In this document: in pieces, positions 1 through 64,000 of the stretch
How the letters are laid out: each line of letters opens with the position of its first letter
Numbering within the stretch: position 1 is the first letter of the stretch
Assembly: GCA_016219925.1 (NCBI GenBank)
Contig: JACRJU010000013.1
Span: 980-64,979, forward strand
Direction of reading: 5' to 3'
Length of the DNA: 64,000 bases
Source of the DNA: Candidatus Uhrbacteria bacterium
Lineage (GTDB): Bacteria > Patescibacteriota > Patescibacteriia > UBA9934 > GWF2-40-263
Notes under the pieces: model-generated
Database searches by the model: none
The model's input: only the letters and a program-made list of their open reading frames with translations
Told to the model about the DNA's origin: nothing
Made by a program: the position numbers and the translations under genes

Positions 1-696
1 CCCGGCCTCGGCGAGCATATGCTCCGTTTCGCCGATGACGCGACTGACATACGCGCCTTTTTCACGGACCTTGATGTCCATGATGCTCTTCATGCGCTCG
101 TAATCCTTTGGCTTCAGATACGCGAAGGAGTAGTCTTCAAGCTCGCCCTTGATTTCGCTCATGCCGAGTCGGCCGGCGATGGGCGCATAAATTTCAAGCG
201 ATTCGCGCGCGATGCGTTCTTGTTTATGTTTGGGTTGACCGTAGAGTGTTTGCAGGTTATGAAGGCGATCGGCGAATTTCATGAACACCACGCGCACATC
301 ACTTGCCATCGCCAGAAACATTTTGCGCAAGTTTTCGGCATAGCGTTCTGTTCCGCGGTATTTCACCGTGCGCTTGAGCTTGGTGACACTATCGACAAGC
401 GAAGCAATATCATCACCAAACTCCTCTTTGAGGACATCCAATTCGACAGCGCTATCCTCGATCACATCATGCAGGAGTCCAGCCGCGACCACATTAATAT
501 GAAGTCCCATTTCGGCAAGCGTATAGGCGACTGCGATAGGGTGAGAGATGAATGGTTCACCCGTTAGGCGCACCTCGTCTTTATGAGCTTCTTGTGCAAC
601 CGCAAACGCTCGCCGGAGCAAATCCAAATCCGGGTTGGTATAATGTTTTTGTACTAAAGTTTCAAGCTGGTCGAAGGTGTGAGAAACGTCAGGCAT
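1..696 (-). CDS. RelA/SpoT-family (p)ppGpp synthetase/hydrolase, N-terminal HD domain; the rest of the gene lies beyond the window start
   Basis: Minus-strand translation from ATG at 694-696 gives MPDVSHTFDQLETLVQKHYTNPDLDLLRRAFAVAQEAHKDEVRLTGEPFISHPIAVAYTLAEMGLHINVVAAGLLHDVIEDS... This is the HD hydrolase motif pattern of Rel/SpoT. The ORF is not in the supplied track because it runs off the edge. The plus-strand ORF 19-567 is its antisense shadow. Confidence 0.8.
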   Translation of the reverse strand, partial: MPDVSHTFDQLETLVQKHYTNPDLDLLRRAFAVAQEAHKDEVRLTGEPFISHPIAVAYTLAEMGLHINVVAAGLLHDVIEDSAVELDVLKEEFGDDIASLVDSVTKLKRTVKYRGTERYAENLRKMFLAMASDVRVVFMKFADRLHNLQTLYGQPKHKQERIARESLEIYAPIAGRLGMSEIKGELEDYSFAYLKPKDYERMKSIMDIKVREKGAYVSRVIGETEHMLAEAG

Positions 697-802
697 ATCG
701 CATTGGCTCACAATACCGCTGACAACAGGGTCTGTAAAGATTATTAGATGTTGACGAATGGCTGTTTTTTTGGTAGGCTAAGCGCACATTCATAACATCG
801 GT

Positions 803-1507
803 ATGCCAGAATCACAACCTGATATGAGATCTTCAACTGAAATGCGATCCGCGATCCCAGAGGGAGTTTTGGATGATGCGGCCACGGTGTCTGAAGAGGA
901 ACGCTTGAAACAGCAAGCCGCGTTTGAAGAAGCCAAAATGACGGATGCGGTTAAGTCTGAAGAGGAAGCTCTACGATTGTCTGCGAGTCTGCGCGAGGGA
1001 AATAAGGAAAAGCCGAAAGTCACAGAGATTCGGGTCACACACGAGTCTCCATCAAAAACATGGAGGACAACAAAAGATTTGACGCAACTCGGTGTGACAG
1101 GCGTGGTTCCGTTGGGAGGCAAAATTGTAAAGCAAGGCGGGTATGGGTTGAGCGCTTTTTTTGCAGGAATTGAAAAAGCCGGCCAACAGGCGCTTAAAAA
1201 ATTTGGATGGCTCAAGTGGGTTCCATTTTTAGGTAACTGGTTGACCAAAGAACCAGAAAAAACTTGGAAAGAAAAAGAACAAGACGAAGAGGCCGCGAAG
1301 AAGGCTGAAAAAGAGGCAGAAAAGAAAGCGGCTGAAGCAAAGAGAACGGCAGCGACGAAGAAGCGCGCGAAAGATTTGCAACAGGCTGGACTTTCGGAAG
1401 ATGTCGCCAACGCGATTCTTGGAACCGCAGGAGCCGAAGGGGAGAGTGCTGGAGGTTCTGCAGGACCTAAACCAGAGGATAAAGCAAAAGAAGAGAAGGC
1501 CGCTTAG
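803..1507 (+). CDS. hypothetical protein with a Lys/Glu/Ala-rich low-complexity C-terminus
   Basis: 234-aa ORF in an intergenic-sized gap, convergent with topA. No recognisable domain. Preferred over the antisense ORF 790-1410. Confidence 0.45.
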   Translation: MPESQPDMRSSTEMRSAIPEGVLDDAATVSEEERLKQQAAFEEAKMTDAVKSEEEALRLSASLREGNKEKPKVTEIRVTHESPSKTWRTTKDLTQLGVTGVVPLGGKIVKQGGYGLSAFFAGIEKAGQQALKKFGWLKWVPFLGNWLTKEPEKTWKEKEQDEEAAKKAEKEAEKKAAEAKRTAATKKRAKDLQQAGLSEDVANAILGTAGAEGESAGGSAGPKPEDKAKEEKAA

Positions 1508-3783
1508 GCCTTCTTTTTTCTCCCCCACGATTTTGTCTTCCCCGTGCGTTTTTTTTCGAGAAGTTCGGCGGCTTCGTCAAGGGTCAGCGTGGCGGGGTCG
1601 CGTTTTTTTCCGATCGAGGCGTTTGTTTTTCCATCGGTCACATAAGGACCGAAGCGGCCTTGTTTAATAAGGATGGTTCCTTTACTCACAGGGTCTTCAC
1701 CAAGCTCTGCGAGTGGCTGGGCCATCTGTTTTTTCAGTTCAGCCGACGTGCGCAACAATTCAACCGCTTGTTCATACGTAATCGATATGGGATCGAAGGG
1801 TTCTTTAATAGACGCGCTGACTTCGCCTGCTTTCACATAAGGACCGAACCTCCCGACCGCAACAGCGATGGCATCGCCTTGCGGCGTTTTGCCGAGATCG
1901 CGTGGGAAGGCAAGACAAGCGAGAGCTTGTTCGAGCGTCACGGATTCCGCATTCATGCCTTTGAGAAGCGAGGCGCTTTTTGGTTTTGGCTTTTTGTCTT
2001 TTTTATCTTGTTCCGAGTATTCGCCGACTTGTACAAACGCTCCGAACCGACCCGTTCTAACAATGACCGGTAGGGCGGTTTGTGGATCTGTGCCAAGGGT
2101 CCGATCGGGCATGATATCTTCTCGGTTCAGTTCTTTCGTTTTGCTTTCGAGATTTTGATGAAAGGGTTGATAAAACTGTTCGAGCATCGGGGCCCACTCG
2201 ATGGTTCCTTCTTCCACATCGTCCAGATTTTTTTCCATCTTTGCTGTGAAGGCGTAGTCGACGATGTTTTGAAAATGTTTGACCAAAAGATCCGTGACGA
2301 TAAGAGCGATGTCCATCGGGAAGAGTTTTTTGTTTTCATCACGTTCCACATAGCCGCGTTCGATGATCGTGCTGATGGTTGGAGCATAGGTGGACGGCCG
2401 ACCAATGCCAAATTCTTCGAGCGCTTTGACGAGTGTGGCGTCCGAGTAGCGTGCCGGAGGTTCGGTGAAGTGTTGGTTGGGAACGATCTCTTTTGTGGCA
2501 ACGGCATCGCCTTGATTGAGGGGAGGCAAGAGCTTTTCTTTCGTGGCTTGATAGACTTTCATGAATCCATCGAATACGACTGTGCTTCCGTTGGCTCGGA
2601 AAAGATACAGGTGTGCCAGAAGATCGACGGCGGTGCGCTCCAGCACAGCTGGAGGAAGCTGTGAAGCGAGCGCGCGGCGCCAGATGAGTTCATAAAGTTT
2701 GGCATCGCGAGGTTCCAGCGTGCCTTTCATCTGATCGGGCGTCGCACTCACATCGGTTGGGCGAATGGCTTCATGTGCTTCCTGCGCGCCTTTGCGAGAA
2801 GTTTTGTATCGTTTAGCTCCGGTAGCATAACGTTTCCCGAAAGCTGATCCGATAAAGGTTTGCGCCTCGCTTAAAAATTTTTCGGCGAGGTTTAAGGAGT
2901 CGGTACGCATGTAAGTGATGCGGCCGGTTTCGTAGAGCTTCTGGGCGAGCGCCATCGTTTGCTTGGCAGAAAAACCCAGCTTGGTATTCGCATCAATTTG
3001 CAAACTAGACGTGGTGAACGGCGGTGGTGGCGCTTTGGTCATCTCTTTCTTTTCGACGGCTGTCACCGTAGCCTTTTTGCCGACAAGATCATCCACGATT
3101 TGCTGGGCCTGCGCTTGTGTTTTGATATCTAGCTTGTCCAGTTTTTTGTCACCGATGGCGGCGAGTTTTGCGGGGAAACTCACACCGGACTTATCAAAGA
3201 GCGCATCGATCGTCCAGAATTCATCAATTTTAAACGCTTCGCGTTCACGTTCGCGTTCGACAATGAGTCGCATCGCGACTGACTGCACACGCCCGGCCGA
3301 AAGGCCGTAGCGCACCTTCTGCCACAAAAACGGCGAGAGCTCATACCCCACGAGCCGATCCAACACCCGTCGGGCCTGCTGAGCGTTCACCACGTTCATA
3401 TTGATCTCGCGAGGATGCGCGACGGCTTCTTCAATCGCCGAGCGAGTGATTTCATGAAAGGTGATGCGCTTGGCTTCTTTGGGATCAAGCCCGATGACTT
3501 GCGCAACGTGCCAGGCAATTGCTTCTCCTTCGCGATCTTCATCCGTTGCCAGAAGAATGTCCTCGGATTTTTTCGCGGCGGCCTTGAGTTCGGTGACATG
3601 TTTTTTGCTGTCGGTGGGAATGGTGTAAGTTGGCTCAAATCCATGCTCCACATCCACGCCGATTTTGCTCTTCGGCAAATCGCGCACATGCCCAAACGAA
3701 GAAAGGACAGTAAAATCCTTCCCAAGAAATTTGGAAATGGTTTTGGCTTTTGTAGGAGACTCGACAATGAGAAGTTTGGGCAT
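1504..3783 (-). CDS. topA: DNA topoisomerase I
   Basis: N-terminal TOPRIM (MPKLLIVESPTKAKTISKFLGKDFTVLSSFGHVRDLP). Type IA core with active-site Tyr region (ITYMRTDS). C-terminal repeated GRFGPYV zinc-ribbon-like repeats. 759 aa. Confidence 0.95.
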   Translation of the reverse strand: MPKLLIVESPTKAKTISKFLGKDFTVLSSFGHVRDLPKSKIGVDVEHGFEPTYTIPTDSKKHVTELKAAAKKSEDILLATDEDREGEAIAWHVAQVIGLDPKEAKRITFHEITRSAIEEAVAHPREINMNVVNAQQARRVLDRLVGYELSPFLWQKVRYGLSAGRVQSVAMRLIVEREREREAFKIDEFWTIDALFDKSGVSFPAKLAAIGDKKLDKLDIKTQAQAQQIVDDLVGKKATVTAVEKKEMTKAPPPPFTTSSLQIDANTKLGFSAKQTMALAQKLYETGRITYMRTDSLNLAEKFLSEAQTFIGSAFGKRYATGAKRYKTSRKGAQEAHEAIRPTDVSATPDQMKGTLEPRDAKLYELIWRRALASQLPPAVLERTAVDLLAHLYLFRANGSTVVFDGFMKVYQATKEKLLPPLNQGDAVATKEIVPNQHFTEPPARYSDATLVKALEEFGIGRPSTYAPTISTIIERGYVERDENKKLFPMDIALIVTDLLVKHFQNIVDYAFTAKMEKNLDDVEEGTIEWAPMLEQFYQPFHQNLESKTKELNREDIMPDRTLGTDPQTALPVIVRTGRFGAFVQVGEYSEQDKKDKKPKPKSASLLKGMNAESVTLEQALACLAFPRDLGKTPQGDAIAVAVGRFGPYVKAGEVSASIKEPFDPISITYEQAVELLRTSAELKKQMAQPLAELGEDPVSKGTILIKQGRFGPYVTDGKTNASIGKKRDPATLTLDEAAELLEKKRTGKTKSWGRKKKA

Positions 3784-3803
3784 ATGTTTCTAGCTTCTTA
3801 CTT

Positions 3804-4895
3804 CTATCTTCTAGCGACTTTCCGATAATACTGCCCGCCATCATGCCTGATCATTTCACGCATTTCAAGCATGGTGATTGCGCTGCTGACGTGTGCACTG
3901 GGAAGTTGCGTTTGTCGGATGACTTCATCGATATGATGGGGGACGGTCTCAAGGGCCTGTAAAACGAGACGTTCGTCTTCGTTGCTGGGGATATAACTTG
4001 AGGCCTGTTCAGGCCCGTCTGCTTCCTGTAGGCCGAAGATGTCCGAGGGTTTCGTTACAGGGATCGCTCCCATCTTGATCAGATTATTTGGACCTTCACT
4101 CAAGGGCGAGGTGATTGGTCCGGGCACGGCGTAAACGTCGCGACCGCCTTCCAAAGCGGCGCGCGCGGTGATGAGCGAACCGGATTTGAGCGCGGCTTCA
4201 ATCACAAGGGTGCCATGGCACATGCCCGCGATAATTCGGTTGCGGATAGGGAAGTGATGTTTGAGAGGGCTGGTGCCAAAGGGAAATTCCGAAATCAAGG
4301 CCCCGCCTCTTGCGAGAATGTGCGAGGACAGTGCGCGGTGTTGAGAGGGATAAATACTTTGAGCATCAACGCCGTTTCCAAGGACAGCGACGGTGGTGCC
4401 GCCGGCGTCCAAACAGGTTTGATGCGCGCAGGCGTCGATGCCGTAAGCTAAACCGCTGACGATCACGACCCCTAAACGAGACAAGGGCTCAATGAGCGTT
4501 CGGGCAACGTCTTTTCCATAGCCGCTGGCTTGCCGCGATCCGACCACGGCTAAATGTTTGCGGGTGGGATCGGGGAGTTCACCGCGCACAAACAGGACCG
4601 CCGGCGGATCATAGAGGGTTTTGAGGATCGGCGGGTAGTCTTCGTCTTTCAGAGTGATGGCGCGCGCTCCTTCCGTGTTCAGTCGTTCTAACTCGACTTG
4701 AGGATCAAGATGAATGCGCTCTTGCAGGAATCGGTGAGCCGGTTCCGGTTCAATGCCAGCTTCGAGCAGATCCGTCACCGAAGCTTCGAAGACCGATTTC
4801 ATCGAAGAGAATCGTCGCGACAGTTTAAGCATTCGAACCGGTCCAAAACCGCTAAACCGCGCAAGCGCAAGCCAATATCCGAGATCCTCGCGCAT
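3804..4895 (-). CDS. dprA: DNA processing protein DprA (Smf)
   Basis: Rossmann-like DprA core: AVVGSRQASGYGKDVARTLIEPLSRLGVVIVSGLAYGIDACAH...VAVLGNGVD. Confidence 0.88.
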   Translation of the reverse strand: MREDLGYWLALARFSGFGPVRMLKLSRRFSSMKSVFEASVTDLLEAGIEPEPAHRFLQERIHLDPQVELERLNTEGARAITLKDEDYPPILKTLYDPPAVLFVRGELPDPTRKHLAVVGSRQASGYGKDVARTLIEPLSRLGVVIVSGLAYGIDACAHQTCLDAGGTTVAVLGNGVDAQSIYPSQHRALSSHILARGGALISEFPFGTSPLKHHFPIRNRIIAGMCHGTLVIEAALKSGSLITARAALEGGRDVYAVPGPITSPLSEGPNNLIKMGAIPVTKPSDIFGLQEADGPEQASSYIPSNEDERLVLQALETVPHHIDEVIRQTQLPSAHVSSAITMLEMREMIRHDGGQYYRKVARR

Positions 4896-4897
4896 AG

Positions 4898-5437
4898 CTA
4901 GGACGGCGCGATCAATTGTTCAACGTGCTCTGCCGCTTGATTGACGACGGTCTGAAGCATCCGTTGTTCCGAAGCGTTCCATTTTTGTAGCACAAATTCA
5001 TCTAAAGGCATGTCCGGATGTTCCGGGCGGCCGATGCCTACGCGCACCCGAGCAATCGAGGTGCCGGACGGGAGGGCTTCAATAATAGATTGCATGCCGC
5101 GATGTCCTGCCGAAGAGCCCGCAGGTTTGTGTCGGATGTCACCAAACGGAAGATCAGCATCATCGTACACGATGATCAGGTCATGAGCATTCACGGGATA
5201 CTTGCTCAAGATTTTTTGCACGGTTCGTCCGCTGGCATTCATGAATGTTTCCGGTTTGCCCAACAGCACGCGCCCCTCACCAATTTCTCCTTCGCCGATT
5301 TCCGCTTCCAACGATCGTTTGGCCTTGAGCTCGATGTGATGACGTTTTGCAAGCGCATCCATGACTAAAAATCCCACATTGTGTCGGGTGTGCTCGTAGG
5401 AGGGTCCAGGATTTCCAAGGCCGATGATGACGAACAT
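4898..5437 (-). CDS. pth: peptidyl-tRNA hydrolase
   Basis: MFVIIGLGNPGPSYEHTRHNVGF...HRG motif. The internal ATG at 5435-5437 is chosen. The 279-aa track ORF has a spurious N-terminal extension that overlaps der. The der stop at 5439 abuts this start. Confidence 0.88.
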   Translation of the reverse strand: MFVIIGLGNPGPSYEHTRHNVGFLVMDALAKRHHIELKAKRSLEAEIGEGEIGEGRVLLGKPETFMNASGRTVQKILSKYPVNAHDLIIVYDDADLPFGDIRHKPAGSSAGHRGMQSIIEALPSGTSIARVRVGIGRPEHPDMPLDEFVLQKWNASEQRMLQTVVNQAAEHVEQLIAPS

Positions 5438-5438
5438 A

Positions 5439-6806
5439 CTAAGCAGAGACGGAGCGCGCGATGCGAATGTTAAGGCGAATGGGGTTGCCGTCGAGTTTAA
5501 ACGTTTCGAACAGGCGGTTGTTGAGATACCGAATATAGCTGACGTTGAGCGCATCGGTGCGTTTGGCTTTGATGATGAGATCGAATTCGAGGGGGGCGAT
5601 GCTTGTTTGTTTGATGCCAAGGATTTTTGGAATTTGAGGGCCGAAGCCTTTTTTGGGAGTGTGATGAATGGTGGCCTCGCGGATGAAGGCGGCGAGGGCT
5701 TTTTCATCCAGCCATTGATGACGATTATGATCCACACGATTAATCATCTCATAGATATTTCGGACACGCTGTTTGGTCAGAGCCGAGACAAAAATGACTG
5801 GTGCCATCTGCAAGAAGGGGATGGACGCCGCGATGTATTCGCGATAACGGTTCATGGTCGTGGTCGTTTTATCTTCTATGAGATCCCATTTGTTGGCCAC
5901 AACAATAACCCCAGACTTGGAGTCTTTGAGAAATCCTGCAAGCGTTTTTTCTTGAACGCCGATCGGCTCGGAAGCATCAATCACCAACAGAGTGACGTCC
6001 GCGTTTCTAACGACCACCTCATTGCGTTTCACGGCCTCCGCTTCCAGTCCACCCGCTTTTTTGACTTTGGTATTTTTACGCATCCCCGCGGTGTCGATGA
6101 AAATATAATTGCGGTCATTCACACGAACGAGAATGTCGTTGGGTTCGCGTGTGGTGTGCGCGATGGGACTCGTGATGAAGCGTTCTTCGCCAATGAGCGC
6201 GTTGAGAAGCGTTGATTTGCCGACGTTGGGTTTCCCGATCACCGCCACGCGCGTTGCTTGGATTTTTTCTGAAGTGACCGGTGGGGTGCCGGCCTTTTCG
6301 AGTGCCTCGAAAATAAGTTCAAGCAAATCTCCAATGCCAGAACCTCGCGTTGCAGAAACCGCGATAGGAGCGGGGAGGCCCGAGAGCGGCCAGGATTCGC
6401 CCATGACCGCGTGGCGCTCGGCGGGCTTCTCGGCCTTATTAGCAACCACAATCACCGGACACCCAGATTTTTTTAGCGACATCGAGAGGTTTCTTTCTTG
6501 GGGGAGCGGTCCGGTTTTGGCATCCACCACAAAGAGAATCAACTGGGCCTGTTTGATTGCGAGTTTTGCTTGTTTGACGGTATTGCGTTCGATTTCGTCT
6601 TGTTCGGTGACATCCAACCCGCCGGTATCAACCAGGCGGAAAATTCTTCCTCGCCACAGACATTCGCCCTCGTTACGGTCGCGCGTTGTTCCCGCGATAT
6701 CCGAAACCAGCGCTTTGGGTTTTTCAAGCAAACGGTTGAACAACGTGGATTTTCCGACGTTTGTGCGTCCGATGATCGCAACCGTCGGGATTTTTTGGTC
6801 AGACAT
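5439..6806 (-). CDS. der: ribosome-biogenesis GTPase Der (EngA), tandem GTPase domains
   Basis: Two G-domains (GRTNVGKSTLFN and GKPNVGKSTLLN) plus a KH-like C-terminus. Start is set at ATG 6804-6806 (MSDQKIPTVAIIGR), matching the Der N-terminus. The track ORF extends to 6884. Confidence 0.88.
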   Translation of the reverse strand: MSDQKIPTVAIIGRTNVGKSTLFNRLLEKPKALVSDIAGTTRDRNEGECLWRGRIFRLVDTGGLDVTEQDEIERNTVKQAKLAIKQAQLILFVVDAKTGPLPQERNLSMSLKKSGCPVIVVANKAEKPAERHAVMGESWPLSGLPAPIAVSATRGSGIGDLLELIFEALEKAGTPPVTSEKIQATRVAVIGKPNVGKSTLLNALIGEERFITSPIAHTTREPNDILVRVNDRNYIFIDTAGMRKNTKVKKAGGLEAEAVKRNEVVVRNADVTLLVIDASEPIGVQEKTLAGFLKDSKSGVIVVANKWDLIEDKTTTTMNRYREYIAASIPFLQMAPVIFVSALTKQRVRNIYEMINRVDHNRHQWLDEKALAAFIREATIHHTPKKGFGPQIPKILGIKQTSIAPLEFDLIIKAKRTDALNVSYIRYLNNRLFETFKLDGNPIRLNIRIARSVSA

Positions 6807-6883
6807 GGCGCTATTGTAGCGGGTAATGCGCACAAAGAAAAACATGACCACCCGGGTCATGTCAATCACGGGAAGGTTTTTCA

Positions 6884-8470
6884 TCAGTTTCGCACCAGCG
6901 GCGAAGCGTTCTCTCCCAAGATAATCAAGAAGTCGATATTGGGTTCTGTGGCCAGTTTTTCGTAATCTTCTCCTGTGACAGAAATACCATGCGGAACAAT
7001 ATCGCTACTGACCATCCAACCCGTTGCGGAAAGCGTGACATCGGCTTTGAGGAAGTCACGCAGGGCTTTGAGTTCGGATGATCGTGCACCATTGGTGAGA
7101 TCGTAGATCACGGTGTGGGAATAATCGCGCGAAACCGCATTCCCGACTTTGACGACATCAAAGCCTTGACCATCCAAAAGTTGGGAGGTTTTGAGCGCGA
7201 GACCGCCCAGGTTTGTTCCATTTTGAATTTCAATTTTAACAAACTTCGGACGTTCCTCACTGGCATGAGCCAAACGATTTTGTCCGGACTTTTGATTGAA
7301 CACATTTGCCGCAATATCTTGCAAGGGTTTCCAGTCATCATTTTTTGGCAAGAGGACAAAGGCGCCGTTGAGCGTCGTTGAATAGAGTGGAGAATCTTCC
7401 GACGCATCGATGACGCGGTTGGTGATGCGGTCTTCACCCAGAGTCTTGGCGGCACGCGCGAGACGGAGCATCTCGGGCACATCCATGTTTGTGGCGATAT
7501 TTTTTTGGAGCGTTTCCAAAATACGGTTCAGCCGCGCCGGATTCAGGAATGTCGAAACGGAAAACACCTTATCCTTGACCGCTAACAAAACTTTTTGCTG
7601 ACGCGCACTGCGCGCGAAGTCGGATCCCTCGCCGTTGGTTCCATGACGGGAGCGGACGAATTTGAGCGCCGTTGAACCGTCCATATGCATCCAACCTTCT
7701 TGGAATGTGAGTGTTTCAAATCGGCAGGAATAATTCGGGCCACGCGCCGGAGCGATCGGTGGCGCCTCTTCGATCGTAGGGGATTGTTCAGGGGTCGATT
7801 CTGTCGTCTGTTCTGTTAGACTCACGTTTCCGCAAGTGTCGTATTCCCGGCCGAGGGTTGGGTAGGTCGGATCCGTAAATGCGCGATCAATATACACATC
7901 CGCTCCCCCAATATCATTAATCAGCTGTTCAAAGCCGCTGAAGTCCACTCGGATATAATAAGGAATAGATTGATCCAATATCTGACCAATCACCTTGGAC
8001 GCAAGGGGACCTCCCGTTCCGGCTTTATCCATCTCGCCATACGCGTTTGCGTGGTTGACTTTGCTGTAGCCGTATCCTGGAATAGGGACACTCATGTCGC
8101 GTGGCAAAGACATCATGGCAATGTTTCCGCTGGACGGCTGATAGCTCGCCAAAATGATCGTGTCTGTAAGTTGAGGGCCTTCATGACCTTCTCCGCCGAT
8201 GCCCATAAGCAGAATATTCACGCGATCGCTCGTTTCTCCTTTGAGGGCACTGCCTTCGACAAAATGTCGTAGCGTAGAAAAAAGAGAAAGGTTGGGCATG
8301 ACACCGCGGCTGTTGGCGGAACTGCTTACACGATACGAGAATGCGGCGCCAGCCGTGGCCAGAACAATCAAAACAATCGCAAGGGAGCGACCAAAAAAAA
8401 GCAGGGAGCTTTTTTTGGGGTGGTGCAGTTCGTATTTCTGTTTCAAAAAATCAATCTTCAACTTCTCCAT
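6884..8470 (-). CDS. LytR-CpsA-Psr (LCP) family cell-envelope polymer transferase
   Basis: N-terminal TM. LCP core (NILLMGIGGEGHEGPQLTDTIILASYQP...MMSLPRDMSVPIPGYGYSKVNHANAYG). C-terminal LytR_C-like extension. Confidence 0.85.
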   Translation of the reverse strand: MEKLKIDFLKQKYELHHPKKSSLLFFGRSLAIVLIVLATAGAAFSYRVSSSANSRGVMPNLSLFSTLRHFVEGSALKGETSDRVNILLMGIGGEGHEGPQLTDTIILASYQPSSGNIAMMSLPRDMSVPIPGYGYSKVNHANAYGEMDKAGTGGPLASKVIGQILDQSIPYYIRVDFSGFEQLINDIGGADVYIDRAFTDPTYPTLGREYDTCGNVSLTEQTTESTPEQSPTIEEAPPIAPARGPNYSCRFETLTFQEGWMHMDGSTALKFVRSRHGTNGEGSDFARSARQQKVLLAVKDKVFSVSTFLNPARLNRILETLQKNIATNMDVPEMLRLARAAKTLGEDRITNRVIDASEDSPLYSTTLNGAFVLLPKNDDWKPLQDIAANVFNQKSGQNRLAHASEERPKFVKIEIQNGTNLGGLALKTSQLLDGQGFDVVKVGNAVSRDYSHTVIYDLTNGARSSELKALRDFLKADVTLSATGWMVSSDIVPHGISVTGEDYEKLATEPNIDFLIILGENASPLVRN

Positions 8471-8673
8471 AACAATGGCATTTTAGCGCGTGGTCGCGGA
8501 TGAGACAAGCGCTTGATATTCTCTTAAGAATATGATAGGTTCCTGTGAGTCTGGAGGGAATCTATTAGATCATTCGGACGTTTAGTGCCTTCACCCGATC
8601 ATTCGATCGGGCTCGGGGCTAAACGCCTCGTTCGGAAATGTCTAAGCCTTCGGCTTGTCCATTTCGCTCTCTC

Positions 8674-8750
8674 GGACGTTTAGCTCAGCTGGTTAGAGCG
8701 CTACATTCACACTGTAGAGGTCGGAGGTTCGAGTCCTCCAACGTCCACCA
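8674..8750 (+). tRNA. tRNA-Val (anticodon CAC), with encoded CCA
   Basis: Manual cloverleaf. Acceptor GGACGTT/AACGTCC. D-stem GCTC/GAGC. Anticodon stem CTACA/TGTAG with loop TTCACAC. T-arm GGAGG-TTCGAGT-CCTCC. 77 nt. Confidence 0.85.
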
Positions 8751-8762
8751 TAAAAAAAGAGA

Positions 8763-8785
8763 ACAGGCCAAAGGCCTGTTTTTTG
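8763..8785 (+). terminator. rho-independent terminator after tRNA-Val
   Basis: ACAGGCC-AAA-GGCCTGT hairpin followed by TTTTTT. Confidence 0.6.
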
Positions 8786-8813
8786 CAACGAGTTGTCCTC
8801 CTTTTCGATATAG

Positions 8814-10061
8814 TTGCAAACAGACACCTTTTATTTTATGCCCGAACAAACTCCTTCCTTACCGCCTGTTGTTTTGCATGCGCTTTCAGGCGCAGTGGGC
8901 GCCCTTGTTATTCTGGTCGTGCTTTGGAGCTTGGCCTCCCAGGGCATTTTGCTAATTCCAACAGCATCGCAAAATCCAACCACGTCTAACCCCTCTGCCC
9001 AAGCGCCAAATGTCACCGCGATGGATGTCAGCGATGTCGTTTCCAAAATCAATCCCGCGGTTGTTTCGATTGTCATCACCAAAGACGTCCCCGTGCTCGA
9101 ACAATATTATGAGGATCCGTTCTCTCAATTTTTTGGCGGAAACTCTTCGTTCCATTTCCGTATTCCCAAGTATCGGCAGAATGGGACTCAACAAAAAGAC
9201 GTCGGAGGCGGGTCTGGGTTTTTTATCTCACGAGACGGCTATGTGGTCACCAACGCGCATGTCGTAAGTGACAAAGAAGCCCAGTACACCGTGTTTTCCA
9301 ACGAGGAAAAAAAGTTTGATGCCAAAGTGGTGGCGGTTGATGACGTTCTAGATATCGCTCTTTTGAAAGTGGAAGGAACAGATTTGCCATTCCTTACTTT
9401 CGGTGACTCGGATCAGGTGCGCTTGGGCCAAGCGGTCATTGCGATCGGCAACGCTCTTGGAGAATTTCGCAACACGGTTTCAACAGGAGTCATCTCCGGG
9501 CTTTCGCGATCCATTGTCGCCTCTTCCGGTCTGCAATCGCAAGAAAATTTGGACAATGTGTTTCAGACGGACGCGGCAATCAACCCGGGCAATTCCGGCG
9601 GCCCGCTTGTGAATTTGGCTGGCGAAGTCATCGGAGTCAATGTGGCGATGGCCTCAAATTCGGAAAACATCGGATTTTCTCTTCCGGCCAATGCGGTCAG
9701 ACAATCCGTGGAGTCGATGAAAACAAACGGCCGAGCGATTCGTCCGTATCTTGGAGTGCGTTATGTCCCAGTGACCGACGCGTTGAAAACACAAAATCAT
9801 TTGAGTGTTGATCATGGAGCGTTAGTTTTGAGGGGTCAGAAAAAAGGAGACCTTGCGGTGATTCCTGGTTCTCCCGCGGATAAAGCCAGTGTAGAAGAGA
9901 ATGACATCATTTTACAGATCGATGGAAAGGATATTGATGAAAAATATTCGCTCACCTCGCTCATTCGGGAGAAAAAGGTCGGCGATGAGGTGTCCCTTAA
10001 AATCCTCCATGACGGTGCGGAAAAGACAATTCGCGTGAAACTGGAAGAATCACCGCAGTAG
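8814..10061 (+). CDS. HtrA/DegP-family trypsin-like serine protease with C-terminal PDZ domain
   Basis: N-terminal TM. GGGSGFFISRDGYVVTNAHVV (His), DIALLKV (Asp) and GNSGGPLVN (Ser) motifs. PDZ (GALVLRGQKKGDLAVIPGSPADKASV). Confidence 0.9.
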   Translation: MQTDTFYFMPEQTPSLPPVVLHALSGAVGALVILVVLWSLASQGILLIPTASQNPTTSNPSAQAPNVTAMDVSDVVSKINPAVVSIVITKDVPVLEQYYEDPFSQFFGGNSSFHFRIPKYRQNGTQQKDVGGGSGFFISRDGYVVTNAHVVSDKEAQYTVFSNEEKKFDAKVVAVDDVLDIALLKVEGTDLPFLTFGDSDQVRLGQAVIAIGNALGEFRNTVSTGVISGLSRSIVASSGLQSQENLDNVFQTDAAINPGNSGGPLVNLAGEVIGVNVAMASNSENIGFSLPANAVRQSVESMKTNGRAIRPYLGVRYVPVTDALKTQNHLSVDHGALVLRGQKKGDLAVIPGSPADKASVEENDIILQIDGKDIDEKYSLTSLIREKKVGDEVSLKILHDGAEKTIRVKLEESPQ

Positions 10062-10092
10062 ACGGAATGGGGGAAAGATATCCGGTCAGGGG

Positions 10093-10121
10093 TTGACAAA
10101 ATGGGTTTTTTGCTCTAAACT
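10093..10121 (+). promoter_or_regulatory. sigma70-like promoter candidate (TTGACA, 17-nt spacer, TAAACT)
   Basis: TTGACA at 10093-10098 and TAAACT at 10116-10121, about 35 nt upstream of the small ORF at 10155. Confidence 0.35.
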
Positions 10122-10154
10122 CATCCTCTGCCTGCCAATCGACATGGTGGGTGA

Positions 10155-10436
10155 ATGGAGGAGATTTTGAAGATTTCGATGGACGACGTGGTGGTGAGTC
10201 TGCTCGAACAGCTCCAGCAGGACGTGCGCGCGGCCAAGCGCAACGGCGATGATTCAGAGATGGATCGCTGTCGCGATCAGGCGCTCATTCTCGTCAAAGC
10301 CCTCGAGCAAGGAACGCCCTCGACCGGCCTGAAGGAGCGCATCGAGCGGATCGTGGAGGACGCGGAGCTCCTGCACACTCTGACCGACCATGCTCGCACG
10401 GCCACGTTCCGGGAAATCTACCCCGTGCTCTACTGA
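10155..10436 (+). CDS. hypothetical small helical protein (93 aa) in a GC-rich self-contained cassette
   Basis: The ORF is about 62 % GC against a roughly 50 % GC flank. It has its own promoter-like element upstream and a clean terminator downstream. No recognisable domain. Confidence 0.4.
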   Translation: MEEILKISMDDVVVSLLEQLQQDVRAAKRNGDDSEMDRCRDQALILVKALEQGTPSTGLKERIERIVEDAELLHTLTDHARTATFREIYPVLY

Positions 10437-10438
10437 TC

Positions 10439-10466
10439 CCGACCGCCTGACTGGTCGGTTTTTTTG
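10439..10466 (+). terminator. rho-independent terminator
   Basis: CCGACC-GCCTGACT-GGTCGG hairpin followed by TTTTTTT. Confidence 0.6.
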
Positions 10467-10526
10467 TTCCCTTGCCCTGTTGCCACCCCCCTTTTTTTCT
10501 GTTATGCTGGAAACGATTTTGACTTT

Positions 10527-11129
10527 ATGCCCAATAGCCTGACTGAAGAACAACTCCAGCAGAGATTTGGACCGATCGCGGGCTCTCTCCTTTTTTTCGT
10601 CTTCGAGGTGGTTCAGATTGTTCTTATTTCCGCTGCGATTATTATCCCGATCCGATACTTTTTGATTCAGCCTTTTTATGTGAAAGGGGCGAGCATGGAA
10701 CCGAATTTTTTCGATCATGAGTATTTGATCATTGATGAACTCTCGTATCGTTTTGGGCATCCAGAGCGCGGCGAGATTGTCGTGTTCCGCTATCCGCGCG
10801 ATCCCTCACAGTTTTTTATCAAACGGGTGATCGGTTTGCCCGAAGAGACGGTGGAAGTGGGAGACGGACATGTGGTCGTCTATACGAAAGAACATCCCAA
10901 TGGAGAGGTGCTCGAGGAACCCTATCTGGACGGGGTGCGAACAGGAGGAACGGTCCGTGCCACCCTTGGGGATGATGAATATTATCTGATGGGAGACAAT
11001 CGAGGGGAAAGTCTGGACTCACGCATCTTTGGCTCGGTGAAACGTTCGGCGATCATCGGACGCGTCTGGTTCCGGGGATTACCGCTTTCGCGTATGAGAA
11101 CCTTTCAAGCTCCATCCTATAATCTCTAA
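10527..11129 (+). CDS. lepB: signal peptidase I
   Basis: S26 motifs: GASMEPNF (Ser box), RGEIVVF, and GDNRGESLDSRIFG (box E). Start is at ATG 10527 (MPNSLTEEQ). The 10464 TTG start of the track ORF overlaps the upstream terminator. Confidence 0.88.
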   Translation: MPNSLTEEQLQQRFGPIAGSLLFFVFEVVQIVLISAAIIIPIRYFLIQPFYVKGASMEPNFFDHEYLIIDELSYRFGHPERGEIVVFRYPRDPSQFFIKRVIGLPEETVEVGDGHVVVYTKEHPNGEVLEEPYLDGVRTGGTVRATLGDDEYYLMGDNRGESLDSRIFGSVKRSAIIGRVWFRGLPLSRMRTFQAPSYNL

Positions 11130-11133
11130 ACGT

Positions 11134-12528
11134 ATGAATCCGAAACAACCAGCACTCAAGAAAACAAAGGAGGTGGAGGTCGTAGACGAGGAGGAGGGGA
11201 AAAAATCTAAGAGCGGACCTGAACTCTTGCGCGGTTTCCGCGACATCTTGCCTGAAGAGCAGGGGCGATGGAGTTTTGTGCGCGATACTGTGCGCAGTCT
11301 TGCGCAAGCGTACACATTTGATCGCATTGATTTGCCGATCCTTGAGCGTTCAGATTTATTCCAACGCACCATTGGAAAGGGAACAGACATTATTGAAAAA
11401 GAAATGTATGTCTTTACCGATCCTTCCAATCGCTCCGTTGCTCTGCGTCCAGAGGCAACCGCTTCAGCCGCGCGCGCATACATTGAACATGGTATGTTGG
11501 ATCGACCCCAGCCGGTGAAACTATGGTACCTCGGCCCCATGTTCCGTCATGACCGTCCGCAAGCCGGCCGCTTCCGCCAGTTCTATCAGGCGGGATTTGA
11601 AGTCTTCGGCGGCGAAGAACCGATTATTGATGCGCAGTTGATTCTTATCGGGAAGAAAATTTTTGAGACGTTGGGTATTGATGTGCAAGTACAGATCAAT
11701 TCCATCGGGACTCCCGAATGTCGCCAAGCATACCTTACTGAACTCGTTTCGTACTTCCGTCAATTCCGCAATAAACTTCCAGACGACGATAAACGACGAT
11801 TGCAAAAAAATCCGTTGCGCATTTTGGACAGCAAAGAAGAAGTGACGCTGGGGCTTTTGGAAGGTGCGCCGCAGATTTTGGACTGGTTGGATGAAAAATC
11901 CAAAGAGCACTTCATGAAGACGCTTGAATTTTTGGATGAGGTGGAGGTGCCTTATGTGCTCAATCCGTATCTCGTGCGCGGTCTGGATTATTACACACAC
12001 ACCGTTTTTGAATTTTTGAGTGCGCAAGACGAAGGTGACAAGGCCCAGACCGCGCTTGGCGGCGGCGGCCGTTATGATGGCCTCGTTGGCCTGTTGGGAG
12101 GCCGGCCAACCCCGGCGTGCGGTTTCGCTTTAGGGATCGATCGTATCGCGCGCGCCCTGGCCGATAAAAACATCAACCCTCCGCCATTCCCGCAACCCCA
12201 AGTGTTTTTCGCACAGCTTGGGGACGCCGCGCGACGCGTAGGCTTGCGTTTGTATGAGGAGTTTCGTGTGGCTGGAGTGCCAGTTGCAGAAGCGGCTGGA
12301 AAAAATGCGCTCAAGTCACAGCTCGAAGTTGCGAATAAACTTGGCGTGAAACTCACGCTCATTCTTGGGCAAAAGGAAGTTCTCGATGGCACGATTATCA
12401 TTCGTGATATGGAGTCCGGCGCGCAAGAAACGATTGATTCTAAAAAGATCGTCTCGATCGTTCAACGCAAACTCGGCGGCGATGCCGGAGTGGTCGCGGC
12501 GACCCACTCGCCTGTTGCAGATAGCTAA
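11134..12528 (+). CDS. hisS: histidine--tRNA ligase
   Basis: Class II aaRS motifs. GFRDILPEE, ALRPEATASAARAY, WYLGPMFRHDRPQAGRFRQFYQ. C-terminal anticodon-binding domain. Confidence 0.93.
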   Translation: MNPKQPALKKTKEVEVVDEEEGKKSKSGPELLRGFRDILPEEQGRWSFVRDTVRSLAQAYTFDRIDLPILERSDLFQRTIGKGTDIIEKEMYVFTDPSNRSVALRPEATASAARAYIEHGMLDRPQPVKLWYLGPMFRHDRPQAGRFRQFYQAGFEVFGGEEPIIDAQLILIGKKIFETLGIDVQVQINSIGTPECRQAYLTELVSYFRQFRNKLPDDDKRRLQKNPLRILDSKEEVTLGLLEGAPQILDWLDEKSKEHFMKTLEFLDEVEVPYVLNPYLVRGLDYYTHTVFEFLSAQDEGDKAQTALGGGGRYDGLVGLLGGRPTPACGFALGIDRIARALADKNINPPPFPQPQVFFAQLGDAARRVGLRLYEEFRVAGVPVAEAAGKNALKSQLEVANKLGVKLTLILGQKEVLDGTIIIRDMESGAQETIDSKKIVSIVQRKLGGDAGVVAATHSPVADS

Positions 12529-12598
12529 ACTTGACAAAAGAGGCCTGTTTTGGCACGATGCCATCGCTTAATCCCTAATAATAAGGAGTCGAAAACCT

Positions 12599-12841
12599 GT
12601 GGTAGAAGTGAAACGAAAGAAAACCGAAAGCTTTGAAAGCTTGCTACGCCGATTCAGCCGTCGCTTGCAACAGAGTGGAAACGCTCTTGAAGCGCGCAAG
12701 ATCCGATTCTTCGCGGTTGACCCCAACAAGAATAAACAGCGCGCCAGCGCCCTGCGCCGAAATCAGATTCGCCTCAAGCGCGAATACTTGGAGCGCATCG
12801 GTCAGCTCAAGGATGAGCCCCGCAAAACCGGTCGCCGCTAA
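12599..12841 (+). CDS. rpsU: 30S ribosomal protein S21
   Basis: GTG start with AAGGAG 10 nt upstream. VEVKRKKTESFESLLRRFSRRLQQSG...KREYLE matches the S21 pattern. Confidence 0.88.
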   Translation: MVEVKRKKTESFESLLRRFSRRLQQSGNALEARKIRFFAVDPNKNKQRASALRRNQIRLKREYLERIGQLKDEPRKTGRR

Positions 12842-12850
12842 CGTGTCTGC

Positions 12851-13618
12851 GTGACACGCCCTGATATGTCTCTTGCAAACCGCATCAGCGATGACATGAA
12901 GGAGGCCATGAAAACCAAAAACAGCGCAACGCTTTCCACGTTGCGTTTGTTGCGTTCCGCGATGAAGAACAAACAGATCGATGTTCAACATGAATTGTCT
13001 GATGAGGAAATTTTAGCGGTCATCAAAACATCCGTGAAACAACTGCGCGATAGTATCGAATCTTTTGAGAGCGGCGGTCGGCAAGATTTGGCGCAAAGCG
13101 CGCGTGGGGAAGTGATCGTCCTTGAAGCTTACTTGCCTGCACAGCTTACAGATGAACAGCTTGAAAGGATGGTGAAGGAAGCCATCACACAGACGGGGGC
13201 AACCAGTAAACAAGACATGGGCAAGGTGATGGGAGCGGCCGTCAAGGCGGTTTCTGGCGGGGCAGATGGATCGCGCATCAAACAGATAGTCGAAAAATTT
13301 TTGCCGGTTATCGTTTTGGTCGGACTCACAGGTGTGCTGGTCGTTCATCCGGCACAAGCCGCCATTGATATCTTGCCGGTCCAGCTTTCGCAGTATTCCC
13401 TGTTTGAGACACTTGTGCGGATCTTGCGCGTCTTGCTCTTGTGGTTTGGCGTGCTCGCGATCAACATGATTTTACACGGCGGGTTTCTTTACATGGTGTC
13501 TTCCATGCGCGATGAGAACCATGCCAAAGCGTGGACTAAAATTGCAACAGGATTTTTGACTTCCTTGGCAATCGTCTTTTTGTATGGGATTGCGACAATT
13601 GTGATTGAAGTCATGTAG
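12851..13618 (+). CDS. GatB/YqeY-domain protein fused in-frame to a C-terminal signal-peptide plus two-helix pilin-like (tentatively TrbC/VirB2-like) membrane module
   Basis: Residues 1-150 match the YqeY domain (ANRISDDMKEAMKTKNSATLSTLRLLRSAMKNKQID...). From EKFL|PVIVLVGLTGVLVVHPAQAA onward the sequence is hydrophobic. It contains HGGFLYMVSS...AKAWTKIATGFLTSLAIVFLYGIATIV, homologous to the N-termini of the next two genes. Confidence 0.7.
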   Translation: MTRPDMSLANRISDDMKEAMKTKNSATLSTLRLLRSAMKNKQIDVQHELSDEEILAVIKTSVKQLRDSIESFESGGRQDLAQSARGEVIVLEAYLPAQLTDEQLERMVKEAITQTGATSKQDMGKVMGAAVKAVSGGADGSRIKQIVEKFLPVIVLVGLTGVLVVHPAQAAIDILPVQLSQYSLFETLVRILRVLLLWFGVLAINMILHGGFLYMVSSMRDENHAKAWTKIATGFLTSLAIVFLYGIATIVIEVM

Positions 13619-13646
13619 AGACCTCTGCCAAACTCGCGATCTCGGT

Positions 13647-13683
13647 AGAAAGAAAGAAGAATAAACCTTCTTTCTTTTTTTTC
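13647..13683 (+). terminator. rho-independent terminator
   Basis: GAAAGAAAGAAG-AATAAACC-TTCTTTCTTT hairpin followed by a T-run. Confidence 0.6.
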
Positions 13684-13744
13684 ACTTACGCTATCCACAC
13701 GTCCCTACTCTCGTCACTGCAAATGCGCTAAAATAGGAGCAGAC

Positions 13745-15598
13745 ATGCAGTGCATCCGCATGAAATTCAAAAATCGAGCAGCGGCAGCGTTAGGTGTGCT
13801 GTCTTTTTGCGTTCTCGGATTGATCGTTTTAGGACATCCGGCTTTCGCGCAGGATTTCTTGAGTCAGTCTGCGCAGACCTCTGGACTTCCACAGACAGAT
13901 TTGATCGTTGTGATTGCTCGTCTCATTCGGGCGTTTCTCGGAATTCTCGGGATTATTTTTGTCGTTTTGGTTATTTATGCGGGATACCTGTACATGACTT
14001 CTCAAGGTGATCCCACAAAAACAGCAAAAGCCAAAAAAATTATCAGCCAGGCCGTCATTGGCCTTATCATCATCTTGGCTTCCTTCGCGATCGTTTCTTT
14101 TGTCTTGGACGCTCTGTTAAAAAAGCCGAACGGGCAGATTAAGAGTTCACCGCCGGTGGAAAAGTATTATGAGCCGCTTTCCGGCGCCCTTGGGGCCGGT
14201 ATTGTTGAGAGTCATTACCCGCCACGCAACGCGTACGACATTCCGCGTAACACGAAAGTTTTCATCACTTTTAAGGAACCGATTGATCCGGCGTCCTTAA
14301 TCGATGGGTACAAGAAGGCACTCAGTGAAAAAGATCCGAATCAAGCCAAAGTCCTCAACACGACAAACGTGTGGTTGTATGAGACGGCAAAAGGGAAGGA
14401 CAAAAAATTGGCTTCGGTAGCCGTGAATGTCGCCACTAACGAAAAACACACGATTTTCGTTTTTGACCCCGTGGATCTTTTGGGAGATTCGGCGCAAAAC
14501 ACGAACTACACCTTCTCGCTTCAATCGGGGATTAAAAAGGATGATGGGAAAAATGCCTTTACCGGGGTGTATGCTTCCGGTTATGAGTGGACGTTCCAAG
14601 TCTCGACGAAACTTGATCTCACTCCACCGAAGGTAATTTCGGTTATTCCAAAACAGGACGCCAATGAACCCCGTAATACGACCATCGAAATTCAGTTCAA
14701 TGAAGCGATGGATCCAATTGCTTCTGCCGGTTCTTACCTTATCGGTATCGGTAAAGATCCCTTGTTCACCAACATCGCGGTCCTTGGGGCGGGACCAAAA
14801 AATGTGGAGGGGACGTATGAGATTAGTAGCGGATATCAAACGGTAGGGTTTACCACGACTGACGCGTGTGCGAAGGATCCTTGCGGTGACACGATCTATT
14901 GTCTTCCCGGTAATCAAAAATTTAGTGTCACGGCACGCGCGGCCACGCTTGATCCCTCCAGTCCTCCTCAAGCAAAGTTGGAAGGAGTTTCTTATGATGG
15001 ACTTACGGATGCCGCTGGCAACTCCCTTGACGGAAGTGGCGATGGCATCGCCTGTGGCTCGGATCAAGACAAGATCGCCTGCGCGGGTGGCGCGGCCAAC
15101 GACAATTATGCCTGGGGGTTCACCACAACCGCTGAGGTCAATAGCACGGTTCCGCAAGTGACCACGCTGACCCCCAGCGTGGATGGAGAAAATATCGATC
15201 CTAACAAGCCGATCGAGATTGGAGTGAGCACAGCGGTCAAATCATCGAGTGTGAACAGCAACACCGCGTCGCTTTGGCCGGATCCTCTCTATAAAGATAA
15301 ACAAGGGAAGATGTTTGCCATGTGGTTTGATCCTGACGCGGACAATTCAACCGGAAAAGGTTTGATTTCCATTGGACACCCGGCGTTTATCAGCAATGCC
15401 GAGGGAGGGTATGAGTACTATCCGGTTTTGACGCAGGGGATTAAGAGCGCGTATCAGATTTGTTTGTATCCAGCCACCCAACAGGGCGGGGCTTGCAATG
15501 GCGCGGATTCAACACAGCCCTATTGTTGCAACGGGAAGCCCTCGGCTGGTCCGTGCAAGACGAAAAAGGCTAAGGGGATTTTGCCGGGTAACGAATAA
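13745..15598 (+). CDS. secreted or cell-surface protein. N-terminal signal peptide plus pilin-like two-helix module, then Ig-like (SbsA/Big-type) domains and a Cys-rich C-terminal tail
   Basis: AGGAG RBS 6 nt upstream. Signal peptide ...LGHPAFAQ. LIRAFLGILGIIFVVLVIYAGYLYMTSQGDPTKTAKAKKIISQAVIGLIIILASFAIV module. LTPPKVISVIPKQDANEPRNTTIEIQFNEAMDP Ig-like repeats. Confidence 0.8.
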   Translation: MQCIRMKFKNRAAAALGVLSFCVLGLIVLGHPAFAQDFLSQSAQTSGLPQTDLIVVIARLIRAFLGILGIIFVVLVIYAGYLYMTSQGDPTKTAKAKKIISQAVIGLIIILASFAIVSFVLDALLKKPNGQIKSSPPVEKYYEPLSGALGAGIVESHYPPRNAYDIPRNTKVFITFKEPIDPASLIDGYKKALSEKDPNQAKVLNTTNVWLYETAKGKDKKLASVAVNVATNEKHTIFVFDPVDLLGDSAQNTNYTFSLQSGIKKDDGKNAFTGVYASGYEWTFQVSTKLDLTPPKVISVIPKQDANEPRNTTIEIQFNEAMDPIASAGSYLIGIGKDPLFTNIAVLGAGPKNVEGTYEISSGYQTVGFTTTDACAKDPCGDTIYCLPGNQKFSVTARAATLDPSSPPQAKLEGVSYDGLTDAAGNSLDGSGDGIACGSDQDKIACAGGAANDNYAWGFTTTAEVNSTVPQVTTLTPSVDGENIDPNKPIEIGVSTAVKSSSVNSNTASLWPDPLYKDKQGKMFAMWFDPDADNSTGKGLISIGHPAFISNAEGGYEYYPVLTQGIKSAYQICLYPATQQGGACNGADSTQPYCCNGKPSAGPCKTKKAKGILPGNE

Positions 15599-15725
15599 GA
15601 CCTCTGCAAAACTCGCGATCTTTGCTCTCACGTGCGCCCGTTGACCCCGCTCTCCCTACGTTTCAGTAGGGTTCGCGGGGATCAACAGCCCGTTTGAGCA
15701 AATCTCATCGAGTTTTGCAGAGGTC
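15599..15725. repeat. ~127-nt palindromic, highly structured intergenic element
   Basis: A 17-bp perfect inverted repeat: GACCTCTGCAAAACTCG (15599-15615) pairs with CGAGTTTTGCAGAGGTC (15709-15725). Inside are nested hairpins: TTGCTC/GAGCAA, TTGACCCCGC/GCGGGGATCAA, and CCCTAC-GTTTCA-GTAGGG. The left arm is a copy of the 22-nt motif that follows the stop of the upstream paralog at 13619-13642. Confidence 0.7.
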
Positions 15726-15738
15726 TCAAATACACTGC

Positions 15739-18700
15739 ATGAAGTTTTCTTTTCGATCATTAATTAAAGGATTTCTGCTCGCCCTGGCCGGCGCGGGTGC
15801 GCTCTTGGCGCTTCCCGCTCTTGCTCAGGTTGATCTTGGAGCTCTGAAAGCGTTTGGAGAGGCGGCGGGGTTCAGCACCGGCCCTTCCGTCACGCTTATC
15901 ATCGCCCGACTGATTCGCACCGCGCTTTCGTTCGTCGGGATTGTGGTTGTGATCATGGTTGTTTACGGAGGATTTTTGTACATGACGTCCGGCGGCAATG
16001 CCACACGTCTTGAAAAAGCCAAAAAGATTTTGATTCAAGCGGTCATCGGACTCCTGATCGTCCTTTCCTCGTTTGTGATTGTGCAGTTCATCATTTCTCG
16101 CATGGTGGAAGCAACCGGGGGAGGGGTTTCTTCATCGCAAAGCGGTCCGGGCGACTATCCAGATGGAACCACTCTGACATCGTTTCATCTCTCTTCGGTT
16201 AATACCCAGTGTGCTGCAGCTCTGAATAATTTACAGCTTCAGCTCGTTTTTTCAAAGGACGTAAATCCAGCAACGGTCTCGGCGGCGCTCGGCATCAAAA
16301 AACAAGGGGGCGGACCTGTCGAAGGAACGTTTGTTACAAGCGGCAGTCTCGTAACATTTACCCCATCGACTTCCTGTCCGGCACCGAATCCTCAAGCGAA
16401 ATGTTTTGATCCAAATGCTCAGAGTGCAACTTACAATCTCGTCGTGAATGCCGGTGTCTTGAAATCATCAAGCGGCGCAACGCTGAAGTGTACGACTGAA
16501 TTCCCGTGTTCGTTTACGTTTACCACAGGGACGGGAGTTGATGTGGCGGCTCCGACACTCTTCATGAGCGCTCCGGGCGACGGACAGTCTGTGGCCGCTG
16601 GGACGATTCAAATGTTGCAGGCAAAAACGCAGGATGACACCGGCGTTTCGAGCGTTGATTTTTATGCGGTGAATGACGACAGTCCTCTATTTACGTCTGG
16701 TTTAAATCTCTCGACCGCTGGGACGATTGTTGGTGGCAACCAGAACAATGCGTTTTCCACCGATCCCCAGCTCCAGTGGAATACCGCCGGTTACACCATA
16801 AACAAGAGCTATCCGCTTTGGGCGCGCGCGCTCGATTGCGCGGGTAATGCAACGGTTTCTACCAAAATTTCCGCGATGGTGAGAGGACCTAATTGCGACA
16901 ATGACGTCCAGGACGTTGATTTGGGCGAGACGGGTGTGGATTGTGGAGGCGATCCCGTTTCGGAATTTTATTGCGGAAAGTGTGATGAGCAAACCTGTAC
17001 GCAAAATAATGAGTGCGCTTCGGGTTTGTGTGAAAATGGAGTCTGCGTCAGCAAGCCACGCATTGATCAAGTTTCTCCCGGCGATGGAAAATCGGGGAAC
17101 CTCGTGACGATTTTTGGAGACGGATTTGAGGACGTAGGTGGAACGGTGACGTTTCTTGGAGGCGCGAGCGTGAGCACATCGGCGTATGCGTGCAACGGAA
17201 ATGTTTCTTGGAAAAAGAAGCAGATCGTGGTTCAGGTGCCGGAGGGAGCGCAAGATGGTCCGATTGAAGTAGCGACCGTTGGAGCAAAGAAAAAAACCGA
17301 TCGAACGGATGATGCGTTTGGTCCCCTTTCATCAGATTTTGATATCAACGCCGTTGCCCGTCCTGGATTATGTCTGGTAGATCCCGGCACCGCCAAGCCG
17401 GGAGCGCAGGTCAGCTTTTTCGGGTTAGGTTTTGGGGCCGTTCAGGGAGCTTCGAGCCTCTATTTTAAAGATGTCGTTTCGCCTTCTATTGTTTCTTGGG
17501 CCGATAAGCTCGTCAAAGGGGCTGTTCCAAACATGAATGCCGCTCCGATTACGACGCAGATTTTTTCTGGAACGTATCAGTGTGTGGATGACAAATTGCA
17601 ACAGATCGGCAAAACGTGTCAGCAGGATGAGGAGTGTGGAGAGGGGAACACCTGCGCAAAGAAATGGTGCACGGAAACGCTCGCTTATTGTTCGGACGAT
17701 GTCTCATGCGGGGTGCAAGGAGGCAAATGTCGCAGTGTCCGCGTTGGATCCAATGGTCTCAATTTCGTCGTTGGATCGTCAGCGGGCGACACGGAAAAAC
17801 CGGTGATCACTTATCTGGATTCAGGATGGTCTTCTTGCAACGGTGGGGCCAATAATGGAAAACATTGTGGCACGAAAGCGGATTGTGGTGATGGGGAATG
17901 TAAGGGCGCCCCTAACTGGGGACCTTCCGATCAGTATGTCACCATTTTTGGCACAGGCTTCGGGACGGCTAAGGGTCAAGTTTTCTTTACGAATGCCGCC
18001 GGACAAACCGCTCTTGCCAAAACGAATTTTCCGGAAATCTGTGGCGATGATTTTTGGAAGGATACGAGCGTGACGGTGAAAGTTCCGGACAGTCTTCAGG
18101 CGGGCGGGGCTGTGGACCCGGGAAATTATCAAGTGACGGTCAAAAAAGGGCCGGTCAGTTCCAATGGCGTAGATTTTGTCGTTGTGAAAGATCAACCCGG
18201 CCCGGCGATTTGTCATATTGATCCTCTCTCCGGTCCGGTCACGACGACGAAGGTTCAGGTATTTGGAGAAAATTTGGGAAATGAAAAAGGGGCGATCGCT
18301 TTTTACGATAAACAAAATGCGGATTATCTTTTCTGGAATTCAACGCAAGTGACTGATGCGGTCGTCCCCAAGGAAGCCAAGACCGGTCCTTTGGCCGCTG
18401 TTTCAAAAGTCGGTTATCGGTCCAACCCTGTATCCTTCACCGTTGGAAGTTGTCAGGAAAATGTCTCCTGTCCGGCCAACACGCAGTGCTGCGGGGACGG
18501 TTCCTGCAAAAAATCCTGCAACTTTATCCCGCCTGTTGCCAATTTTGCCTACCGAGTCTCGACAGGTTTGATCCCCAAAGCTCCGCAGATTCTTCCGTTG
18601 TGCAACGATAACGTGAAATCGCCAAGCCCGTGGGAATCGTGGCCAGATTCAAAAACCGTCTGTCGAAATTCGGTTGTTACAGCGACGTTTGATTTGATGA

Positions 18701-21700
18701 TGAATCAGGATTCGCTCAAGAGTCATGTCGCCGTCGAACAGTGCACGGACTTGCAAGCGGATGGATGCAAGGCGTGGCAAGCCGCTGAGGGGAATATGGT
18801 CACAAGTGAGACCACGTTTAACTGGACGCCAAACGTATTGTTTGCGGCCGCGACGCGTTATCGCGTTACAGTTGCCGGGGGAGAGGGCGGTGTGCAGTCG
18901 CACGCGAGTGTCGGCGGGGCGTTTATGGAGGAAGATTACTCGTGGGAGTTTTTAACAGCGCCTGGAGATCAAGTGTGCGATGTGGGTGGGGTGAACGTCA
19001 CGCCTTACACCTTTACGGCTGTCGAGGATGAGCAACAGGTTTCCTATCTGTCTCAACTCGTCGCGTCGGGATATCAGTGCGTGACCATTTCCTGCCAAGG
19101 CCAAAATATCAGTTGGTCATCTAACAAACCGGTTGCGGAAGTGCAACAGCCAAGCGTTGGAGTTGGACAATGCAAAGAGCAGGTGATTGCCCATGAAGAA
19201 ACACAAGGCGATCCGGCCAAAATTAAAGCGACCGTCTTGAATGCGGATCAACAGCCTTTCGATACCGGCGATCTGTTTATCAATTTTACCGATCCGACCG
19301 TTTCGAGTTTCTTCCCGCAATGTGCGACCGCGTGCGTCAATGCCAAACCGTGGGCGCGCTTTGGGGCGAAGATGAATCCAGGGAGTTTTGCTCAAGGAGT
19401 TTTGCTCTATGAGTGTGAAGACGCCATTTGCGGACCAGGTAAAATCAAAGACGCGGGACTCTTAAAGTCAGTGAGTTATGTAGATGACACGCGGACGCTT
19501 TTTGTTGAACTTTCAGGGAAAATGAAACCCGATAAATGGTATCGCGTGGTGTTGAAGGGGACGATATTGAAATCAATTTCTGGGGTTTTTCTGAAAGATT
19601 CGGGTTCTAACTTCGGTTCGGATCAAAACAAATTTTTCCCATCAGATTTTTCCTGGCGTTTTAAGACCAAGGTTTCGGATGTGAGCTGTGGAGTCGATTC
19701 GGTCTCGGTTATTCCCAAGACGACGATTTTGAAAACCATTGGAGCGCGAGAGCAATATCATGCGACGACATACGGCGCACCAGACGACTGTGATGCTTCG
19801 GGACAAGCGCTTCAGGACACGGGGTACACCTGGAAGACTTGGACAGCGGCGGATCTACAACCCGAACTCTTTACGCCAGCCCAAGGAGGCACCTCGCAGG
19901 ATGTGGCGTTCATGCTTAAAAATGGAGCGATTTCTCTTTCAAACAAGATGCCCCTTTGGTGCTCGCCGGTGTGTCTAAACACAGGCAGTCAGATCAATGC
20001 GAAAAAAGCGCTTTGTGGCGATGGGGTCGTCAATGGTCCTGGAAAAATCCCATCGGAAGAGTGTGATGGGGGAGCCTGGTGTTCCAGCAGTTGTTTGCTT
20101 ATCGGGACAAACGCGTGTGCCGCTGGTGTTGCGGCAAGCTGCTGTGGCAATGGGGCGGTAGATCCCGGTGAACAGTGCGACGATGGCGGACATATTCCAG
20201 GCGATGGCTGTTCGGACGTTTGTTTGAATGAAGGTTCGGCTTCGATTGGTTCCGTGTGTGGCGATGGCGTGATCGATTTTGCGCCGGGCACGGGAGGGGA
20301 AGATTGCGACGACGGAAACACGAAAGACGGTGACGGATGCTCATCCAAATGTTTGTTTGAAGGATCGATCGCGAAGGTTGCGGATTTTTCTGTGTGCGGC
20401 AATGGCGGCAATCCCGAAAAAGGAGAAGATTGCGATGATGGAAACAATATCAATGGAGACGGTTGCAGTGCGAGCTGTTTGAATGAAGGAACCGCACAGT
20501 GTGCTTTAGTCTGTTCGGATACGCAGGCAAGTTGTCAAACTAAACTGGACTGCGCAGTTGGAGCGGTTTGTGCTCCGGCGAAAACGCCCTGTTGCGGCAA
20601 TGGCGGCAATCCTGAAAAAGGAGAAGATTGCGACGACGGGAACGCGAAATCCGGTGATGGATGCAAGAGCTCGTGCTTGAAAGAAGGTTCTTCCGTTAAT
20701 TATGTCGTTCCATCTTTCTGTGGGGATGGGAAAAAAGAAACGGGAGAGGAATGTGAAGCGGATGGGAATCTCATTGGTCAAGCCTTTAAGATCGTGGGAT
20801 ATGGAGTCGCACAAGTAGGGAGTAAAGCCGCCAAAGAAGTTTCTCCTGAGGGCTATGCGGTTTCGACGATTACCGCAACCGCAGAGGGGATTCCCGGAAC
20901 AGCGACGCTTCAGGTGGAGTGTTCCTGCAAAACTGACGCTTCGTGCGGTGACACCAGTCTTTATGCCTGTGGCACAAGTGGATGCTGTTATCCGCGTCCG
21001 GATGTGACGGTTTTTGAGCCGTCAGGCAATGGACCTGGGGGTCAGGGATTTTGCCGTAATACCGCCGTACGCGTGAAATTCAATCAACAGATGGATCCGG
21101 TTTCTTTCGGCGCGCTCGATGCCGACGGCAATGGTTCGATTGATCAAAATGAGCTTGCGAATATTCGTTTGGAACTGGTCAGTAACAATGGCAACGACAG
21201 TGAAAATAATGAGAAAAATTGTCCGACCGACTATTTGTTTGCACAAGCGAATTCTTCACAAGAATCTGTGTTGGCGCGATTGTGGCACTGGGTAGAGCGG
21301 ACCGTTCAAGGGTTTTTCGGTCATGAGGCGCAAGCCGGCGATCCGAAAAAATGTGTTGCTCCCATTTCTTATCAAGCGGTCAATGCCAATGACGGACAAT
21401 GGGTGTATCTCACCTTGAATGCCCCTCTGGAAAAAAATTCCACGTATCGCATTCGCGTGGTGGGGGATACGGATCCAAGTGATACCAAGACCCAAGGTGT
21501 GAAAAGCGTGGATGGAGCCGACGCCTGTTTTGGGCCAGGATGTGCGACAGGATACAAGTCAGCCACGTTTAAGACAGGAAACGAAGTATGCTTACTGGAC
21601 GCGGTGACCATCGAAGACGTTGAAAAGATCGGCGCGGCGCCCTATGAGCCTCCAAGTCCAGCCTTCTTCACCAAGCTTAATGAAGAGCATCGATTCCTTT

Positions 21701-24700
21701 CGCAAGCGCAAACGTATCGCGCGGGTTTGGGAACATATGAACCGATCGTACCAACCAACATCTATGGGTGGAGCTGGGAGTGGGGATCCTCTGTCGCAGA
21801 CGATAAAACGAAACCAGAAGACATCGTTGATCTGACCTCACAGAAAAATCCGCCAGATCCAGGAATGGAAGGTCGATTGGCTGCCGTCGGCCATAATGGT
21901 TCTGAACATGTGCTCGCCAGCGCGGTCGTCAATAAAGATACGCTCAATAATCCCACCACGATTGGAACGGAAAAAGGCACCGTGGCCGGTACGCTTGAAG
22001 TCACCGCGCTCACCTGTGAAAATCCGTGGCCGGAACCGGATCCCCTTACTGGTTGGAAGCCTTATCTTGAAAAAACCGATCCGGCCAAGCCGTCTAACTT
22101 CGGTTTCTATTACTGTCGCGACCGAGGCGATCAAGGAACAGGGGATGACCTGCCTCCTTTGGATCCGCCGGTTGATGTGACTTCCATTGCGGTTGGCGGA
22201 CTTTTGCAAGAATTGTTCTTCAAGGTTCAAGGCACGCCAGATGCGATTGGGGTGCGCGTTTTCCAGAACCCGAATTATCTCTCGCCGGCCGCATGGTTTA
22301 AGTCGCAAAAGTTTACTGGAGCGTTTGGGCCGATTCAAATGGACGGTTATGAAGGCATTCAATCCGGCAATACCGCCTATGTGGCCGCGGCCAACGAGCA
22401 TGGGGTTGTTCTCTATCCGAATATTTACGTGATTTCTTACAATCCTAGCGCTGGAAGCGACGCCCGAGCGATTTTTGAAGAAATTTTGAAGAACTGGCGG
22501 TTCAATGCCAACACGAACGAAGTCAGCAATGTGAATCTGTGTCGGATTGGCAACAAATACATCAAGGACGACAGTGAAAATTATGTGGCTTGTTCTTGGG
22601 ATGGAGATTGTGTGGAGGCGCTGGTCGATGGGCAATGCACGGTTTCGCATCTCAAGGAAGAGGCTCTGGCTCTGTGTCCTTTGGCTCCTGAAAAGAAAGC
22701 CCTGTGTGATAGCGATAAGGCCAAGATTCAGCGCGACATGAAGCGCCTCACTGACATCACACAACAAGTCACAACCTTGGACGCCTATGGAGGCAAGAAT
22801 CGCCATTGTTCAGTAACGAAAACGCAATCATGCAGTGTAAACGAGCAGTGTCCGGGAACCGAGAAATGCGTTGCGGGATATCCCACCATTAAACAAGGCA
22901 CGTTCGTTCCTGCGATGAGCGTGAGCAAATGGGGGTCGTGGAACGCATCGTTCAGCAATGAGCTGGGCAGTGCCGTGCCTATTGATCCCCTCAATGTCTT
23001 TTGGCGATCCTGCTCGACCCTTGGTCCAAAGTACGATCCGGCAACCTGTTTTAACAGTATGGAAGGAAAATTTGTCTGTCCGAATCAATCTCATGTTTAT
23101 GCTTACCAAAACAAGGGTGGAGAAGCCTATACCTTGTTTACGCAACTTGAATTTATCGGGGCGCCATGGGTGTTTGATATTGATCCGTTTGAGAACGACG
23201 CCGCAACGATTGTCGCCGAGTACCCAGCCGGCGCAAACGTCCCGGGCCAGATGAAGAAGGGCTTTGCCCCGGCTCCAGTCTTTTGTTCGGATCAAAAAGT
23301 TTGGGGGACTTCCACCTCCTGCGGTGATGGAGTCGTTGGGGCTCAAGAGATCTGTGAGCCCGGACAGATACAGTCGGCTCCATGTACCGTGAGCGTAAAC
23401 GGTCAGCTAAAAAATGGGTTCATCAATGTAGGATGTCGTTCTGATGTGACGAAGCCAAAGGCCTGTCAAGAATATCAAACAGCGGACGAGGCCAAGATCG
23501 CGGGCGCGGTGTGTGTGCCCAACCAGTGCGGCAACGGTATTTTGGAAACAGGAGAACAGTGCGATGACGGAGCGCTCAACGGAACGTACGGACATTGTGG
23601 GAAGAGCTGTACTTTTGCGGGGTCTTTTGTGTGTGGGGATGGTTATTTAGCAGGAGGGGAACAGTGCGATTGCGGAACCCTTATCAATCACGCCGCTGTT
23701 GTAGCCGATCCCACGAGCTGGGCCGCGAAGAACAAAAATCAAAACCAAATCTGTTTCCAAGCGAACGGGCAATATAGTCCACTTCCAAATGGTTCCTGTT
23801 CATTTGATTGCAAAATCCCCGGACCATCCTGTGGAGATAAACTCGTAAACGGTGCCGAACAATGCGATGGCACAATGGAGACGTATGCAGGCAAACTTTG
23901 TCCAGACGGAAAAACCACCTGCGAAACAAATAACGATTGTCCTGGAAATGGAGTGTGCGGAGATCCTGGTCACATCGCGTGTCCTGCCAGTAGTCATGTG
24001 TGTGTTGGAGGAAACAAGGCCGGACAGAGCTGTACTCAAAATCAACAATGTGGAGCAGGAACCTGTTCAACCTTCAGCTACCCACTCACCCGCACGCGTC
24101 TTTGTACCAATGCCTGCACCTGGCCGGGATGGTCTGTTTGTTTGGGAGGAGATCAGATCTGCGGTAATGGGACAAAAGAAGGAACGGAAGAATGCGATGA
24201 CGGAAACCAAAACGATAACGATAGTTGTACCCACACGTGTAAGAAAAATATTTGTGGGGATAGTTATAAATTTGACGGGGTCGAAGCCTGCGACAATGGT
24301 GGGCAAAACGTGTTGCCTGACAGCCAAAACCCCTGTACGGCCCAGTATGGCGGCTCGTGCAATTACTGCAATACCCTGTGTCAATACAAGACCTTTTCTG
24401 GATCCTATTGCGGTGACGGGGTCATCAATGGAACCGAATTTTGCGATGGGAGCGCGATTCCGTATTCTTGTTTGAAAGTTTCCGGGTCGGATCGTTCGAG
24501 AGCAAAGAGCTGTCCGGCGACAGATGCCCTTGCCAAAGGGCCTTGCGATCAGGGCTTTACCTGCCAGCTGACGGGTGTGTGTAATGGCGGAACCCAAAAC
24601 GGTCAGCCTTGTACGCTCAAACCTCCAGCCAAAACAGTGGCCCAGTATACGGCTTCATCCAATCAGGCGGCGTGTGCAGGCGGGGGCGTCTGTGTGGCGC

Positions 24701-25911
24701 CGACTTGCACGAAAGACTGTACGGCGGCGTGTCCGTTTACGCTACAAACCACAAGTGTGCTTGTGCAAAGCGAACTGCCGGATGCTCAGCCACAGGAGAG
24801 CGTTGATCTCTACAGTTATTTCAACAAGGAAAAAAATTCTCCAGACAGCGCATCGCTTTTCTTGCCGGCGTGTAGCGTTGGAACACGCATCAGCGCGGAT
24901 GTTGATGACGCAAACGTCCATGAGCCTGATGTGGATGTGGTTTTCGTAACGGATCTTTCTGGAAGCATGATGGATGCGCCAAACGGCGGCGGGGCTGTGG
25001 TCCCAAACCGTCGCATCGACATTGTTGCGGAATCGACCGCAGAAGCCATTGATACGCTTTTTAATGCGTATGCGGGTTCTGAAGGGAAATTGCGCATTGG
25101 ACTTGTCAGTTTTGGGCAGAAGGATGATCCGGCAACACCGGTAAATGAGGAGATAACCGCGCAGTTAAATTCTGGGCTCCTTGAAAACTCGGGCGCAAAT
25201 AAACAACTTCTAAAATCCATCGCTCTTGGGTATCCAGCAAAAGTGGATGGGTGGACGCCAACTCCCGCTGGAATAAAAAAAGCCATTGAAGTTTTATCAA
25301 CCGAGCCCGACTCCCACGTAAAGGTCGTTGTTCTTCTTTCGGATGGAGATCCGACTTACGCTTTGGATCAAAAAAGTTGTGGCGATAAAAAGAACATCTC
25401 CGTTACGACAGAAGCCGGCCAGAAAACTCTTTCAGGAAGTCATTACTGTGTTGCTGAAGCTCGTTATGGTCCGCCAGGAGGTCCATCGATGATTAAAGGT
25501 CACTCAGAAATTTTCTTCTATTCCGCCGCGATTGCCACCTCAAATGATTTGCGAGCGCAAATGGAGCACATGTCAAGTATGGGATGTGCGGGGAATGATA
25601 TGTCTAGCATAGATGACTGCCAGGATGGCTTGTATGCTTTTGATGCAGACACCAAAGAAGAGATCAAACAGATGTACGATCAAATCATGACGTCTATCTT
25701 AAGTGCAACGACAACGATCACCGCTTCGAAGAATGGTTCGGTGAAATCCGCAACCGGACTCACTCCAGTGGGCAACAATGTGACCATTCCCGTTCCTGAT
25801 ACCTTCCAGTGCCAAAGTCAACCATTCACCATGCCGATGAAAACGAATTTCTATGGAACCGGCACGATGAAATTTAGCAACTTTAGCTTTACGTATTGTC
25901 CGTTGCCTTAG
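15739..25911 (+). CDS. giant (~3,390 aa) cell-surface adhesin-like protein. Pilin-like N-terminal module, multiple IPT/TIG-Ig domains, Myxococcus-type Cys-rich repeats, C-terminal von Willebrand factor A domain
   Basis: First ATG is at 15739 ([30 protein letters not shown]). The track TTG at 15694 lies inside the palindrome. Module: [65 protein letters not shown]-like: [44 protein letters not shown]. Cys repeats: [28 protein letters not shown] (x5-6). vWA MIDAS: [12 protein letters not shown] ... [12 protein letters not shown]. Confidence 0.85.
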
Positions 25912-25916
25912 CCCTT

Positions 25917-26669
25917 ATGGATCTCAATGACTATCAATCCCCCGCGCGTCGGTTTACCCCCAAACAACTTGCTTTGATTGCAGGCGGGGTCATTTTGGCT
26001 GTGGCGATTGTGGTTCTGGTGGTTGTTTGGATCAGGTCGCGCGCCTCAATCAATCGTCCAAGTCTCCTACAACAGTCGCGGGCAACGATCGAACAAACAT
26101 GTACCGATGCCAGCGATCCGGAAGCTTGTCGGATTGAGCAGACCAAACAGGCGGCCGAGCAGAACAGTCAAAGCAAACTCTGTTTGGATTTACCCGATGC
26201 GGATAAAGATGGATGCTATTGGGAGCTTGCCGTCAAGCAACAGGATTTGAAAACGTGTGGGGAGATCAAACAGGAAACGTATCGCGCTCTTTGCACGGAT
26301 GAAGTCGCTCGCGACCAAGCGATAGCCTCAGGGACGCCGTCGCGGTGTGATATGATTAAAGATGTCCAGCAACGCGAGGGTTGTCATCAAGCTCTTGAAC
26401 CAAAAGTCGATAGTGCTTTTGAAGCAAAGGTTTTGGAAGCCAATCAAAAACAAGATCGGAACCTGTGTGATGTTTTTGAAGGAGATCAAAAACAGGATTG
26501 CAAAGAGCGCGTGCTCATTGATGATCCGGATTTTGATGGCCTCGCCACCGAGCAAGAGGTGCAGGTGTACGGAACAGATCCGCGCAAAGCGGACACAGAT
26601 GGCGATGGGTACAATGATGCAGATGAAATTGCCGCGGGGTATAATCCGCGTGGCGAGGGTAAGCTTTAA
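25917..26669 (+). CDS. single-TM membrane protein with a Cys-rich ectodomain and C-terminal TSP3-like Ca-binding repeats (paralog 1 of 3)
   Basis: TM IAGGVILAVAIVVLVVVWI. C-terminus GTDPRKADTDGDGYNDADEIAAGYNPRGEGKL. ATG 25917 is preferred over 25896, which overlaps the end of the giant gene. Confidence 0.65.
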   Translation: MDLNDYQSPARRFTPKQLALIAGGVILAVAIVVLVVVWIRSRASINRPSLLQQSRATIEQTCTDASDPEACRIEQTKQAAEQNSQSKLCLDLPDADKDGCYWELAVKQQDLKTCGEIKQETYRALCTDEVARDQAIASGTPSRCDMIKDVQQREGCHQALEPKVDSAFEAKVLEANQKQDRNLCDVFEGDQKQDCKERVLIDDPDFDGLATEQEVQVYGTDPRKADTDGDGYNDADEIAAGYNPRGEGKL

Positions 26670-26679
26670 TTTTTCGCCT

Positions 26680-27315
26680 ATGTTTGACGATCTCAACAAA
26701 CAGCCCGACGATATTTTTGCAGAGACAGATAAGTCCGCTCCTCAGGTGGCCGTCGTGCCGCCTTCGGAGCCATCGCAACCTGCACCGACAGCTAGTGCCC
26801 CGTCAGGCGTCGAGGCGCGCATGGCTGAAATGGTCACCGGCCGCTCTTCCAGAGGCGGACTTAAAACAGCGGTCATTGTTTTAGCGATCATTGTGATTAT
26901 CGGCGGAGCTTTTTTGATTTCATGGAAAATTTTAACCTCGCAAACGCCGGTGACGCCATCGGCTCCAGAAACGACTTCAAGCAATGCGTCAGAACCTGCC
27001 ACGCAAGAACCAGCCGCGGCTGAACCGACTCCAGCGGTCACTCCCGAACCCGAGCCGACCCCGATTGTTCCGGCCGATATCGATTCCGATCAAGATGGAC
27101 TTCTGGATTCGCAGGAAGCTCAATATGGCACCAATTCCAATAGTCCAGATACCGATGCCGATGGGTTATTTGATCGCGAGGAAATCGAGGTATATCAAAC
27201 CGATCCACTCAATCCAGATACAGACAGCGACACCTATCTCGATGGGGCCGAAGTGAAGTCTGGATATAATCCAAAAGGCTTGGGCAAGTTTTTCGAGGTT
27301 CCAAAAGGGAGCTAG
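26680..27315 (+). CDS. single-TM membrane protein with a Pro/Thr/Glu-rich linker and TSP3-like DxDxDG repeats (paralog 2)
   Basis: ATG 26680 (MFDDLNKQPDD). TM AVIVLAIIVIIGGAFLISW. DIDSDQDGLLD, DTDADGLFD, DTDSDTYLDGAEVKSGYNPKGLGKF. The track ORF from 26362 starts inside the previous gene. Confidence 0.65.
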   Translation: MFDDLNKQPDDIFAETDKSAPQVAVVPPSEPSQPAPTASAPSGVEARMAEMVTGRSSRGGLKTAVIVLAIIVIIGGAFLISWKILTSQTPVTPSAPETTSSNASEPATQEPAAAEPTPAVTPEPEPTPIVPADIDSDQDGLLDSQEAQYGTNSNSPDTDADGLFDREEIEVYQTDPLNPDTDSDTYLDGAEVKSGYNPKGLGKFFEVPKGS

Positions 27316-27320
27316 AGATT

Positions 27321-28313
27321 ATGGCGAATCCTTCGTCTTCACCTTCAACGCAAACTCCTTCTGCAAGTTCGTCCTCCGGCGCGCGTATTTTTACGATGCC
27401 GACGCCTTATCGAGGAGGGAAGGATGTGAAGATGGTTGAGCCGGAAAAAACACGATCTGTGGCCACGCCCGTGGTCGCATCGGTGCCAACCCCAGCGCCC
27501 GCGGTGCACGCGGCTCCTAAGATCCCGACCAAAAAACGCACGCATCAGGCCTTGTTTATTTCGATCGGTGTCGTCGCGGTCGCTTTGTTGATCGGAGGAT
27601 ATTTGATTTGGCGTAGTGCACAAAAACAAACCCCCACACAAACTCCAACCCCGACCCCTGTGACCGAGCCGCGCCCCGCCGTACAAACACCGGAGCCAAC
27701 CTCAACTCCGACTCCAACGCCAGAATCACAACCTGAAACTCCGTTTCCCACACAAATTGTTGCTGGGACAGATTCTGATTCAGATGGTCTGACAGATGTT
27801 GAAGAGACGGCGATTTATCACACGAATCCCAGTTTGCCAGATACGGATAGCGATGGATTTTTGGATGGCAATGAGGTCTTTCATCGGTATAACCCCGCGG
27901 GTTTGGCTCCCGGAACGCTTTTAGAAGCGGGCGTGGTCAACGAATTTACTGTCCCCGGAGTTTTCGTGATCGCCTATCCATTAACATGGACGACGACCCC
28001 TCCTCCGGATCTTGCGTTTACTTCACAAACTGGAGAGTCTATCCATGTCACCCCAGTGATTGCAACAGATGAGGCTTCGGGCAAAACCCAAGTCAACGAA
28101 TGGATCACCGCTCATGGCGGACAAGAAAAAGTGTTGTCGACCATTTCGAAGAGCGGTTATCAAACGTATATCACCCAGGATAAATTGAGCGCCCTCCTTC
28201 TGGTTGGCCAGACGCTTGTTGAATTTAAGTATGATCTCGCCACAAAGACAACGATTGATTTTCTTCAAACCTTTCAGATGATGCTCAACAGCGTACGCAC
28301 GCCCGGCGTATGA
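27321..28313 (+). CDS. single-TM membrane protein with a PT-rich linker, TSP3-like repeats and an extra C-terminal ~130-aa domain (paralog 3)
   Basis: TM ALFISIGVVAVALLIGGYLIW. TDSDSDGLTDVEETAIYHTNPSLPDTDSDGFLDGNEVFHRYNPAGLAPG. Confidence 0.65.
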   Translation: MANPSSSPSTQTPSASSSSGARIFTMPTPYRGGKDVKMVEPEKTRSVATPVVASVPTPAPAVHAAPKIPTKKRTHQALFISIGVVAVALLIGGYLIWRSAQKQTPTQTPTPTPVTEPRPAVQTPEPTSTPTPTPESQPETPFPTQIVAGTDSDSDGLTDVEETAIYHTNPSLPDTDSDGFLDGNEVFHRYNPAGLAPGTLLEAGVVNEFTVPGVFVIAYPLTWTTTPPPDLAFTSQTGESIHVTPVIATDEASGKTQVNEWITAHGGQEKVLSTISKSGYQTYITQDKLSALLLVGQTLVEFKYDLATKTTIDFLQTFQMMLNSVRTPGV

Positions 28314-28738
28314 TCCAAGCCGAGATGAACCAAGCCCTCCTGCGAGGGGGTCAGCATTATCCAGCGAGCCGGTTGCGCCAGGCGCTTCGCTTCGTTGAGC
28401 GAGTCGTTGGGAAGCGGACGTATGCGGTTTCGATTGCCTTTGTGAGTCCAAGCGCCATGCGTCAGGCGAATCGTCGGTATCGGAAAAAGGATCGTGTGAC
28501 GGACGTGCTTTCCTTTTCGCTCTCGGATCATCTTGGAGAATTGTTGATCTGTTATTCGCAAGCCAAGCGGCAAGCGCGTGAGATGGGGCATAGCATTCGC
28601 GACGAGATCACGTTTTTGTTGGTTCACGGATTGCTCCATTTATTTGGCCATGACCACGAGCGTTCCACGCAGGCCAAGCGCATGTTTAACCTTCAAGAGA
28701 AAATTCTACAGGCTCTGCGTGTGGATTCACGTCTTTAA
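28310..28738 (+). CDS. ybeY: rRNA maturation endoribonuclease YbeY
   Basis: H3xH5xH metal site HGLLHLFGHDHE. 4-nt ATGA overlap with the upstream gene. Confidence 0.88.
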   Translation: MIQAEMNQALLRGGQHYPASRLRQALRFVERVVGKRTYAVSIAFVSPSAMRQANRRYRKKDRVTDVLSFSLSDHLGELLICYSQAKRQAREMGHSIRDEITFLLVHGLLHLFGHDHERSTQAKRMFNLQEKILQALRVDSRL

Positions 28739-28741
28739 AAT

Positions 28742-29125
28742 ATGATGAGCGTCCGGCAATTTTTTCGCAGTCTTTCGTATGCCCTTCGTGGCGTGCGCGT
28801 GGTTTTTCAAACCGAGCAGAGTTTCCGTATTCAATCGAGTGTTGCCATTGTGGTCATTCTTGCGGCCATTTTTTTTCACGTCAGATGGTTCGAATGGGTG
28901 ATTCTGCTTATCCTGATTGCGTCCGTCCTTTCGCTTGAACTCATCAATAGCATCATCGAGCGGCTTGTCGATGCTTTCAAACCAAGGCTTCATCCGGTCG
29001 TTCATGATGTAAAGGATATGATGGCTGGGGCGGTGTTGCTTGTGTCTTTTGTTGCGCTCATTATCGGAGGAATCATCTTTTGGCCCTACGTGACTCCTAT
29101 CGTTTGGGTGCTTGTTGGTGGATAA
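28742..29125 (+). CDS. dgkA: diacylglycerol/undecaprenol kinase family membrane protein
   Basis: Three TM helices and the ELINSIIERLVD motif of the prokaryotic DgkA family. Conserved ybeY-dgkA pairing. Confidence 0.8.
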   Translation: MMSVRQFFRSLSYALRGVRVVFQTEQSFRIQSSVAIVVILAAIFFHVRWFEWVILLILIASVLSLELINSIIERLVDAFKPRLHPVVHDVKDMMAGAVLLVSFVALIIGGIIFWPYVTPIVWVLVGG

Positions 29126-29151
29126 AAACAAGGTTATACTAGGCAACAGTT

Positions 29152-30414
29152 ATGACTGAAGAGATTTTCACTGGATTGGATGTTGGTTCCCAAGCCGTCC
29201 GCGTCGCGGTCGGAAAGTTGGTGCCTTCGAGCAACGGTAAGGAGCAGATGCATATCATCGGCGCGGTTGAGATCCCTTCAAGTGGGATCAATAAAGGGAC
29301 GATCACCAACCTGGAAGACGCCGTGTCTTGTATTTCTCGCGCGCTTGAGCAAGCCGAGCGCATTACGGGGGTGCCGATCAATTCGGCTTGGGTGGGAATC
29401 AGTGGCGGGCATATCATTTCGCAGGAGTCTCGCGGCGTCATCGGGGTCGGAAGAAGTGATGGCGAGATTCGCGAAGAAGATGTCGAACGGGCCATTGAAG
29501 CGGCACGAACCGTAGCCACACCGACCAACTATGAAATTATCCATGTGATTCCTAAGAGTTTTATTGTTGATGGACAACGCGATGTGAAAGACCCGGTCGG
29601 CATGCACGGGATTCGGCTCGAGGTTGATGCGCTTATCATTCAAGGACTGGGATCACAGATTAAAAATCTCACCAAAGCGGTTTATCGCACTGGTCTGAAT
29701 ATTGAAGATTTGGTGTTTTCTATTCTTGCGACGGCTGAAGCGGTGGTTTCTGAACGACAAAAGGAGCTCGGGGTGTGCGTGGTGAACATTGGCGCATCCA
29801 CGACATCGCTTGTGGTCTATGAAGAAGGGGATGTGTTGCATACCGCCGTATTGCCGATGGGTTCGGATCATGTGACATCAGATATCGCGATCGGGCTTCG
29901 AACTTCCATTGATGTTGCCGAACAAGTGAAACTCCGGTTTGCAACGTGCGTTCCAGAAGAAATCACAAAGAAGGAAGAGTTAAATCTTGCGGAACTTGGA
30001 GCACCCGAAGATGAAATTGTCGGTCGGCGTTTTGTGGCTGATATTACAGAAGCCCGCGTACAAGAGATTTTCGAGCATGTTGATAAAGAACTTCAGAAAG
30101 TTGAGCGATCGGGAATGCTCCCCGCGGGAGTCATTTTGACCGGAGCCGGCGCCAAACTTTCGGGGATTTTGGAAGCGGCAAAGTCGACACTTCGGTTGCC
30201 GGTTTCGCTGGGGAGTGCCATCGGAGTGACTTCCGTGATTGATCGGGCCACGGATCCAGGTTTGAGTACGGCGATCGGTCTGGTGCTTTGGGGACATCAC
30301 ATCCGCGGGGCGGCTCATGGAGGGAGTATTGGCAAGGTTTTTCAGTCATTTGGCGGTGGAATGGAAAAAGTGACATCCGGTTTGAAAAAATTGTTGCGGT
30401 CGATCAAGCCGTAG
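29152..30414 (+). CDS. ftsA: cell division protein FtsA
   Basis: Actin-like ATPase. GLDVGSQAVRVAVGKL, IIGAVEIPSSGINKGTITN, NIGASTTSLVVYEEG. Immediately upstream of ftsZ. Confidence 0.9.
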   Translation: MTEEIFTGLDVGSQAVRVAVGKLVPSSNGKEQMHIIGAVEIPSSGINKGTITNLEDAVSCISRALEQAERITGVPINSAWVGISGGHIISQESRGVIGVGRSDGEIREEDVERAIEAARTVATPTNYEIIHVIPKSFIVDGQRDVKDPVGMHGIRLEVDALIIQGLGSQIKNLTKAVYRTGLNIEDLVFSILATAEAVVSERQKELGVCVVNIGASTTSLVVYEEGDVLHTAVLPMGSDHVTSDIAIGLRTSIDVAEQVKLRFATCVPEEITKKEELNLAELGAPEDEIVGRRFVADITEARVQEIFEHVDKELQKVERSGMLPAGVILTGAGAKLSGILEAAKSTLRLPVSLGSAIGVTSVIDRATDPGLSTAIGLVLWGHHIRGAAHGGSIGKVFQSFGGGMEKVTSGLKKLLRSIKP

Positions 30415-30438
30415 TGATTCAAAGATGCGTTTCATGAT

Positions 30439-30470
30439 GGGTGAGGCAGTTATGCACACCCTTTTTTTAT
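30439..30470 (+). terminator. rho-independent terminator after ftsA
   Basis: GGGTG-AGGCAGTTATG-CACCC hairpin followed by TTTTTTTATTTT. Confidence 0.5.
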
Positions 30471-30474
30471 TTTC

Positions 30475-30502
30475 TTGACATTCCTTTTCGCGGTGTTAAA
30501 GT
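30475..30502 (+). promoter_or_regulatory. sigma70-like promoter candidate upstream of ftsZ
   Basis: TTGACA at 30475-30480, a 16-nt spacer, then TAAAGT. Confidence 0.3.
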
Positions 30503-30563
30503 GTCACTGAATTTTTGTGCTCAAGATAGCAAAAATTGAATACATAAAGTGTTCAACAAATAT

Positions 30564-31820
30564 ATGGCGCAGGTGAAACCCGACATTGAAACATTTGCGA
30601 AGATCAAAGTTGTTGGTATTGGAGGAGGCGGAAGCGCGGCGATCAATCGCATGATCAGCGATAACATCAAAGGGGTGGAATTTATCGTCGTCAACACAGA
30701 TGTCCAAGCGCTCAATCAAAGTCTTTCGTCCAAAAAGATCGCGATTGGCAAAACCATTACGCGCGGACTGGGTGCAGGAATGAACCCGGAGGTTGGATCG
30801 CGCGCCGCTGAAGAAAATGCGAATGAAATCCGTGATGCGCTCAACGGCTCGGATATGGTTTTTCTCACCTGTGGGCTCGGAGGAGGAACGGGCACGGGCG
30901 CGATTCCCGAAGTCGCCAAACTGGCTAAAGATATCGGGGCGCTCACCGTGGCTGTGGTCACCAAACCATTCACGTTCGAAGGCGCACAACGTCGTCGCAT
31001 CGCAGACGAAGGGTTTGAACGACTCCTGCATCATGTGGATGCTATCATCACCATTCCCAATGACCGCGTGCTCCAGATTATTGATAAGAAGACATCGCTC
31101 ATGGAGGCTTTTAAGGTGGTTGACGACGTTTTGCGCCAGGGTGTGCAAGGGATTGCCGAGCTTATTACTGTTCCGGGACTCATCAACGTCGACTATGCGG
31201 ACGTCAAAGCCATCATGGAATCTTCGGGTTCGGCATTGATGGGGATCGGTCGAGCCACGGGGGAAAATCGCGCGATTGAAGCGGCAAAACAGGCTATCGC
31301 CAGTCCACTTCTCGAGCTTTCGATCGATGGGGCTAAAGGGATTCTTTTTACCATTTCTGGTGGCAGTGATTTGGGGATGCATGAAGTCGCTGAAGCGGCA
31401 AAAGTGATCACCAGTTCCGCCGATGAAGATGCGAAGGTTATTTTTGGAGCCAACATTGATGAAGACATGAATGAAGAAATTCGCATTACTGTTGTCGCCA
31501 CCGGTTTTGATTCGCGCGATCGGCGTGTGGCTTCTCCGGGTGCGGTTGAGGTCCAAGCGCAGGGAACCTGGGCGCCACATACCTTTTTGCGCGTGCGCGA
31601 GCGTGAAGAACAGCCAAGCTATCAATCCAAGCGGGCAACCTCTTTTTCTGCACCTCGAGCCACCACTCCTGAACCCACTCGCACCGAGACCGTTGTTCAT
31701 CGTCCTGAACCGAAACCAGAATCCAAACCGCCAATTAAAATGCCAACGAGTGTGAAGCCGCAAGTGACAGAAGAAGATGAGATCGAAATTCCCGCGTTTA
31801 TTCGAAAGAAGATGATGTAA
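30564..31820 (+). CDS. ftsZ: cell division protein FtsZ
   Basis: AKIKVVGIGGGGSAAINRM, GGGTGTGA tubulin signature. Pro-rich C-terminal linker and conserved C-terminal peptide (DEIEIPAFIRKK). ATG 30564 (MAQVKP) is preferred over the GTG at 30549. Confidence 0.92.
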   Translation: MAQVKPDIETFAKIKVVGIGGGGSAAINRMISDNIKGVEFIVVNTDVQALNQSLSSKKIAIGKTITRGLGAGMNPEVGSRAAEENANEIRDALNGSDMVFLTCGLGGGTGTGAIPEVAKLAKDIGALTVAVVTKPFTFEGAQRRRIADEGFERLLHHVDAIITIPNDRVLQIIDKKTSLMEAFKVVDDVLRQGVQGIAELITVPGLINVDYADVKAIMESSGSALMGIGRATGENRAIEAAKQAIASPLLELSIDGAKGILFTISGGSDLGMHEVAEAAKVITSSADEDAKVIFGANIDEDMNEEIRITVVATGFDSRDRRVASPGAVEVQAQGTWAPHTFLRVREREEQPSYQSKRATSFSAPRATTPEPTRTETVVHRPEPKPESKPPIKMPTSVKPQVTEEDEIEIPAFIRKKMM

Positions 31821-31835
31821 AGTCTGTGAGGCAAA

Positions 31836-31870
31836 AAGGAAGCGGATCGCTTTCTTTTTTCGTTTTTTTT
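31836..31870 (+). terminator. rho-independent terminator after ftsZ
   Basis: AAGGAAGCG-GAT-CGCTTTCTT hairpin followed by a long T-run. Confidence 0.5.
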
Positions 31871-31910
31871 CGCTACACTGCAACCATTATGATCGCTGGC
31901 CGATTTTTCT

Positions 31911-32411
31911 ATGCACTGTGCTGTTTGTAATCATCGTGATACCAAAGTGATTGATTCCCGTATCTCAAGCGATGGGGTGAGTGTTCGCCGTCGCCGAGAA
32001 TGCGAAAAATGTGAGTTTCGATTTTCAACGCTTGAGGAAATCGAACTGCTTGATCTTACGGTCGTCAAACGGGACGGCCGCCGGGAGAATTATTCTCGTG
32101 AGAAGCTTGTCCGCGGACTTGAGAAGGCCCTTGAAAAACGACCATACACGGATAACAGTTTTCAAAAATTGGTTCACAAAATCGAACGCGACATTCAAAA
32201 GAAGCGTCGCGGCCAGCTCACCTCGGCCGAATTGGGAGAGATCGTGATGAAACATCTGCGAGCGTTCGATAAGGTTGCCTATATCCGATTTGCGTCTGTC
32301 TATCGGTCGTTCGATGATGTGAAGACTTTTGAGGATGAACTGAAAAAATTGCTCGGTTCAAACAGCAAGGGTTCATCACCCTCGCACAAAACCAGAAAAA
32401 ATACTCTATGA
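31911..32411 (+). CDS. nrdR: transcriptional repressor NrdR
   Basis: N-terminal zinc ribbon (MHCAVCNHRDTKVIDSR...RRRECEKCEFRFSTLE) plus an ATP-cone. Confidence 0.9.
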   Translation: MHCAVCNHRDTKVIDSRISSDGVSVRRRRECEKCEFRFSTLEEIELLDLTVVKRDGRRENYSREKLVRGLEKALEKRPYTDNSFQKLVHKIERDIQKKRRGQLTSAELGEIVMKHLRAFDKVAYIRFASVYRSFDDVKTFEDELKKLLGSNSKGSSPSHKTRKNTL

Positions 32412-33568
32412 ATGAAGAGCGCCTTCAGACGCTATTTGTGGTCGGGCTTGCGCTTTCCGCGTTGGTTGGAGCTATCGCGGGAGCTTTTGCGGTCATGGTA
32501 TTTTCCCACGCTCCGTTTTTCAGCAATTCGCTCTCGTCAGCCAGTGATAAACGACTCGTTTCTTTGGTGGAAGAAGAAAGTGCGACGATTGATGTGGTAA
32601 ATCGTGTGGCGCCGGCCGTGGTCAGTATTGTCGTAAAACAAGAACGGGGGAAAGTGCGTTTTGAATCACTCCTTTTTGGATCATCGCCGGATGTTCATGA
32701 ACTTATAGAGGTCTCGAGTGGATCTGGATTCTTTGTGAGCGCGGACGGATATGTTCTCACCAATCGACATGTGGTTTCGGAAAAAGATGCAACTTTCTTT
32801 GTCGTGACCAACGACGGTAAAGAATTTCCCGCAACCCTCGTAGACACGGATCCTTTTTTGGATGTGGCGGTCCTGCATGTAGATGGCAACGAGTTTCCTA
32901 CAGCTGACTTAGGGGAGTCTAACGACGTGCGCATCGGCCAGACCGTAATCGCAATCGGGAATACGCTTTCAGAATTTCACAACACCGTGACCAAAGGGGT
33001 GATTTCGGGCATTAATCGTCGAGTAACAGCGGGTTCGGCCAATGCCGCAGATGTAATCGAACAAGCGATTCAAACAGACGCCGCTATCAACCCCGGGAAT
33101 TCCGGTGGGCCGCTCATCAATTTGCACGGGGAGATCATCGGCATCAATACGGCGGTGAGTGTGGAAGGAGAAGCCATCGCGTTTGCCATCCCGATCGATC
33201 AAGCTAAACGGGCAGTTGATGATGTGCGTGCTTTTGGCCGCATTGTTCGGCCGTGGCTCGGAGTGCGTTATGTTTTAGTGCAAGACGAAGAGGCTCAAGA
33301 CAAACGGCGGTATGATTTTGGCGCACTCATTGTGGCTGGCACGCGACCCAGCGAGCCCGGCGTTGTCCCCGGAAGTCCGGCACAGAAATCGGGCCTGAAA
33401 GAAAAAGATATCATTACCAAAATCGATGGGACTTCCATCAGCCAGGATCATTCACTTTCCGAATTGATCGCGAGCAAGCGGCCAGGCGATCACGTCGAAC
33501 TGGAATTGTTGCGTGATGGGGTCATTCAGCAAATTTCTGTTACCCTTGAAGAGTACGCCGCGCTTTAA
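32408..33568 (+). CDS. HtrA/DegP-family serine protease with PDZ domain (second copy)
   Basis: GSGFFVSADGYVLTNRHVV, DVAVLHV, GNSGGPLINLHGEIIGINTAV. PDZ GALIVAGTRPSEPGVVPGSPAQKSGL. 4-nt overlap with nrdR. Confidence 0.9.
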   Translation: MNEERLQTLFVVGLALSALVGAIAGAFAVMVFSHAPFFSNSLSSASDKRLVSLVEEESATIDVVNRVAPAVVSIVVKQERGKVRFESLLFGSSPDVHELIEVSSGSGFFVSADGYVLTNRHVVSEKDATFFVVTNDGKEFPATLVDTDPFLDVAVLHVDGNEFPTADLGESNDVRIGQTVIAIGNTLSEFHNTVTKGVISGINRRVTAGSANAADVIEQAIQTDAAINPGNSGGPLINLHGEIIGINTAVSVEGEAIAFAIPIDQAKRAVDDVRAFGRIVRPWLGVRYVLVQDEEAQDKRRYDFGALIVAGTRPSEPGVVPGSPAQKSGLKEKDIITKIDGTSISQDHSLSELIASKRPGDHVELELLRDGVIQQISVTLEEYAAL

Positions 33569-33577
33569 CCTTTCTTT

Positions 33578-34981
33578 ATGAGACGAACAAAAATCGTGTG
33601 CACGATTGGTCCTGCCAGTGCTTCACCGACAAAATTACACGCCTTGATGCGTGCTGGCATGGACGTTGCTCGATTGAATTTATCTCACGGCACACATCGA
33701 GACCATCACCGCATCCTGAAAACCATTCGCCAAACCGCGCGCGAGCTTGGCAAGCCAGTCGCCATCGTCGGAGATCTTCAAGGTCCAAAAATTCGTTTAG
33801 GCGAACTTCCTGCCGCTGGGGTTGCTTTGAAAGCCCACAGTTCCGTTGTCATCAATAGTGCCGCCACCACTTTTCAGAAAGGGGAGCTTCCGGTGACCTA
33901 TGCGAATTTGTTTAAAGATGTGAACGTAGGGGAGCGTTTGTTGATTGATGATGGTCTGCTTGAGCTCAAGATTACACGCGTTGCCAAAAAAAAAATTTAT
34001 GCAACGGTCGTGAACGGGGGAACGGTGACCTCGCATAAGGGCATGAACTTTCCCGACTCGCAACTTTCCCTCAGCTCGCTGACGAGCAAAGATCGGGAAG
34101 ATGTTGTGTTTGCCGTGGGACAAGGAGTGGATTGGGTGGCGTTGTCGTTTGTGAAATCTGTGGCGGATGTGAAGCTTTTGCGCCGGCTCATTGCGAAAGC
34201 AAGCAAACCTGGAATGATAAAACCTCTCATCATCGTGAAAATCGAAAAGCATGAGGCGGTCGCAAATTTTGATGCGATTTTGGAAGAGGCCGATGGGGTG
34301 ATGGTTGCGCGCGGTGACTTGGGCATCGAGGTGCCTGCCCAAGAAGTTCCCGTGATTCAAAAGACATTCGTGGAGAAATGTCGCAAAGCCGGCAAACCGG
34401 TTATCGTGGCAACCCAGATGCTTGATTCCATGATCCGCAATCCGCGTCCGACGCGTGCGGAAGTTTCCGATGTGGCCAATGCGGTTTTTGATCACACCGA
34501 TGCGGTGATGCTCTCCGGCGAGACGGCTTCGGGAAAGTATCCGGTGCAGGCGGTAAAAATGATGGCCTCCATTGTGCAGGAAGCCGAGCGCTCCGTATTT
34601 GATGACGTGACTTTTTTTGAGTCCTCAACAACTGATGCGGTTGCGGCACTATCCCAACAACTGAAACTCGCGGCCGTTCAGGGGTCCATCGAGGCGGTTG
34701 TGGCTTCTTTGGAATTGGCCTCTTGGGCACCGACGATTCATCGAGAGCATCCGGAGATCCCCTTGTTTCTCGCGTGCTCTTCACAAGAGGAGGCGCGGCA
34801 AAATGTTTTGCGATGGGGCGTCCAACCGTTAGTTCTCAAAAACGCTCGCGAGCAAACGTTTGCTCGACGAGCGTTCTCATGGCTCCTGAAGGAGCATCTG
34901 TTAAAGTCACACGCACACGTCGCTCTCGTGTTGGGCGGCAGACATGGCAAAGCGTTTGATGTCGTGGAGGCTAAGGGTTGA
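33578..34981 (+). CDS. pyk: pyruvate kinase
   Basis: MRRTKIVCTIGPAS...ARLNLSHGTH...MVARGDLGIEVP signature motifs. 467 aa. Confidence 0.92.
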   Translation: MRRTKIVCTIGPASASPTKLHALMRAGMDVARLNLSHGTHRDHHRILKTIRQTARELGKPVAIVGDLQGPKIRLGELPAAGVALKAHSSVVINSAATTFQKGELPVTYANLFKDVNVGERLLIDDGLLELKITRVAKKKIYATVVNGGTVTSHKGMNFPDSQLSLSSLTSKDREDVVFAVGQGVDWVALSFVKSVADVKLLRRLIAKASKPGMIKPLIIVKIEKHEAVANFDAILEEADGVMVARGDLGIEVPAQEVPVIQKTFVEKCRKAGKPVIVATQMLDSMIRNPRPTRAEVSDVANAVFDHTDAVMLSGETASGKYPVQAVKMMASIVQEAERSVFDDVTFFESSTTDAVAALSQQLKLAAVQGSIEAVVASLELASWAPTIHREHPEIPLFLACSSQEEARQNVLRWGVQPLVLKNAREQTFARRAFSWLLKEHLLKSHAHVALVLGGRHGKAFDVVEAKG

Positions 34982-35690
34982 GAAGTTTGGCAAAAAGACG
35001 CCTGGACGTAACCCTCTGGACGAGCGTCATGATTATTTCGTCAGATTTTGGGACGTGGACGACACGTTCGATAATAAACGTGTTTTTTTCGTCAGCGCTA
35101 TAGAGGCTGTTGTCCGATTTGATGAGACTCACATCGTTTAGGATGATGCTGTTTTGCCAGTCTTCAACTTCAGTAGCTTTTTTTAATTCAGCCGCGGTGT
35201 CGACGATCTGCCAGAAGGGTTTATCGGTTCGATAAGTTGTTTCTTCACTTGGCATAAGCCACGTTCGACAAGGTTGATCCAAGCAGGCCTGCACGGTCAT
35301 GGTGTATTTTGTGTCGGACTTCAGATCGGAAAGATCGAGACTTGTTCGATCATGTTCACCGGATTCTATGCGCGTCCATCTCGTGCGAGGGTCGGTGATT
35401 GTGATGAGGAAGTGGTGATACGTTTGAGTCGGGGGTTGCCAGGTGAGGCGGATGTAGGTTGAGGATCCATGCGTTTCCCCAGCGATGTCCGTTGGGTTAA
35501 ATGGGCCGCTTATGAGCTGGCCGTCCCAGATACTTGTGGCGTCGCGATAGAGCGCGGTATGGATTTTATCTGCGAGCAAGGCCGACTGTTTTTCCGCGGT
35601 GCGTTTTGCGTTGAGTACGACAACGGTTGTTGTTAAAGCTCCGGCCAGCAGGACCATGGTGGCGATCAAGATGAAGGTTTTGTAGGTCAT
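34971..35690 (-). CDS. membrane-anchored hypothetical protein with an FN3-like ectodomain
   Basis: ATG at 35688-35690 (MTYKTFILIATMVLLAGAL). The track ORF is extended upstream across the tRNA region. LTWQPPTQTYHHFLITITD...TKYTMTVQAC is fibronectin-III-like. Overlaps the pyk 3' end by 11 nt. Confidence 0.6.
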   Translation of the reverse strand: MTYKTFILIATMVLLAGALTTTVVVLNAKRTAEKQSALLADKIHTALYRDATSIWDGQLISGPFNPTDIAGETHGSSTYIRLTWQPPTQTYHHFLITITDPRTRWTRIESGEHDRTSLDLSDLKSDTKYTMTVQACLDQPCRTWLMPSEETTYRTDKPFWQIVDTAAELKKATEVEDWQNSIILNDVSLIKSDNSLYSADEKNTFIIERVVHVPKSDEIIMTLVQRVTSRRLFAKLLNP

Positions 35691-35864
35691 AGCACCCAAA
35701 TGGTAGCAAACCCTGGGATGGTTGCAAGTCAAAAAAGGGTATGTTAATATTCCGGCGTTCTCTGGATATGGCCGTACAGAAGAACGAGTGGTCATATCCT
35801 GTTCGTTCGCTCGGGAATGGATCAAACCCCGAAGGGGTTGACCCATTCCACTCATTTCACTCAC

Positions 35865-35942
35865 GGATCGGTGGTGTAGCCCGGTTAACACGTCTCCCTG
35901 TCACGGAGAAGATCGCGGGTTCGAATCCCGTCCGGTCCGCCA
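35865..35942 (+). tRNA. tRNA-Asp (anticodon GTC), with encoded CCA
   Basis: Manual cloverleaf. Acceptor GGATCGG/CCGGTCC with one G-U. D-stem GTGT/ACAC. Anticodon stem TCTCC/GGAGA with loop CTGTCAC. T-arm GCGGG-TTCGAAT-CCCGT. Confidence 0.85.
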
Positions 35943-35948
35943 GAAAGT

Positions 35949-35980
35949 CGCTTCTGCAGACGCAGAGGCGTTTTTCTTTT
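35949..35980 (+). terminator. rho-independent terminator after tRNA-Asp
   Basis: CGCTTCTGC-AGAC-GCAGAGGCG stem followed by TTTTTCTTTT. Confidence 0.55.
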
Positions 35981-36017
35981 TATCTTCGCCGAATTCTGGA
36001 GTTCCAACTGATTTTCA

Positions 36018-36707
36018 TTAAAGAAACCTCTTTAATTCATCTTTTACCTCTTTTGAATACGAAGAATAGTTTTTGAAGTAATCGATTTGTGAATAGAGAT
36101 ATTCTAAAGGATCGCCGCAATCAAGATAATGCCCATCTAGAATTATAGTTGCCAGAAGACCAGTGTCCTCCTTCATAATATTTATGATGTCTGTAAGCCA
36201 AAGTTCACCATGTAGTCCTGGGACTGTTTTATCAAGTGCATCGAATACAGATGGCAACAGAACATAAGCACCATGTGTAGCAAAAGATGACGGCTCTTCA
36301 CCGAACTTTGGTTTTTCGACAATGCGAACGATCTCCTTTACGTTTTCTTCTCCGTTTATATCCTTAAATTCTGCCATTCCGTACCTGCTACGTTTTGTAG
36401 GATCTTTAATTTCTATAGCAGAAATAACTGGTTTTTTATATTTTTCAAATGTCTCTAAGCATTGCTGAATTCGAGGTTTATATTTTGAGATGATAATTTC
36501 GTCAGACCAGACAAGAACGAACGGCTCATCGGAAACGAGATGTCTCGCTGCTTCAAGCGCTCCTCCATTTCCATACGGTGGTTTAGTGTACACAAAACTA
36601 AAATTCGCCATCTCTGTAATACGCTTCAACTCAGTAACCTGGTCTTTTTTTCCAAGCTTCAGAAAGTAATCCTCAAGAATTTCATTTGGGGAGAAAAAAC
36701 TTTCTGC
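36018..36707 (-). pseudogene. 5'-truncated UTP-glucose-1-phosphate uridylyltransferase-like (GalU-type sugar nucleotidyltransferase) gene remnant
   Basis: Open frame ...ILEDYFLKLGKKDQVTELKRITEMANFSFVYTKPPYGNGGALEAARHLVSDEPFVLVWSDEII...IVEKPKFGEEPSSFATHGAYVL matches the central and C-terminal GalU motifs. The N-terminal GxGTRxLPxTK nucleotide-binding segment is absent. The frame is closed by a TGA at 36708-36710. Confidence 0.6.
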
Positions 36708-37120
36708 TCAGGAACAAAATGATGGATATTATATTTTTGAGCAAGTTCCCCATTTTTTTCTTGAAATTTAGGATCTGATCCGTCAAGAAAATAAATATCT
36801 TTCTTAGGATAATCTAAAGAGAAAAGACAAATAAATGTTGCTTCAAGGACACCGAGCGGTTCATTGCGTGCTGGCACTAAAACCGTGACATCGGGCAAGT
36901 TTTTTGTATCAAGTTTTACGCGTCGATAACGATTTGCATTTGGCTTTCCTAGTCGAATAATGCTAGTCAAAAATCCAAATGACTGTAGAATTGCGTGTCC
37001 TTCAGCAAAAAGTAGTAACAACCCAAAAAATACGTTTAAGATGCCTATGCTTTGTGAAGCATAGGTGTAAACACGAAATCCAAAATAGACTATTAGACTT
37101 CCTAACGCTAAACTCGCCAA
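36659..37120 (-). pseudogene. 3'-truncated family-2 glycosyltransferase (cellulose-synthase-like) N-terminal fragment
   Basis: Two or three N-terminal TM helices, then VTVLVPARNEPLGVLEATFICLFSLDYPKKDIYFLDGSDPKF (GT2 start). It stops after 153 aa, before the DxD and QxxRW motifs. It is one frame away from the galU-like fragment at an A6 run (36694-36699). Confidence 0.55.
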
Positions 37121-37304
37121 GTGTGTGTGTGTTGTCTCACATTCAACAATTCTATTGTGAAATTATATCATAAACGTGCGTCATTGGCTTTAGGTTTAAG
37201 TGATTTTCCCGGGGTTGGCGACGCAACAAAACTTAAATCTAAACCACCTCGTTGGGCTTTTCTACTCTGAAATAGGTTCCGACCCCTTCCACAACGTCCC
37301 GCCA

Positions 37305-37337
37305 GAAAAACAACCTGATTTCATCAGGTTGTTTTTT
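37305..37337 (-). terminator. bidirectional rho-independent terminator, serving the minus-strand gene 37435-37866
   Basis: AAAAA-CAACCTGAT-TTC-ATCAGGTTG-TTTTTTT: a perfect 9-bp stem flanked by an A-run and a T-run. Confidence 0.6.
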
Positions 37338-37434
37338 TACCCACGAATGCAAGGACGGAGTTCGAACTCCAGAGAGTTCGGAGGGTCGTTCCCCAAACTT
37401 TTAGGACGGAGGGGGAACCGCAAGAACAAAAATT

Positions 37435-37866
37435 TTAAAAATTCGGTTTTGATCTCATTTCTTTTTGTCGCTGTTGTAAACGTGAGAAACGTTCTTGAGC
37501 TTCCTGAACATTTTTCGTATTCATAAATTCTTTTGGAACACCAAATGCATCACAAATTCTTTGCCCGAATTTTGGTCCTTTATCCATCGTCCAATTTTCT
37601 ATTCCCTGTTTTACAACTTCCTCTATATCTCTGTTTGGAACGCGAAATAAATCTCTTATTTTGATTGCGGTTTCAAAATTATCACTTGAACGAGAGTCAA
37701 GAAGATGTTGTGTAATCCCACCGATAGCGGCATCTCTGACCTCATTATTATCCAGAATTTCAGACGGAATTGGACCGTCTCCAAGAGTTTTTAGGACTTC
37801 TTCCAAAAAACCGAATCGTAAATCTTCAACGATATCGTTGACCAATTTTTGAGTTTGTGGGTTCAT
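37435..37866 (-). CDS. hypothetical protein (143 aa) in an AT-rich island
   Basis: Clean ORF with a downstream terminator. No recognisable domain. The region is about 38 % GC against a roughly 50 % flank. Confidence 0.5.
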   Translation of the reverse strand: MNPQTQKLVNDIVEDLRFGFLEEVLKTLGDGPIPSEILDNNEVRDAAIGGITQHLLDSRSSDNFETAIKIRDLFRVPNRDIEEVVKQGIENWTMDKGPKFGQRICDAFGVPKEFMNTKNVQEAQERFSRLQQRQKEMRSKPNF

Positions 37867-37890
37867 AAATTTACGTTCGCTCCTTATTTT

Positions 37891-38607
37891 TTACACAGGT
37901 ATCCCCACCGCCTTTTTTAGTTCGTTCACTTCGGAATCGGTGAGAGAGCGCCATTTGCCGGCAGGATAGGTGGAGGGCATTTTGAGCGTGAGAATGCGCG
38001 TGCGTTTGAGTGAGACCACGCGGTATCCGAGAGCTTCGCACATGCGGCGAATCTGACGGTTGCGTCCTTCGCGCAAGATAATCGCGAAGCGTTTGGTATC
38101 CATCTGCCGCACCTTGGCCGGAAGCGTCATGCCGTCCTTAAGCCCCATGCCGTTTTGCCACTGCTTGATATCTTTTGATAGAAGCGACCGATCTACTTCG
38201 ACCACATACTCTTTATCGTGCTCATAACGCGGGTGCATGAGTCGGTTTGAAAGGGTCCCATCGTTGGTCAACAAGAGAAGCCCTTCGCTTTGGACATCCA
38301 ATCGGCCAACGGGGAAAACTCGTTCTTCCAGATCGATCAGATCCATCACGTTGTCTTTTTTGTGCCGGTCCGAAGTGACGATCACCCCGACCGGCTTGTT
38401 GAGCAAGAGGTAAATTTTTTTGGGTTGGATCTTTTTGGCGCGGCCTTCCACGCGCACCGTATCGCTCTCGCTAACCTTGTCACCAAGCTTGGCGCGTTTG
38501 TCATTGATAAAAACCCGCCCGGACTCAATGAGTCGGTCGGCTTCTCGTCGTGAACAATAACCTTGTTCAGAGAGATACTTGTTGATGCGGACAGGAAGAT
38601 TTTTCAT
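37891..38607 (-). CDS. pseudouridine synthase, RsuA/RluB family (S4 plus catalytic domain)
   Basis: S4 RNA-binding N-terminus (RINKYLSEQGYCSRREADRLIESGRVFIN). Catalytic-Asp motif FPVGRLDVQSEGLLLLTNDG. Confidence 0.88.
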   Translation of the reverse strand: MKNLPVRINKYLSEQGYCSRREADRLIESGRVFINDKRAKLGDKVSESDTVRVEGRAKKIQPKKIYLLLNKPVGVIVTSDRHKKDNVMDLIDLEERVFPVGRLDVQSEGLLLLTNDGTLSNRLMHPRYEHDKEYVVEVDRSLLSKDIKQWQNGMGLKDGMTLPAKVRQMDTKRFAIILREGRNRQIRRMCEALGYRVVSLKRTRILTLKMPSTYPAGKWRSLTDSEVNELKKAVGIPV

Positions 38608-38823
38608 AAGTCACTTTTAGAATATCCAAAACCGGCTATCCGCACAAGAATCAGAAAAGAAAAAGAGACGGCCGACTGGAGAACCAGTGCGACCGTCTTG
38701 AAGCCGTAGAAGCCAACTACGGCGAGGGGAGGCGGCAAGGGCTTTCCCATTCCAGCCACCATCCTCCAGGAACGGAGCCTCCACCGGTGCCCGCTGGCAA
38801 AGCGGACTTTTTGCCCGATGGAG

Positions 38824-39723
38824 TTACTGAGGATTTGAGCCACCCCCTGTGCTGGCCGCGGGCGCGGGCGTTGTGACCGTTGTGTTGCCGGCTGTGCAGT
38901 TGTTGCTACAGGTCGGGTTCACGACAGCCGCGTTGCTGATGCCACCCGCGGGGATCGCGGAGGCACTGCTCGCAGCCGCGCCTGCCGGAATCGGCGAGGC
39001 GTTGCCCGTGTGGAAAGTCCCGATTCCCGTCGTGACCATCCACCACAGGCCGAACAGGAGGGCCAGTAGGATGATGATCGGCGCGGCGAAGGCGAGCGCC
39101 GAGAGGCCGCGGTCGGCCCAAGTGCGCCAGCGCGGCGGAGCCGGAGGGGCCGGTGGGGCAACCGGGCCGCCAGGTGCAGGCGGGGCACCGGGAGCCGGTC
39201 CCAGCACGATGTGCATCGGGATCGGCGGCGGCGGTGCGATGTGCACCGGCACGGGCACAACCGCCACGGCTGGGGCACCAAGCGCCGGAGGGGCCGGAGG
39301 CGCAGGCGGTGCTCCGGGTGCGATGGGCGGGGGCGCGACCGGCGGGAGAGCCGGAGGCGCAGGGGGTGCGCCAGGAACGGGCGGAGGCGCAGGCAGCGGC
39401 GGCGGTGCGGCCGCGAGAGCGACCACGTCCACGTCCTGCCCAGCCACCTCGGTCAGTAGGTCCGTTGTGCGGACCACGCCGAGATGGTAGTGGCCGGGCG
39501 CCTGGAAGCCCCGCGTGCTCCTGAAGGTCAGGTTCGAGGGGTGTCCGGCACCCACCGCACCGACGCGCGCGGTGTCGCGATCAATGACGATCGGGGCACC
39601 GGCCGGCGTGACGAGGAGCCGAAACTCCGCGCCTGGGGGGTTGTCCGGAGGAGTGACCTCCAACCGGACGGCGAGAGCCGAGCCCTCGACGATGTTGGGG
39701 GGCGCGTGAAGCGTAAACGCCAT
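38824..39723 (-). CDS. GC-rich Pro/Ala-rich membrane protein (N-terminal globular domain, PAPP-repeat linker, C-proximal TM)
   Basis: ATG at 39721-39723 with a perfect AGGAGG SD upstream. About 70 % GC. Long (PAPPx)n tract. TM LSALAFAAPIIILLALLFGLWWMV. Long antisense ORFs here are GC artefacts. Confidence 0.6.
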   Translation of the reverse strand: MAFTLHAPPNIVEGSALAVRLEVTPPDNPPGAEFRLLVTPAGAPIVIDRDTARVGAVGAGHPSNLTFRSTRGFQAPGHYHLGVVRTTDLLTEVAGQDVDVVALAAAPPPLPAPPPVPGAPPAPPALPPVAPPPIAPGAPPAPPAPPALGAPAVAVVPVPVHIAPPPPIPMHIVLGPAPGAPPAPGGPVAPPAPPAPPRWRTWADRGLSALAFAAPIIILLALLFGLWWMVTTGIGTFHTGNASPIPAGAAASSASAIPAGGISNAAVVNPTCSNNCTAGNTTVTTPAPAASTGGGSNPQ

Positions 39724-39867
39724 GGTTTCCTCCTGAATGGGTTTTTGTGACTCCTTACCAACGTGATAAAGAGCGTCCGAAACCGTTTCGGAACCCGAAA
39801 AAATAACACAAAAAAACGATTTTGTCAATCGTTTATACAAAAAACCCGCGATTTTCGCGGGTTTTTT

Positions 39868-40212
39868 CTAACGGATTTTCTCAACGACTTTTTTGAAAAC
39901 TTCTGGGTGATCCTTGGCAAGTGTTGAGAGGATCTTGCGATCAAGTGCGACATTGGCCTTCTTAAGTCCATCAATAAATCGGCTGTAGTTCATCTCAAGC
40001 GGACGAAGCGCGGCGTTCAATCGGATCTGCCAGAGGCGGCGCATGGTGCGTTTTTTGTTGCGGCGATCGCGGTAGGCATAAACGCCGGCTTTTAAAGCCG
40101 CTGGGCGAGCGACGCGGATTTTCGACTTGCGCCCCCACATCATGCCTTTGGTTTTTTCCAGCAAGCTTTTGCGTCGCTTGACGTGTTGGGTTCCTCGTTT
40201 AACTCGTGGCAT
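39868..40212 (-). CDS. rplT: 50S ribosomal protein L20
   Basis: MPRVKRGTQHVKRRKSLLEKTKGMMWGRKSKIRVARPAALKAGVYAYRDRRNKKR... Confidence 0.92.
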   Translation of the reverse strand: MPRVKRGTQHVKRRKSLLEKTKGMMWGRKSKIRVARPAALKAGVYAYRDRRNKKRTMRRLWQIRLNAALRPLEMNYSRFIDGLKKANVALDRKILSTLAKDHPEVFKKVVEKIR

Positions 40213-40220
40213 AAGTTTTT

Positions 40221-40409
40221 TTATTCCCCCATCAATGTCTTAACCGCTTTGCTGTACGACGCAAATGTTTTATCGCGGCGCTTCTTGCGGGTGATTTTTC
40301 CGGGATCGCGGCTATTGAAGTGATCCTGTCCGGCGGCTCGCTTGAGCACCTTGCCGGTTTTGGTGATGGTGAACCGTTTGGAAACGGCTTTATGGGTTTT
40401 CAATTTCAT
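40221..40409 (-). CDS. rpmI: 50S ribosomal protein L35
   Basis: MKLKTHKAVSKRFTITKTGKVLKRAAGQDHFNSRDPGKITRKKRR. Internal ATG at 40407-40409 chosen. Canonical infC-rpmI-rplT order. Confidence 0.8.
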   Translation of the reverse strand: MKLKTHKAVSKRFTITKTGKVLKRAAGQDHFNSRDPGKITRKKRRDKTFASYSKAVKTLMGE

Positions 40410-40465
40410 AGCGGATATTTTCAAAGACGTGCGAAGTATAGGGAAGTGACGCGTCCCTGTCAAGA

Positions 40466-41017
40466 TTAGCTCTTGGCAATAATGGTTGAGAAGCGGCCGC
40501 CCAGATATTTGATTTCTTGCTCAACGCGCAGTTGATAGTCGGCGCGCAGACCTTCGACAAAGGTATTGATCACTTCTTCGGCCACATCCTTGTGGGCTTT
40601 TTCGCGGCCACGCATAGGGAGTTCAATCTTGACCTTGTCGCCACGATCTAAAAATTTAGCCGCTTGTTTTTGTCTGACCCCGGCATCATGCGCACCAATA
40701 CGCACCGAAAGCCGAATCGCTTTTATTTCAACTTCTTTTGCCTGCGCTTTTTGTTTGCGCGCTTCTTTTTCTTTTTGGTATTTGAATTGTCCGTAGTCCA
40801 AAATTTTGCAAACAGGCGGTTCGGCCTTGGGGGAAACTTCAACCAAGTCAAGCTCTTTGCTTTGAGCAAGCTCGATGGCCTTGGTGGTTGGCATCACCCC
40901 AAGGGCCTGTCCGTTTTCATCAATGACACGAACCTGCTCGGCACGAATGCGCTCATTGGCCCAGTATTTTTGGACGTTGAGCGATGAGTGGTGCAGGCGA
41001 TGACGGTGAATACGCAT
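40466..41017 (-). CDS. infC: translation initiation factor IF-3
   Basis: NERIRAEQVRVIDENGQALGVM...LDLVEVSPKAEPPVCKILDYGQFKYQ... The exact start is uncertain because infC often uses a non-canonical start. The ATG at 41015-41017 gives a His-rich N-terminus. Confidence 0.85.
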   Translation of the reverse strand: MRIHRHRLHHSSLNVQKYWANERIRAEQVRVIDENGQALGVMPTTKAIELAQSKELDLVEVSPKAEPPVCKILDYGQFKYQKEKEARKQKAQAKEVEIKAIRLSVRIGAHDAGVRQKQAAKFLDRGDKVKIELPMRGREKAHKDVAEEVINTFVEGLRADYQLRVEQEIKYLGGRFSTIIAKS

Positions 41018-41082
41018 AGAGATGGAAAAAGTTTATGGGAAAGAGTGGAAAAAATCAAGTAATGAGGTAGAGTAGGGAGGAA

Positions 41083-41529
41083 ATGAAACAGGTCGCTTAT
41101 AATAAACGGGCCGGGTTTGACTTTGAACTTCTGGATAAACAGGAAGCGGGTTTGGTGTTAACCGGACCGGAAGTTAAAGCGGTTAAGGCCGGCCTGGTGC
41201 AATTTAAGGGAGCGTTTTTGGATATTCGGAAAGGGGAGTTGTGGCTCAAGAATGCGCATATCACTCCGTATGGTCCGGCCGCATCAGCCCAGCAGGGATA
41301 TGAACCAACGCGCGACCGTAAAGTGCTGGTTCATAAGCGGGAACTCAAGCGTTTGATTGGCAAGAAGCAAGCTGAAGGATTGACGCTGGTGCCCGTGAGT
41401 TTGTATATCAAGAACAATTTGGTGAAGCTTGAGTTTGCTGTGGCTCGTGGCAAAAAAAAATATGAGAAGCGCGAGGCGATCAAGAAGCGGGATGTGCAAA
41501 AGCAGATTCGTGAACGTTTGCGTGAATGA
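41083..41529 (+). CDS. smpB: SsrA-binding protein SmpB
   Basis: MKQVAYNKRAGFDFELLDKQEAGLVLTGPEVKAVKAG...KNAHITPY...VLVHKRE. Confidence 0.9.
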   Translation: MKQVAYNKRAGFDFELLDKQEAGLVLTGPEVKAVKAGLVQFKGAFLDIRKGELWLKNAHITPYGPAASAQQGYEPTRDRKVLVHKRELKRLIGKKQAEGLTLVPVSLYIKNNLVKLEFAVARGKKKYEKREAIKKRDVQKQIRERLRE

Positions 41530-41617
41530 TTTTTTCTCTCCTTTTCTTTCTCTTCTAAATCAAGCGAACAGGACAATGCCTGGTCGTTCTTATAACCTTT
41601 CTCTTTAACGTACAAAC

Positions 41618-41700
41618 GTCTTTTTGCGGTTTATGCCATGTCGGAGGGAACAGCGGCGAGGAGTCCGCTGGCCCGGAGACATGGCATAAACCGCAAGACA
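41618..41700. repeat. long perfect stem-loop, possibly an island-boundary element
   Basis: An 18-bp perfect inverted repeat: TGCGGTTTATGCCATGTC with GACATGGCATAAACCGCA. An inner CAGCGG/CCGCTG hairpin sits inside. It lies between smpB and the GC-rich gene. Confidence 0.6.
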
Positions 41701-41881
41701 ATACCGCCAACGATTGAAGAGATCGTTAGGGGACACTTTTGTCGACGTGTAGTCTGTGTTGAGGCGACAAAAGTTTGTCCCATCGATCTCGCTCACACCA
41801 GACGATAGGAGACAAAATGGAATGATAAATGAAGAGAGAAGGAGATAAAAAAATGAACCGCGGTGAAACGGTTCGGAGGGA

Positions 41882-42940
41882 TCAGCGGCTGAAGGGCCAG
41901 TGGCCGGCCGGTTTCTTGTCTTCGGTCTTGGCCATTGGTTTGTCTTTGACTTTGCCTTTCGGCTTGCCGGGCTTGTCTGTCTTGCCCGGCTTGCTCGGCG
42001 CAGTCGGCGGAGTCGCGTCGGCGGAAGGCTTGGTCTTGCCGTTGAATAAATCGACGAGCGAGATGTTCTGGACGGTGCGGTTGGGATCGTAGGCGCTGTG
42101 CTGGCCTTCGATGGCCTTCGCTCCGCCCTTTGGCATCTGTTCGTACAGGAACAGCGCGACCCCCTTGTAGTAGGGAGCGGCCGCCTGCAGGAAGCGCGTG
42201 ATCTGCGTCGCGCTCACCGATTTGCCGTAGGTCATGCCCACCGGGACGAGCGTGCACTCGTGTCCGGGGTGGTAGGCGCGCAGGGCATCGAACTGCCCCT
42301 GCGTGTAGGCGAGTGCGTTCTGCGGCGACATGTCGCGGAACAGCTTCCAGTAGCTCTGCGGCAGGAAGAAGTCCGCGTACTTGAGCGCGACGGCCCAAGG
42401 AACGTCTTTCCACTGCATGAGGTGCGGGAAGCTGGAGAAGGCGAGGATCGTCCACGGACGGGCATCCACCTGTTTGCGCAGTTGCGCGAATAGACGCTCC
42501 CAACGAGCTTTGGACTTGCCAAACAGCCCGAGGTCGTCGACGACGACGCCGTCAGCGCCCATCTCGAGCGTCCGAACGGCGAGCTGGATGGATTCGTCCA
42601 CGCTCGTGTCCGTCTTGAGCCGCGCAGTGAAGTACGAGTACACGCGCATCCCCTCCCCGTGGAATGCCGCAATGAGATCGCGCGAGATCGCCTCACGCCA
42701 CGTGCGACCCACGCGTGTGCCCCAGCTTCCGCCGTCGTGCGATTTCACGATGACGAAGTGGTAGCCAGCGTCGTGCACCGCCTTGGCGTAGGCCTTCGCC
42801 TGTTCGCCCTCGGTGTTGCCGACACTGCTCTTGTAGGTGAAGACTCCCAGGCCGCTCATGTGCGGCGGCAGGGTCTTTGGCTCGGCTTGCGCAGGAAGTG
42901 CGAGCGTGGCGAGCAGGACGAGGACGAAGGTGCGAACCAT
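41882..42940 (-). CDS. GC-rich secreted TIM-barrel glycoside-hydrolase-like protein (GH114/GHL-type) with a Lys/Pro-rich C-terminal tail
   Basis: Signal peptide MVRTFVLVLLATLALPAQA. TLEMGADGVVVDDLGLFG resembles the GH114/GHL motif. About 62 % GC. Located immediately downstream of the ssrA 3' end. Confidence 0.55.
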   Translation of the reverse strand: MVRTFVLVLLATLALPAQAEPKTLPPHMSGLGVFTYKSSVGNTEGEQAKAYAKAVHDAGYHFVIVKSHDGGSWGTRVGRTWREAISRDLIAAFHGEGMRVYSYFTARLKTDTSVDESIQLAVRTLEMGADGVVVDDLGLFGKSKARWERLFAQLRKQVDARPWTILAFSSFPHLMQWKDVPWAVALKYADFFLPQSYWKLFRDMSPQNALAYTQGQFDALRAYHPGHECTLVPVGMTYGKSVSATQITRFLQAAAPYYKGVALFLYEQMPKGGAKAIEGQHSAYDPNRTVQNISLVDLFNGKTKPSADATPPTAPSKPGKTDKPGKPKGKVKDKPMAKTEDKKPAGHWPFSR

Positions 42941-43059
42941 TGAAAGACCCCCTTAACCTGCGGAGAAACGTTCCGCAAGGGCTGTAACGTATATCAAAAA
43001 ATCGTTTTTGTCAATTAAGACTAAACAAAAATCACCGACGTTGTGTCGGTGATTTTTGT

Positions 43060-43450
43060 TGGTGGAGCTGGGGGGAATCGAACCCCCGTGTGGTAAGGCA
43101 TGGCCGTACGATGGTTCCAAGCTCATTCCCGCTTTGATCATCGCGCGCTTGAAGCGGGACAAAATGCGCGCGAGGGTGCCGGTCGCAACATCTTGACCGC
43201 GCGAGATCGGCGACCGCGCAGTCCAGCTCGAAGATATGACATTCGTGTTGAGCTATCGAGCTTCGCTCAGACGAACGGCTCTACAAACCCTTAGGCGAGA
43301 GCTGGGGCAAAAGAAGGAACGCGCAAAGCGTCCTTGATTTTCGCCATGACGTTGTTGGCAAGTATCGTCTTGCATGGAGAGATTTACGAGGTCCCATACG
43401 GCCTCGGCTTGATCACACGGTCAGGGACTCCCATCGAAACCGATCAGCCC
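43060..43450 (-). ncRNA. ssrA: tmRNA (transfer-messenger RNA)
   Basis: 5' GGGGCUGAUCGGUUUCGAUGGGAGU... and 3' ...CGGGGGUUCGAUUCCCCCCAGCUCCACCA (T-arm plus acceptor plus CCA), read on the minus strand. Predicted tag ORF GCC AAC AAC GUC AUG GCG AAA AUC AAG GAC GCU UUG CGC GUU CCU UCU UUU GCC CCA GCU CUC GCC UAA gives ANNVMAKIKDALRVPSFAPALA. A terminator hairpin follows at 43030-43059. Confidence 0.85.
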
Positions 43451-43562
43451 CAGGCGTCTCACTCTACGCATTTTTTTTCTTTCTGTCAATCAAACTGCCG
43501 CGCTTGTTCACACCCGCGCGTGATCAATTTTTGAAAATCCTGTATTATAACTATAACGTTCT

Positions 43563-44576
43563 ATGTCTTCCGAACACACGATCAGCATTTCGACCGGTAC
43601 CTTTTTTAAAGCCGTTCTCATCATTTTAGGGTTGTGGTTTTTGTGGTACATCCGCGACATCGTCGCGATGTTCGTGGTGGCGATCATGCTTTCCTCTTTG
43701 ATTGATCCGTTCGCGGATTGGTTTTCGAAGCACCGCATTCCACGCGGTCTTGCCGTTTTGATTGTTTATACCGTTCTGCTCGCGCTGGCGAGCGTCCTGA
43801 TTATTGTGATGATTCCGGTGGTCGTTCAGCAGTCGGGACAGCTTGTTGAAAATCTCTCCTCCAACTCAACCAACCTCGTAAATACCTTCGTGCAGTTTCA
43901 GCAGAGGCATCAATTTTTAGAAAGTTTTACCAGCGGGCTTCAATCGTTTCAGCAAAGTTTGAACACATCAGCCAATTCGGTCTTTTCTACGGTGAAAGGA
44001 TTTTTCGGTGGCGTGGCGGCCGTCCTGATTGTATTAGTTCTTACCTTTTATATGGTGGTTGAGGAGGATAGCATGCGTCGTTATTTCAAAACGCTCGCTC
44101 CGGAAGAATATCAGCCGTATCTCATGCAACTCATGAAAAAAATGCAGGACAAAATTGGAGCGTGGTTGCGCGGTCAGCTTATTTTAGGATTTTTTGTGGG
44201 CTTAGCGGTTTATATTGGTCTGAAGTTTTTAGGGGTTCCTTATGCGCTTCTTCTGGCTCTGATCGCGGGAGTGCTTGAGATCGTTCCATATGTTGGCCCG
44301 ATCATCTCTTTGATTCCGGCGGGGTTGATCGGATTTGCTCAATCGCCCGTTCTTGGTTTAGCCGTAGTGGTTTTGTACCTCGTCATTCAGCAGATTGAAA
44401 ATAATGTGCTCGTACCGAAAATCATGCAGACGGTGACCGGATTGAATCCTATCTTGAGCATCGCCGCTTTGCTCGTGGGGGTACAGGTGGGGGGATTTGT
44501 TGGCGCGCTTCTGGCTATTCCACTTGCCACCATGGTTGCCGTTGTGGCTGAAGATGTTTTTAAAGGATTGGTATGA
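43563..44576 (+). CDS. AI-2E family transporter (PerM/YdiK-type, UPF0118)
   Basis: Seven or eight TM helices. Topology and motifs typical of AI-2E (e.g. FVVAIMLSSLIDPFADWF..., LALIAGVLEIVPYVGPIISLIPAGLIGFAQS). Confidence 0.8.
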   Translation: MSSEHTISISTGTFFKAVLIILGLWFLWYIRDIVAMFVVAIMLSSLIDPFADWFSKHRIPRGLAVLIVYTVLLALASVLIIVMIPVVVQQSGQLVENLSSNSTNLVNTFVQFQQRHQFLESFTSGLQSFQQSLNTSANSVFSTVKGFFGGVAAVLIVLVLTFYMVVEEDSMRRYFKTLAPEEYQPYLMQLMKKMQDKIGAWLRGQLILGFFVGLAVYIGLKFLGVPYALLLALIAGVLEIVPYVGPIISLIPAGLIGFAQSPVLGLAVVVLYLVIQQIENNVLVPKIMQTVTGLNPILSIAALLVGVQVGGFVGALLAIPLATMVAVVAEDVFKGLV

Positions 44577-44977
44577 TGTTTCACAAGCGGACTTCATTTT
44601 TTCCCCTCGTCCTTGCTTTGCTCACGCTCGCACTAGTCGTTTTAATGATTTTTGCCTTTGCGAGCCGCGGGTCGGTTTCCAAAACGCCCGTCCCAGCATC
44701 ATCAAAACCGGTTTCCGCTGAACAATATGATCAGGAGCTGAGCGCGTTGACGACAGAATTTACCGCGGTGTATCAAGCGGCTGTTGACTCGCAGACCAAA
44801 CTTTCGCTTGTGCAAAAAACGCTCGCGCAATTATTGGCCATGACGGTTCCAGCCGCAGAAAAAGAAAAACACTTGGCGCTCGCGGTGGAACTGAGTCAGA
44901 TGCAACAAGCGCTGACGAATCAAACCGGCGAAGAGGCCGCGGCGTTTGAGCGCTTCCGCCAGTATGTCTCGGATTGA
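44573..44977 (+). CDS. hypothetical membrane-anchored protein
   Basis: N-terminal TM FFPLVLALLTLALVVLMIFAF followed by a helical region. 4-nt overlap with the upstream gene. Confidence 0.5.
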   Translation: MMFHKRTSFFPLVLALLTLALVVLMIFAFASRGSVSKTPVPASSKPVSAEQYDQELSALTTEFTAVYQAAVDSQTKLSLVQKTLAQLLAMTVPAAEKEKHLALAVELSQMQQALTNQTGEEAAAFERFRQYVSD

Positions 44978-45722
44978 AAAGGGTCAAGATTCCAAAGAAG
45001 GAATGCAGCAGCTTAAAGGGGAGGTGATTAAGGAGATCCGTTCGCAGAATCGCGGACGGCCTTGGATCACCTGTTCGCTGCTGTTTTTGGTTATCATTTT
45101 TGGACTCTTGAGCGCTGGCGCTTGGGCGGTGGCGGCTACAGGTCTTGTGAACGTTCCGGGATTTACCTCGTGGGCGTATCATCCCCCAGTGCCAGAGCGC
45201 ACGGTTCTGCCTGGCGTACCGATGGAGCGCGTGGTGGATGAACGGGTGAAGAGTTTGATCGCTCAACGTTTGCAAGATGGGCAGGGCAAGCTTTCGCAAA
45301 CCGCGATCTCCCTTGAGATCAGCGAGCAATCGCTCACCGCCTCTTTGCGTAGTGCGCTTGGAAAGCAAATGGATGATACGCTCGACAGCGCCACCGCACA
45401 GGTCCGCATTGATCCCGATACCGGTTTCACTTTTTTCGTCCTCTTCAAAAATTCTCCCCGCGCAAGCGCTCTGCAGTTTTCCGTTTATGCGAGCGCCCAT
45501 GACGGCACGGTCGAACTCAAACCGGAACGGTTTATCGTGGGTTCGCTTCCGATTCCTAACGCGCTCACCGCCTTCTTCCTTCAACCATTTATTCAGAGTA
45601 AGTTGAATGATTTCAACGCCTTATTGGGATCGTATGTGCAGATGAAGTCGATTGATTATCAAGCAGGGGTTGTGATCATCAACGGGGATTTGGCTGTTCA
45701 AATCAAGGAAGGACAACCTTAG
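44946..45722 (+). CDS. hypothetical membrane-anchored protein
   Basis: Short basic N-terminus, one TM (ITCSLLFLVIIFGLLSAGAWAVAATG), then an extracytoplasmic domain. Start is uncertain (44946 or 44964). Confidence 0.5.
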   Translation: MSASASMSRIEKGQDSKEGMQQLKGEVIKEIRSQNRGRPWITCSLLFLVIIFGLLSAGAWAVAATGLVNVPGFTSWAYHPPVPERTVLPGVPMERVVDERVKSLIAQRLQDGQGKLSQTAISLEISEQSLTASLRSALGKQMDDTLDSATAQVRIDPDTGFTFFVLFKNSPRASALQFSVYASAHDGTVELKPERFIVGSLPIPNALTAFFLQPFIQSKLNDFNALLGSYVQMKSIDYQAGVVIINGDLAVQIKEGQP

Positions 45723-45730
45723 CGAGAAGT

Positions 45731-46495
45731 ATGATTCTGATTCATCGTGTAACGCCATTTGCGATTGGAGCCATTGGGGCTCTGGGGTTTGCTTCGCTTT
45801 TGGAGCATTGGATGGCGCCGCAGACGAGTGTGCTGTTCACGCTCGTATTGATGGCGTTGTTGTTTGCTCGCCTGCTTGTTTGGCGCGTGCGTACCTTTGC
45901 CTTCTGGCATTTTTTCGCCACGCCGTTGTTGTATCTGCTCGCCGCGTTCAGCATGCTTTTTTTGTTTGAAGGTCGAATGCTTTCCCTCATTCTATCTGTG
46001 GTGAGTGTTATCTTGCTCGTGCTGTTCGCGGAATATCTTTTTCAATTCACGCATCTTCCCAGTCAATACCAGCCGTACTCGATTGAATATCTCACTCTGC
46101 TCTTAAACATCCTGACTATTTTTTCCCTCTCCTCTTTTGCTTACGGAGCCCATCTGCTTATTCAGTTTCCTTTGTGGATTCTTGCCACAGGTTTTTTCTT
46201 GTTCTTTTGGTTCGTTCTTTATGGAACACTCTGGGTGAGCAAAGCGGAAGACTCGGGATCGCGTCCGTATGCTCTCGCCGGAGCCATTTTAACGACAGAG
46301 TTTTTTGTCACGCTTTCTTTCTTGCCGAGCGGACTTTACACGAACGCTTCCTTCATCACTCTGTTTTTTTATTTGTTCCTTGGGTTGACGCGCGCGCAAG
46401 TGCGCCATAAGCTTTCATCCACGGTGGTCAAGCGTTATCTGATTGTGGCAGCGATTTTGTTTGCGGCCGTTTTAGTGAGTTCTGATTGGTCTTAA
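45731..46495 (+). CDS. hypothetical polytopic integral membrane protein
   Basis: About 8 predicted TM helices. No recognisable catalytic motif. Confidence 0.55.
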   Translation: MILIHRVTPFAIGAIGALGFASLLEHWMAPQTSVLFTLVLMALLFARLLVWRVRTFAFWHFFATPLLYLLAAFSMLFLFEGRMLSLILSVVSVILLVLFAEYLFQFTHLPSQYQPYSIEYLTLLLNILTIFSLSSFAYGAHLLIQFPLWILATGFFLFFWFVLYGTLWVSKAEDSGSRPYALAGAILTTEFFVTLSFLPSGLYTNASFITLFFYLFLGLTRAQVRHKLSSTVVKRYLIVAAILFAAVLVSSDWS

Positions 46496-46502
46496 AAGAG
46501 GT

Positions 46503-47582
46503 ATGAAAAAAATCGATTGGCGGCTGATGATCTATCCGATTCTGATTTCTCTCGTCCTTGGATTGGGCGCGGGCATTTTGGGCACCGCATGGACATCGTC
46601 ATATCTTTCAGATTACGCCGTTCAATTAAATGAACTGACCGCGCCTCTTCGCCTTTCTGCGCAGAAGCCTCGTAACTTTCCGTCTTCCTATAAAGAGGCT
46701 GTTGATGATTTTGTATCGCAGACTTTGCCAAGCGTGGTTCAGGTGTATCGTGACGCGTCGGGTGCGCTGGGATATCGGCAGGATGAGGCGGATCGTGTGG
46801 GCATGGTGCTCACCACGGACGGATGGGTGGGAATTGAAAGTGGACGAACAGCTCCGGCGTCGCTGATGGAGTCGCGTATTCACGTCAATAATCAATGGCT
46901 TTCCGTGCAGGCACAAAAGTTCGATCCGGTGACAGGGATCATTTTTGTGAAAGTAGAGGCAGATCATTTGCCGGTGGTGTCTTTGGGGAAGGGGCGGGAA
47001 GCCCATCGAGGCGAGCAGGTTTTCGTTGTTGAAGATGCCGCGGGATTTGTCGTGGCTTCCGTCAAAGGGGAAGAGTGGGCGCAAGACGGATCGGTCAGCT
47101 CTGATGAACCCAACCGTTTGCTCACGCTCGATCGCGATGTTCAACCTGGAAGTTTGGTTTTTAATTTGAGCGGAGAGGTGATTGGACTGGTGCGCACGGA
47201 TCACGCGGTCTTGCCCATCGAAGCCATGACACCATCGTTCAAATCTTTGCTTGAGCATCAAACCATTTCACGCCCGACACTCGGGGTGATGGCCGTGGAT
47301 CTTTCCCATGGGCTTGATATATCTGCGACGCTGACTTCCGGGCACACGACCGGCGCCCTGCTATACGGATCGGGATCGCTTGTGCGTTCCGGTGCGGCGC
47401 GTCAAGCCGGTCTCAAACCTTCCGACATCATCCTTTCCGTGAACGATGAATCCGTGGACGCTTCACACACCCTTGATGAACTCATCGAACAATATCGTCC
47501 GGGCGATCAAGTGCGTCTGCAAGTTGAACGCGCCAAAGTGGGGCAGACCATCACGGTCACATTGGGCGAGCGCGCGCCTTGA
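46503..47582 (+). CDS. HtrA-like protein with C-terminal PDZ, apparently catalytically degenerate
   Basis: N-terminal TM. Trypsin-like fold remnants. A PGSLVFNLSGEVIGL segment occupies the position of GNSGGPLVNLAGEVIG. No His in the (VLTTDGWVG) region that aligns to the TNAHVV motif. PDZ: GALLYGSGSLVRSGAARQAGLKPSDIILSVND. Confidence 0.6.
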   Translation: MKKIDWRLMIYPILISLVLGLGAGILGTAWTSSYLSDYAVQLNELTAPLRLSAQKPRNFPSSYKEAVDDFVSQTLPSVVQVYRDASGALGYRQDEADRVGMVLTTDGWVGIESGRTAPASLMESRIHVNNQWLSVQAQKFDPVTGIIFVKVEADHLPVVSLGKGREAHRGEQVFVVEDAAGFVVASVKGEEWAQDGSVSSDEPNRLLTLDRDVQPGSLVFNLSGEVIGLVRTDHAVLPIEAMTPSFKSLLEHQTISRPTLGVMAVDLSHGLDISATLTSGHTTGALLYGSGSLVRSGAARQAGLKPSDIILSVNDESVDASHTLDELIEQYRPGDQVRLQVERAKVGQTITVTLGERAP

Positions 47583-47713
47583 GGTATAATAAAGACGTAG
47601 TGAACACTTTTACCCCTCGAGCCGTGTTTACCCCCCGAGCCTGTCGAGGGGGTATGGACTGCACCGCATTGCGAGCACAGCCTTCGATAGGCTCAGGCGA
47701 TAAGAGATCCCAT

Positions 47714-48346
47714 ATGTCCGCGAATCATCTCAAAACACTATCCGCAGGTTGGCAAACGATTTTGATGTTTGGTTTGTTGGGACTCGTGTTTGCGCTTATC
47801 GTCTCTTTTGTTCAGCCGCTTCAGTATGGTTCAACGGCGCGCCTCTTGATTTTGCAAGACGTGGGTTCTTCGGTGGATGCGTATACGGCTTCGCGCTCCG
47901 AGGAGCGTATCGCGGAAAATCTTTCCACGATTATTTACACGAGTACTTTTTTGGATCAGGTGCTCTCGGCCGGGTTTGATATTCGCGCGAATACGTTTCC
48001 TACGGATTCGGCCAATCGCCGTCGGGCTTGGCATAAGGCTGTGACCGCAACGGTTTCGCGCGGTTCGGGATTGCTTACGATTTCCGCCTATGACCAGGAT
48101 GTGAGGCAGGCCGAGCAGGTCGTTCGGGCTGTGGCTTTTGTTTTGACCGGACGGGTGGGGGAGTTTACTTCTGGGGGAAATGTGCAAGTTCGATTGATTG
48201 ATGCTCCGCTCAATTCGCGCTGGCCGGTCCGGCCAAATATTTTTGCAAATACCCTGACCGGATTGATTTTGGGAGGATTTGTTGGGATAGCCGTTGTCTT
48301 GGTTCAAACGGAAAAGATTCGTCGGAGGCATCAACTGCACGGATAA
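47714..48346 (+). CDS. Wzz/YveK-like polysaccharide chain-length-determinant family protein (short form)
   Basis: ATG 47714 (MSANHLKTLSAGWQTILMFGLLGLVFALIVSFVQPLQYGSTARLLI). C-terminal TM. The track ORF from 47579 overlaps the upstream gene. Confidence 0.6.
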   Translation: MSANHLKTLSAGWQTILMFGLLGLVFALIVSFVQPLQYGSTARLLILQDVGSSVDAYTASRSEERIAENLSTIIYTSTFLDQVLSAGFDIRANTFPTDSANRRRAWHKAVTATVSRGSGLLTISAYDQDVRQAEQVVRAVAFVLTGRVGEFTSGGNVQVRLIDAPLNSRWPVRPNIFANTLTGLILGGFVGIAVVLVQTEKIRRRHQLHG

Positions 48347-48416
48347 TCAGTCTCATAAAAAGCCATTTTTTGACATAAAAAGCCTAAAAAGGTCTTTTTT
48401 TGTCTGTTCCCGTCTC

Positions 48417-48445
48417 TTGACATTTTTGTCTGATTATGCTACATT
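48417..48445 (+). promoter_or_regulatory. sigma70-like promoter (TTGACA, 17 nt, TACATT) driving the R1 leader
   Basis: TTGACA at 48417-48422 and TACATT at 48440-48445. AT-rich, immediately upstream of the structured leader. Confidence 0.45.
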
Positions 48446-48594
48446 GCCACGTTCAATGCTCCTTATGTGACCCGCGTTTTGAAGCGGTTTGATGTCCAGC
48501 CGGAATGCCTCCTCCTCATTCTGCGCCGGATATCAGACCACTTCAGACCGTATGGTCTGGTGTGTCCCTTAAAACATCACCAAGAACATATTTG

Positions 48595-48850
48595 GACAGA
48601 TTGGTTTCTCTCTGCACCTACGGCTTTACTTCTCTTAAGGAGATCCTTCGTCGGCCTCTGGCCTCCTCAGGATGACAAATAAAATGTTGTGTCATCCTGA
48701 AGGAGCTTGAATCGACTGAAGGATCTTACAGAATGTAAAACCGCGAGTGCAGAGAGACAACCATCCCTCCGGGGTGGCTCTGTGGCATACAGCTGAGACG
48801 GGATTTCCCCCGCTTCGGTATCGTGTGTCAGATATCCCCCGGAGGGGGAG
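48595..48850 (+). promoter_or_regulatory. structured 5' leader / repeat element R1 with an SD-sequestering stem
   Basis: Long-range inverted repeat TCTCTCTGCAC (48607-48617) with GTGCAGAGAGA (48747-48757). Nested hairpins AGATCCTTC/GAAGGATCT and CTCAGGATGACA/TGTCATCCTGAAG. CCCTCCGGGG (48765-48774) pairs with CCCCGGAGGG (48837-48846), which contains the SD GGAGGGGG 6 nt before ATG 48854. The 105-nt core 48746-48850 is repeated at 52086-52190 with one mismatch. Confidence 0.65.
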
Positions 48851-48853
48851 ACA

Positions 48854-50341
48854 ATGGAGGAAGCCATGAAGACGTTGTGCCAGTTCGTTTTCGCCGTGAG
48901 TCTGCTCGTCGGCGCCACCGCCGCGTTCGCGGCCCCCCCCAAGCCCACGGCCGACTGCGGCCTGGACAAGGACGGCGACGGTTGGTGCGTGCCGGATCCG
49001 AGCCGCACCATGCCCGACCCGGCCGACCCCAGCAAGAGCAAGCCGTTTCATCTCGGCAAGCTCGACTGCAACGACGCCGACCCGGCCGTTCACCCCGGCG
49101 CCAAGGAAATCGTCGGCAACGGGATCGACGAGGACTGTGACGGTGAAGACGCCGAAGCCCCGGCCTACGCGAAGAACTTCGGGTGCGACCCGAAGAACGC
49201 GAAGTGTTTGGCGGTCTTGGCCAAGGAGATCAAGGCGTGCGACGGCAAGACCGGCTGTGCCGTGAACTACACGGCCGGCAAGTTCGTCACCGGCTTCGGC
49301 TTCTACTTCATCGACACCGACTGCGACGGCGTGCGCGAGCTTGTCAATCAGGCCGGGAAGGACAAGCACGACGCCGAGATCGCGGCCGGGAAGCACTGCG
49401 TGCGACCCGCCGGGACGACGCATCGCCCGCACCACAAGGGGAAGGCCAAGCCGAAGTACGCCGTCGCTCCTCTCCCCGTCGATCCCACCCGGGTCGACGC
49501 GCTCGAGAAGGGAGCCGGCGAGCTCCGAGATGACGTCGACGGTCTCGATGACCGGCTCGACGACGTCGAAGAGCTCGCGGCCGACGGGGCCAAGCGCCTC
49601 GATGACCTCAACGGAGCCCTCAAGGCCGAAGCCAAGGCCCGTGAGGCCGCGGACAAGGCAGAGGCCGAGGCCCGCAAGGCCGCCGACAGCGCTCTGGGCG
49701 ACCAGATCGCGATCGTCAAGGGCCAGGCCGCGACGGCTCACCGGGTCGCCGTGGCCGCGGGCACCCGCGCCGAAGACGCCGCCTCCGCCGCCGCCGTCGC
49801 CAACAGCGCCGGCGTCAACGCGGGGTTCAACGTCGGCGTGGCTCTCAAGGGCCAGGCCGACATCCACCTGAAAAGTGGAGTGGCGCGGGGAGGCTTCGCT
49901 CCCATGCTCCTCGTCGGCGGTCACGTCGGCGCGGAGCTCCCGTCCGGGATCTACCGCCTCCTCGGCGCCGTCGGCCTCCCCTTCGAGGAAGGTCCAAGCG
50001 GCAACACCGAGCGCGGGATGTTCTGGACGGTCGGTGGCGAGACGCTCTTCAAGCTCGCCCCCGGCTCCGCGCACGCGCTCGGGCTCATCGTCCGGTACGT
50101 CGACCACGAAAGTGGTGGTGACGTCCTGGGCGTCAACGCTCGGTCGCGCGGCGGCGGAGGCGGCGTCGCGTACGAGTACGCGTCCGGCTCGGGATGGTTG
50201 CGCACCCCAGTGCACGTCAGCCTCGAAGGGGGCGGCGAGCAGTTGGGCTCCCAGGGCAGTCAGTTTCGTGCCCTGGGCAACGCCGCCTTCGCCATGCTGA
50301 CCCTCACGGTCGGTGGCGGAACCGGTGCGCTCACCCGCTAG
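48854..50341 (+). CDS. GC-rich secreted protein. Signal peptide, MopE-like Cys/Asp metal-binding-type repeat, coiled-coil, Gly-rich C-terminal domain
   Basis: Signal peptide MEEAMKTLCQFVFAVSLLVGATAAFAAP. CNDADPAVHPGAKEIVGNGIDEDCDG motif. About 68 % GC. The long antisense ORF 48692-50215 is treated as a GC artefact. Confidence 0.7.
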   Translation: MEEAMKTLCQFVFAVSLLVGATAAFAAPPKPTADCGLDKDGDGWCVPDPSRTMPDPADPSKSKPFHLGKLDCNDADPAVHPGAKEIVGNGIDEDCDGEDAEAPAYAKNFGCDPKNAKCLAVLAKEIKACDGKTGCAVNYTAGKFVTGFGFYFIDTDCDGVRELVNQAGKDKHDAEIAAGKHCVRPAGTTHRPHHKGKAKPKYAVAPLPVDPTRVDALEKGAGELRDDVDGLDDRLDDVEELAADGAKRLDDLNGALKAEAKAREAADKAEAEARKAADSALGDQIAIVKGQAATAHRVAVAAGTRAEDAASAAAVANSAGVNAGFNVGVALKGQADIHLKSGVARGGFAPMLLVGGHVGAELPSGIYRLLGAVGLPFEEGPSGNTERGMFWTVGGETLFKLAPGSAHALGLIVRYVDHESGGDVLGVNARSRGGGGGVAYEYASGSGWLRTPVHVSLEGGGEQLGSQGSQFRALGNAAFAMLTLTVGGGTGALTR

Positions 50342-50869
50342 GCCTCTGCGCGGCGCGGCTCGCCTCCTCCCGAGTGCGCGCCGTCATCACGCCGGTTGTC
50401 CCCCGACCGGCACTGGGTGACCCCGCCTCCCGCGCAGTTCGACTTCGGTCGGCTGTGCGGGGGCGGGGAAACCTGGACCTCTCATCAGCTTTTGCTGATC
50501 CTGGCTCCACACACCTACTCGTGTGGAGACCTCGTACGAGAAGTTGAGTCATTTATTGCCCGAGCTTGTCGAGGGCTGTAGATGGATCATTCGACTTCTG
50601 ATATGAGGAGAACGAACATCTTTGCCATACTGTCCTGTCATCCTGAGCGAAGCGAAGGATCTCGCGTTTCTAGAGATTCTTCAGTCACTGCTGATGGAGT
50701 TATATCGACCGAAGGATCCCAAGGTGTAAAGCTGGGGAAAGCAGGATGATTGATCGCCACCCGCTGGTGTTCAGCCATCCTGTTTTCCCCGGACCCTGAC
50801 CCATGGTGGGTTCGGGGGCGGATTGGACAGAGAGAAGTCCACGGGGAGGCCCGTGGCAGGAGGAGATCC

Positions 50870-51757
50870 ATGAACCGTACCACCACCACGTCGTTCGTCT
50901 TCGCCGTACTCGCGGCCTTCGCCCTCACCGCCTGCGGAGGCGTCCAGGCCGATTGGGACCAGCCCGACGGCACCTCGGCCGATGCGGGCGCCAAGCCCGA
51001 CAGCGAGTCCAGCGGCGGCGAGGTCTCGACCACCGCGACGTGCAACCCGGCGATCCAGGACTGCGACGGCGACGGACGCATCGGCCAGGCCGACTGCGGC
51101 CCGTACGACCCGAGCGTCTACGCCGGTGCCCCCGAGCTGTGCGACGGCAAGGACAACAACTGCGACGGTCACACCGACGAGGGATGCCCTGCCAAGCCGG
51201 CCGCAGCGGCCGACTCCGACGGGGACGGCTACCCGGACGGGCCGCAGGACTGCGCTCCGTCCAACCCATCGGTGCACCCGGGCGCGACCGAGATCTGCGA
51301 CGGCGTCGACAACAACTGCGACGGCGTCACCGACGAGGGATGCTCGGCGGCCACAATCCCGCCCGGCAACGAGGCGAAGCTCTCGTGTACGTTCACCTTC
51401 ACGACGGACCGGCAACGGACCGTCAACGTGCAGGCGTACGACACCAAGGCCGACCTCGGCAAGTGGTGGGACTCGAGCCAGACCGGCTCGGGCAAGTCCA
51501 TCACGGTCGAGCTCCCGCAGGTGCCCAAGGACATCTGCGGGTTCCGCCTCAACACGGCGGAAGGCAACCCGCCGACCGACTGGTTCTGCGAGGGCAACGG
51601 CTCCACAGCCAACCTCGACCCGTCGACCAGCGTGAGCTGTGTCTTCGACGGGAAGTCCGCGACGAAGTCCGGGCTCAAGACTTGGTCGGCCCCCGGCGGA
51701 ACCAACGCCGGCTGCAGCGCCGTCTGGGTCGTGACCCCCAGCGCCAACTGCTGGTAG
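50870..51757 (+). CDS. GC-rich lipoprotein with two MopE-like repeats and a C-terminal beta-rich domain (paralog)
   Basis: AGGAGA RBS. Lipobox MNRTTTTSFVFAVLAAFALTAC. DCGPYDPSVYAGAPELCDGKDNNCDGHTDEGC and DCAPSNPSVHPGATEICDGVDNNCDGVTDEGC. C-terminal LGKWW...WSAPGG motif shared with 52207-53205. Confidence 0.7.
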   Translation: MNRTTTTSFVFAVLAAFALTACGGVQADWDQPDGTSADAGAKPDSESSGGEVSTTATCNPAIQDCDGDGRIGQADCGPYDPSVYAGAPELCDGKDNNCDGHTDEGCPAKPAAAADSDGDGYPDGPQDCAPSNPSVHPGATEICDGVDNNCDGVTDEGCSAATIPPGNEAKLSCTFTFTTDRQRTVNVQAYDTKADLGKWWDSSQTGSGKSITVELPQVPKDICGFRLNTAEGNPPTDWFCEGNGSTANLDPSTSVSCVFDGKSATKSGLKTWSAPGGTNAGCSAVWVVTPSANCW

Positions 51758-51877
51758 GTCACAACGATCCCTTCTGCCCACTGCGTCTTCCAACCGGTGG
51801 GCGCTTTTTTTTGTCAGACATTTGTGACTTTTAGTCAAAAATTGCCGTTTTTATTACAAAATACGCGTTTGGATGGC

Positions 51878-51906
51878 TTGACAAATCGGCTATTTTATGA
51901 TATATT
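51878..51906 (+). promoter_or_regulatory. strong sigma70-like promoter (TTGACA, 17 nt, TATATT) driving the R2 leader
   Basis: TTGACA at 51878-51883, a 17-nt spacer, and TATATT at 51901-51906. An AT-rich block inside the GC-rich island. Confidence 0.55.
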
Positions 51907-51934
51907 AATCTGTTCCCAAAATGAGGGAATGGAT

Positions 51935-52195
51935 CCGGTTTCTCTCTGCACTAAGTTCTTAAACTCGTTACTTTGTCATGTTGTGTCTTTGCGAGGAGGC
52001 CGGTCGAATGACCGGACGACGAAGCAAACTCGAGATTGCTTCGGTCGCTTGAACCTCCCTCGCAATGACAACAGTTTGAGACTTGAGTGCAGAGAGACAA
52101 CCATCCCTCCGGGGTGGCTCTGTGGCATACAGCTGAGACGGGATTTCCCCCGCTTCGGTACCGTGTGTCAGATATCCCCCGGAGGGGGAGTAGTT
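51935..52195 (+). promoter_or_regulatory. structured 5' leader / repeat element R2, a copy of R1
   Basis: TCTCTCTGCAC (51941-51951) pairs with GTGCAGAGAGA (52093-52103). The core 52086-52190 is 104/105 identical to 48746-48850. Here an additional AGGAGG SD lies 8 nt upstream of ATG 52207. Confidence 0.65.
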
Positions 52196-52206
52196 AGGAG
52201 GAAAAG

Positions 52207-53205
52207 ATGAAGAAGCTCCTGTCCGCTTTCGCCGCGAGCCTTCTGCTCGTCGGCGCAACCGTCGTGCTGAACGCCTGTGAGGGCGTTTCGGCCACCTACA
52301 CCACGCCCGAGCCGACCATCGAGTCGGTCGACGCGGGACCGTCGTCCGTCGACGCGGCCAGCGCCGACAAGGGTTCGTCCGTCGACGCCGCTCCGGCGCC
52401 CGACGCGGTCACGTCGACGCACCCGTGCGTCGACAACGACCACGACGGGTACTGCGTCGTCAACGCCAAGGGCGAGCCAGTCGACTGCAACGACTCGCCG
52501 CTCGACAAGGACGGCGACGGGATTGTGGACGGATTCCCGATCCACCCCGGCGCCGCCGAGATCTGCAACATGATCGACGACAACTGCGACGGCCACACCG
52601 ACGAGGGCCTCGAGAAGGTCCTCAACTACGTGGACGGCGACAACGACGGCTACGGCGACATCAACGACCCGGGTGCGGAGACCTGCCTCGCGCAGGGATT
52701 CGTCACCGACAACGGGGACTGCGACGACAACGCCGCCAACATTCACCCCGGCGCCCCGGACAAGCCCAACGACGGCATCGACTCCGACTGCGACGACGAG
52801 TCGCAGAAGGAGAATGCTCCGCCCACGGAGACGGCCGTCCATGGCGTCCTGACCGTGCAGGTCCCCAACAAGGCGGCACTGGTGCTCTCGTACCAGTTCG
52901 CCAAGTCGGAAGATCTGCTCGGCAAGTGGTGGGAGCCGGACGTCGCCAAGGCAGAGAACGGCGATGAGGTAGGCACGTCGTTCGTGATGTCCAAGGACAT
53001 CGCGTTCGTGCGCCTCAACGTCACGATCGGCACCGGCGACGCGGCCACCTGGCTGTGCTCCGGCTCGGGCAACGACGCGGCGCTCCTCAAGGACGCCAAG
53101 GTGAAGCTCGAGTTCGGCGGCGGCGCGCTCGTCGGCGAACCCTACCTGTGGTCCGCCCCAGAAGGCGGCTGCAGCGTCGTCTTCCCGATCGCCTACCTCG
53201 AGTAG
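52207..53205 (+). CDS. GC-rich lipoprotein with MopE-like repeats and the shared C-terminal domain (paralog)
   Basis: Lipobox MKKLLSAFAASLLLVGATVVLNAC. CNDSPLDKDGDGIVDGFPIHPGAAEICNMIDDNCDGHTDEG. C-terminus LLGKWWEPD...LWSAPEGGCSVVF. Confidence 0.72.
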   Translation: MKKLLSAFAASLLLVGATVVLNACEGVSATYTTPEPTIESVDAGPSSVDAASADKGSSVDAAPAPDAVTSTHPCVDNDHDGYCVVNAKGEPVDCNDSPLDKDGDGIVDGFPIHPGAAEICNMIDDNCDGHTDEGLEKVLNYVDGDNDGYGDINDPGAETCLAQGFVTDNGDCDDNAANIHPGAPDKPNDGIDSDCDDESQKENAPPTETAVHGVLTVQVPNKAALVLSYQFAKSEDLLGKWWEPDVAKAENGDEVGTSFVMSKDIAFVRLNVTIGTGDAATWLCSGSGNDAALLKDAKVKLEFGGGALVGEPYLWSAPEGGCSVVFPIAYLE

Positions 53206-53298
53206 GCTTCCTCGGGCGCTCTACACGCCCCCTGACCCCGGCGCCCACCTGCCCCATCGCTCTAGATGGAACGCAGGTGGGTGTCCGGGGTCTTGTTA

Positions 53299-53327
53299 TT
53301 GACAAAATCTTCGTTTCCTGATAAAAA
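53299..53327 (+). promoter_or_regulatory. sigma70-like promoter candidate (TTGACA, 17 nt, TAAAAA)
   Basis: TTGACA at 53299-53304 and TAAAAA at 53322-53327. Followed by a GCCCTCG ... CGAGGGC inverted repeat in the leader. Confidence 0.4.
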
Positions 53328-53490
53328 AAGCCCTCGCTCATTATCAACAGACCTCTATGCTTTTGGTCTTGATTCGGCTTGTTTTGCCTAAAATCGAGGG
53401 CAGTTGCGTGGAGATCTAGGCGGCCAAGCAGGGAAAGTCCCTGCCTGTGTTGCCAAGAAGAGTCCCCAAGCAGGGGGCAAGGAGTTCGTG

Positions 53491-55176
53491 ATGTTTTCGC
53501 CTCGTCCTCTCATCATGGCGGCGGTCCTCGCGACCGCGTGCCAGTCCAACCCGTTCGGCTCGCTCGAAGCGAGCTACGACGCATCGGCGGACACGTCGTC
53601 CCAGGCCGAGGCATCGCCTGCCACCATCGACAAGGACAATGACGGCGTTCCTGCCTCGCAGGACTGCGACGACAACGACCCCAAGGTCGGCAAGGCGCAG
53701 ACCTGGTACTTCGACAACGATGGCGACGGCTGGGGCAACACCTCGGCCACGTTCGTCTCGTGCACGAAGCCGGCGAGCTACGTCGACGTCTCCCACGCAG
53801 GCGACTGCGCGGATGCCGACAAGTCGTCCTATCCCGGCGCGCCCGAGCTGTGCGACGGCAAGGACAACGACTGCGATGGCAAGATCGACAACGCGACTGG
53901 CAACGTCTGGTACTTCGATGCCGACGGCGATCAGCGCGGCGATCCAGGCGCGATCGTCACGGGCGGCTGCAAGGCGCCCAACGCCAAGCTCGTCGGGAAC
54001 GCCGACGACTGCGACGACCTCAACCCGAAGGTCTACAAGAACGCGCCCGAACTGTGCGACGGCGTCGACAACAACTGCAACGGGCAGATCGACGAAGGGG
54101 TGAAGATTCCCATCTGGGTCGATGCCGACGGCGACGGTTTCGGCGACAAGTCCAAGCCGACCTTCGCCTGCAAGGTGGAACCCGGGTTCGCCGGGAACGC
54201 CGACGACTGCGATGACAAGAACATCAAGGTCAATCCCAAGGCCGCCGAAGTCTGCAACAACGTCGACGACAACTGCAACGGGCAGACCGACGAAGGTACG
54301 ACGACGACCTTCTACGCGGACGAGGATGGCGACAGCTTCGGCAATGCGGCCAAGCCTGTCCAGGCCTGTTCGCTCGGGCCCGGGCTCGTGACGGCGCCCT
54401 TCGCGACCGACTGCAGCGATACGAACGCCAAGGTGAACCCCAAGGCGGACGAGCTGTGCGACGGCATCGACAACAATTGCGACGGCAAGACCGACGAGCC
54501 GAGCGCCAAGGACGCCCAGGTCTACTACCTCGACGAAGACGGTGACGGCTTCGGTCTGGAGAGCACGGCTGTCAAGAGCTGTGCCAAGCCTTCGTCCAAG
54601 CACGTCCTGATTACGGCGGACTGCAACGACGATCCGAAGGTCGGCAAGGCCGCCCATCCCGGCGCAACCGAGATCTGCGACGGCCTCGACAACGACTGCG
54701 ACGGCAAGACCGACGAGGGCACAGCCCAGGAGCTATGCGACGACGGCCTGCCGTACACCACCGACGCTTGCTCGGGCAAGGCGGGGTGCGTCAACCTGCC
54801 GCTCCCGGTCACGCTCACCTGCAAGGTGCCGTCCGATGCCGAGTTCAAGTTCAACCCGGCGGAGGACAGCTGCTCGGCGGCTGTCTTCTACTCCAAGGTC
54901 GCGGGTGGCGAGGTGAGCTACAGCGCGCTCTCGATCAAGGAGGGCACGCTCACGCCTTCGCCCGCCGATCTGTGCGCCATGTTCAAGGACGGCTGGAACC
55001 TCCACGTGGAGGATCTGGTTTCGACCATGAGTGGTGTCTCCGGGTGGGTCGGTGGCGAGTACGTCACCGTCAAGGTCGACGGCAAGCCGGTGAAGGGAAC
55101 GCCGGGGAGCGTCACCATCCTCCCCCCCGGCCTCGACTTCATCTACACGGCCAAGGACTTCGGGTTCTGCCCGTAG
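53491..55176 (+). CDS. GC-rich lipoprotein with about 7 tandem MopE-like repeats plus a C-terminal domain
   Basis: AAGGAG RBS. Lipobox MFSPRPLIMAAVLATAC. Repeats of the form DCDDxDPKVxxxAxExCDGxDNxCxGxxDEG, alternating with WYFDxDGDGxG segments. Confidence 0.72.
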   Translation: MFSPRPLIMAAVLATACQSNPFGSLEASYDASADTSSQAEASPATIDKDNDGVPASQDCDDNDPKVGKAQTWYFDNDGDGWGNTSATFVSCTKPASYVDVSHAGDCADADKSSYPGAPELCDGKDNDCDGKIDNATGNVWYFDADGDQRGDPGAIVTGGCKAPNAKLVGNADDCDDLNPKVYKNAPELCDGVDNNCNGQIDEGVKIPIWVDADGDGFGDKSKPTFACKVEPGFAGNADDCDDKNIKVNPKAAEVCNNVDDNCNGQTDEGTTTTFYADEDGDSFGNAAKPVQACSLGPGLVTAPFATDCSDTNAKVNPKADELCDGIDNNCDGKTDEPSAKDAQVYYLDEDGDGFGLESTAVKSCAKPSSKHVLITADCNDDPKVGKAAHPGATEICDGLDNDCDGKTDEGTAQELCDDGLPYTTDACSGKAGCVNLPLPVTLTCKVPSDAEFKFNPAEDSCSAAVFYSKVAGGEVSYSALSIKEGTLTPSPADLCAMFKDGWNLHVEDLVSTMSGVSGWVGGEYVTVKVDGKPVKGTPGSVTILPPGLDFIYTAKDFGFCP

Positions 55177-55403
55177 CCTCGGCCTCACTAGACTCGGTGC
55201 GGACACAGCGGTATTATCCGCTTCGTCGTCCGCACCGAGTCGCTCTTTTTCCTCTTAGTCTAAACAAAGCGATCAGAATCGACACGATACGTTGTTATTA
55301 AAGAACGCATCATGTCGGGGTTGATCGGTTTCAACAACGACCGGTTCACGGGCGGTCACCCGTGTCACTGCCGTCCATGAGTATGGGTGGCTGGGAGGTG
55401 GCC

Positions 55404-57536
55404 ATGTCGGCCCGCATCACGCATCTGTTCGCGAGCCTCGTGCTCGCGGTTTCTCTCGTGTCCGTCGGCTGCGTCGTGGACGACGGAGGCCATCGCGTCG
55501 CCGACGGCGGCGCGATCAGCAGTTCGCCCGACGCGGCGAACTACGCCACCAAGGCCTTCCCGCTCAAGGACCTGACCACGGGCCTCGCGGCCGCGTGTAC
55601 GCCGGTCACCGGCGACGACAACTGCAACGCCGAAGGGCCGGGCGGCCAGAAGCTTTTCTGTGCCGCAGATCACCTGTGCTACTTCGCCAAGGCCGACGGC
55701 GGGTGCACGTACCCGCAGCTCGGCGGAGGAACGAAGACCTGCGTCTACACCGCCTGCGCCAAGGACGCCGACTGCGCTCTCGCGAATCCCGACCCGGATC
55801 ACCTGACCGGTACCTGCATCTTCACGGTGCAGTCCAGCGTCAGCGACGAGGGAGGAGAATGCGGGTTCTTCTACAAGGACTGTTCGGCCGCGGCAGGGAC
55901 GCCCTGCCAGGTCGACGGCTTCTTGACCTGCGCCAACAACGTCTGCACCTGTTCGGTGTCGTCCGACCTCTCCAAGGCGGTCACCGAGGTCTGCGACAAC
56001 GTCGACAACAACTGCAACGGGCAGACCGACGAGACGTTCAGCCTTGGTGCGGCCTGCGACGGCGCGGACGCCGACCAGTGCAAGCATGGCACCCTTCAGT
56101 GCAGTCAAGACGGCCTCTCGACCGTCTGCACAAACGAGACCGTCCAGAACATCGCCGAGACCTGCAACGGCGTTGACGACGACTGCGACAACGCGATCGA
56201 CGAGGACTTCCCGACGCTCGGGCAGGCCTGCGACGGCGCGGACGCCGACCAGTGCAAGAACGGCGTGCTCGTATGCAGCAATGACGGCAAGGGCGTCGCC
56301 TGCGAGGAAGTCGGCAAGAACGTCGAGGAAGCCTGCAACGGCGTCGACGACGACTGCGACGGGCAGACCGACGAGGGCTGCGACGATGACAAGGACGGCT
56401 ACTGCGACGCCTCGATGGCGTTCGCCTCCGGCGCGGCCTGCCAGAAGGGCGACTGCAATGACGCCGACAAGACCATCCACCCGGGCGCCACCGAGATGTG
56501 CAACGGCGTGGATGACGACTGCAACGCGCAGACCGACGAGATCTTCCCGCTTGGGCAGACCTGCTCGGACGGCCTGGGCGTCTGCAAGGTCAGCGGCACC
56601 TACAACGCCTGCGCGCAGGACGGCCTCTCGGCCAAGTGTTCGGTCACGGCCGACCTTTCCAAGGCGGCCACCGAGATCTGTGACGGCGTCGACAACAACT
56701 GCGACGGCAAGACCGACGAGGGCTGCGACGACGACAACGATGGCTGGTGTGATGCCTCGATGGCGTTCGCCTCCGGCGCGGCCTGCCAGAAGGGCGACTG
56801 CAACGACGCCAGCGTCGGCATCAACGGAGCGGCCACCGAGATCTGCGACGGCGTCGACAACAACTGCGACGGCAAGACCGACGAGGGTTGCGACGACGAC
56901 GCAGACGGCTACTGCGACGCCACGATGCTCGTCGGCACGGGTGCGGCCTGCAAAGGAAGCGCCGGCAAGGGCACGGACTGCGACGACACCAAGGCCGACG
57001 TTCATCCCGACCAGGAGGAGGTCTGCTCGACCTCCTACGACGACAACTGCGACGGCCTCATCGACCTCAAGGCCGATGGCAAGACGCCCGTGTGCAACGC
57101 GTGCTTCTCGGCCGTGACGATCGCCTGCGGCGACGTCGTCGAAATCGACATGGCGAAGAACGCGAACGCGTTCAACGCCATCAACTCCTACGCGTGCTGG
57201 TCTCAGCTCGGAACGCCCAAGACCCTCAAGAGCGTCTTCGACGCCCCAGAGGTCGTGGTCGTTCCGGACGCCCCCGCCGGCACCAAGTTCTCGCTGAAGA
57301 TCGTGTCGAGCGACAAGCCCGTGCTCGCGACGATGCTTCACGGCTCGTGCCAGGCGGACGCGGGAACCAAGGCCGTGACGCCCTACAACGCGGGCGCGGG
57401 CCTCACCGGCACCTGCGCCGACTACACCATCGGCGGTGCGGTCAGCGGTGGCGTCGTGGGCCAGGACTTCGCGGCTCTGGACGCCCTGTCCGCGACCAAG
57501 GTGAAGGTTCGCTTCACCTGCGTCACCACGCCCTAG
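55404..57536 (+). CDS. GC-rich secreted Cys-rich protein with at least 12 MopE-like/EGF-like repeats and a C-terminal ~180-aa domain
   Basis: GGGAGG SD 5 nt upstream of ATG 55404 (MSARITHLFASLVLAVSLVSVGC). Repeats EVCDNVDNNCNGQTDE..., GDCNDADKTIHPGATEMCNGVDDDCNAQTDE. The antisense ORF 55365-57341 is rejected. Confidence 0.7.
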   Translation: MSARITHLFASLVLAVSLVSVGCVVDDGGHRVADGGAISSSPDAANYATKAFPLKDLTTGLAAACTPVTGDDNCNAEGPGGQKLFCAADHLCYFAKADGGCTYPQLGGGTKTCVYTACAKDADCALANPDPDHLTGTCIFTVQSSVSDEGGECGFFYKDCSAAAGTPCQVDGFLTCANNVCTCSVSSDLSKAVTEVCDNVDNNCNGQTDETFSLGAACDGADADQCKHGTLQCSQDGLSTVCTNETVQNIAETCNGVDDDCDNAIDEDFPTLGQACDGADADQCKNGVLVCSNDGKGVACEEVGKNVEEACNGVDDDCDGQTDEGCDDDKDGYCDASMAFASGAACQKGDCNDADKTIHPGATEMCNGVDDDCNAQTDEIFPLGQTCSDGLGVCKVSGTYNACAQDGLSAKCSVTADLSKAATEICDGVDNNCDGKTDEGCDDDNDGWCDASMAFASGAACQKGDCNDASVGINGAATEICDGVDNNCDGKTDEGCDDDADGYCDATMLVGTGAACKGSAGKGTDCDDTKADVHPDQEEVCSTSYDDNCDGLIDLKADGKTPVCNACFSAVTIACGDVVEIDMAKNANAFNAINSYACWSQLGTPKTLKSVFDAPEVVVVPDAPAGTKFSLKIVSSDKPVLATMLHGSCQADAGTKAVTPYNAGAGLTGTCADYTIGGAVSGGVVGQDFAALDALSATKVKVRFTCVTTP

Positions 57537-57554
57537 CGGCGCAACACTTCCCGG

Positions 57555-57588
57555 TCGGTCAGCTCTGCTGATCGGCCGATTTTTTTTG
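57555..57588 (+). terminator. rho-independent terminator at the right edge of the GC-rich island
   Basis: TCGGTCAGC-TCT-GCTGATCGG stem (with two G-U pairs) followed by T8. Confidence 0.45.
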
Positions 57589-57636
57589 CGTGTTCTTATT
57601 CAGCCTCCTTAGCCCTTTTCATGATACAATTCTTTC

Positions 57637-59187
57637 ATGATCAACTTGCAGGCCGTTTATTTTCAATCAGAAGTCACGGCGCGACGATCTCTCTTCGCCC
57701 TTTTGGGTTTTTTGATTGTGCTTCTTATTATCGAGTCGGTCGTGTCGCCTTGGGTTGCTCTTGGGGTTCTCATTGCGGCCATCATGGTCGTTGGAGCGTT
57801 CATTTCACCCACCCTCGTTTTAGGATTTCTTGCAATCTATTTGCCCTTCGAGCCGCTCGTGCTGAAGTTTGTTCCAGACGCTCTGTATGTTTTTTCCCGA
57901 TTTTTTTCCGAAGGAGCAATTTATTTATTGGTTGTGGTCGTGGCGTGGCGATGGATTTCCGGACGCCTCACGTCTGAGCGCACGTCTTTGAATCTCCCCT
58001 TTGGTCTGTTCATTCTGGCTCTCTTGTCCGCCGCGGCCGTTCACGCCGTTCCGCTTTCGATCACCGCGCTTGGCTTGCGGCAGATTCTGCGTTTTCCGAT
58101 CATCTTTTTTTTGGTTGTGGCTCTGCGCCCGTCCAAGGCTTTCATTCAAAAACTCACGTTCGCGCTGTTTATCATTTTGCTTATTCAATCCGCGTTAGGC
58201 ATCGCCCAGTATTTTATCGGACAAAGGCTCGACTCGCTTCTTATTGCATCGGACACACGTTCCTTTGGTGAACTCACCCTCACAAGCGGCGTCGAGCAGT
58301 TTTGGGATCCGGGTTCGCGGGTGTTTGCCACGCTTGGGCGCTATGATCGTTTGGGAAATTTTCTTTATCTCGTTTTATTGATCGCTTCCGGCTTTCTTTT
58401 TACTTTTGAAAAAAAATCTCCTCACATGCATCGTCTCTTGTGGTGGGTATTTGCTCTGGGGATCCCCACACTTGTGCTGACGTATTCGCGGTCGTCGTGG
58501 TTTGCTTTTTTGATTGGGTTTTTATTTATCGGACTTATCATCAAGCGTGATAAAAAAGTTTTTGCGGGTCTGCTCGCGTCGGTGCTTATTATTCTTGGTT
58601 ATCTTGCCGCTTCAGGTATCACGGTGGATTTACTCGCAGAAGCGCCAGGACAAACTGTGACAGAACGATTTTTTGAGGCGTTTAGTTATACCCGATGGCG
58701 GGGAGAATATTTCGGTCTCGGTCGGGTCTTTTGGTATGTACAAACCCCAGCCACGGTTATTGTGGCTTCGCCGATCTTGGGGTGGGGAGCCGGGCAATTT
58801 GGCGGTGGCGCCGTCGCCGCGCTTCACAACACGCGTGTGTACGATGAACTCGATCTCCCGTTTGGCATTTTTGGAACGGAAGGACATATCGATAACAACT
58901 GGTTTTCGCTATGGGGTGAAGCCGGCACGCTCGGGCTCGTTTTCTTTATTTGGATGGGGATGGCCCTTTGGCGCGAGGCTTTGCGAACCTATTACACTTC
59001 TTCCGATCCTTATGTTAAAGGATTAGCTATTGGCCTGTGTGCAATCTTGCTTGCGGTATCGTTTAACGGGTTTACTTCGACGATTTTTGAAATTCGCACG
59101 GTCGGGTTTTATGTGTGGATGTATGGAGGGATGGTGTGGGTGTTGAGGGAAAATGGGAAAAGGAGTTATGGGGAACAACGGCGATGA
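57637..59187 (+). CDS. O-antigen ligase / Wzy-like polymerase family integral membrane protein
   Basis: About 11 TM helices. A large periplasmic loop carries the (TYSRSSWFAFLIGFLFIG) motif region typical of the O-antigen ligase/Wzy_C family. Confidence 0.7.
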   Translation: MINLQAVYFQSEVTARRSLFALLGFLIVLLIIESVVSPWVALGVLIAAIMVVGAFISPTLVLGFLAIYLPFEPLVLKFVPDALYVFSRFFSEGAIYLLVVVVAWRWISGRLTSERTSLNLPFGLFILALLSAAAVHAVPLSITALGLRQILRFPIIFFLVVALRPSKAFIQKLTFALFIILLIQSALGIAQYFIGQRLDSLLIASDTRSFGELTLTSGVEQFWDPGSRVFATLGRYDRLGNFLYLVLLIASGFLFTFEKKSPHMHRLLWWVFALGIPTLVLTYSRSSWFAFLIGFLFIGLIIKRDKKVFAGLLASVLIILGYLAASGITVDLLAEAPGQTVTERFFEAFSYTRWRGEYFGLGRVFWYVQTPATVIVASPILGWGAGQFGGGAVAALHNTRVYDELDLPFGIFGTEGHIDNNWFSLWGEAGTLGLVFFIWMGMALWREALRTYYTSSDPYVKGLAIGLCAILLAVSFNGFTSTIFEIRTVGFYVWMYGGMVWVLRENGKRSYGEQRR

Positions 59188-59194
59188 GTCCGTT

Positions 59195-60421
59195 ATGCGT
59201 ATCATTCTCGCGAACAAGTTTTACTATCCCCGTGGAGGGGCAGAGACCTATCTGCTTTCGCTTTCGTATTGGCTTAGCGCGCATGGCCACGAGGTGATTC
59301 CGTTTGCAATGCAACATCCGGAAAATTTGCAGACGCCTTTTGCAAAATACTTCGTCAGCCAAATCAACACGGACGCGCATCAGCCCCTTTCGTGGCTGGA
59401 GCGTTTGCACACGTTTGGTCGCATGATGTATTCGCTTGAGGCCCGTCGCAACATGGCCACACTCATTTTTCACGAGCATCCAGACCTCTGTCACATCCAC
59501 AACATTTATACGCAAATTTCTCCATCCATTTTGGATACCTTGTCCGATCAGCGCGTGCCTGTGGTGATGACCGTTCATGATCATCATCTCATTTCGCCCC
59601 AGTACAATATCTGGGCGGCTGGATGTGGTCCGGACAGGCGCAAGGTCGGTCTGGTGCGTGGCACGCTATCTCGATTTCATCAACACTCGTATGCCGCATC
59701 ATTCGCACAGGTGGCGGCGTATAAACTCCATCGCGCTCTCAAGCTCTATGCACGCGGAGTGAAATTATTTATCACGCCCAGCGCCTATCTCAAACGTCAG
59801 CTTGTGGCGGGGGGATTTCCGTCGGAGCATATTCACGTGAATCCGTATGGGATCGATACCCGTACGATTGCTCCGCACTACGAGCACGACGGATCGTTTT
59901 TGTATGTGGGGCGTTTGAGCGAAGAAAAGGGAGTCGAGCTTATTGTCACCATTGCCAAATTGTTGCCTGACCTTCGATTCAAGATTGTTGGCCGCGGGCC
60001 GCACATGGAATTTTTGCACCGGTTGGCGATCGGTGTGGACAATGTGGAGTTTTTAGGATTCCGATCCGGCGAAGAGCTCAATATGTTATATCGCAACGCT
60101 TGCGCGCTATTGGTTCCCTCGCGCGTACACGAAGTGTTTCCGCTCACGATTCTTGAAGCCATGGCTTATGGCAAGCCGGTCATCGCGAGCCATGTTGGCG
60201 GGATTCCCGAGATCGTGCAGGATCGTTCAAACGGGTTTCTCGTCTCGCCGACGGACGTGTATGGGTGGACAGAGGCGATTTTACGCTTGGCTTATGATCA
60301 AACTCTGCAACAAAATTTTTCCCGATCCGCCCGTGCTTCTGTTGAAGAACAGTTTCGTTTGGATGATCATTACCGCCGACTCCTCACCATCTATCAAGAA
60401 GTGATGCCCAGGCAGGGATAG
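59195..60421 (+). CDS. family-4 glycosyltransferase (GT4)
   Basis: ATG 59195 (MRIILANKFYYPRGGAETYL). C-terminal EX7E-type motif region (FPLTILEAMAYGKPVIASHVGGIPEIV). Confidence 0.85.
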   Translation: MRIILANKFYYPRGGAETYLLSLSYWLSAHGHEVIPFAMQHPENLQTPFAKYFVSQINTDAHQPLSWLERLHTFGRMMYSLEARRNMATLIFHEHPDLCHIHNIYTQISPSILDTLSDQRVPVVMTVHDHHLISPQYNIWAAGCGPDRRKVGLVRGTLSRFHQHSYAASFAQVAAYKLHRALKLYARGVKLFITPSAYLKRQLVAGGFPSEHIHVNPYGIDTRTIAPHYEHDGSFLYVGRLSEEKGVELIVTIAKLLPDLRFKIVGRGPHMEFLHRLAIGVDNVEFLGFRSGEELNMLYRNACALLVPSRVHEVFPLTILEAMAYGKPVIASHVGGIPEIVQDRSNGFLVSPTDVYGWTEAILRLAYDQTLQQNFSRSARASVEEQFRLDDHYRRLLTIYQEVMPRQG

Positions 60422-60451
60422 CAAAAACACCCGTCTGGGTAGGCGGGTGTT

Positions 60452-61606
60452 TTACGCCGCGACGTCTTTGAGTTGCGGCTCGAGCTGGATCAACTCATAA
60501 AGATATTCCGTTGTTTCGGCGATGTCTTTCCAGTCGTAGGTTTTGGAGATGTGTGCGCGGGCGCGTTTTCCAATCTCTCGGACATCCTCGGGATTTTCTA
60601 ACAGTTCAATCATTTTCGCTTTAAGATCTGTGATGGATCCGCGGCGGAAGGACAGACCGTAGTTTTCAGTCAGTTCAAGGTTTTCAGGAATGTCAGAGGA
60701 GAGCACGCACTTGCCATAGCTCATCGCTTCAAGCACCGCAATCGGAAGACCTTCAGATTCGGAAGGATGCACGCAGGCATAGCTGTTGAGGAACAACGCA
60801 TGGAGTGTTGAACCCGTTTGCGTGCCCGTGAGCACGATGGAATCGTCGCCTTGAGCCATGCGGCGCAGTTTTTTCACATAATCATCCGTAAAGGCACTGC
60901 CGCCGACGATCGCAAGCTTCAGCCCGCGGGTGAGATCCGGACGCTCGCGCACGAGACGTTTCCAAGCATCAATAAGCAAGTGGGCGCCTTTGTGTTTCAC
61001 CAGTCGTGAACACATCATCAGATACTTGCCCGGCTCAAGACCAAATCCCTGGACCACGGCCGGATCGGCATCGGCTTGCGGAATTTGTGTTCCGTTTGGA
61101 ATGTATTTGGCATTGGTGCCGTAGGACATGCGGCAGTAGGTTTCCAGCGTTTTAGAAACCGCGATGGTTGCATCCGGAAAAGTCACGGCAGAGCGTTCGC
61201 CAAGCGCGAGCATGGTGCGTGCGAACCATCCCCATTTTTGGTGGTGACGATCAATACAGTGAAAGGTGACGATCACCTTTGCCGACGGGCGCAAGAGTTT
61301 CGGAAGCCAGGCAAGCAAGGCCGGGCCAACACCATGAATGTGAAAGACATCCACTTTTTCGTAAGCGGCTCGAACGATCGACGTAAACGTATGAATGATC
61401 GCGTCCAAGTGTTTAGTGGCGATGGTTGGGGTTTTGATACAACGAACGCCCCGATGATTGCGAATCGGCCACACATACCACGAACGACAAAACACGAGGA
61501 CTTCATGTCCCCGCGCGGCAAGCTCGGCGGAAAGCTCTTCCACGTGGCGTTCGATACCGCCCGCTCGAGCTGGAATCCCTTTTTGACCGATCATGGCGAT
61601 CTTCAT
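60452..61606 (-). CDS. family-4 glycosyltransferase (GT4), second copy
   Basis: MKIAMIGQKGIPARAGGIERHVEELSAELAARGHEV. C-terminal GLPIAVLEAMSYGKCVLSSDIPEN. Confidence 0.85.
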   Translation of the reverse strand: MKIAMIGQKGIPARAGGIERHVEELSAELAARGHEVLVFCRSWYVWPIRNHRGVRCIKTPTIATKHLDAIIHTFTSIVRAAYEKVDVFHIHGVGPALLAWLPKLLRPSAKVIVTFHCIDRHHQKWGWFARTMLALGERSAVTFPDATIAVSKTLETYCRMSYGTNAKYIPNGTQIPQADADPAVVQGFGLEPGKYLMMCSRLVKHKGAHLLIDAWKRLVRERPDLTRGLKLAIVGGSAFTDDYVKKLRRMAQGDDSIVLTGTQTGSTLHALFLNSYACVHPSESEGLPIAVLEAMSYGKCVLSSDIPENLELTENYGLSFRRGSITDLKAKMIELLENPEDVREIGKRARAHISKTYDWKDIAETTEYLYELIQLEPQLKDVAA

Positions 61607-61708
61607 AGGCGTTCATTTGAACGGGAAATATTACCATAAAACCCCCTTTTTGTCAATCAATTCTATCAAAAAAGCCCGCTTTATCAACTGGCTTTTTTTA
61701 GGCTGATT

Positions 61709-63502
61709 TTACTCACGTTTTAGCAAGGCTTTGGCAGTCGGGGCGCTGGAGAACACGGGTTCTCTGGTCCAGCCGTCTGTTGCCGTCAGGCGGATATCTT
61801 TGAGCAATATGGGCGCGGAGGAGCTTGCGACTTGCGGGGTGATGCCAAGTTCGAAGGCGATTCCGACTATTTTGCTGATGGGGGAGAGGGTTGGGTCAAT
61901 TCGAGAAGACGTCCAGCTTAGTGTTCGCGTGTCCGGATCGAATGAGACCGAGCTATTTTGCGAAACGGTTTGTCGACCGGTAAAGCGTACCCCCGGCGGA
62001 AGGGTGCCTTCGATGCGCACATCGTTCAGTTCATTTGTGGTCGAACCAATATGCCAGAACACCCAGTAGGTTGTTTCTTTGCCCGCTTGCGGAGGCACGG
62101 GTCCGCGACCGATTTGATCGCCGCCGGGCGTGAGGTATCGCACGAACGATTCAAAACGGATTGGCGTGGACAGCGGGGAAGTGAGAGGAGCGCTCTTGGA
62201 GATCACCTGTTGCTCCGTGCCATCGCCCATTTGATAGGTTGCAGTTGCGAGCGTGTTTCCGATCAGATGTTCGTAGGCGGAAAGTTCGCTGGTCCCAACC
62301 GTTGTGCGAACCACGGCTTTTACCTCGACCGTGCCTTCTTGGCCGGGTTGGAGGGTATCGATTTTTTCTGTCGCTGAAATTTTTACAAAAGGTGAATCCG
62401 ATTCAAGTCCGAGCTCAACGTTGCTTACCGGAAAAGCGGCCGTGTTTTTATAGTGAATCGAGAACGGAGTTTCTGCTCCCGGATGGAGGGTGTGATCGGG
62501 AGTGTCGATGGTGAGCGTCACAGGCAGAGGAACGATTGGAGCTGTATGTGTCAGCGTTTCTTGCCGATAGCGCTCATCTCCAAAGGTAAATGACGGATGA
62601 AAAACAAAGGTGACTTGTTCTGGGTTCGATTGAAGTGTTCCCTTGAAGTGGAGAACTCCTTGCCCCCCGGCTTTTACTTGTGGAATTTCAAATTGTCCTG
62701 CGCGCAGGGGGACATCCGCACTTTTGAACACAAAGCCCTCAGGCCACTGTGGCAAAATACTGACCGTCGGGAAATCGACGCCACTGGTATTTTCGTAGCG
62801 GACGGTTCCTTCAATCGGTTGATAACTGATAAGACGTTCGGGCAGTTCAAGAGAAAGCGTCAGAGCCGATTTAACTGGTGAAAAAATCTGCCAATCAATT
62901 TTTTCTCCTGGCTCATCTCGGTCTTTGCCATGAACGAACGTGAGTTTCGTTTCAAAAGCTTGTTCTCCGCCAACATCGCCAAAGAGGGTGCCTTTCATGT
63001 GGATGGTTCCCGTGGTGGATGGGGGGATCGTGCCAAGCGAGATGCGGTTTTCTTCGATCAACTCGCCTTGTTCAGACGAGAGTTGATCGAGGAGAAAATG
63101 TTTGGGGAAGGTGATTTCCAATTCCGCGTTACGCAGATTTTCGTCCGTGCCGTTGGTGTAATGAATAACAAGGGTGGAAGAGGCACCGGTGGTCACTTCG
63201 CGCGGAGCGATGGAAGCGTCAAAAGCGATCCGGCTGACGAAGACGCCGGGGAGGAAAAAGGTCGCGTAAATCGCTACGCTCGCTAATGCCAGGACAATCC
63301 CAACGAGCGCTACGTCAATTCCAAAGATGATGCGAGAAAATCGATAGCGATTCTTATAATGAAATTCAAACCAGTGGTGCAGGGGATAGAGCACCATTTT
63401 TCCCGGATGCACCGACAAGCAAATCGCTCGGCCGATGGCCGAATCCGGCTTGCCAACCGAGTCGCACGCGATGCCTTTTTTTATGTTGTCGTAAAGAGAC
63501 AT
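61709..63502 (-). CDS. membrane-anchored large extracytoplasmic beta-rich protein (hypothetical) in the polysaccharide/cell-surface locus
   Basis: N-terminal TM (IIFGIDVALVGIVLALASVAIYATFF) followed by about 520 aa of repetitive beta-strand-like sequence. No enzymatic motif recognised. Confidence 0.6.
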   Translation of the reverse strand: MSLYDNIKKGIACDSVGKPDSAIGRAICLSVHPGKMVLYPLHHWFEFHYKNRYRFSRIIFGIDVALVGIVLALASVAIYATFFLPGVFVSRIAFDASIAPREVTTGASSTLVIHYTNGTDENLRNAELEITFPKHFLLDQLSSEQGELIEENRISLGTIPPSTTGTIHMKGTLFGDVGGEQAFETKLTFVHGKDRDEPGEKIDWQIFSPVKSALTLSLELPERLISYQPIEGTVRYENTSGVDFPTVSILPQWPEGFVFKSADVPLRAGQFEIPQVKAGGQGVLHFKGTLQSNPEQVTFVFHPSFTFGDERYRQETLTHTAPIVPLPVTLTIDTPDHTLHPGAETPFSIHYKNTAAFPVSNVELGLESDSPFVKISATEKIDTLQPGQEGTVEVKAVVRTTVGTSELSAYEHLIGNTLATATYQMGDGTEQQVISKSAPLTSPLSTPIRFESFVRYLTPGGDQIGRGPVPPQAGKETTYWVFWHIGSTTNELNDVRIEGTLPPGVRFTGRQTVSQNSSVSFDPDTRTLSWTSSRIDPTLSPISKIVGIAFELGITPQVASSSAPILLKDIRLTATDGWTREPVFSSAPTAKALLKRE

Positions 63503-63516
63503 ATCTAGAAGATATC

Positions 63517-64000
63517 TTACGGCCCAAATCCACTTAACGTAAATACATCGGTTGTGAGTCCGATCACCTCCGCTTTGCCATCGTGATCCAAATCCGCCGC
63601 GACGATTTCGAGTCCGCGCTTCTGTTTTTTATCGTACGCGTAAAATTCTGCCTTCTTTTTTCCGTCCCGATCATAAATGCGCGCAAGAGGCGGCCCGCCG
63701 AGTCCGGGGCCGGTGATGACCTCATCAACGCCGTCTCCATCCACATCGGCCGATGCGACATTCACGCCGCCTCGGAAATTTGGGTCATAGGCGAAAAATC
63801 CTGGGTTGATGAGCGTGCCATCTTTTTTATACACGCGGATATGTGGTCCGCCGCCATATCCGGCTCCGGCGATGATTTCTTTGATGCCATCTCCGTTGAG
63901 ATCACCAACCGCCACGTTCACCCCGCCGCGAAAATTTTTCGCATACGCGAAAAATCCCGGATTGATTAACACGCCATCTTTATTAAACACTCGAATGTGC
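63517..64000 (-). CDS. FG-GAP/VCBS-repeat protein, 5'-partial; the gene continues beyond the window end
   Basis: Repeats GDLNGDGIKEIIAGAGYGGGPHIRVYKKDG, ADVDGDGVDEVITGPGLGGPP, ADLDHDGKAEVI. The reading frame stays open through position 64000 (...HIRVFNKDG). Confidence 0.7.
   Translation of the reverse strand, partial: HIRVFNKDGVLINPGFFAYAKNFRGGVNVAVGDLNGDGIKEIIAGAGYGGGPHIRVYKKDGTLINPGFFAYDPNFRGGVNVASADVDGDGVDEVITGPGLGGPPLARIYDRDGKKKAEFYAYDKKQKRGLEIVAADLDHDGKAEVIGLTTDVFTLSGFGP

What the first reader, a model, noticed from the sequence alone, without database searches (positions are those of the whole stretch)
12851..13618. In-frame fusion of a YqeY/GatB-domain protein to a complete pilin-like module that carries its own embedded signal peptide
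Residues 1-150 are a canonical cytosolic YqeY/GatB_Yqey domain. Without any stop codon the ORF continues into …PVIVLVGLTGVLVVHPAQAA|IDILP…, which has the same hydrophobic-core-plus-AxA cleavage-site pattern as the next gene (…LGHPAFAQ) and the giant gene (…LALPALAQ). It then continues into the homologous HGGFLYMVSS…AKAWTKIATGFLTSLAIVFLYGIATIV two-helix module.

So a complete secretory pilin-like unit is appended to a cytosolic domain. Three explanations are possible.
- A real fusion, which is topologically odd.
- A small pilin gene whose separate start was lost, or an internal TTG/GTG start used within the same frame.
- A sequencing error that removed a stop.

Three consecutive genes (12851, 13745, 15739) sharing this module implies local duplication of the module.
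Basis: seen in the sequence. Interest (0 to 1): 0.7.

Follow-up and report, generated by a model that had tools for sequence, protein, structure and literature searches.

The report
Conserved YqeY–pilin-like fusion with internal signal peptide
In one clade of ultra-small bacteria (Candidatus Uhrbacteria), a cytoplasmic protein of unknown function (YqeY) is joined in a single gene to a small membrane pilin-like protein that keeps a signal-peptidase-type cleavage motif, so one gene probably yields two products; this architecture is real and conserved but does not appear in the papers I could search.

Summary
ORF 12851/12866–13618 encodes a complete YqeY domain (Pfam E 2e-48). It runs without a stop into a hydrophobic segment, an A-x-A motif and a two-helix hairpin.

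It is not a sequencing error. More than 110 protein clusters and about 30 genome species, all Ca. Uhrbacteria/Patescibacteria, carry the same ~250-aa fusion at 41–73% identity and in the same gene order: lepB–hisS–rpsU–fusion–617-aa pilin/Big_5 gene–giant gene.

The tail is a divergent T4SS_pilin/VirB2-like module. A profile of the tails hits the PF18895-bearing N-termini of both neighbouring genes, but the tail itself is below Pfam threshold.

Across 115 orthologues:
- position −1 is Ala in 115;
- position −3 is A/V/T/S in 114;
- the flanking columns are highly variable;
- the apolar run is short (median 15 residues);
- AlphaFold is unstructured only at this site.

No internal start codon is conserved. 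A rough tree suggests the fusion arose once. Three nested lineages appear to have re-split it, and both halves stay intact in each.

Best reading (about 0.6): YqeY stays in the cytoplasm, the internal signal peptide spans the membrane, and signal peptidase I releases an ~85-aa pilin-like hairpin. Cleavage is inferred, not shown.

Novelty: a new variant of known kinds. Interest: moderate.

The parts
10464..11129 (+). lepB, signal peptidase I (Peptidase_S26). It lies three genes upstream and is syntenic in relatives. It is the candidate enzyme for the A-x-A site.
   Evidence: Pfam PF10502 E 9.5e-39. The same position is kept in L001, L003 and the P0054 contig.
12599..12841 (+). rpsU (ribosomal protein bS21), the usual upstream partner of yqeY.
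   Evidence: Pfam PF01165 E 2.6e-5, 24.3 bits, just under the gathering score. The same gene sits upstream in relatives. The rpsU-yqeY operon is noted in PMC12054373.
12866..13618 (+). The fusion gene. The likely start is ATG 12866; the longest ORF starts at GTG 12851. Residue numbers below count from 12851.
   Evidence: P0001 is 100% identical, 250 aa.
12878..13303 (+). Complete YqeY domain (residues 10-151), predicted to be cytoplasmic.
   Evidence: PF09424 E 2.3e-48, profile 2-143/143. Solved YqeY structures 8xjg (E 1.9e-30) and 1ng6 (E 2.3e-28). AlphaFold pLDDT is >90 over most of the domain.
13298..13360 (+). Internal signal-peptide-like segment (residues 150-170: FLPVIVLVGLTGVLVV-HPAQA). 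It has an apolar h-region and a polar c-region ending in A168-x-A170. Predicted SPase I cleavage lies between nt 13360 and 13361.
   Evidence: Position -1 is Ala in 115/115 and -3 is A/V/T/S in 114/115. Entropy is 0 bits at A170 against 2.5-3.5 bits in neighbouring columns. The apolar run has a median of 15 aa and the c-region a median of 5. AlphaFold pLDDT is <50 only at residues 168-173.
13361..13414 (+). Variable N-terminal linker of the putative mature pilin-like product (residues 171-188), predicted to be extracytoplasmic.
   Evidence: Mean pairwise identity 0.25. Low to medium pLDDT.
13415..13615 (+). Two-helix hydrophobic hairpin (residues 189-216 and 232-255) with a short polar loop, SSMRDENHAKAWTK. 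This is a T4SS_pilin/VirB2-like module.
   Evidence: AlphaFold helices 177-216 and 221-254 with pLDDT about 90-97. R193, G200 and A170 are invariant; G210, F212, R220, D221, G234 and T249 are nearly invariant. 10/37 orthologous tails hit PF18895, best E 7.8e-4. The tail HMM hits the neighbouring modules.
13647..13689 (+). Terminator-like hairpin (13-bp stem followed by a T run) directly after the fusion gene. It may end the rpsU-yqeY::pilin transcription unit.
   Evidence: This is a consensus scan only, not evidence of function.
13745..15598 (+). 617-aa paralogue: N-terminal signal peptide (…GHPAFA|Q), a T4SS_pilin hairpin and Big_5 Ig-like domains.
   Evidence: PF18895 E 4.2e-9 (36.8 bits, above the 26.6 cut-off) and PF13205 E 1.4e-16. 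NCBIfam NF045849 43.2 bits, above the cut-off of 40.
15739..25911 (+). Giant (~3390-aa) surface protein with the same module at its N-terminus: signal peptide (…ALPALA|Q) plus T4SS_pilin hairpin.
   Evidence: PF18895 E 9.2e-7 (29.3 bits) on the first 269 aa. Syntenic giant genes are present in relatives.

Best explanation
This is a real gene fusion, probably made once near the base of a Ca. Uhrbacteria clade. yqeY, the partner of rpsU, read through into an adjacent small VirB2/T4SS_pilin-like gene. That small gene lost its start codon and its basic n-region; the basic C-terminal helix of YqeY (R142, K144) now occupies that position. It kept its apolar h-region, its polar c-region ending in A-x-A, and its two-helix hairpin.

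Predicted biogenesis is as follows. The YqeY domain folds in the cytoplasm. The internal signal peptide inserts N-in/C-out. The hairpin follows, going out-in-out. Signal peptidase I, encoded three genes upstream, cuts after A170. One ORF would then give two products: an ~85-aa mature pilin-like hairpin with both ends outside, and YqeY carrying a ~20-residue hydrophobic C-terminal tail. That tail is probably too short to be a stable anchor, so YqeY would be held at the membrane transiently or released.

Shown: the architecture, its conservation, the conservation of the motif, the lack of a conserved internal start, homology of the tail to pilin modules, and the split variants. Inferred: the topology, the cleavage, the fate of YqeY, and a single origin with three later splits (this rests on a rough tree). 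The selective value is most simply fixed 1:1 co-expression, or a near-neutral read-through. A new joint biochemical activity is not required.
For: - Conservation: 1454 homologues were found. The top ~114 are full-length ~250-aa fusions at 43-73% identity. About 30 GTDB species representatives carry the fusion, and gene order is conserved.
- Motif: -1 is Ala in 115/115 and -3 is A/V/T/S in 114/115. The -2 position is bulky and variable. Entropy is zero at A170 inside a 2.5-3.5-bit region.
- Signal-peptide anatomy: apolar run median 15 aa, c-region median 5, and a polar or charged residue within -8..-2 in 96/115. Bona fide N-terminal signal peptides of the paralogous downstream genes end in the same A-x-A|Q/A type of site.
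- Structure: AlphaFold gives pLDDT 89 overall. The only stretch below 50 is residues 168-173, the proposed cut site.
- No conserved internal start or SD.
- Tail homology: the tail HMM hits neighbouring pilin modules at E 1e-6 to 6e-16. It also hits 2860 cluster representatives, mostly 110-150-aa proteins made of a signal peptide plus a hairpin.
- Split variants: in the NJ tree of the YqeY domain the fused genes form one clade, with three split variants nested inside it. Both ORFs stay intact in each. L036 has a regenerated canonical signal peptide, VALA|A. L001 and L032 have the signal peptide deleted. The two halves can therefore exist as separate polypeptides.
- Divergence of the two halves is correlated (r 0.65), as expected for co-inheritance.
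Against: - There is no experimental evidence of cleavage or topology.
- Signal peptidase I cleavage behind a 150-residue N-terminal domain is rare in bacteria.
- Two conserved arginines (R190, R193) sit on the predicted outer side of hairpin helix 1. This is mildly at odds with the positive-inside rule, although the same motif occurs in the paralogues that have normal signal peptides.
- The signal-peptide-less split variants (L001, L032, P0125, P0132) show that the hairpin may not need a signal peptide. The A-x-A conservation could therefore serve another purpose.
- +1 is also mostly Ala (82%), so the constraint may be wider than a peptidase site.
- The tail does not reach the Pfam gathering score for PF18895.
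- No VirB4 or other T4SS gene was found among the window ORFs that I scanned.
Confidence: 0.6

Rival explanations
1. The fusion is an uncleaved three-helix membrane protein. The pilin-derived module has been recruited only as a membrane anchor. It holds YqeY, an RNA/tRNA-binding-type domain linked to bS21, flush against the inner face of the membrane, for example to place a translation-related factor next to the Sec machinery that exports the adjacent giant surface proteins.
For: AlphaFold predicts the last YqeY helix (140-163) to run directly into the hydrophobic segment with no linker. The fusion has been kept across a whole clade. In the paralogous neighbours the same hairpin plausibly acts as an anchor for large extracellular domains. 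YqeY is reported, preliminarily, to bind OLE RNA (PMC12054373); from my own knowledge, not checked here, that RNA belongs to a membrane-associated RNP in Bacillota.
Against: An anchor has no need for an invariant Ala at -1, a small residue at -3, or a polar c-region. The apolar run (median 15, as low as 8) is short for a stable transmembrane helix. Three lineages separated the halves, and two of them deleted exactly this segment, leaving YqeY soluble.
Confidence: 0.25
2. Two proteins are made by internal translation initiation. Ribosomes start at an in-frame TTG/GTG near codons 151-156 (nt 13301 or 13316) and make a normal prepilin. The full-length fusion would be a minor or irrelevant read-through product.
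For: In-frame TTG codons exist at 13301 and 13316. All 31 loci have some ATG/GTG/TTG codon in this region. L036 shows that a separately initiated small gene is viable.
Against: No candidate start is conserved in position: each column is a mix of synonymous start and non-start codons. An SD-like motif precedes a candidate in only 4/31 loci and not in the window. A product starting at L151 would lack the basic n-region that all paralogous signal peptides have. This mechanism would not explain why the stop codon stays absent in >110 clusters.
Confidence: 0.08
3. This is an assembly or sequencing artefact, or a recent pseudogene-type read-through in this one genome. A missed stop or indel would have joined two separate genes.
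For: A few relatives (L001, L032, L036) do have the two parts in different frames, so a one-base difference can switch between the two states.
Against: The same in-frame fusion is found in >110 independent 90%-identity clusters from NCBI, JGI, ENA and Logan assemblies, and in ~30 species representatives. The tail is under purifying selection, with invariant R193, G200 and A170 and mean identity 0.45.
Confidence: 0.01

Closest known systems
YqeY family (Pfam PF09424; B. subtilis YqeY PDB 1NG6, and 8XJG/8XJE), related to the C-terminal domain of GatB
   Same: Residues 10-151 match the full-length profile. The sequence is strongly similar to solved YqeY structures. The gene sits directly after rpsU, as in many bacteria.
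   Different: The ordinary YqeY proteins seen here are ~146-153-aa proteins that end where this one continues: the stand-alone relatives, and the solved chains. The one other fusion found in the literature search is to GlnRS in Deinococcus (PMC1865053). Here ~105 membrane-embedded residues follow. The precomputed Pfam annotation of all listed homologues shows only the YqeY domains (PF09424, in some also PF02637), so the tail is unannotated.
VirB2-like / T4SS_pilin (PF18895, PF04956 TrbC) proteins and their multi-gene arrays in Patescibacteria (PMC12102498)
   Same: The tail has a signal peptide with A-x-A, two hydrophobic helices and a short polar loop. It sits at the head of a run of three module-bearing genes whose modules are ~25-28% identical. 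That matches the published description of arrays of 2-11 genes with ~25% mean identity.
   Different: The window tail is below the Pfam gathering score. The 'signal peptide' is internal, behind a 150-aa cytoplasmic domain. No virB4 or other T4SS gene was found among the window ORFs I scanned. The two neighbours carry huge extracellular extensions, so they look more like anchored surface proteins than like pilus subunits.
Conjugative propilins with very long leaders (F TraA ~51 aa, VirB2 ~47 aa, RP4 TrbC ~36 aa), cut by signal peptidase I. This is from my own knowledge and was not checked here.
   Same: A T4SS-type pilin made as a precursor. Its N-terminal, N-in leader would be removed by the general signal peptidase, leaving a two-helix hairpin in the membrane.
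   Different: The leader here would be ~165-170 residues and would itself be a complete, conserved, folded protein domain.
Bacterial polyproteins split at an internal signal peptide, e.g. Bradyrhizobium japonicum FbcH (cytochrome b-c1 precursor). This is from my own knowledge; a literature search for it returned nothing usable.
   Same: One ORF with an internal N-in/C-out signal sequence, cleaved on the outer face, giving two separate membrane-associated proteins.
   Different: In FbcH the two products are subunits of one complex. Here the halves have no known functional link, and cleavage is only inferred.

Membership tests
YqeY (PF09424) | Full-length match to the family profile above the curated cut-off | tested here: met
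   164.3 bits against a cut-off of 27; residues 10-151 match profile positions 2-143 of 143.
YqeY (PF09424) | Sequence similarity to experimentally solved YqeY proteins | tested here: met
   8xjg_A E 1.9e-30 and 1ng6_A E 2.3e-28, covering query residues 1-144.
YqeY (PF09424) | Stand-alone soluble protein of ~150 aa (the usual architecture) | tested here: not met
   The protein is 250-255 aa with three apolar segments after residue 150.
T4SS_pilin / VirB2-like (PF18895, PF04956) | Match to the Pfam profile above the gathering score | tested here: not met
   The window tail gives no PF18895 hit even at E <= 10. 10 of 37 orthologous tails hit it weakly, best E 7.8e-4. NCBIfam NF045849 gives E 0.015, 14.9 bits against a cut-off of 40.
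T4SS_pilin / VirB2-like (PF18895, PF04956) | Profile-level homology to proteins that do pass the family threshold | tested here: met
   The tail HMM scores 39 bits (E 2.6e-11) on the 617-aa neighbour, which passes PF18895 and NF045849. It scores 31 bits on the giant gene. The same holds in ~35 related loci, E down to 6e-16.
T4SS_pilin / VirB2-like (PF18895, PF04956) | Signal peptide followed by two hydrophobic helices joined by a short polar loop | tested here: met
   Hydropathy. AlphaFold helices 177-216 and 221-254. A-x-A motif.
T4SS_pilin / VirB2-like (PF18895, PF04956) | Genomic association with VirB4 or other T4SS machinery | tested here: not met
   None of the 20 additional window ORFs scanned against Pfam matches a T4SS component; they are housekeeping and surface proteins. 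Many smaller ORFs in the 64-kb window were not scanned, and the rest of the genome was not available.
T4SS_pilin / VirB2-like (PF18895, PF04956) | Polymerises into a pilus or functions in a T4SS | not testable with these tools
   This needs microscopy or genetics. Foldseek against the PDB gave only non-specific helical hairpins, E >= 1.5.
Sec-type signal peptide cleaved by signal peptidase I | Basic n-region, apolar h-region of ~7-15 residues, polar c-region with small residues at -3 and -1 | tested here: met
   R142 is invariant and K144 is 96% conserved. The apolar run has a median of 15 and the c-region a median of 5. Position -1 is Ala in 115/115 and -3 is A/V/T/S in 114/115.
Sec-type signal peptide cleaved by signal peptidase I | Located at the N-terminus of the precursor | tested here: not met
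   It starts at residue ~150, after a complete folded domain.
Sec-type signal peptide cleaved by signal peptidase I | Actually cleaved in vivo, with a signal peptidase I present | tested here: inconclusive
   A Peptidase_S26 gene is present at 10464-11129. Cleavage itself cannot be tested with these tools.

The most novel reading that the evidence does not exclude
A natural bacterial 'two-in-one' precursor. A complete, conserved cytoplasmic protein (YqeY) would serve as a ~165-residue leader of a VirB2-like pilin and be separated from it by the general signal peptidase at an internal signal peptide. YqeY would be delivered to the inner face of the membrane each time a pilin-like subunit is made. 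This would give YqeY, whose function is still unknown, a membrane-proximal role. It could possibly link the bS21/YqeY pair to the export or assembly of the adjacent giant surface proteins.
Probability: 0.3. Interest if true: 0.6.

Novelty: new variant of a known kind. Interest (0 to 1): 0.42.

Why it matters
YqeY is widespread, usually sits next to the ribosomal protein bS21 gene, and still has no assigned function. A clade in which it is permanently joined to a membrane module is a natural experiment. It shows that YqeY tolerates, or benefits from, being made at the membrane.

If the conserved A-x-A site is cut, this would be a rare bacterial case of signal peptidase I processing an internal signal peptide behind a large folded domain. 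It would also be the longest 'leader' of any T4SS-type pilin.

There is a practical annotation point as well. All the public orthologues listed carry only YqeY/GatB-type domain annotation (PF09424, in some also PF02637), and those that are named are called 'GatB/YqeY domain-containing protein' or 'uncharacterized protein'. The pilin-like half, the first member of a three-gene array of pilin-module genes, is missed.

The finding does not by itself reveal a new system. The fusion may be little more than a fixed read-through between neighbouring genes.

Tried and rejected
1. Sequencing error or missing stop: rejected because of clade-wide conservation.
2. Conserved internal start: rejected by the codon and SD tabulation over 31 loci. 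My first regular expression for this was too strict and found only 2 loci; it was redone.
3. Direct Pfam assignment of the window tail to PF18895: no hit. Homology had to be shown through a profile of the tails.
4. Sequence search of the tail profile against the PDB: no hit at E <= 10.
5. Foldseek of the tail model against the PDB: only generic helical hairpins, E >= 1.5, so uninformative for such a simple fold.
6. Tandem multi-hairpin proteins as a precedent for internal cleavage sites in this family. P0126, P0139, P0157 and P0162 have 3-6 modules but a single N-terminal signal peptide and no internal A-x-A segments, so they are not a precedent.
7. T4SS machinery in the window: none found among the ORFs scanned.
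8. Literature on a YqeY fusion in Patescibacteria: none of the ten top-ranked papers that matched at least two of the terms contains 'YqeY'. Searches for the FbcH internal-signal-peptide precedent and for the papers behind 8XJG/8XJE returned nothing usable.
9. 'Local duplication from the neighbouring gene' as the origin of the tail: neither supported nor excluded. Unrelated stand-alone pilins score at least as well.

Full report
**1. The observation**

The ORF is there as described. It runs from 12851 to 13618 on the + strand and is 255 codons from GTG. Orthologues and the identical database protein P0001 (250 aa, NCBI 'GatB/YqeY domain-containing protein [Candidatus Uhrbacteria bacterium]', contig 281,942 bp) begin at ATG 12866.

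Residues 10-151 match the whole Pfam YqeY profile (PF09424, 164 bits, 2-143/143). They also match solved YqeY structures (8xjg E 1.9e-30, 1ng6 E 2.3e-28).

Without a stop, the frame continues through three apolar segments: 150-165, 189-216 and 232-255. The tail aligns with the N-termini of the next two genes at 26-28% identity and shares the R..R, GGF.YM and KA motifs.

Two details of the finding need correcting. The (-3,-1) rule puts the predicted cut after A168-Q169-A170, giving AQA|A. The in-frame TTGs are at 13301 and 13316.

**2. It is not an artefact**

A search of 5.8 billion proteins returned 1454 homologues. The best ~114 clusters are full-length ~250-aa proteins with 43-73% identity over 92-98% of the query, drawn from NCBI, JGI, ENA and Logan assemblies.

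A scan of one genome per species found the fusion in about 30 species representatives (L004-L031, L034). These are labelled Ca. Uhrbacteria or Patescibacteria, and some are evidently mislabelled.

The neighbourhood is conserved: signal peptidase I (S26), hisS, rpsU, the fusion, a ~620-aa T4SS_pilin+Big_5 gene, and a ~3400-aa giant gene.

Both halves are under constraint. Mean pairwise identity is 0.63 for YqeY and 0.45 for the hairpin, and R193, G200 and A170 are invariant. The divergences of the two halves are correlated, r = 0.65.

**3. What the tail is**

The window tail alone is not recognised by Pfam. Even so, PF18895 (T4SS_pilin) is the top family for 10 of 37 orthologous tails, best E 7.8e-4.

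An HMM built from the tails hits the signal-peptide-plus-hairpin modules of both downstream genes in nearly every related locus, at E 1e-6 to 6e-16. In the window it scores 39 and 31 bits on those two genes and hits nothing else. The 617-aa neighbour passes the curated cut-offs of PF18895 and NCBIfam NF045849.

Against 1.84 billion cluster representatives, the tail profile finds 2860 proteins at E <= 1e-3. Most are 110-150-aa stand-alone proteins with an N-terminal signal peptide, an A-x-A site and a hairpin. Others are N-termini of giant proteins, or proteins with 3-6 tandem hairpins.

The tail is therefore a divergent member of the VirB2-like/T4SS_pilin superfamily. Multi-gene arrays of such genes are already described in Patescibacteria: 441 arrays of 2-11 genes with ~25% mean identity (PMC12102498).

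AlphaFold models the tail as a confident helical hairpin. Fold search was uninformative, as expected for so simple a fold.

**4. The junction behaves like a cleavable signal peptide**

Among 115 fused orthologues:
- the residue aligned with A170 is Ala in all 115;
- the residue at -3 is A, V, T or S in 114;
- -2 is bulky and variable (H, L, F, Q, Y);
- +1 is Ala in 94.

Column entropy is 0 bits at A170 and 1.25 bits at A168. It is 2.5-3.5 bits in most surrounding columns (159-187).

The apolar run has a median of 15 residues (range 8-21). It is followed by a c-region with a median of 5 residues, and 96 of 115 sequences have a polar or charged residue within -8..-2. That is signal-peptide anatomy and is short for a permanent membrane anchor.

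The true N-terminal signal peptides of the paralogous downstream genes end in the same kind of site, such as ALA|Q, AFA|Q and VFA|Q.

In the AlphaFold model (pLDDT 89) the last YqeY helix runs straight into the apolar segment (helix 140-163). The only stretch with pLDDT below 50 is 168-173, the proposed cleavage site.

The basic residues that a signal peptide needs upstream are supplied by the YqeY C-terminal helix: R142 is invariant and K144 is 96% conserved.

A signal peptidase I gene lies at 10464-11129.

**5. Internal initiation**

In 31 loci every candidate column between the end of YqeY and the apolar segment carries a mixture of synonymous codons. One Leu column, for example, reads CTT 10, CTC 8, TTG 7. 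No ATG, GTG or TTG is conserved in position. An SD-like motif precedes a candidate in 4 of 31 loci and not in the window. A conserved internal start is therefore not supported.

**6. History**

Other Patescibacteria have a stand-alone yqeY followed directly by the ~650-aa pilin-Big_5 gene and the giant gene. These include L035, L039, L046, L056, L059, L064 (Magasanikbacteria) and L068. This gene order is therefore older than the fusion.

In a neighbour-joining tree of the YqeY domain, the fused genes form one clade. Three split variants are nested inside it. This is a rough tree without support values. The high YqeY identity of L001 to the window (62%) agrees with nesting.

The three split variants differ:
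- In L036, yqeY ends in a stop and is followed by a separate small gene with a textbook signal peptide, MIRVGKKKITFFFSAIVFVLSAPVALA|ATSNS….
- In L001 and L032 the apolar/A-x-A segment has been deleted. A short hairpin ORF without a signal peptide follows in another frame.
- Similar 72-92-aa proteins (P0125, P0132) exist as separate clusters, so these are lineages and not single assembly errors.

In all three variants both halves remain intact. This fits best with the halves being separate entities in the mature state.

**7. Mechanism proposed**

- YqeY folds in the cytoplasm.
- The internal signal peptide inserts N-in/C-out. A cytoplasmic domain on its N-terminal side is therefore topologically normal, not odd.
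- The hairpin follows, going out-in-out.
- Signal peptidase I cuts after A170.
- This releases an ~85-residue pilin-like hairpin and leaves YqeY with a short hydrophobic tail.

I put this at about 0.6.

The main rival, at about 0.25, is an uncleaved three-helix protein in which the module only anchors YqeY to the membrane. One lead for that idea is the report that YqeY may bind OLE RNA (PMC12054373). From my own knowledge, not checked here, OLE RNA belongs to a membrane-associated RNP.

Internal initiation (about 0.08) and artefact (about 0.01) are unlikely.

What the pilin-like product does is unknown. No T4SS gene was found among the ORFs scanned in the 64-kb window. The two paralogues look like hairpin-anchored surface proteins. 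A terminator-like hairpin at 13647-13679 suggests the fusion gene ends the rpsU transcription unit (consensus match only).

**8. Comparison and novelty**

Each part is a known kind: YqeY, a VirB2-like pilin module, and a Sec-type signal peptide. The combination is not described in the searchable literature: none of the ten top-ranked papers matching the search terms contains 'YqeY'. It is also not annotated. Every listed orthologue carries only YqeY/GatB-type domains (PF09424, in some also PF02637).

The closest functional analogies come from my own knowledge and were not verified here. One is the long leaders of conjugative propilins. The other is the internal signal peptide of the Bradyrhizobium cytochrome b-c1 precursor.

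I rate it a new variant of a known kind, of moderate interest. The architecture and its conservation are solid. The cleavage and any functional coupling remain to be shown.

Noticed in passing
window 15739-25911 (+): Giant ~3390-aa protein. Its N-terminus has a signal peptide and a T4SS_pilin hairpin, followed by Big_5 and many Cys-rich repeats. Near the C-terminus there is a motif ([13 protein letters not shown]) that resembles a von Willebrand-A metal site. Syntenic giants of 3200-3430 aa occur in relatives.
   Followed up: partly
window 25896-28313 (+): Three consecutive ORFs with bacterial TSP3 (thrombospondin type 3, calcium-binding) repeats lie directly after the giant gene. The first two ORF calls overlap (25896-26669 and 26362-27315), so the gene boundaries are uncertain.
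   Followed up: no
window 48854-57536 (+): Three large ORFs (495, 590 and 724 aa) carry multiple MopE-type 'Cu-binding' Cys-rich motifs (PF11617, up to E 3e-51). A similar MopE-repeat protein lies upstream of lepB on the contig carrying P0054.
   Followed up: no
window 13647-13689 (+): Long A/G-rich inverted repeat (13-bp stem) with a T run between the fusion gene and the 617-aa gene. It is terminator-like and would separate the rpsU-yqeY::pilin unit from the downstream pilin-module genes.
   Followed up: no
P0126, P0139, P0157, P0162, P0142 (database proteins): Proteins made of one signal peptide followed by 3-6 tandem copies of the pilin-like two-helix hairpin (350-555 aa). These are concatenated 'poly-pilin' membrane proteins.
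   Followed up: partly
L001 6438-6722; L032 about 4440-4668; P0125, P0132: Signal-peptide-less versions (72-95 aa) of the hairpin, encoded as separate small genes right after yqeY. The deletion removes exactly the apolar/A-x-A segment. How these insert into the membrane, and in which orientation, is unexplained.
   Followed up: partly
L007, L010, L012, L013, L020, L025, L026, L029, L035 and others: Many contigs carrying this Uhrbacteria-type locus are titled 'uncultured Gammaproteobacteria bacterium', and one is titled 'Lentisphaerae'. Going by gene content and synteny, these record titles look like mislabels of Patescibacteria MAGs.
   Followed up: no
window 8814-10061 (+) and 32408-33568 (+): Two HtrA/DegP-like serine proteases (Trypsin_2 + PDZ) are present in the window. 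One lies just upstream of lepB, next to the exported-protein gene cluster.
   Followed up: no

Follow-up and report, generated by a model that had tools for sequence, protein, structure and literature searches.

The palindrome that separates the pilin-Big5 gene from the giant gene is very probably a copy of a non-autonomous, non-coding MITE dispersed through Candidatus Uhrbacteria, and the 23-nt motif behind the preceding YqeY-pilin gene is the leftover end of a second copy. We propose that the two motif copies are alike because both are ends of one mobile family, and that their likeness does not reflect a signal common to the pilin genes. The window, that is, the whole 64-kb stretch of DNA read from the source genome, contains one full copy and one fragment (Table 1).

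The shared motif noticed after both stop codons is real. The sequence GACCTCTGC[C/A]AAACTCGCGATCT is found at 13620-13642 and 15599-15621, two matches against a chance expectation of 0.02. The first copy starts 1 nt past the TAG (13616-13618), one base before the originally predicted 13621, while the second abuts the TAA (15596-15598) with no gap, as predicted. The 17-nt arm is present again, inverted, at 15709-15725, also as predicted, but the perfect inverted repeat measures 18 bp and not 17. Likewise, the right arm does lie close to the giant-gene ATG at 15739, although 13 nt intervene instead of 14; this ATG is in frame with the giant open reading frame.

The 18-bp inverted repeat closes a rod-like hairpin of -78.8 kcal/mol (z = -11.7), and none of 200 shuffled sequences was as stable. 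All the nested stems described earlier are contained in the minimum-free-energy fold. The hairpin occupies the spacer from the pilin-Big5 stop codon up to 11 nt 5' of the giant-gene ATG. No T-run follows it; CAAATACACTGCATG stands there instead, and the terminator scan finds nothing, which bears out the earlier view that this is not a simple intrinsic (Rho-independent) terminator. Covariance model R1 scores the element at 141 bits on the plus strand and 70 bits on the minus strand over model positions 1-130, and nhmmer at 112 bits versus 32 bits. Its left terminal inverted repeat is the most conserved block of the family.

The fragment behind the YqeY-pilin gene is identical to the left end of the full copy at 23 of 25 bases, and it begins on the G that ends the TAG stop codon. 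A right end was sought 3' of this fragment and none was found; what survives is a 27-nt stump, unable to form the hairpin. Two other long hairpins in the window, at 48.6 kb and 51.9 kb, gave no nhmmer or covariance-model match to the family. The Logan contig carrying the pilin-Big5 gene breaks 28 nt into the element, 28 nt past the stop codon; a repeat would account for this, but so would strain variation, and the break is not counted as evidence here.

Table 1. Positions of the genes, repeat copies and signals discussed here, with hairpins found in the equivalent spacer of orthologous loci
Feature	Coordinates or locus	Strand	Remarks
YqeY domain followed by hydrophobic C-terminal segments	12851..13618	+	Pfam YqeY, E = 2e-48
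Solo 5'-terminal fragment of second repeat copy	13618..13644	+	Model positions 2-28; nhmmer E = 4.7e-4
Canonical intrinsic terminator of YqeY-pilin gene	13647..13679	+	13-bp stem, then T-run
GCGCTAAAATA box, likely -10 region for pilin-Big5/giant operon	13725..13735	+	Ancestral, outside repeat
617-aa protein with T4SS_pilin and Big_5 domains	13745..15598	+	Conserved across Uhrbacteria
Putative 4-nt target-site duplication, left copy GAAT	15593..15596	+	3 of 4 bases equal to AAAT at 15728-15731
Full ~130-nt palindromic repeat copy (MITE-like element), AAGACC...GGTCTC	15597..15727	+	Between pilin-Big5 stop codon and giant-gene start
Left terminal inverted repeat	15598..15615	+	18-bp perfect inverted repeat; includes part of second 23-nt motif
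Right terminal inverted repeat	15709..15726	+	Inverted match to left arm
Putative target-site duplication, right copy AAAT	15728..15731	+	Register shared with family
Giant gene, 3390 aa	15739..25911	+	N-terminal T4SS_pilin match, Big_5 and VWA domains
Pilin-Big5/giant spacer hairpin	L028		84-nt spacer; z = -5.3
Pilin-Big5/giant spacer hairpin	L030		103 nt; z = -5.0
Pilin-Big5/giant spacer hairpin	L040		314 nt; -148 kcal/mol
Pilin-Big5/giant spacer hairpin	L044		35 nt

The dispersed nature of the element is illustrated by searching with a 20-mer from the motif, which matches 23 DNA stretches across nine other genome assemblies, in copies of ~130 nt. Eight of these assemblies bear the label Uhrbacteria or unclassified bacterium; the remaining one carries the name Gammaproteobacteria, yet it has the Uhrbacteria-type syntenic locus. 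Nine more metagenome stretches carry the element, and the sampled host loci range from 42 to 59% GC. With the covariance model, 35 full copies and several fragments were recognized, including 12 or more full copies in genome nzgw366, spread over three contigs, and 2-4 copies in each of several other genomes. The copies are 126-131 nt long, except those with nested inserts, for a model of 130 positions, and their terminal inverted repeats extend over ~19 bp (GAGACCTCTGCAAAACTCG). No start-to-stop open reading frame is present in the left-end consensus of the family. Copies of the element lie at ~35 unrelated loci in other Uhrbacteria, where the neighbours (DoxX, PGK, glycosyl hydrolase, DUF3179 and others) have no relation to pilins. 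Where both neighbouring genes run in one direction, the element shares their orientation in 10 cases and opposes it in 10, according to crude ORF calls. L032 is a solo left end, and L039 is a hybrid with a different interior. L004 had been considered a left end fused to foreign DNA; comparison with L015 showed that it is a normal copy truncated where the stretch ends.

The sequences flanking the copies point to transposition. In the 4 nt immediately outside GAGACC...GGTCTC, 76 of 112 positions match between the two sides, versus 32 with permuted partners, and none of 2000 permutations reaches this value. Perfect 4-nt direct repeats flank 15 of the 35 full copies, and 21 of the 35 show a match of at least three bases in four. 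These repeats all differ in sequence, with no evident consensus. The four copies found after the hypothesis had been set (L031, L034, L037 and L038) all have perfect flanking repeats, while that of the window's own copy is imperfect (3/4). These 4-nt flanking repeats are target-site duplications.

The stems of the element covary, as had been thought worth checking. Across 27 aligned copies, paired cells make up 95.6%, and both sides have changed in 30 of 50 pairs, a level reached by none of 500 shuffles; the outer 19 pairs are conserved. On the defined strand, 11 G:T pairs stand against 24 A:C mismatches, so that there is no G:U excess; on the opposite strand the A:C mismatches would read as G:U. 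That G:T does not exceed A:C is the pattern expected of a DNA palindrome. The asymmetric internal loops (CGATCT opposite ATCTCAT) and the polarity are retained in all copies, and conservation spans the whole element, beyond its ends. Between species, the element is 78-85% identical, compared with 72-75% for the HisRS coding DNA. Such whole-length conservation is more than would be expected if a transposase had only to recognize the ends.

No pilin match was obtained in a Pfam search with the C-terminal part of the YqeY-pilin protein, and its pilin-like label derives from the original prediction and from sequence composition. This protein ends in ...IEVM*, and its orthologues end in EVM*, EVI* or EII*; the position of its stop codon is thus ancestral. 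A search with the 617-aa pilin-Big5 protein gave 561 homologues, the closest relatives being 56-62% identical. The idea that insertion truncated the genes and thereby created the stop codons was rejected, since both C-termini and stop positions match those of orthologues.

Two further signals lie between the YqeY-pilin and pilin-Big5 genes. The intrinsic terminator just past the fragment, missed in the original prediction, is ancestral and lies outside the repeat; equivalent terminators are found in the same intergenic region of orthologous loci. The GCGCTAAAATA box likely acts as a promoter: the intergenic region was read in eight orthologous loci, and in seven of these the same box, or GCGATAAAAT / GCGATACAAT, is located ~10-40 nt 5' of the ATG; in L041 it takes the form GCGGTAAAATA. 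No outward-facing promoter was found on the plus strand inside the element itself.

The insertion site was compared with orthologous loci. A metagenome scan with the 617-aa protein gave no relatives, and the loci were obtained by protein search and contig look-ups. Nine of them preserve the order HisRS, YqeY-pilin, pilin-Big5, giant gene. All nine lack the element at the pilin-Big5/giant junction; these relatives are 50-62% identical in the pilin-Big5 protein, and no exact empty site can be aligned in them. Were the element removed from the window, the empty site would read ...AACGAATAA joined directly to ATACACTGCATG. In five of the nine this spacer is only 2-5 nt long. Two of the genomes with an empty junction have the element elsewhere (L015; L004, L006 and L008). 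The first junction, after the YqeY-pilin gene, lacks the element in seven of the eight loci read. The exception is L041, where a divergent member of the family follows the YqeY-pilin stop codon; given this member, the YqeY-pilin junction may be a preferred target.

We propose that the element inserted into a very short operon spacer between the pilin-Big5 stop and the giant-gene start, probably by a 4-bp staggered cut, and that the motif behind the YqeY-pilin gene is what remains, at the 5' end, of a second copy that has decayed. Mobilization would occur in trans, by a putative transposase recognizing the terminal repeats. Co-transcription with the operon would then yield an mRNA with a ~55-bp hairpin between two cistrons. 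Cleavage by RNase III, protection of the upstream message and weaker translation of the giant gene are hypothetical side effects of such a hairpin.

A transposase-carrying element with the same ends was not found among left-end matches, plasmids, phages, IMG/VR or ten window ORFs. Every left-end match either has a right end within ~200 nt or is a short fragment; plasmids, phages and IMG/VR yielded no match, or a single chance one within coding sequence; and no transposase domain is present in the ten ORFs scanned in the 36-53 kb part of the window. The terminal repeat and the 4-bp duplication might point to IS5-, IS701- or IS1380-like insertion sequences, as a lead only.

An alternative to which we give little weight is that the hairpin transposed in as described but was then kept because a hairpin in the RNA between the two cistrons determines how strongly the genes are expressed relative to each other. 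By analogy with the REP sequences in the E. coli malEFG operon, it would guard the transcript of the pilin-Big5 gene against 3' exonucleases, or reduce read-through and translation of the giant gene. Consistent with this, the window hairpin fills the spacer and buries an AGAGG within its right arm, and unrelated stable hairpins are present in the same spacer in the other four of the nine orthologous loci (Table 1), the remaining five having 2-5 nt. However, L028 and L030 have enlarged spacers at further junctions of this syntenic block, and the inserts may just mark permissive sites in genomes holding many small palindromes. The lack of orientation bias across the family also stands against a function of this kind. 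In its broadest form, this idea would place the junction under recurrent selection for an intercistronic hairpin, five of ten lineages having independently filled an ancestral 2-5-nt spacer and the MITE having been co-opted here to adjust how much of the small pilin-like protein is made relative to the giant one. Such a scenario seems improbable; if true, the whole-length conservation and compensatory evolution of the repeat would reflect a host-level RNA or DNA function rather than mere selfish spread.

It is very unlikely that the element is a cis-regulatory RNA dedicated to the pilin module, that is, a processing, stability or attenuator element common to the paralogues. This reading was attractive, as both copies lie directly behind the stop codons of adjacent pilin-domain genes, the hairpin is very stable with covarying stems, and L041 has its diverged member after the YqeY-pilin stop codon. 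It is already largely refuted, and the evidence does not favour treating the element as a feature of the pilin module. The ~35 other copies adjoin unrelated genes, both orientations are equally common (10 vs 10), target-site duplications flank the copies, there is no G:U excess, and copy 1 is a stump without a hairpin. Furthermore, the second junction is empty in 9/9 orthologous loci and the first in all eight read except L041; absence from orthologous loci, named beforehand as evidence against such a role, is thus essentially what was observed, with this one diverged exception. No structured-RNA family could be assigned either: Rfam 15 gave no match over the whole window at the gathering threshold, and at E up to 10 on 13400-15900 it returned only noise, with nothing on the plus strand of the element and a single overlapping row, a 15.8-bit lncRNA on the minus strand, which is itself noise. 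The variable orientation and the lack of an Rfam match both speak against a cis-regulatory or structured RNA.

It is scarcely credible that the motif is the tail of a tandem gene duplication, marking the ends of duplicated pilin-module genes, or that the 18-bp inverted repeats form a recombination site or invertible switch around a 93-bp phase-variable segment before the giant gene: the same 23 nt do follow two adjacent genes with an N- or C-terminal pilin segment in common, and inverted repeats before a giant surface-protein gene look inverton-like, but the coding sequences 5' of the two copies bear no relation to each other, the motif forms the end of a repeat dispersed genome-wide, inversion of the 93-bp interior, itself palindromic and with no promoter-like site, would change almost nothing, and copies elsewhere are not beside surface-protein genes.

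Recognition of the MITE family removes a tempting but wrong reading, that of a regulatory signal common to pilin genes. A full-text literature search gave no description of this Uhrbacteria family, which appears to be a hitherto undescribed MITE family of the Candidate Phyla Radiation. It can serve as a marker of recent change in genomes that are very small and streamlined, and it is a repeat of which annotators and assemblers should beware. The insertion described here offers a natural test case for the effect of a 55-bp hairpin, placed in a tight operon junction, on how a giant surface protein is expressed. That the hairpin shows strong compensatory evolution without an RNA-strand signature also raises a modest question, namely what maintains palindromy in such elements.

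The Uhrbacteria element is short and non-coding, has terminal inverted repeats and 4-nt duplications, is dispersed in many copies and is missing from some sites, which are the features of a MITE. In common with bacterial MITEs, it measures ~130 bp, has no ORF, ends in ~19-bp terminal inverted repeats with 4-bp duplications and occurs in many intergenic copies, some orthologous sites being occupied and others empty, some copies decayed or reduced to one end, and some carrying nested insertions. It differs from them in that a parent insertion sequence with matching ends was not found, in that the whole element is one rod-like hairpin maintained by compensatory changes, and in that its subfamilies are common to species across the sampled GC range. 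An integron attC site was rejected, as the arms TGCAAAAC / GTTTTGCA do not fit the R''/L''...L'/R' core sites (RYYYAAC...GTTRRRY), and solitary dispersed copies with 4-nt duplications contrast with attC cassette arrays, which have no target duplication. REP/BIME sequences, associated with RAYT transposases, are likewise dispersed extragenic palindromes able to stabilize upstream mRNA; however, REP units are 20-40 nt long, often clustered and without duplication, and a RAYT-associated palindrome is ruled out here by the ~130-nt size, the solitary copies and the flanking 4-nt duplications. The ERIC / IRU repeats of enterobacteria are ~127-bp imperfect palindromes found in transcribed intergenic regions in either orientation; they are conserved across genera and can alter mRNA stability. 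They have no sequence similarity to the Uhrbacteria family and, in contrast to it, no clear target-site duplications. The closest working analogy is provided by the Correia elements (NEMIS) of Neisseria. These have no known autonomous partner. They share no sequence relationship with the Uhrbacteria family and duplicate TA, whereas the latter duplicates 4 nt without evident consensus. Correia elements are 100-155 bp long, carry ~26-bp terminal inverted repeats and frequently insert near genes, with which they are co-transcribed, folding into hairpins that are cleaved by RNase III.

Both copies of the post-stop motif in the original prediction are present, although copy 1 begins at 13620 rather than 13621. 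They are the only matches in the 64 kb (up to three mismatches allowed; 0.02 expected by chance), and further copies, which the prediction had suggested looking for, are dispersed in other genomes. The 17-nt arm of copy 2 is inverted again at 15709-15725, and the perfect inverted repeat of the full copy, put at 17 bp, extends to 18 bp. On folding, 15596-15745 forms a single rod-like hairpin (-78.8 kcal/mol, z = -11.7) containing the nested stems listed earlier. No T-run lies 3' of it, in line with the earlier exclusion of a simple intrinsic terminator. The family profile matches the window at 15597-15727 and in a fragment at 13618-13644 (model positions 2-28), and nowhere else.

Features of the window, decayed family copies and orthologous loci. 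Bare coordinates refer to the window; L-numbers are stretches of other Uhrbacteria genomes or metagenomes.
Feature	Location	Details
Motif copy 1, GACCTCTGCCAAACTCGCGATCT	13620-13642	begins 1 nt past TAG 13616-13618
Motif copy 2, GACCTCTGCAAAACTCGCGATCT	15599-15621	begins directly past TAA 15596-15598
Canonical terminator	13647-13679	3' of motif copy 1
YqeY-pilin gene	12851-13618	YqeY domain, hydrophobic C-terminal segments
Pilin-Big5 gene	13745-15598	T4SS_pilin, Big_5; 617 aa
Giant gene	15739-25911	T4SS_pilin, Big_5, VWA; 3390 aa
Solo ends	window 13618-13644; L020:385-402; L032; L041:635-664	
Truncated right end	L020:3750-3909	
Short version	L020:2483-2566	84 nt
Nested small GC-rich palindromes	L014, L020	
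Copies lengthened by other inserts	L021, L023	
Gene order	L041-L044	HisRS, small S21-like gene (uncalled in L044), YqeY-pilin, pilin-Big5, giant gene
Same order	L025	no called S21-like gene; peptidase S26 upstream
Same order	L027, L030	peptidase S26 visible upstream, as in L025
Extra genes	L028	inserted 5' of pilin-Big5 gene
Upstream side	L040	runs only to contig end
Pilin-Big5/giant spacer	L025, L027, L041, L042, L043	2-5 nt
Pilin-Big5/giant spacer	L044; L028; L030; L040	35; 84; 103; 314 nt

A scan with ACCTCTGCMAAACTCGCGAT, using one genome per species, found 23 DNA stretches from nine genome assemblies, whose labels include six Ca. Uhrbacteria, one "bacterium" only and one Gammaproteobacteria; GC of the sampled host loci ranges from 42 to 59%. 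The last of these assemblies (CAYMBX, GCA_964388785.1; stretches L015 and L027), labelled 'uncultured Gammaproteobacteria', has an Uhrbacteria-type syntenic locus (L027) and the Uhrbacteria repeat, so its label looks wrong or its bin mixed. The flanks of the scan matches show conservation of the whole ~127-nt element, beyond the motif alone, with a partner arm 107-110 nt away for nearly every arm. A covariance model of the family (130 positions, 50 pairs) yielded 35 full copies plus fragments from genome and metagenome stretches, and genome nzgw366 has at least 12 full copies. In every copy one strand outscores the other by far; the family thus has a conserved polarity, visible in an internal loop, CGATCT opposite ATCTCAT. 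No Rfam family matched it, and literature queries, the sequence itself among them, returned no description. A public short-read Logan contig with the 617-aa gene (SRR12113407_182300) ends 28 nt past the stop codon, within the left arm, which is compatible with an assembly broken by a repeat or by strain variation at this site.

The copies are flanked by direct repeats of the 4 nt just outside GAGACC...GGTCTC. In the first 28 copies, 76/112 flank positions match, vs 32 with partners permuted (0/2000 permutations as high). With boundaries taken from the covariance model, the repeats are perfect in 15 of 35 copies and match at three or more of the four positions in 21. The perfect repeats vary by copy (CATG, GTCT, TAAG, CCCA, ACCA, ATCA, TAGT, TAAC, ATTT, TTAA, TCTA, AATA, AATG, ACCT, AATC), and all four metagenome copies obtained after the hypothesis was formed have perfect ones. 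The full copy in the window is flanked by GAAT and AAAT, a 3/4 match. Decayed forms are frequent. In addition, 33-36-nt palindromes, CCCGCCCGAACGA...TCGGGCGGG, sit at differing positions within copies (L014:3808-3973, L020:3750-3909) and look like a second, smaller mobile palindrome nesting in the 127-nt element.

A protein search labels the 617-aa protein as Candidatus Uhrbacteria and finds its orthologues across this group (closest ~60% identity). Nine orthologous loci were compared (L025, L027, L028, L030, L040-L044; two of them are also represented by a second copy, L026 and L029). None of the nine has the element at the pilin-Big5/giant junction; two of their genomes, CAYMBX and JACQXU, have the family at other loci. 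Both window proteins end like their orthologues (...EVM*; ...GNE* vs GNQ*), so the insertions lie just past ancestral stop codons, and truncation of the window genes is rejected. In the first intergenic region, all eight loci read have a T-run terminator and, after it, a GCG[C/A/G]TA[A/C]AAT box, and both are therefore ancestral, whereas the 27-nt stump between stop codon and terminator is found in the window only. L041 carries a diverged 95-nt family member directly past the YqeY-pilin stop codon (1750-1844; ends GAGACCGTCAAAAAACTCG; -55.7 kcal/mol). Independent insertions at a favoured spot seem more likely than common descent, since the stump, with 23/25 bases shared, is closer to the canonical left end than to the L041 variant. 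In JACPHT, a diversity-generating retroelement (reverse transcriptase, next to a bAvd gene in L028) lies directly 5' of the pilin-Big5 orthologue (L028:3552-4961, L029:519-1403), which hints that this surface protein is a hypermutation target in that lineage.

Each of the longer spacers contains an unrelated hairpin, and it is possible that hairpins are recurrently selected at the pilin-Big5/giant junction and that the MITE would have been co-opted there; we consider this improbable, and the expansion of further junctions in L028 and L030 speaks against it. The 314-nt spacer L040:3350-3663, unrelated in sequence to the window element, folds into a very long nested hairpin (-148 kcal/mol) with two small ones after it.

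Neither the pilin genes nor the direction of transcription is linked to the element. Other copies adjoin genes for DoxX, DUF4015 and other glycosyl hydrolases, DUF4870, DUF3179 and phosphoglycerate kinase. By crude ORF calls, copies between co-directional genes run with them in 10 cases and against them in 10, and seven more lie between convergent or divergent genes. The idea of a signal shared by the pilin module is thus largely contradicted by unrelated neighbours, both orientations and empty orthologous junctions. A stop codon lies within 0-3 nt of many copies, among them the two of the window. Solo ends abutting stop codons recur across loci; the inverted right end at L041:635-664 overlaps the HisRS stop codon, a T plus the element's GA giving TGA.

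Covariation, proposed earlier as a check, is strong. In the model-based alignment of 27 copies, 95.6% of cells are paired and 30 of 50 pairs have changes on both sides; the score is 0.318, vs 0.092 for shuffled alignments (0/500 as high) and at most 0.066 for slid partners, in an alignment whose fitting to the model favours pairing. Compensatory changes also appear in an independent MAFFT and RNAalifold run. The mismatches (11 G:T, 24 A:C, 34 others) show no excess of wobble pairs on the defined strand; read from the opposite strand, the A:C ones would be G:U. The missing wobble excess and the absence of orientation bias are more in keeping with a palindrome preserved as DNA, or one working on either strand, than with a strand-specific RNA. 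Identity between the element and its copies in other species is 78-85%, vs 72-75% for HisRS coding DNA and 65-66% for the pilin-Big5 gene and its orthologues, which could reflect either horizontal spread or constraint on the whole element.

Further palindromes occur in the window. Two long hairpins (48594-48770, 51938-52097) with common outer stems, GGTTTCTCTCTGCAC / GTGCAGAGAGACAACC, precede 106-nt leaders (48745-48850, 52085-52190) that are 99% identical, each folding into a second domain and followed by the start codon (ATG) of a MopE-type repeat protein (PF11617); for 48590-48870 the fold energy is -134 kcal/mol (z = -9.5). Neither hairpin matches the 127-nt family profile or Rfam. The motif (GTCATC)CTGAGCGAAGG / TGTCATCCTGAAGGA occurs within the first (48641-48726), in an element with the family's left end and another interior (L039:470-725) and, as CTGAGCGAAGG only, in the L028 pilin-Big5/giant spacer (6807-6890), which suggests another palindromic repeat family forming hybrids. 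Cys/Asp-rich repeat genes (NNCDG-type repeats, MopE motif) fill the block 48000-58000 (GC 61-64% vs ~50% for the genome), whose composition may be driven by these repeats or reflect horizontal acquisition. Adjacent hairpins at 41624-41696 (19-bp perfect stem) and 41719-41790 (26-bp stem at 81%) lie just past the 3' end of the minus-strand ORF 41882-42940, and 36000-38000, including a nucleotidyl-transferase gene, is a 39% GC block unlike the remaining window in composition.

We propose that the element is, in all probability, a MITE-like non-autonomous transposon, mobilised in trans by a putative transposase making 4-bp staggered cuts. A full copy would have landed in the tight pilin-Big5/giant operon junction, and the 23-nt "post-stop motif" past the YqeY-pilin gene would be the solo 5' end of another. 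Five relatives have 2-5 nt between the pilin-Big5 and giant genes, which makes co-transcription of the two very likely; the transcript would bear a ~55-bp hairpin starting at the stop codon and ending 11 nt short of the giant-gene ATG. The element apparently represents an undescribed family for the Candidate Phyla Radiation. Defining tests set it apart from an intrinsic terminator, an attC site, a REP unit and a strand-specific cis-regulatory RNA, and it shows five of the six MITE characteristics tested. The sixth is an autonomous partner: left-end hits had their right end within about 200 nt or were short fragments, ten window ORFs scanned between 36 and 53 kb had no transposase domain, and plasmid, phage and IMG/VR searches gave at most one chance match in a coding sequence. 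In how it works, the element resembles Correia (NEMIS), ERIC and other bacterial MITE families; it has no sequence in common with them.

Follow-up and report, generated by a model that had tools for sequence, protein, structure and literature searches.

A giant vWA-domain protein with an N-terminal VirB2/TrbC-like pilin module, a candidate surface adhesin conserved in Patescibacteria

The window analysed here, a stretch of 64,000 nucleotides from Candidatus Uhrbacteria bacterium, an ultrasmall member of the Patescibacteria (GTDB class ABY1), contains a gene for a giant protein that combines a signal peptide and a VirB2/TrbC-like pilin module at its N-terminus with a stalk of Ig-like domains and cysteine-rich repeats and with a von Willebrand A (vWA) domain close to its C-terminus. 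With respect to this domain composition, the protein is interpreted as a disulfide-rich fibrillar surface adhesin that would be anchored in the membrane by the VirB2-like hairpin and would expose the vWA domain with its predicted metal site (MIDAS) as a distal head, a reading that has roughly even chances of being correct. A role of the giant protein as host-attachment device is plausible. The coding sequence and its features, with amino acid (aa) positions of the deduced protein, are as follows.

15739..25911, plus strand: coding sequence of the giant protein, 3,390 aa and stop, the same as NCBI MBI5370044.1
15739..15828, plus strand: signal peptide, aa 1-30, ending in ALPALA before Q, with a putative AxA cleavage site of the SPase I type
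15880..16104, plus strand: VirB2/TrbC-like pilin module (PF18895), aa 48-122, two long hydrophobic helices and a connecting turn
16228..16872, plus strand: membrane-proximal Ig-like domains from Pfam, Big_5 at aa 164-263 and Big_7/Big_13-like at aa 272-378
17056..18513, plus strand: IPT/TIG Ig-like region, aa about 440-925, three Pfam stretches and IPT-like repeats with small Cys knots between them
18649..19584, plus strand: two more Big_5 Ig-like domains from a Pfam segment scan, aa 971-1073 and 1184-1282
20014..20838, plus strand: Cys-rich block 1, aa 1426-1700, six TIGR02232/DUF4215 units, with one 17-letter sequence present twice
22006..23178, plus strand: central domain, aa 2090-2480, CENPWP...FYYCRD...DAIGVRV...WPSW...LPxDPxN
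23320..24708, plus strand: Cys-rich block 2, aa 2528-2990, seven CG[DN]G...ExC[DE] units
24934..25608, plus strand: vWA domain, aa 3066 to about 3290, from Pfam VWA, the MIDAS residues and the SpaC alignment
24952-24966, plus strand: MIDAS motif DLSGS, D3072-S3076
25249-25272, plus strand: MIDAS Thr loop motif GWTPTPAG, aa 3171-3178
25333-25356, plus strand: MIDAS motif LLSDGDPT, aa 3199-3206 (SDGD at 3201-3204)
25609..25908, plus strand: C-terminal domain of ~100 aa, ending in the family motif ...NF.F.YCP..

The giant gene is a single open reading frame that extends from the ATG at position 15739 to the stop codon at 25909-25911, with an alternative TTG start at 15694. An initial annotation, made from the sequence alone, had given exactly these coordinates and a length of ~3,390 aa, and had correctly assumed a CPR bacterium as the source. 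It had also named a concatenation of several genes during assembly as the case that would overturn it. The reading frame is genuine and represents neither a chance product nor an assembly chimera, since collinear and uninterrupted orthologues of 2,200-4,400 aa are present in many independent Patescibacteria assemblies, including those of Uhrbacteria, Magasanikbacteria and Kerfeldbacteria. The origin of the sequence in a metagenome assembly, along with the fact that the gene caller broke one orthologous locus (L002) into pieces, might suggest an artefact composed of concatenated genes or a pseudogene. Such an artefact is effectively refuted by the frame, which is unbroken over 10.2 kb, by the divergence of the internal DNA repeats (longest 51 nt, identity 61-92%) and by the end-to-end collinear homologues with 32-51% identity in independent assemblies from other sites.

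The whole giant protein contains only three hydrophobic segments (aa 11-29, 62-80 and 97-115), all of which are located at the N-terminus. The first is signal-like and ends in ALPALA followed by QVD, and the AF2 model places helices at aa 5-29, 33-42, 51-82 and 88-125, with pLDDT values of 90-96 across aa 60-115. The signal peptide of the initial annotation is thus borne out, and the modelled N-terminus folds into a helical hairpin, the two helices of which comprise 32 and 38 residues and are joined by a basic turn. The order of a leader and two hydrophobic helices with a short basic loop corresponds to the layout of VirB2/TrbC pilins. The small subunit size of these pilins is not shared by the mature giant protein, which would comprise about 3,360 aa.

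The Pfam family T4SS_pilin (PF18895; GA 26.6) reached 31.2 bits with the first 154 aa and 29.8 bits with the first 400 aa, and 25.8 bits in the scan of the whole protein, which is 0.8 bit under GA. A comparison of the module profile with VirB2/TrbC by hhalign yielded 86.9% with an E-value of 4e-6 over 74 columns; these are confined to the leader and helix 1, and the compared profiles are hydrophobic. The alignment stays in register across the AxAQ site and helix 1, with the AxAQ of the giant protein opposite the leader cleavage region of VirB2/TrbC. The comparison set consisted of five sequences, namely four translated annotated plasmid genes and a sequence of Agrobacterium tumefaciens VirB2 that is 99.2% identical to an annotated virB2. 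Pilin-sized proteins of 105-190 aa share 50-60% identity with the module. The TrbC family PF04956 never reached its GA of 27.9, its best score being 19.1 bits in the paralogue encoded upstream. The TrbC/VirB2-like assignment of the initial annotation is accordingly supported by PF18895 on the isolated N-terminus and by the profile comparison but not by PF04956, whereas the opposite case that it had considered, a generic signal-anchor devoid of any family match, does not apply.

It might be argued that the pilin label is an artefact of composition, and that the module is a generic signal peptide with a two-helix anchor unrelated to VirB2/TrbC. The subthreshold scores of PF04956 are in line with this view, as are the lack of similarity to the F-pilin TraA, the lack of any PDB match to the module profile, an empty tblastn search with the module as query against 72,556 plasmids and a Foldseek search with the module model that returned only generic helical hairpins, among which a conjugative pilin ranked 25th (E 6.5). 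This explanation is nevertheless very improbable, as PF18895 was passed on the isolated N-terminus and by the paralogue (36.8 bits) and as hhalign assigned 0.2% to ATP synthase c, a control hairpin that is likewise hydrophobic and of the same size. Moreover, the module is strongly conserved at non-hydrophobic positions (G44, Y76, G78, M82, G86, A94 and K95), and a generic anchor would not be the best-conserved segment of a 3,400-aa protein.

The ectodomain is dominated by Ig-like domains and disulfide-rich repeats. In segment scans, TIG (PF01833; GA 20.9) was detected at aa 440-515 with 36.3 bits and in two stretches at ~aa 725-813 with 32.7 bits, whereas the scan of the whole protein gave no TIG match; the extent of the IPT/TIG region beyond the Pfam matches was judged by reading the sequence. 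The family TIGR02232 (myxo_disulf_rpt; cut-off 20.8) yielded 107.5 bits over eight stretches, and the pattern CG[DN]G...ExC[DE] occurs in 13 units that are arranged in two blocks. Altogether, 170 cysteines are present in the ectodomain, and the Cys content is 5%. Pfam and NCBIfam scans revealed no catalytic domain in the 3,390 aa. The central domain is devoid of a Pfam family match, and its first half is predicted to adopt a PsbP/Mog1/LpqN-like fold, as deduced from structural similarity of the AF2 model (pLDDT 90). This domain and the pilin module are more highly conserved than the vWA region.

The vWA domain was recognized by PF00092 at aa 3066-3208 with 26.7-32.4 bits (GA 23.8). Its best sequence match in the PDB is the pilus-tip adhesin SpaC (6m48; E 0.05), with the MIDAS residues aligned, and the set of predicted metal-site residues is complete. 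The C-terminal motif is common to about 23 of 31 giants, whereas the strict MIDAS motif is present in 17 of them and some members have another C-terminus. A considerable minority of the family has a degenerate vWA head or another domain in its place, so that MIDAS-dependent binding cannot be the family's sole function. No LPXTG-like motif was found anywhere in the giant protein, which ends in FSFTYCPLP; the first 80 aa are devoid of a prepilin-peptidase motif of the G|[FM]xxxE type, and neither a GGxGxD motif nor an RTX family in the Pfam and NCBIfam scans was detected. The initial annotation had thus been right in all domains that it named, including IPT/TIG, the Myxococcus cysteine-rich repeat and a vWA domain with intact MIDAS, the lack of which it had regarded as decisive against its reading, but it had overlooked the conserved central domain.

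The giant gene closes a run of three adjacent genes that all encode the module. These genes and a group located downstream have the following positions in the window.

12851..13618, plus strand: YqeY-domain protein (Pfam YqeY), first of the three-gene array, with a pilin-like module at 13412-13612
13745..15598, plus strand: upstream paralogue of 617 aa with signal peptide, PF18895 module and Big_5 domains, from Pfam and synteny
25896..28313, plus strand: three bitopic membrane proteins with extracellular, Ca-binding TSP3 repeats, downstream of the giant gene

The last 100 aa of the YqeY protein comprise a signal-like transmembrane helix, the sequence HPAQA and a divergent pilin-like hairpin, which was detected by a local module HMM (31.5 bits, E 4e-9) but not by PF18895 itself. 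The combination of YqeY and module recurs in three further loci (L001, L004 and L009). In orthologous loci, the giant gene is likewise immediately preceded by the 617-aa type of paralogue, and the TSP3-repeat group is also present downstream of the orthologue in locus L002; the TSP3-repeat proteins are possible partners of the giant protein. The neighbourhood consists of conserved housekeeping genes, encoding SPase I, HisRS, YqeY, YbeY, DAGK, FtsA and FtsZ, and the syntenic loci have likewise housekeeping surroundings. No T4SS genes (virB4, virB3, virB6 and others) were detected among the sizeable ORFs of the 64-kb window. The initial annotation had treated the giant gene alone, missing both the two preceding module genes and the housekeeping context.

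A comparison across related genomes showed that the same fusion is present in many Patescibacteria assemblies. Among 14 aligned giants the pilin module is the best-conserved part, with an identity of 0.52-0.60 against typical values of 0.2-0.4. In ten of the eleven GTDB loci with an intact 5' end the giant protein begins with the module, and in six of these ten the gene immediately before it also encodes the module, in a protein of about 560-680 aa. At an identity level of 50%, the best 150 matches to the module fall into at least 34 clusters, and many related proteins carry 2 to 12 or more modules in tandem. The initial annotation had called the architecture undescribed; within the literature searched, no paper describes a fusion of a pilin module with a giant vWA protein, but the protein is not singular and belongs to a large conserved family.

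We infer a mode of action in which cleavage, surface display, adhesin function, ligand and any T4SS link are predicted as follows. The pre-protein would be exported by the Sec pathway and cut by signal peptidase I after ALPALA (aa 30), and the mature N-terminus would be formed by the VirB2/TrbC-type module, comprising a short outer helix and the hairpin of two long helices with its basic turn in the cytoplasm. With the turn in the cytoplasm, both ends of the module and hence the entire remainder of ~3,270 aa would be extracellular, a topology that is derived from the three hydrophobic segments. The stalk would be built from the Big_5 and IPT/TIG Ig-like domains and the two disulfide-knotted TIGR02232 blocks, would be interrupted by the PsbP/Mog1/LpqN-like domain, probably of a binding type, and would end, after no more membrane segments, in the vWA/MIDAS domain and the conserved C-terminal domain. 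Like other vWA adhesins, the distal head would use a divalent cation to bind a ligand presented by a partner cell or by a surface, while the pilin hairpin would keep the protein tethered in the cytoplasmic membrane. The giant protein, encoded together with the products of the two preceding module genes, would probably also work together with them.

VirB2-like pilins and arrays of such pilins occur widely in Patescibacteria and are essential for Southlakia, and a PrgB-like adhesin has not been found in this phylum (PMC12102498, PMC10633639, PMC12857230). The pilins of this phylum share with the giant protein PF18895, a signal peptide with hairpin and an organization in arrays of consecutive genes (PMC12102498, PMC10633639), but they are small proteins, described as pilus subunits and often encoded beside virB4, whereas the module described here is followed by a 3,270-aa ectodomain and, in the neighbouring protein, by one of ~490 aa, and the array lies in a housekeeping setting with no T4SS gene within 64 kb. 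The canonical VirB2/TrbC pilins (MPF-T, Agrobacterium VirB2, PF04956) likewise have a long AxAQ leader and a hydrophobic hairpin with basic turn, but comprise only about 70-120 aa, polymerise and are encoded beside virB1/virB3; the giant protein is far longer and remains below the PF04956 threshold. Its closest analogue is the modular type IV pilin PilB of Streptococcus sanguinis, also a monoderm, in which an N-terminal pilin module is combined with a C-terminal vWA/MIDAS domain (PMC8179133). PilB differs by an unrelated pilin class, in which a prepilin-peptidase leader precedes a single α1 helix, by the use of the type IV pilus machinery and by a length of a few hundred residues. The sortase-pilus tip adhesin SpaC of L. 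rhamnosus GG resembles the giant protein in its MIDAS-containing vWA domain and Ig-like stalk domains. RrgA and GBS104 are further sortase-pilus tip adhesins with vWA domains. Such tip adhesins are attached through a C-terminal LPXTG motif, in contrast to the N-terminal anchor deduced here. Giant fibrillar adhesins, such as SiiE, the LapA/RTX type and the 7,651-aa protein of Mobiluncus, are comparable in size, repeated Ig-like stalk and distal binding region, but they are T1SS substrates or sortase-anchored, whereas the Uhrbacteria protein is Cys-rich, lacks RTX repeats and combines a Sec signal with a hairpin anchor of the pilin type.

The initial annotation had seen in the pilin-anchored fibre with its distal vWA domain the logic of pilus tip adhesins, but a position on a pilus finds no support in the window without T4SS genes and in the generic hairpins of the fold search. 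A role of the module as plain membrane anchor fits the data equally well as a role in a pilus, and the giant protein may be loaded onto a T4SS pilus. As a tentative alternative, the module would be a modular VirB2-type pilin that a VirB4-driven T4SS encoded elsewhere in the genome would pull out of the membrane and load as the first subunit at the tip, or as a rare subunit, of a VirB2-like pilus, with the 3,270-aa ectodomain as tip adhesin in the role of VirB5 or PrgB, both of which are lacking in Patescibacteria. In F-type pilins, the C-terminus is accessible on the outside of the pilus and tolerates fusions. The strong conservation of the module, its similarity to stand-alone pilin-sized proteins, its match to VirB2/TrbC profiles and helices that exceed the need of a plain transmembrane anchor are in favour of such a pilin. 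Moreover, the three-gene array resembles the VirB2 arrays of Patescibacteria, many ABY1 genomes including Uhrbacteria appear in Table S1 of the respective study, with the Yes/No column read as presence of VirB4, and a PrgB-like adhesin was undetected in the phylum (PMC12102498). However, the conserved neighbourhood is of a housekeeping type without a T4SS gene, no pilus of this kind is known to have been visualised in these organisms, a helical filament could not bear an ectodomain of this size on every subunit, and the tandem-module proteins suggest that the module can act as a permanent membrane element. A more comprehensive and speculative proposal is that ABY1-class Patescibacteria build a VirB2-type T4SS pilus, the tip or minor subunits of which would each combine a pilin module with an ectodomain of 500 to 4,400 aa; in this case, the giant protein would be the host-attachment adhesin that replaces VirB5/PrgB, and the tandem-module proteins would represent pre-assembled pilus layers or membrane platforms.

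It is also conceivable, but unlikely, that the giant protein is a structural or enzymatic envelope component with an accessory vWA domain, either a spacer or fibrillar coat that sets the distance between cells or to the cell wall, or a carrier of the central domain that acts on lipids or glycans of the host envelope. The higher conservation of the central domain and the pilin module compared with the vWA region, the limited occurrence of the strict MIDAS motif and the differing ends of some giants are consistent with this explanation. On the other hand, a catalytic domain was not detected, the MIDAS is intact in the giant protein and in most relatives, and the composition of Ig-like domains, Cys repeats and vWA domain is typical of fibrillar adhesins.

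To our knowledge, the mechanism by which most Patescibacteria, beyond the cultivated Saccharibacteria, recognize and hold their hosts is not known. Likewise, we know of no observation of the structure built by the VirB2-like pilins of this phylum, nor of a dedicated adhesin for their T4SS. The predicted anchoring of a conserved adhesin-type giant and of its mid-size neighbour by the pilin module makes both proteins concrete, conserved candidates for studies on host attachment. The concept of modular pilins, known so far for type IV pili only, might thereby be extended to conjugative-type pilins; if this holds true, modular pilins would exist for conjugative-type pili as well. In current annotations, proteins of this kind are labelled only as 'VWA domain-containing', 'IPT/TIG domain-containing' or 'cysteine-rich repeat protein', which points to an annotation gap.

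The giant gene forms a single reading frame that extends from the ATG codon at nt 15739 to the stop codon at nt 25909-25911 and specifies 3,390 aa, with a TTG codon further upstream at nt 15694. The deduced protein is identical over its full length to the NCBI entry MBI5370044.1, annotated on a 282-kb contig as 'VWA domain-containing protein [Candidatus Uhrbacteria bacterium]'. The GC content near the gene is unremarkable at about 51%, and the only DNA repeats inside it are the short and diverged units of a Cys repeat (46-51 nt, 61-92% identical), so that nothing there favours a collapse or a join during assembly. An assembly concatenation was ruled out, since ten of the 11 orthologous GTDB loci with an intact 5' end start with the same N-terminal module, in ORFs of 2,200-3,700 aa.

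The initial annotation had assigned four types of domain to this protein, namely a TrbC/VirB2-like pilin module, TIG domains, Myxococcus-type Cys repeats and a C-terminal vWA domain, and all four assignments were confirmed against curated thresholds. The two-helix module (aa 48-122) matched PF18895 (T4SS_pilin) with 31.2 bits when the N-terminal 154 aa were scanned and with 29.8 bits in the first 400 aa (GA 26.6), compared with 25.8 bits for the whole protein, and the NCBIfam hits at the N-terminus were limited to sub-threshold pilin-like conjugal-transfer models, NF045849 (26.5 bits, cut-off 40) and pLS20_p028. Big_5 domains exceeded the threshold at least three times (aa 164-263, 971-1073 and 1184-1282), the first being followed by a Big_7/Big_13-like signal in Pfam. 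TIG domains were detected above threshold at aa 440-515 (36.3 bits) and in two stretches near aa 725-813 (32.7 bits) when 400-aa segments were scanned, and gave no Pfam match when the whole protein was used. The Cys repeats matched TIGR02232 in eight stretches (107.5 bits), and a search with the pattern CG[DN]G...ExC[DE] yielded 13 units arranged in two blocks (aa 1426-1700 and 2528-2930). The vWA domain matched PF00092 at aa 3066-3208 (26.7-32.4 bits, GA 23.8) and contains a complete MIDAS motif, composed of DLSGS (3072-3076), GWTPTPAG (3171-3178) and LLSDGDPT (3199-3206). The top PDB sequence match of this region was weak (E 0.05), with all MIDAS positions aligned, and corresponded to SpaC, the tip adhesin of the sortase-assembled pilus of Lactobacillus rhamnosus. 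A segment scan matched no Pfam family to aa ~1700-2560. Within the otherwise family-less aa 1700-2090, an EF-hand-like Ca-binding loop is located at aa 1790-1808 (nt 21106-21162), with sub-threshold EF-hand matches (E 0.009-0.07).

According to a hydropathy scan, the giant contains only three hydrophobic segments (aa 11-29, 62-80 and 97-115), all of them in the first 115 residues, and 170 of its residues (5%) are Cys. An AlphaFold2 model of the N-terminus, calculated from an alignment of 35 sequences, consists of a leader helix (5-29), a short helix (33-42) and the two hairpin helices (51-82 and 88-125), the hairpin having a pLDDT of 90-96. The leader ends in a predicted SPase I-type cleavage site between ALPALA and QVD, and the hairpin turn is basic. 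From the basic turn and the three N-terminal hydrophobic segments we infer that the turn is cytoplasmic and that both module ends, along with the remaining ~3,270 residues, are located outside the cell. A motif search of the giant revealed neither LPXTG nor RTX repeats, and a prepilin motif was likewise absent.

Foldseek searches with the N-terminal model returned only generic hairpins (E>0.4), with an Aeropyrum conjugative pilin at rank 25, and the module yielded no match in PDB profile searching or in tblastn against plasmids. Since helical hairpins are too widespread a shape for fold comparison to decide on VirB2 likeness, the module was instead compared profile against profile with annotated VirB2/TrbC proteins. 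The reference profile comprised four genes annotated beside virB1 and virB3 on MPF-T plasmids and A. tumefaciens VirB2; the sequence used for the latter is 99.2% identical to an annotated virB2. The hhalign comparison gave a probability of 86.9% (E 4e-6) over 74 columns, and the alignment stays in register from the AxAQ end of the leader along helix 1 and up to the turn, whereas the control with subunit c of ATP synthase, an equally sized hydrophobic hairpin, gave 0.2%. No similarity was detected to F-pilin TraA (0.2%); this negative result is weak. A 617-aa paralogue encoded upstream of the giant matched PF04956 (TrbC) along the entire model, with a score below GA (19.1 bits, E 0.0016). By sequence, the giant is a member of PF18895, and a distant kinship of its module to VirB2/TrbC is likely, if short of firmly established.

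A search with aa 1-135 of the giant in 1.84 billion cluster representatives yielded 37,082 matches (E<=1e-3), and the best 150 of them were re-scanned with a local HMM built from module sequences. This census comprised 18 pilin-sized proteins (<= 200 aa), 19 of intermediate size, 34 proteins of >2,000 aa that carry only one module, at residues ~45-130, and 79 proteins with 2 to 12 or more tandem modules in one ORF, such as P0032 (1,775 aa). The tandem-module proteins, found among the representatives P0015-P0160, are multi-pass membrane proteins of repeated hairpins. Twelve giants of separate clusters could be aligned with the window protein over their whole length (32-40% identity), except for lineage-specific insertions and, in a few cases, a different C-terminus. 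A groundwater contig from the Hainich sample H43 specifies a 3,101-aa orthologue (47-51% identity) in the same gene neighbourhood. A scan of the GTDB species representatives, seeded with a three-sequence alignment of the central domain rather than the module, detected the family in at least 13 genomes, a lower bound since such a seed reaches close relatives only. These genomes belong mostly to Ca. Uhrbacteria, and also to Ca. Kerfeldbacteria, unclassified Parcubacteria/Patescibacteria and three 'Gammaproteobacteria' MAGs. The latter (L007, L010 and L015) carry the public title 'uncultured Gammaproteobacteria bacterium' despite clear orthologues of the Patescibacteria giant gene, and these labels are probably wrong. 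Accordingly, the fusion described in the initial annotation represents a member of a family and no one-off. The database names of family members ('VWA domain-containing', 'IPT/TIG domain-containing', 'FG-GAP-like repeat-containing', 'cysteine-rich repeat protein') do not mention the module.

Across 14 aligned giants, sequence conservation is highest in the module (0.52-0.60 identity to the window protein), followed by peaks at aa 2201-2240 and 2601-2640, with most of the stalk at 0.2-0.4. The vWA head is less constant than the module: among the 31 members with a length of 2,900 aa or more, including the window protein, the strict motif [VIL][VIL]F[VLI]xDx[ST]x[ST] is kept in 17 and the ending ...F.YCP.. 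in about 23, other C-termini being found in P0086, P0135 and P0154. A central domain (aa 2090-2480, nt 22006-23178) is kept in the whole family, the most distant members included. Its AlphaFold2 model, based on 25 sequences, reached a pLDDT of 89.8 and a pTM of 0.88, and Foldseek returned weak agreement; the modelled fold is that of a binding module, not of any known catalytic one, and no specific function is attached to it. In this model the second half of the domain consists of a helix of 28 residues and then a small sheet. The sequence pattern of this half, K.RD.KRL.D...YP...LPxDPxN...Y.Y...Y.L..LE (aa ~2325-2480), resembles the heads of GspG/type IV pilins of CPR and Gram-positive bacteria; a pilin head of the GspG type found no support in Pfam, a PDB profile search or fold searches.

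The genes relevant to the genomic context of the giant are as follows.

nt 8674-8750, plus strand: tRNA-Val(CAC)
nt 12851-13618: YqeY-domain protein with a C-terminal signal-like TM helix, HPAQA and a divergent hairpin (..HGGFLYMVSS..), module at ~13412-13612
nt 13745-15598: 617-aa paralogue with signal peptide, PF18895 (36.8 bits) and Big_5 domains, the giant's layout in miniature
nt 25896-28313: three consecutive small bitopic membrane proteins with cytoplasmic N-terminus, one TM helix and extracellular TSP3 Ca-binding repeats
nt 35865-35942, plus strand: tRNA-Asp(GTC)
nt 43060-43451, minus strand: tmRNA gene (Rfam, 117.7 bits)
nt 48854-50341, 52207-53205, 53404-55176 and 55362-57536: proteins with MopE-type 'Cu-binding' Cys-rich motif repeats (PF11617), in a GC-rich island

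The local module HMM matched only three ORFs of the window, the giant, the 617-aa paralogue and the YqeY protein, whose hairpin scored 31.5 bits (E 4e-9) and was not detected by Pfam PF18895. Since the YqeY fusion and the paralogue both carry the module, the giant gene is the third of a three-gene array. In the first of these genes, the cytoplasmic YqeY domain would serve the pilin-like module as an unusually long 'leader'. The YqeY fusion with its C-terminal hairpin recurs in the orthologous loci L001, L004 and L009, and a module-bearing ORF of ~560-680 aa directly upstream of the giant is present in six GTDB loci (L004, L005, L006, L007, L009 and L011) and additionally in L001 and the Hainich locus L002. 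Downstream, the first TSP3-repeat gene overlaps the stop codon of the giant, and the TSP3 group is present in L002 as well. The wider gene order is of the housekeeping type and syntenic (HtrA, signal peptidase I, HisRS, YqeY, array, YbeY, DAGK, FtsA, FtsZ, NrdR, HtrA, pyruvate kinase), and a search of the sizeable ORFs of the 64-kb window detected no T4SS component. The tmRNA and tRNA genes are usual features of a chromosome and fit a chromosomal setting rather than a mobile element. The signal peptidase I gene (S26, nt 10464-11129) is located three genes upstream of the array, a position kept in L001; this proximity may be a coincidence or may reflect an enzyme that processes leaders cut between AxA and Q.

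With respect to function, which we infer throughout, the best-supported reading, with about even chances, is that the giant is a fibrillar adhesin anchored in the membrane. The protein would be exported by Sec and cut by SPase I, the VirB2-like hairpin would hold it in the cytoplasmic membrane, and a stalk rich in disulfides, made up of Ig-like domains and Cys repeats and ~100 nm long as estimated from the domain count, would project outward and present the vWA/MIDAS head and the conserved C-terminal domain to a partner surface. No other part of the protein is as strongly constrained as the module, which also shares 50-60% identity with pilin-sized proteins that stand alone. This argues that the module does more than span the membrane: it may associate laterally with further module proteins there, or a T4SS may extract it into a pilus.

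The latter use, in which the giant would most plausibly be incorporated at the tip or as a rare subunit, is favoured by the conservation of the module and its occurrence in a three-gene array. It would also fit reports that Patescibacteria commonly carry VirB2-like arrays, which are essential in Southlakia, that Gram-positive-type T4SSs are otherwise without pili and that no PrgB-like adhesin was found in Patescibacteria (PMC12102498, PMC10633639, PMC12857230); Table S1 of PMC12102498 lists many genomes of ABY1, the class of Uhrbacteria, with a Yes/No column taken as VirB4 presence. However, the 64-kb window lacks any T4SS linkage, the ectodomain is very large for such a route, and the abundant multi-module proteins look like permanent membrane proteins. 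A pilus-borne giant is regarded as rather unlikely.

The giant shares a design principle, the grafting of a vWA module on a pilin module, with PilB of Streptococcus sanguinis, for which it is established in type IV pili (PMC8179133). Each individual part has a known counterpart, in the PF18895 pilins of Patescibacteria, the vWA adhesins and the giant adhesins with Ig repeats. The literature searched yielded papers on VirB2-like pilins of small size, on giant genes of Omnitrophota and on type IV pilins of modular build, and none on the architecture of the giant; within this literature, no description was found of large ectodomains carried by an N-terminal VirB2/TrbC-type module, or of the three-gene array that is conserved here. 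The anatomy of the giant is solid and conserved, and it provides concrete targets for the question of host attachment in uncultivated Patescibacteria.

The GC-rich island that encodes the PF11617 proteins extends from about nt 48000 to 58000, with 61-64% GC compared with ~51% elsewhere. A second anomaly was observed at 36-38 kb (39% GC), followed by 60% GC at 38-40 kb.
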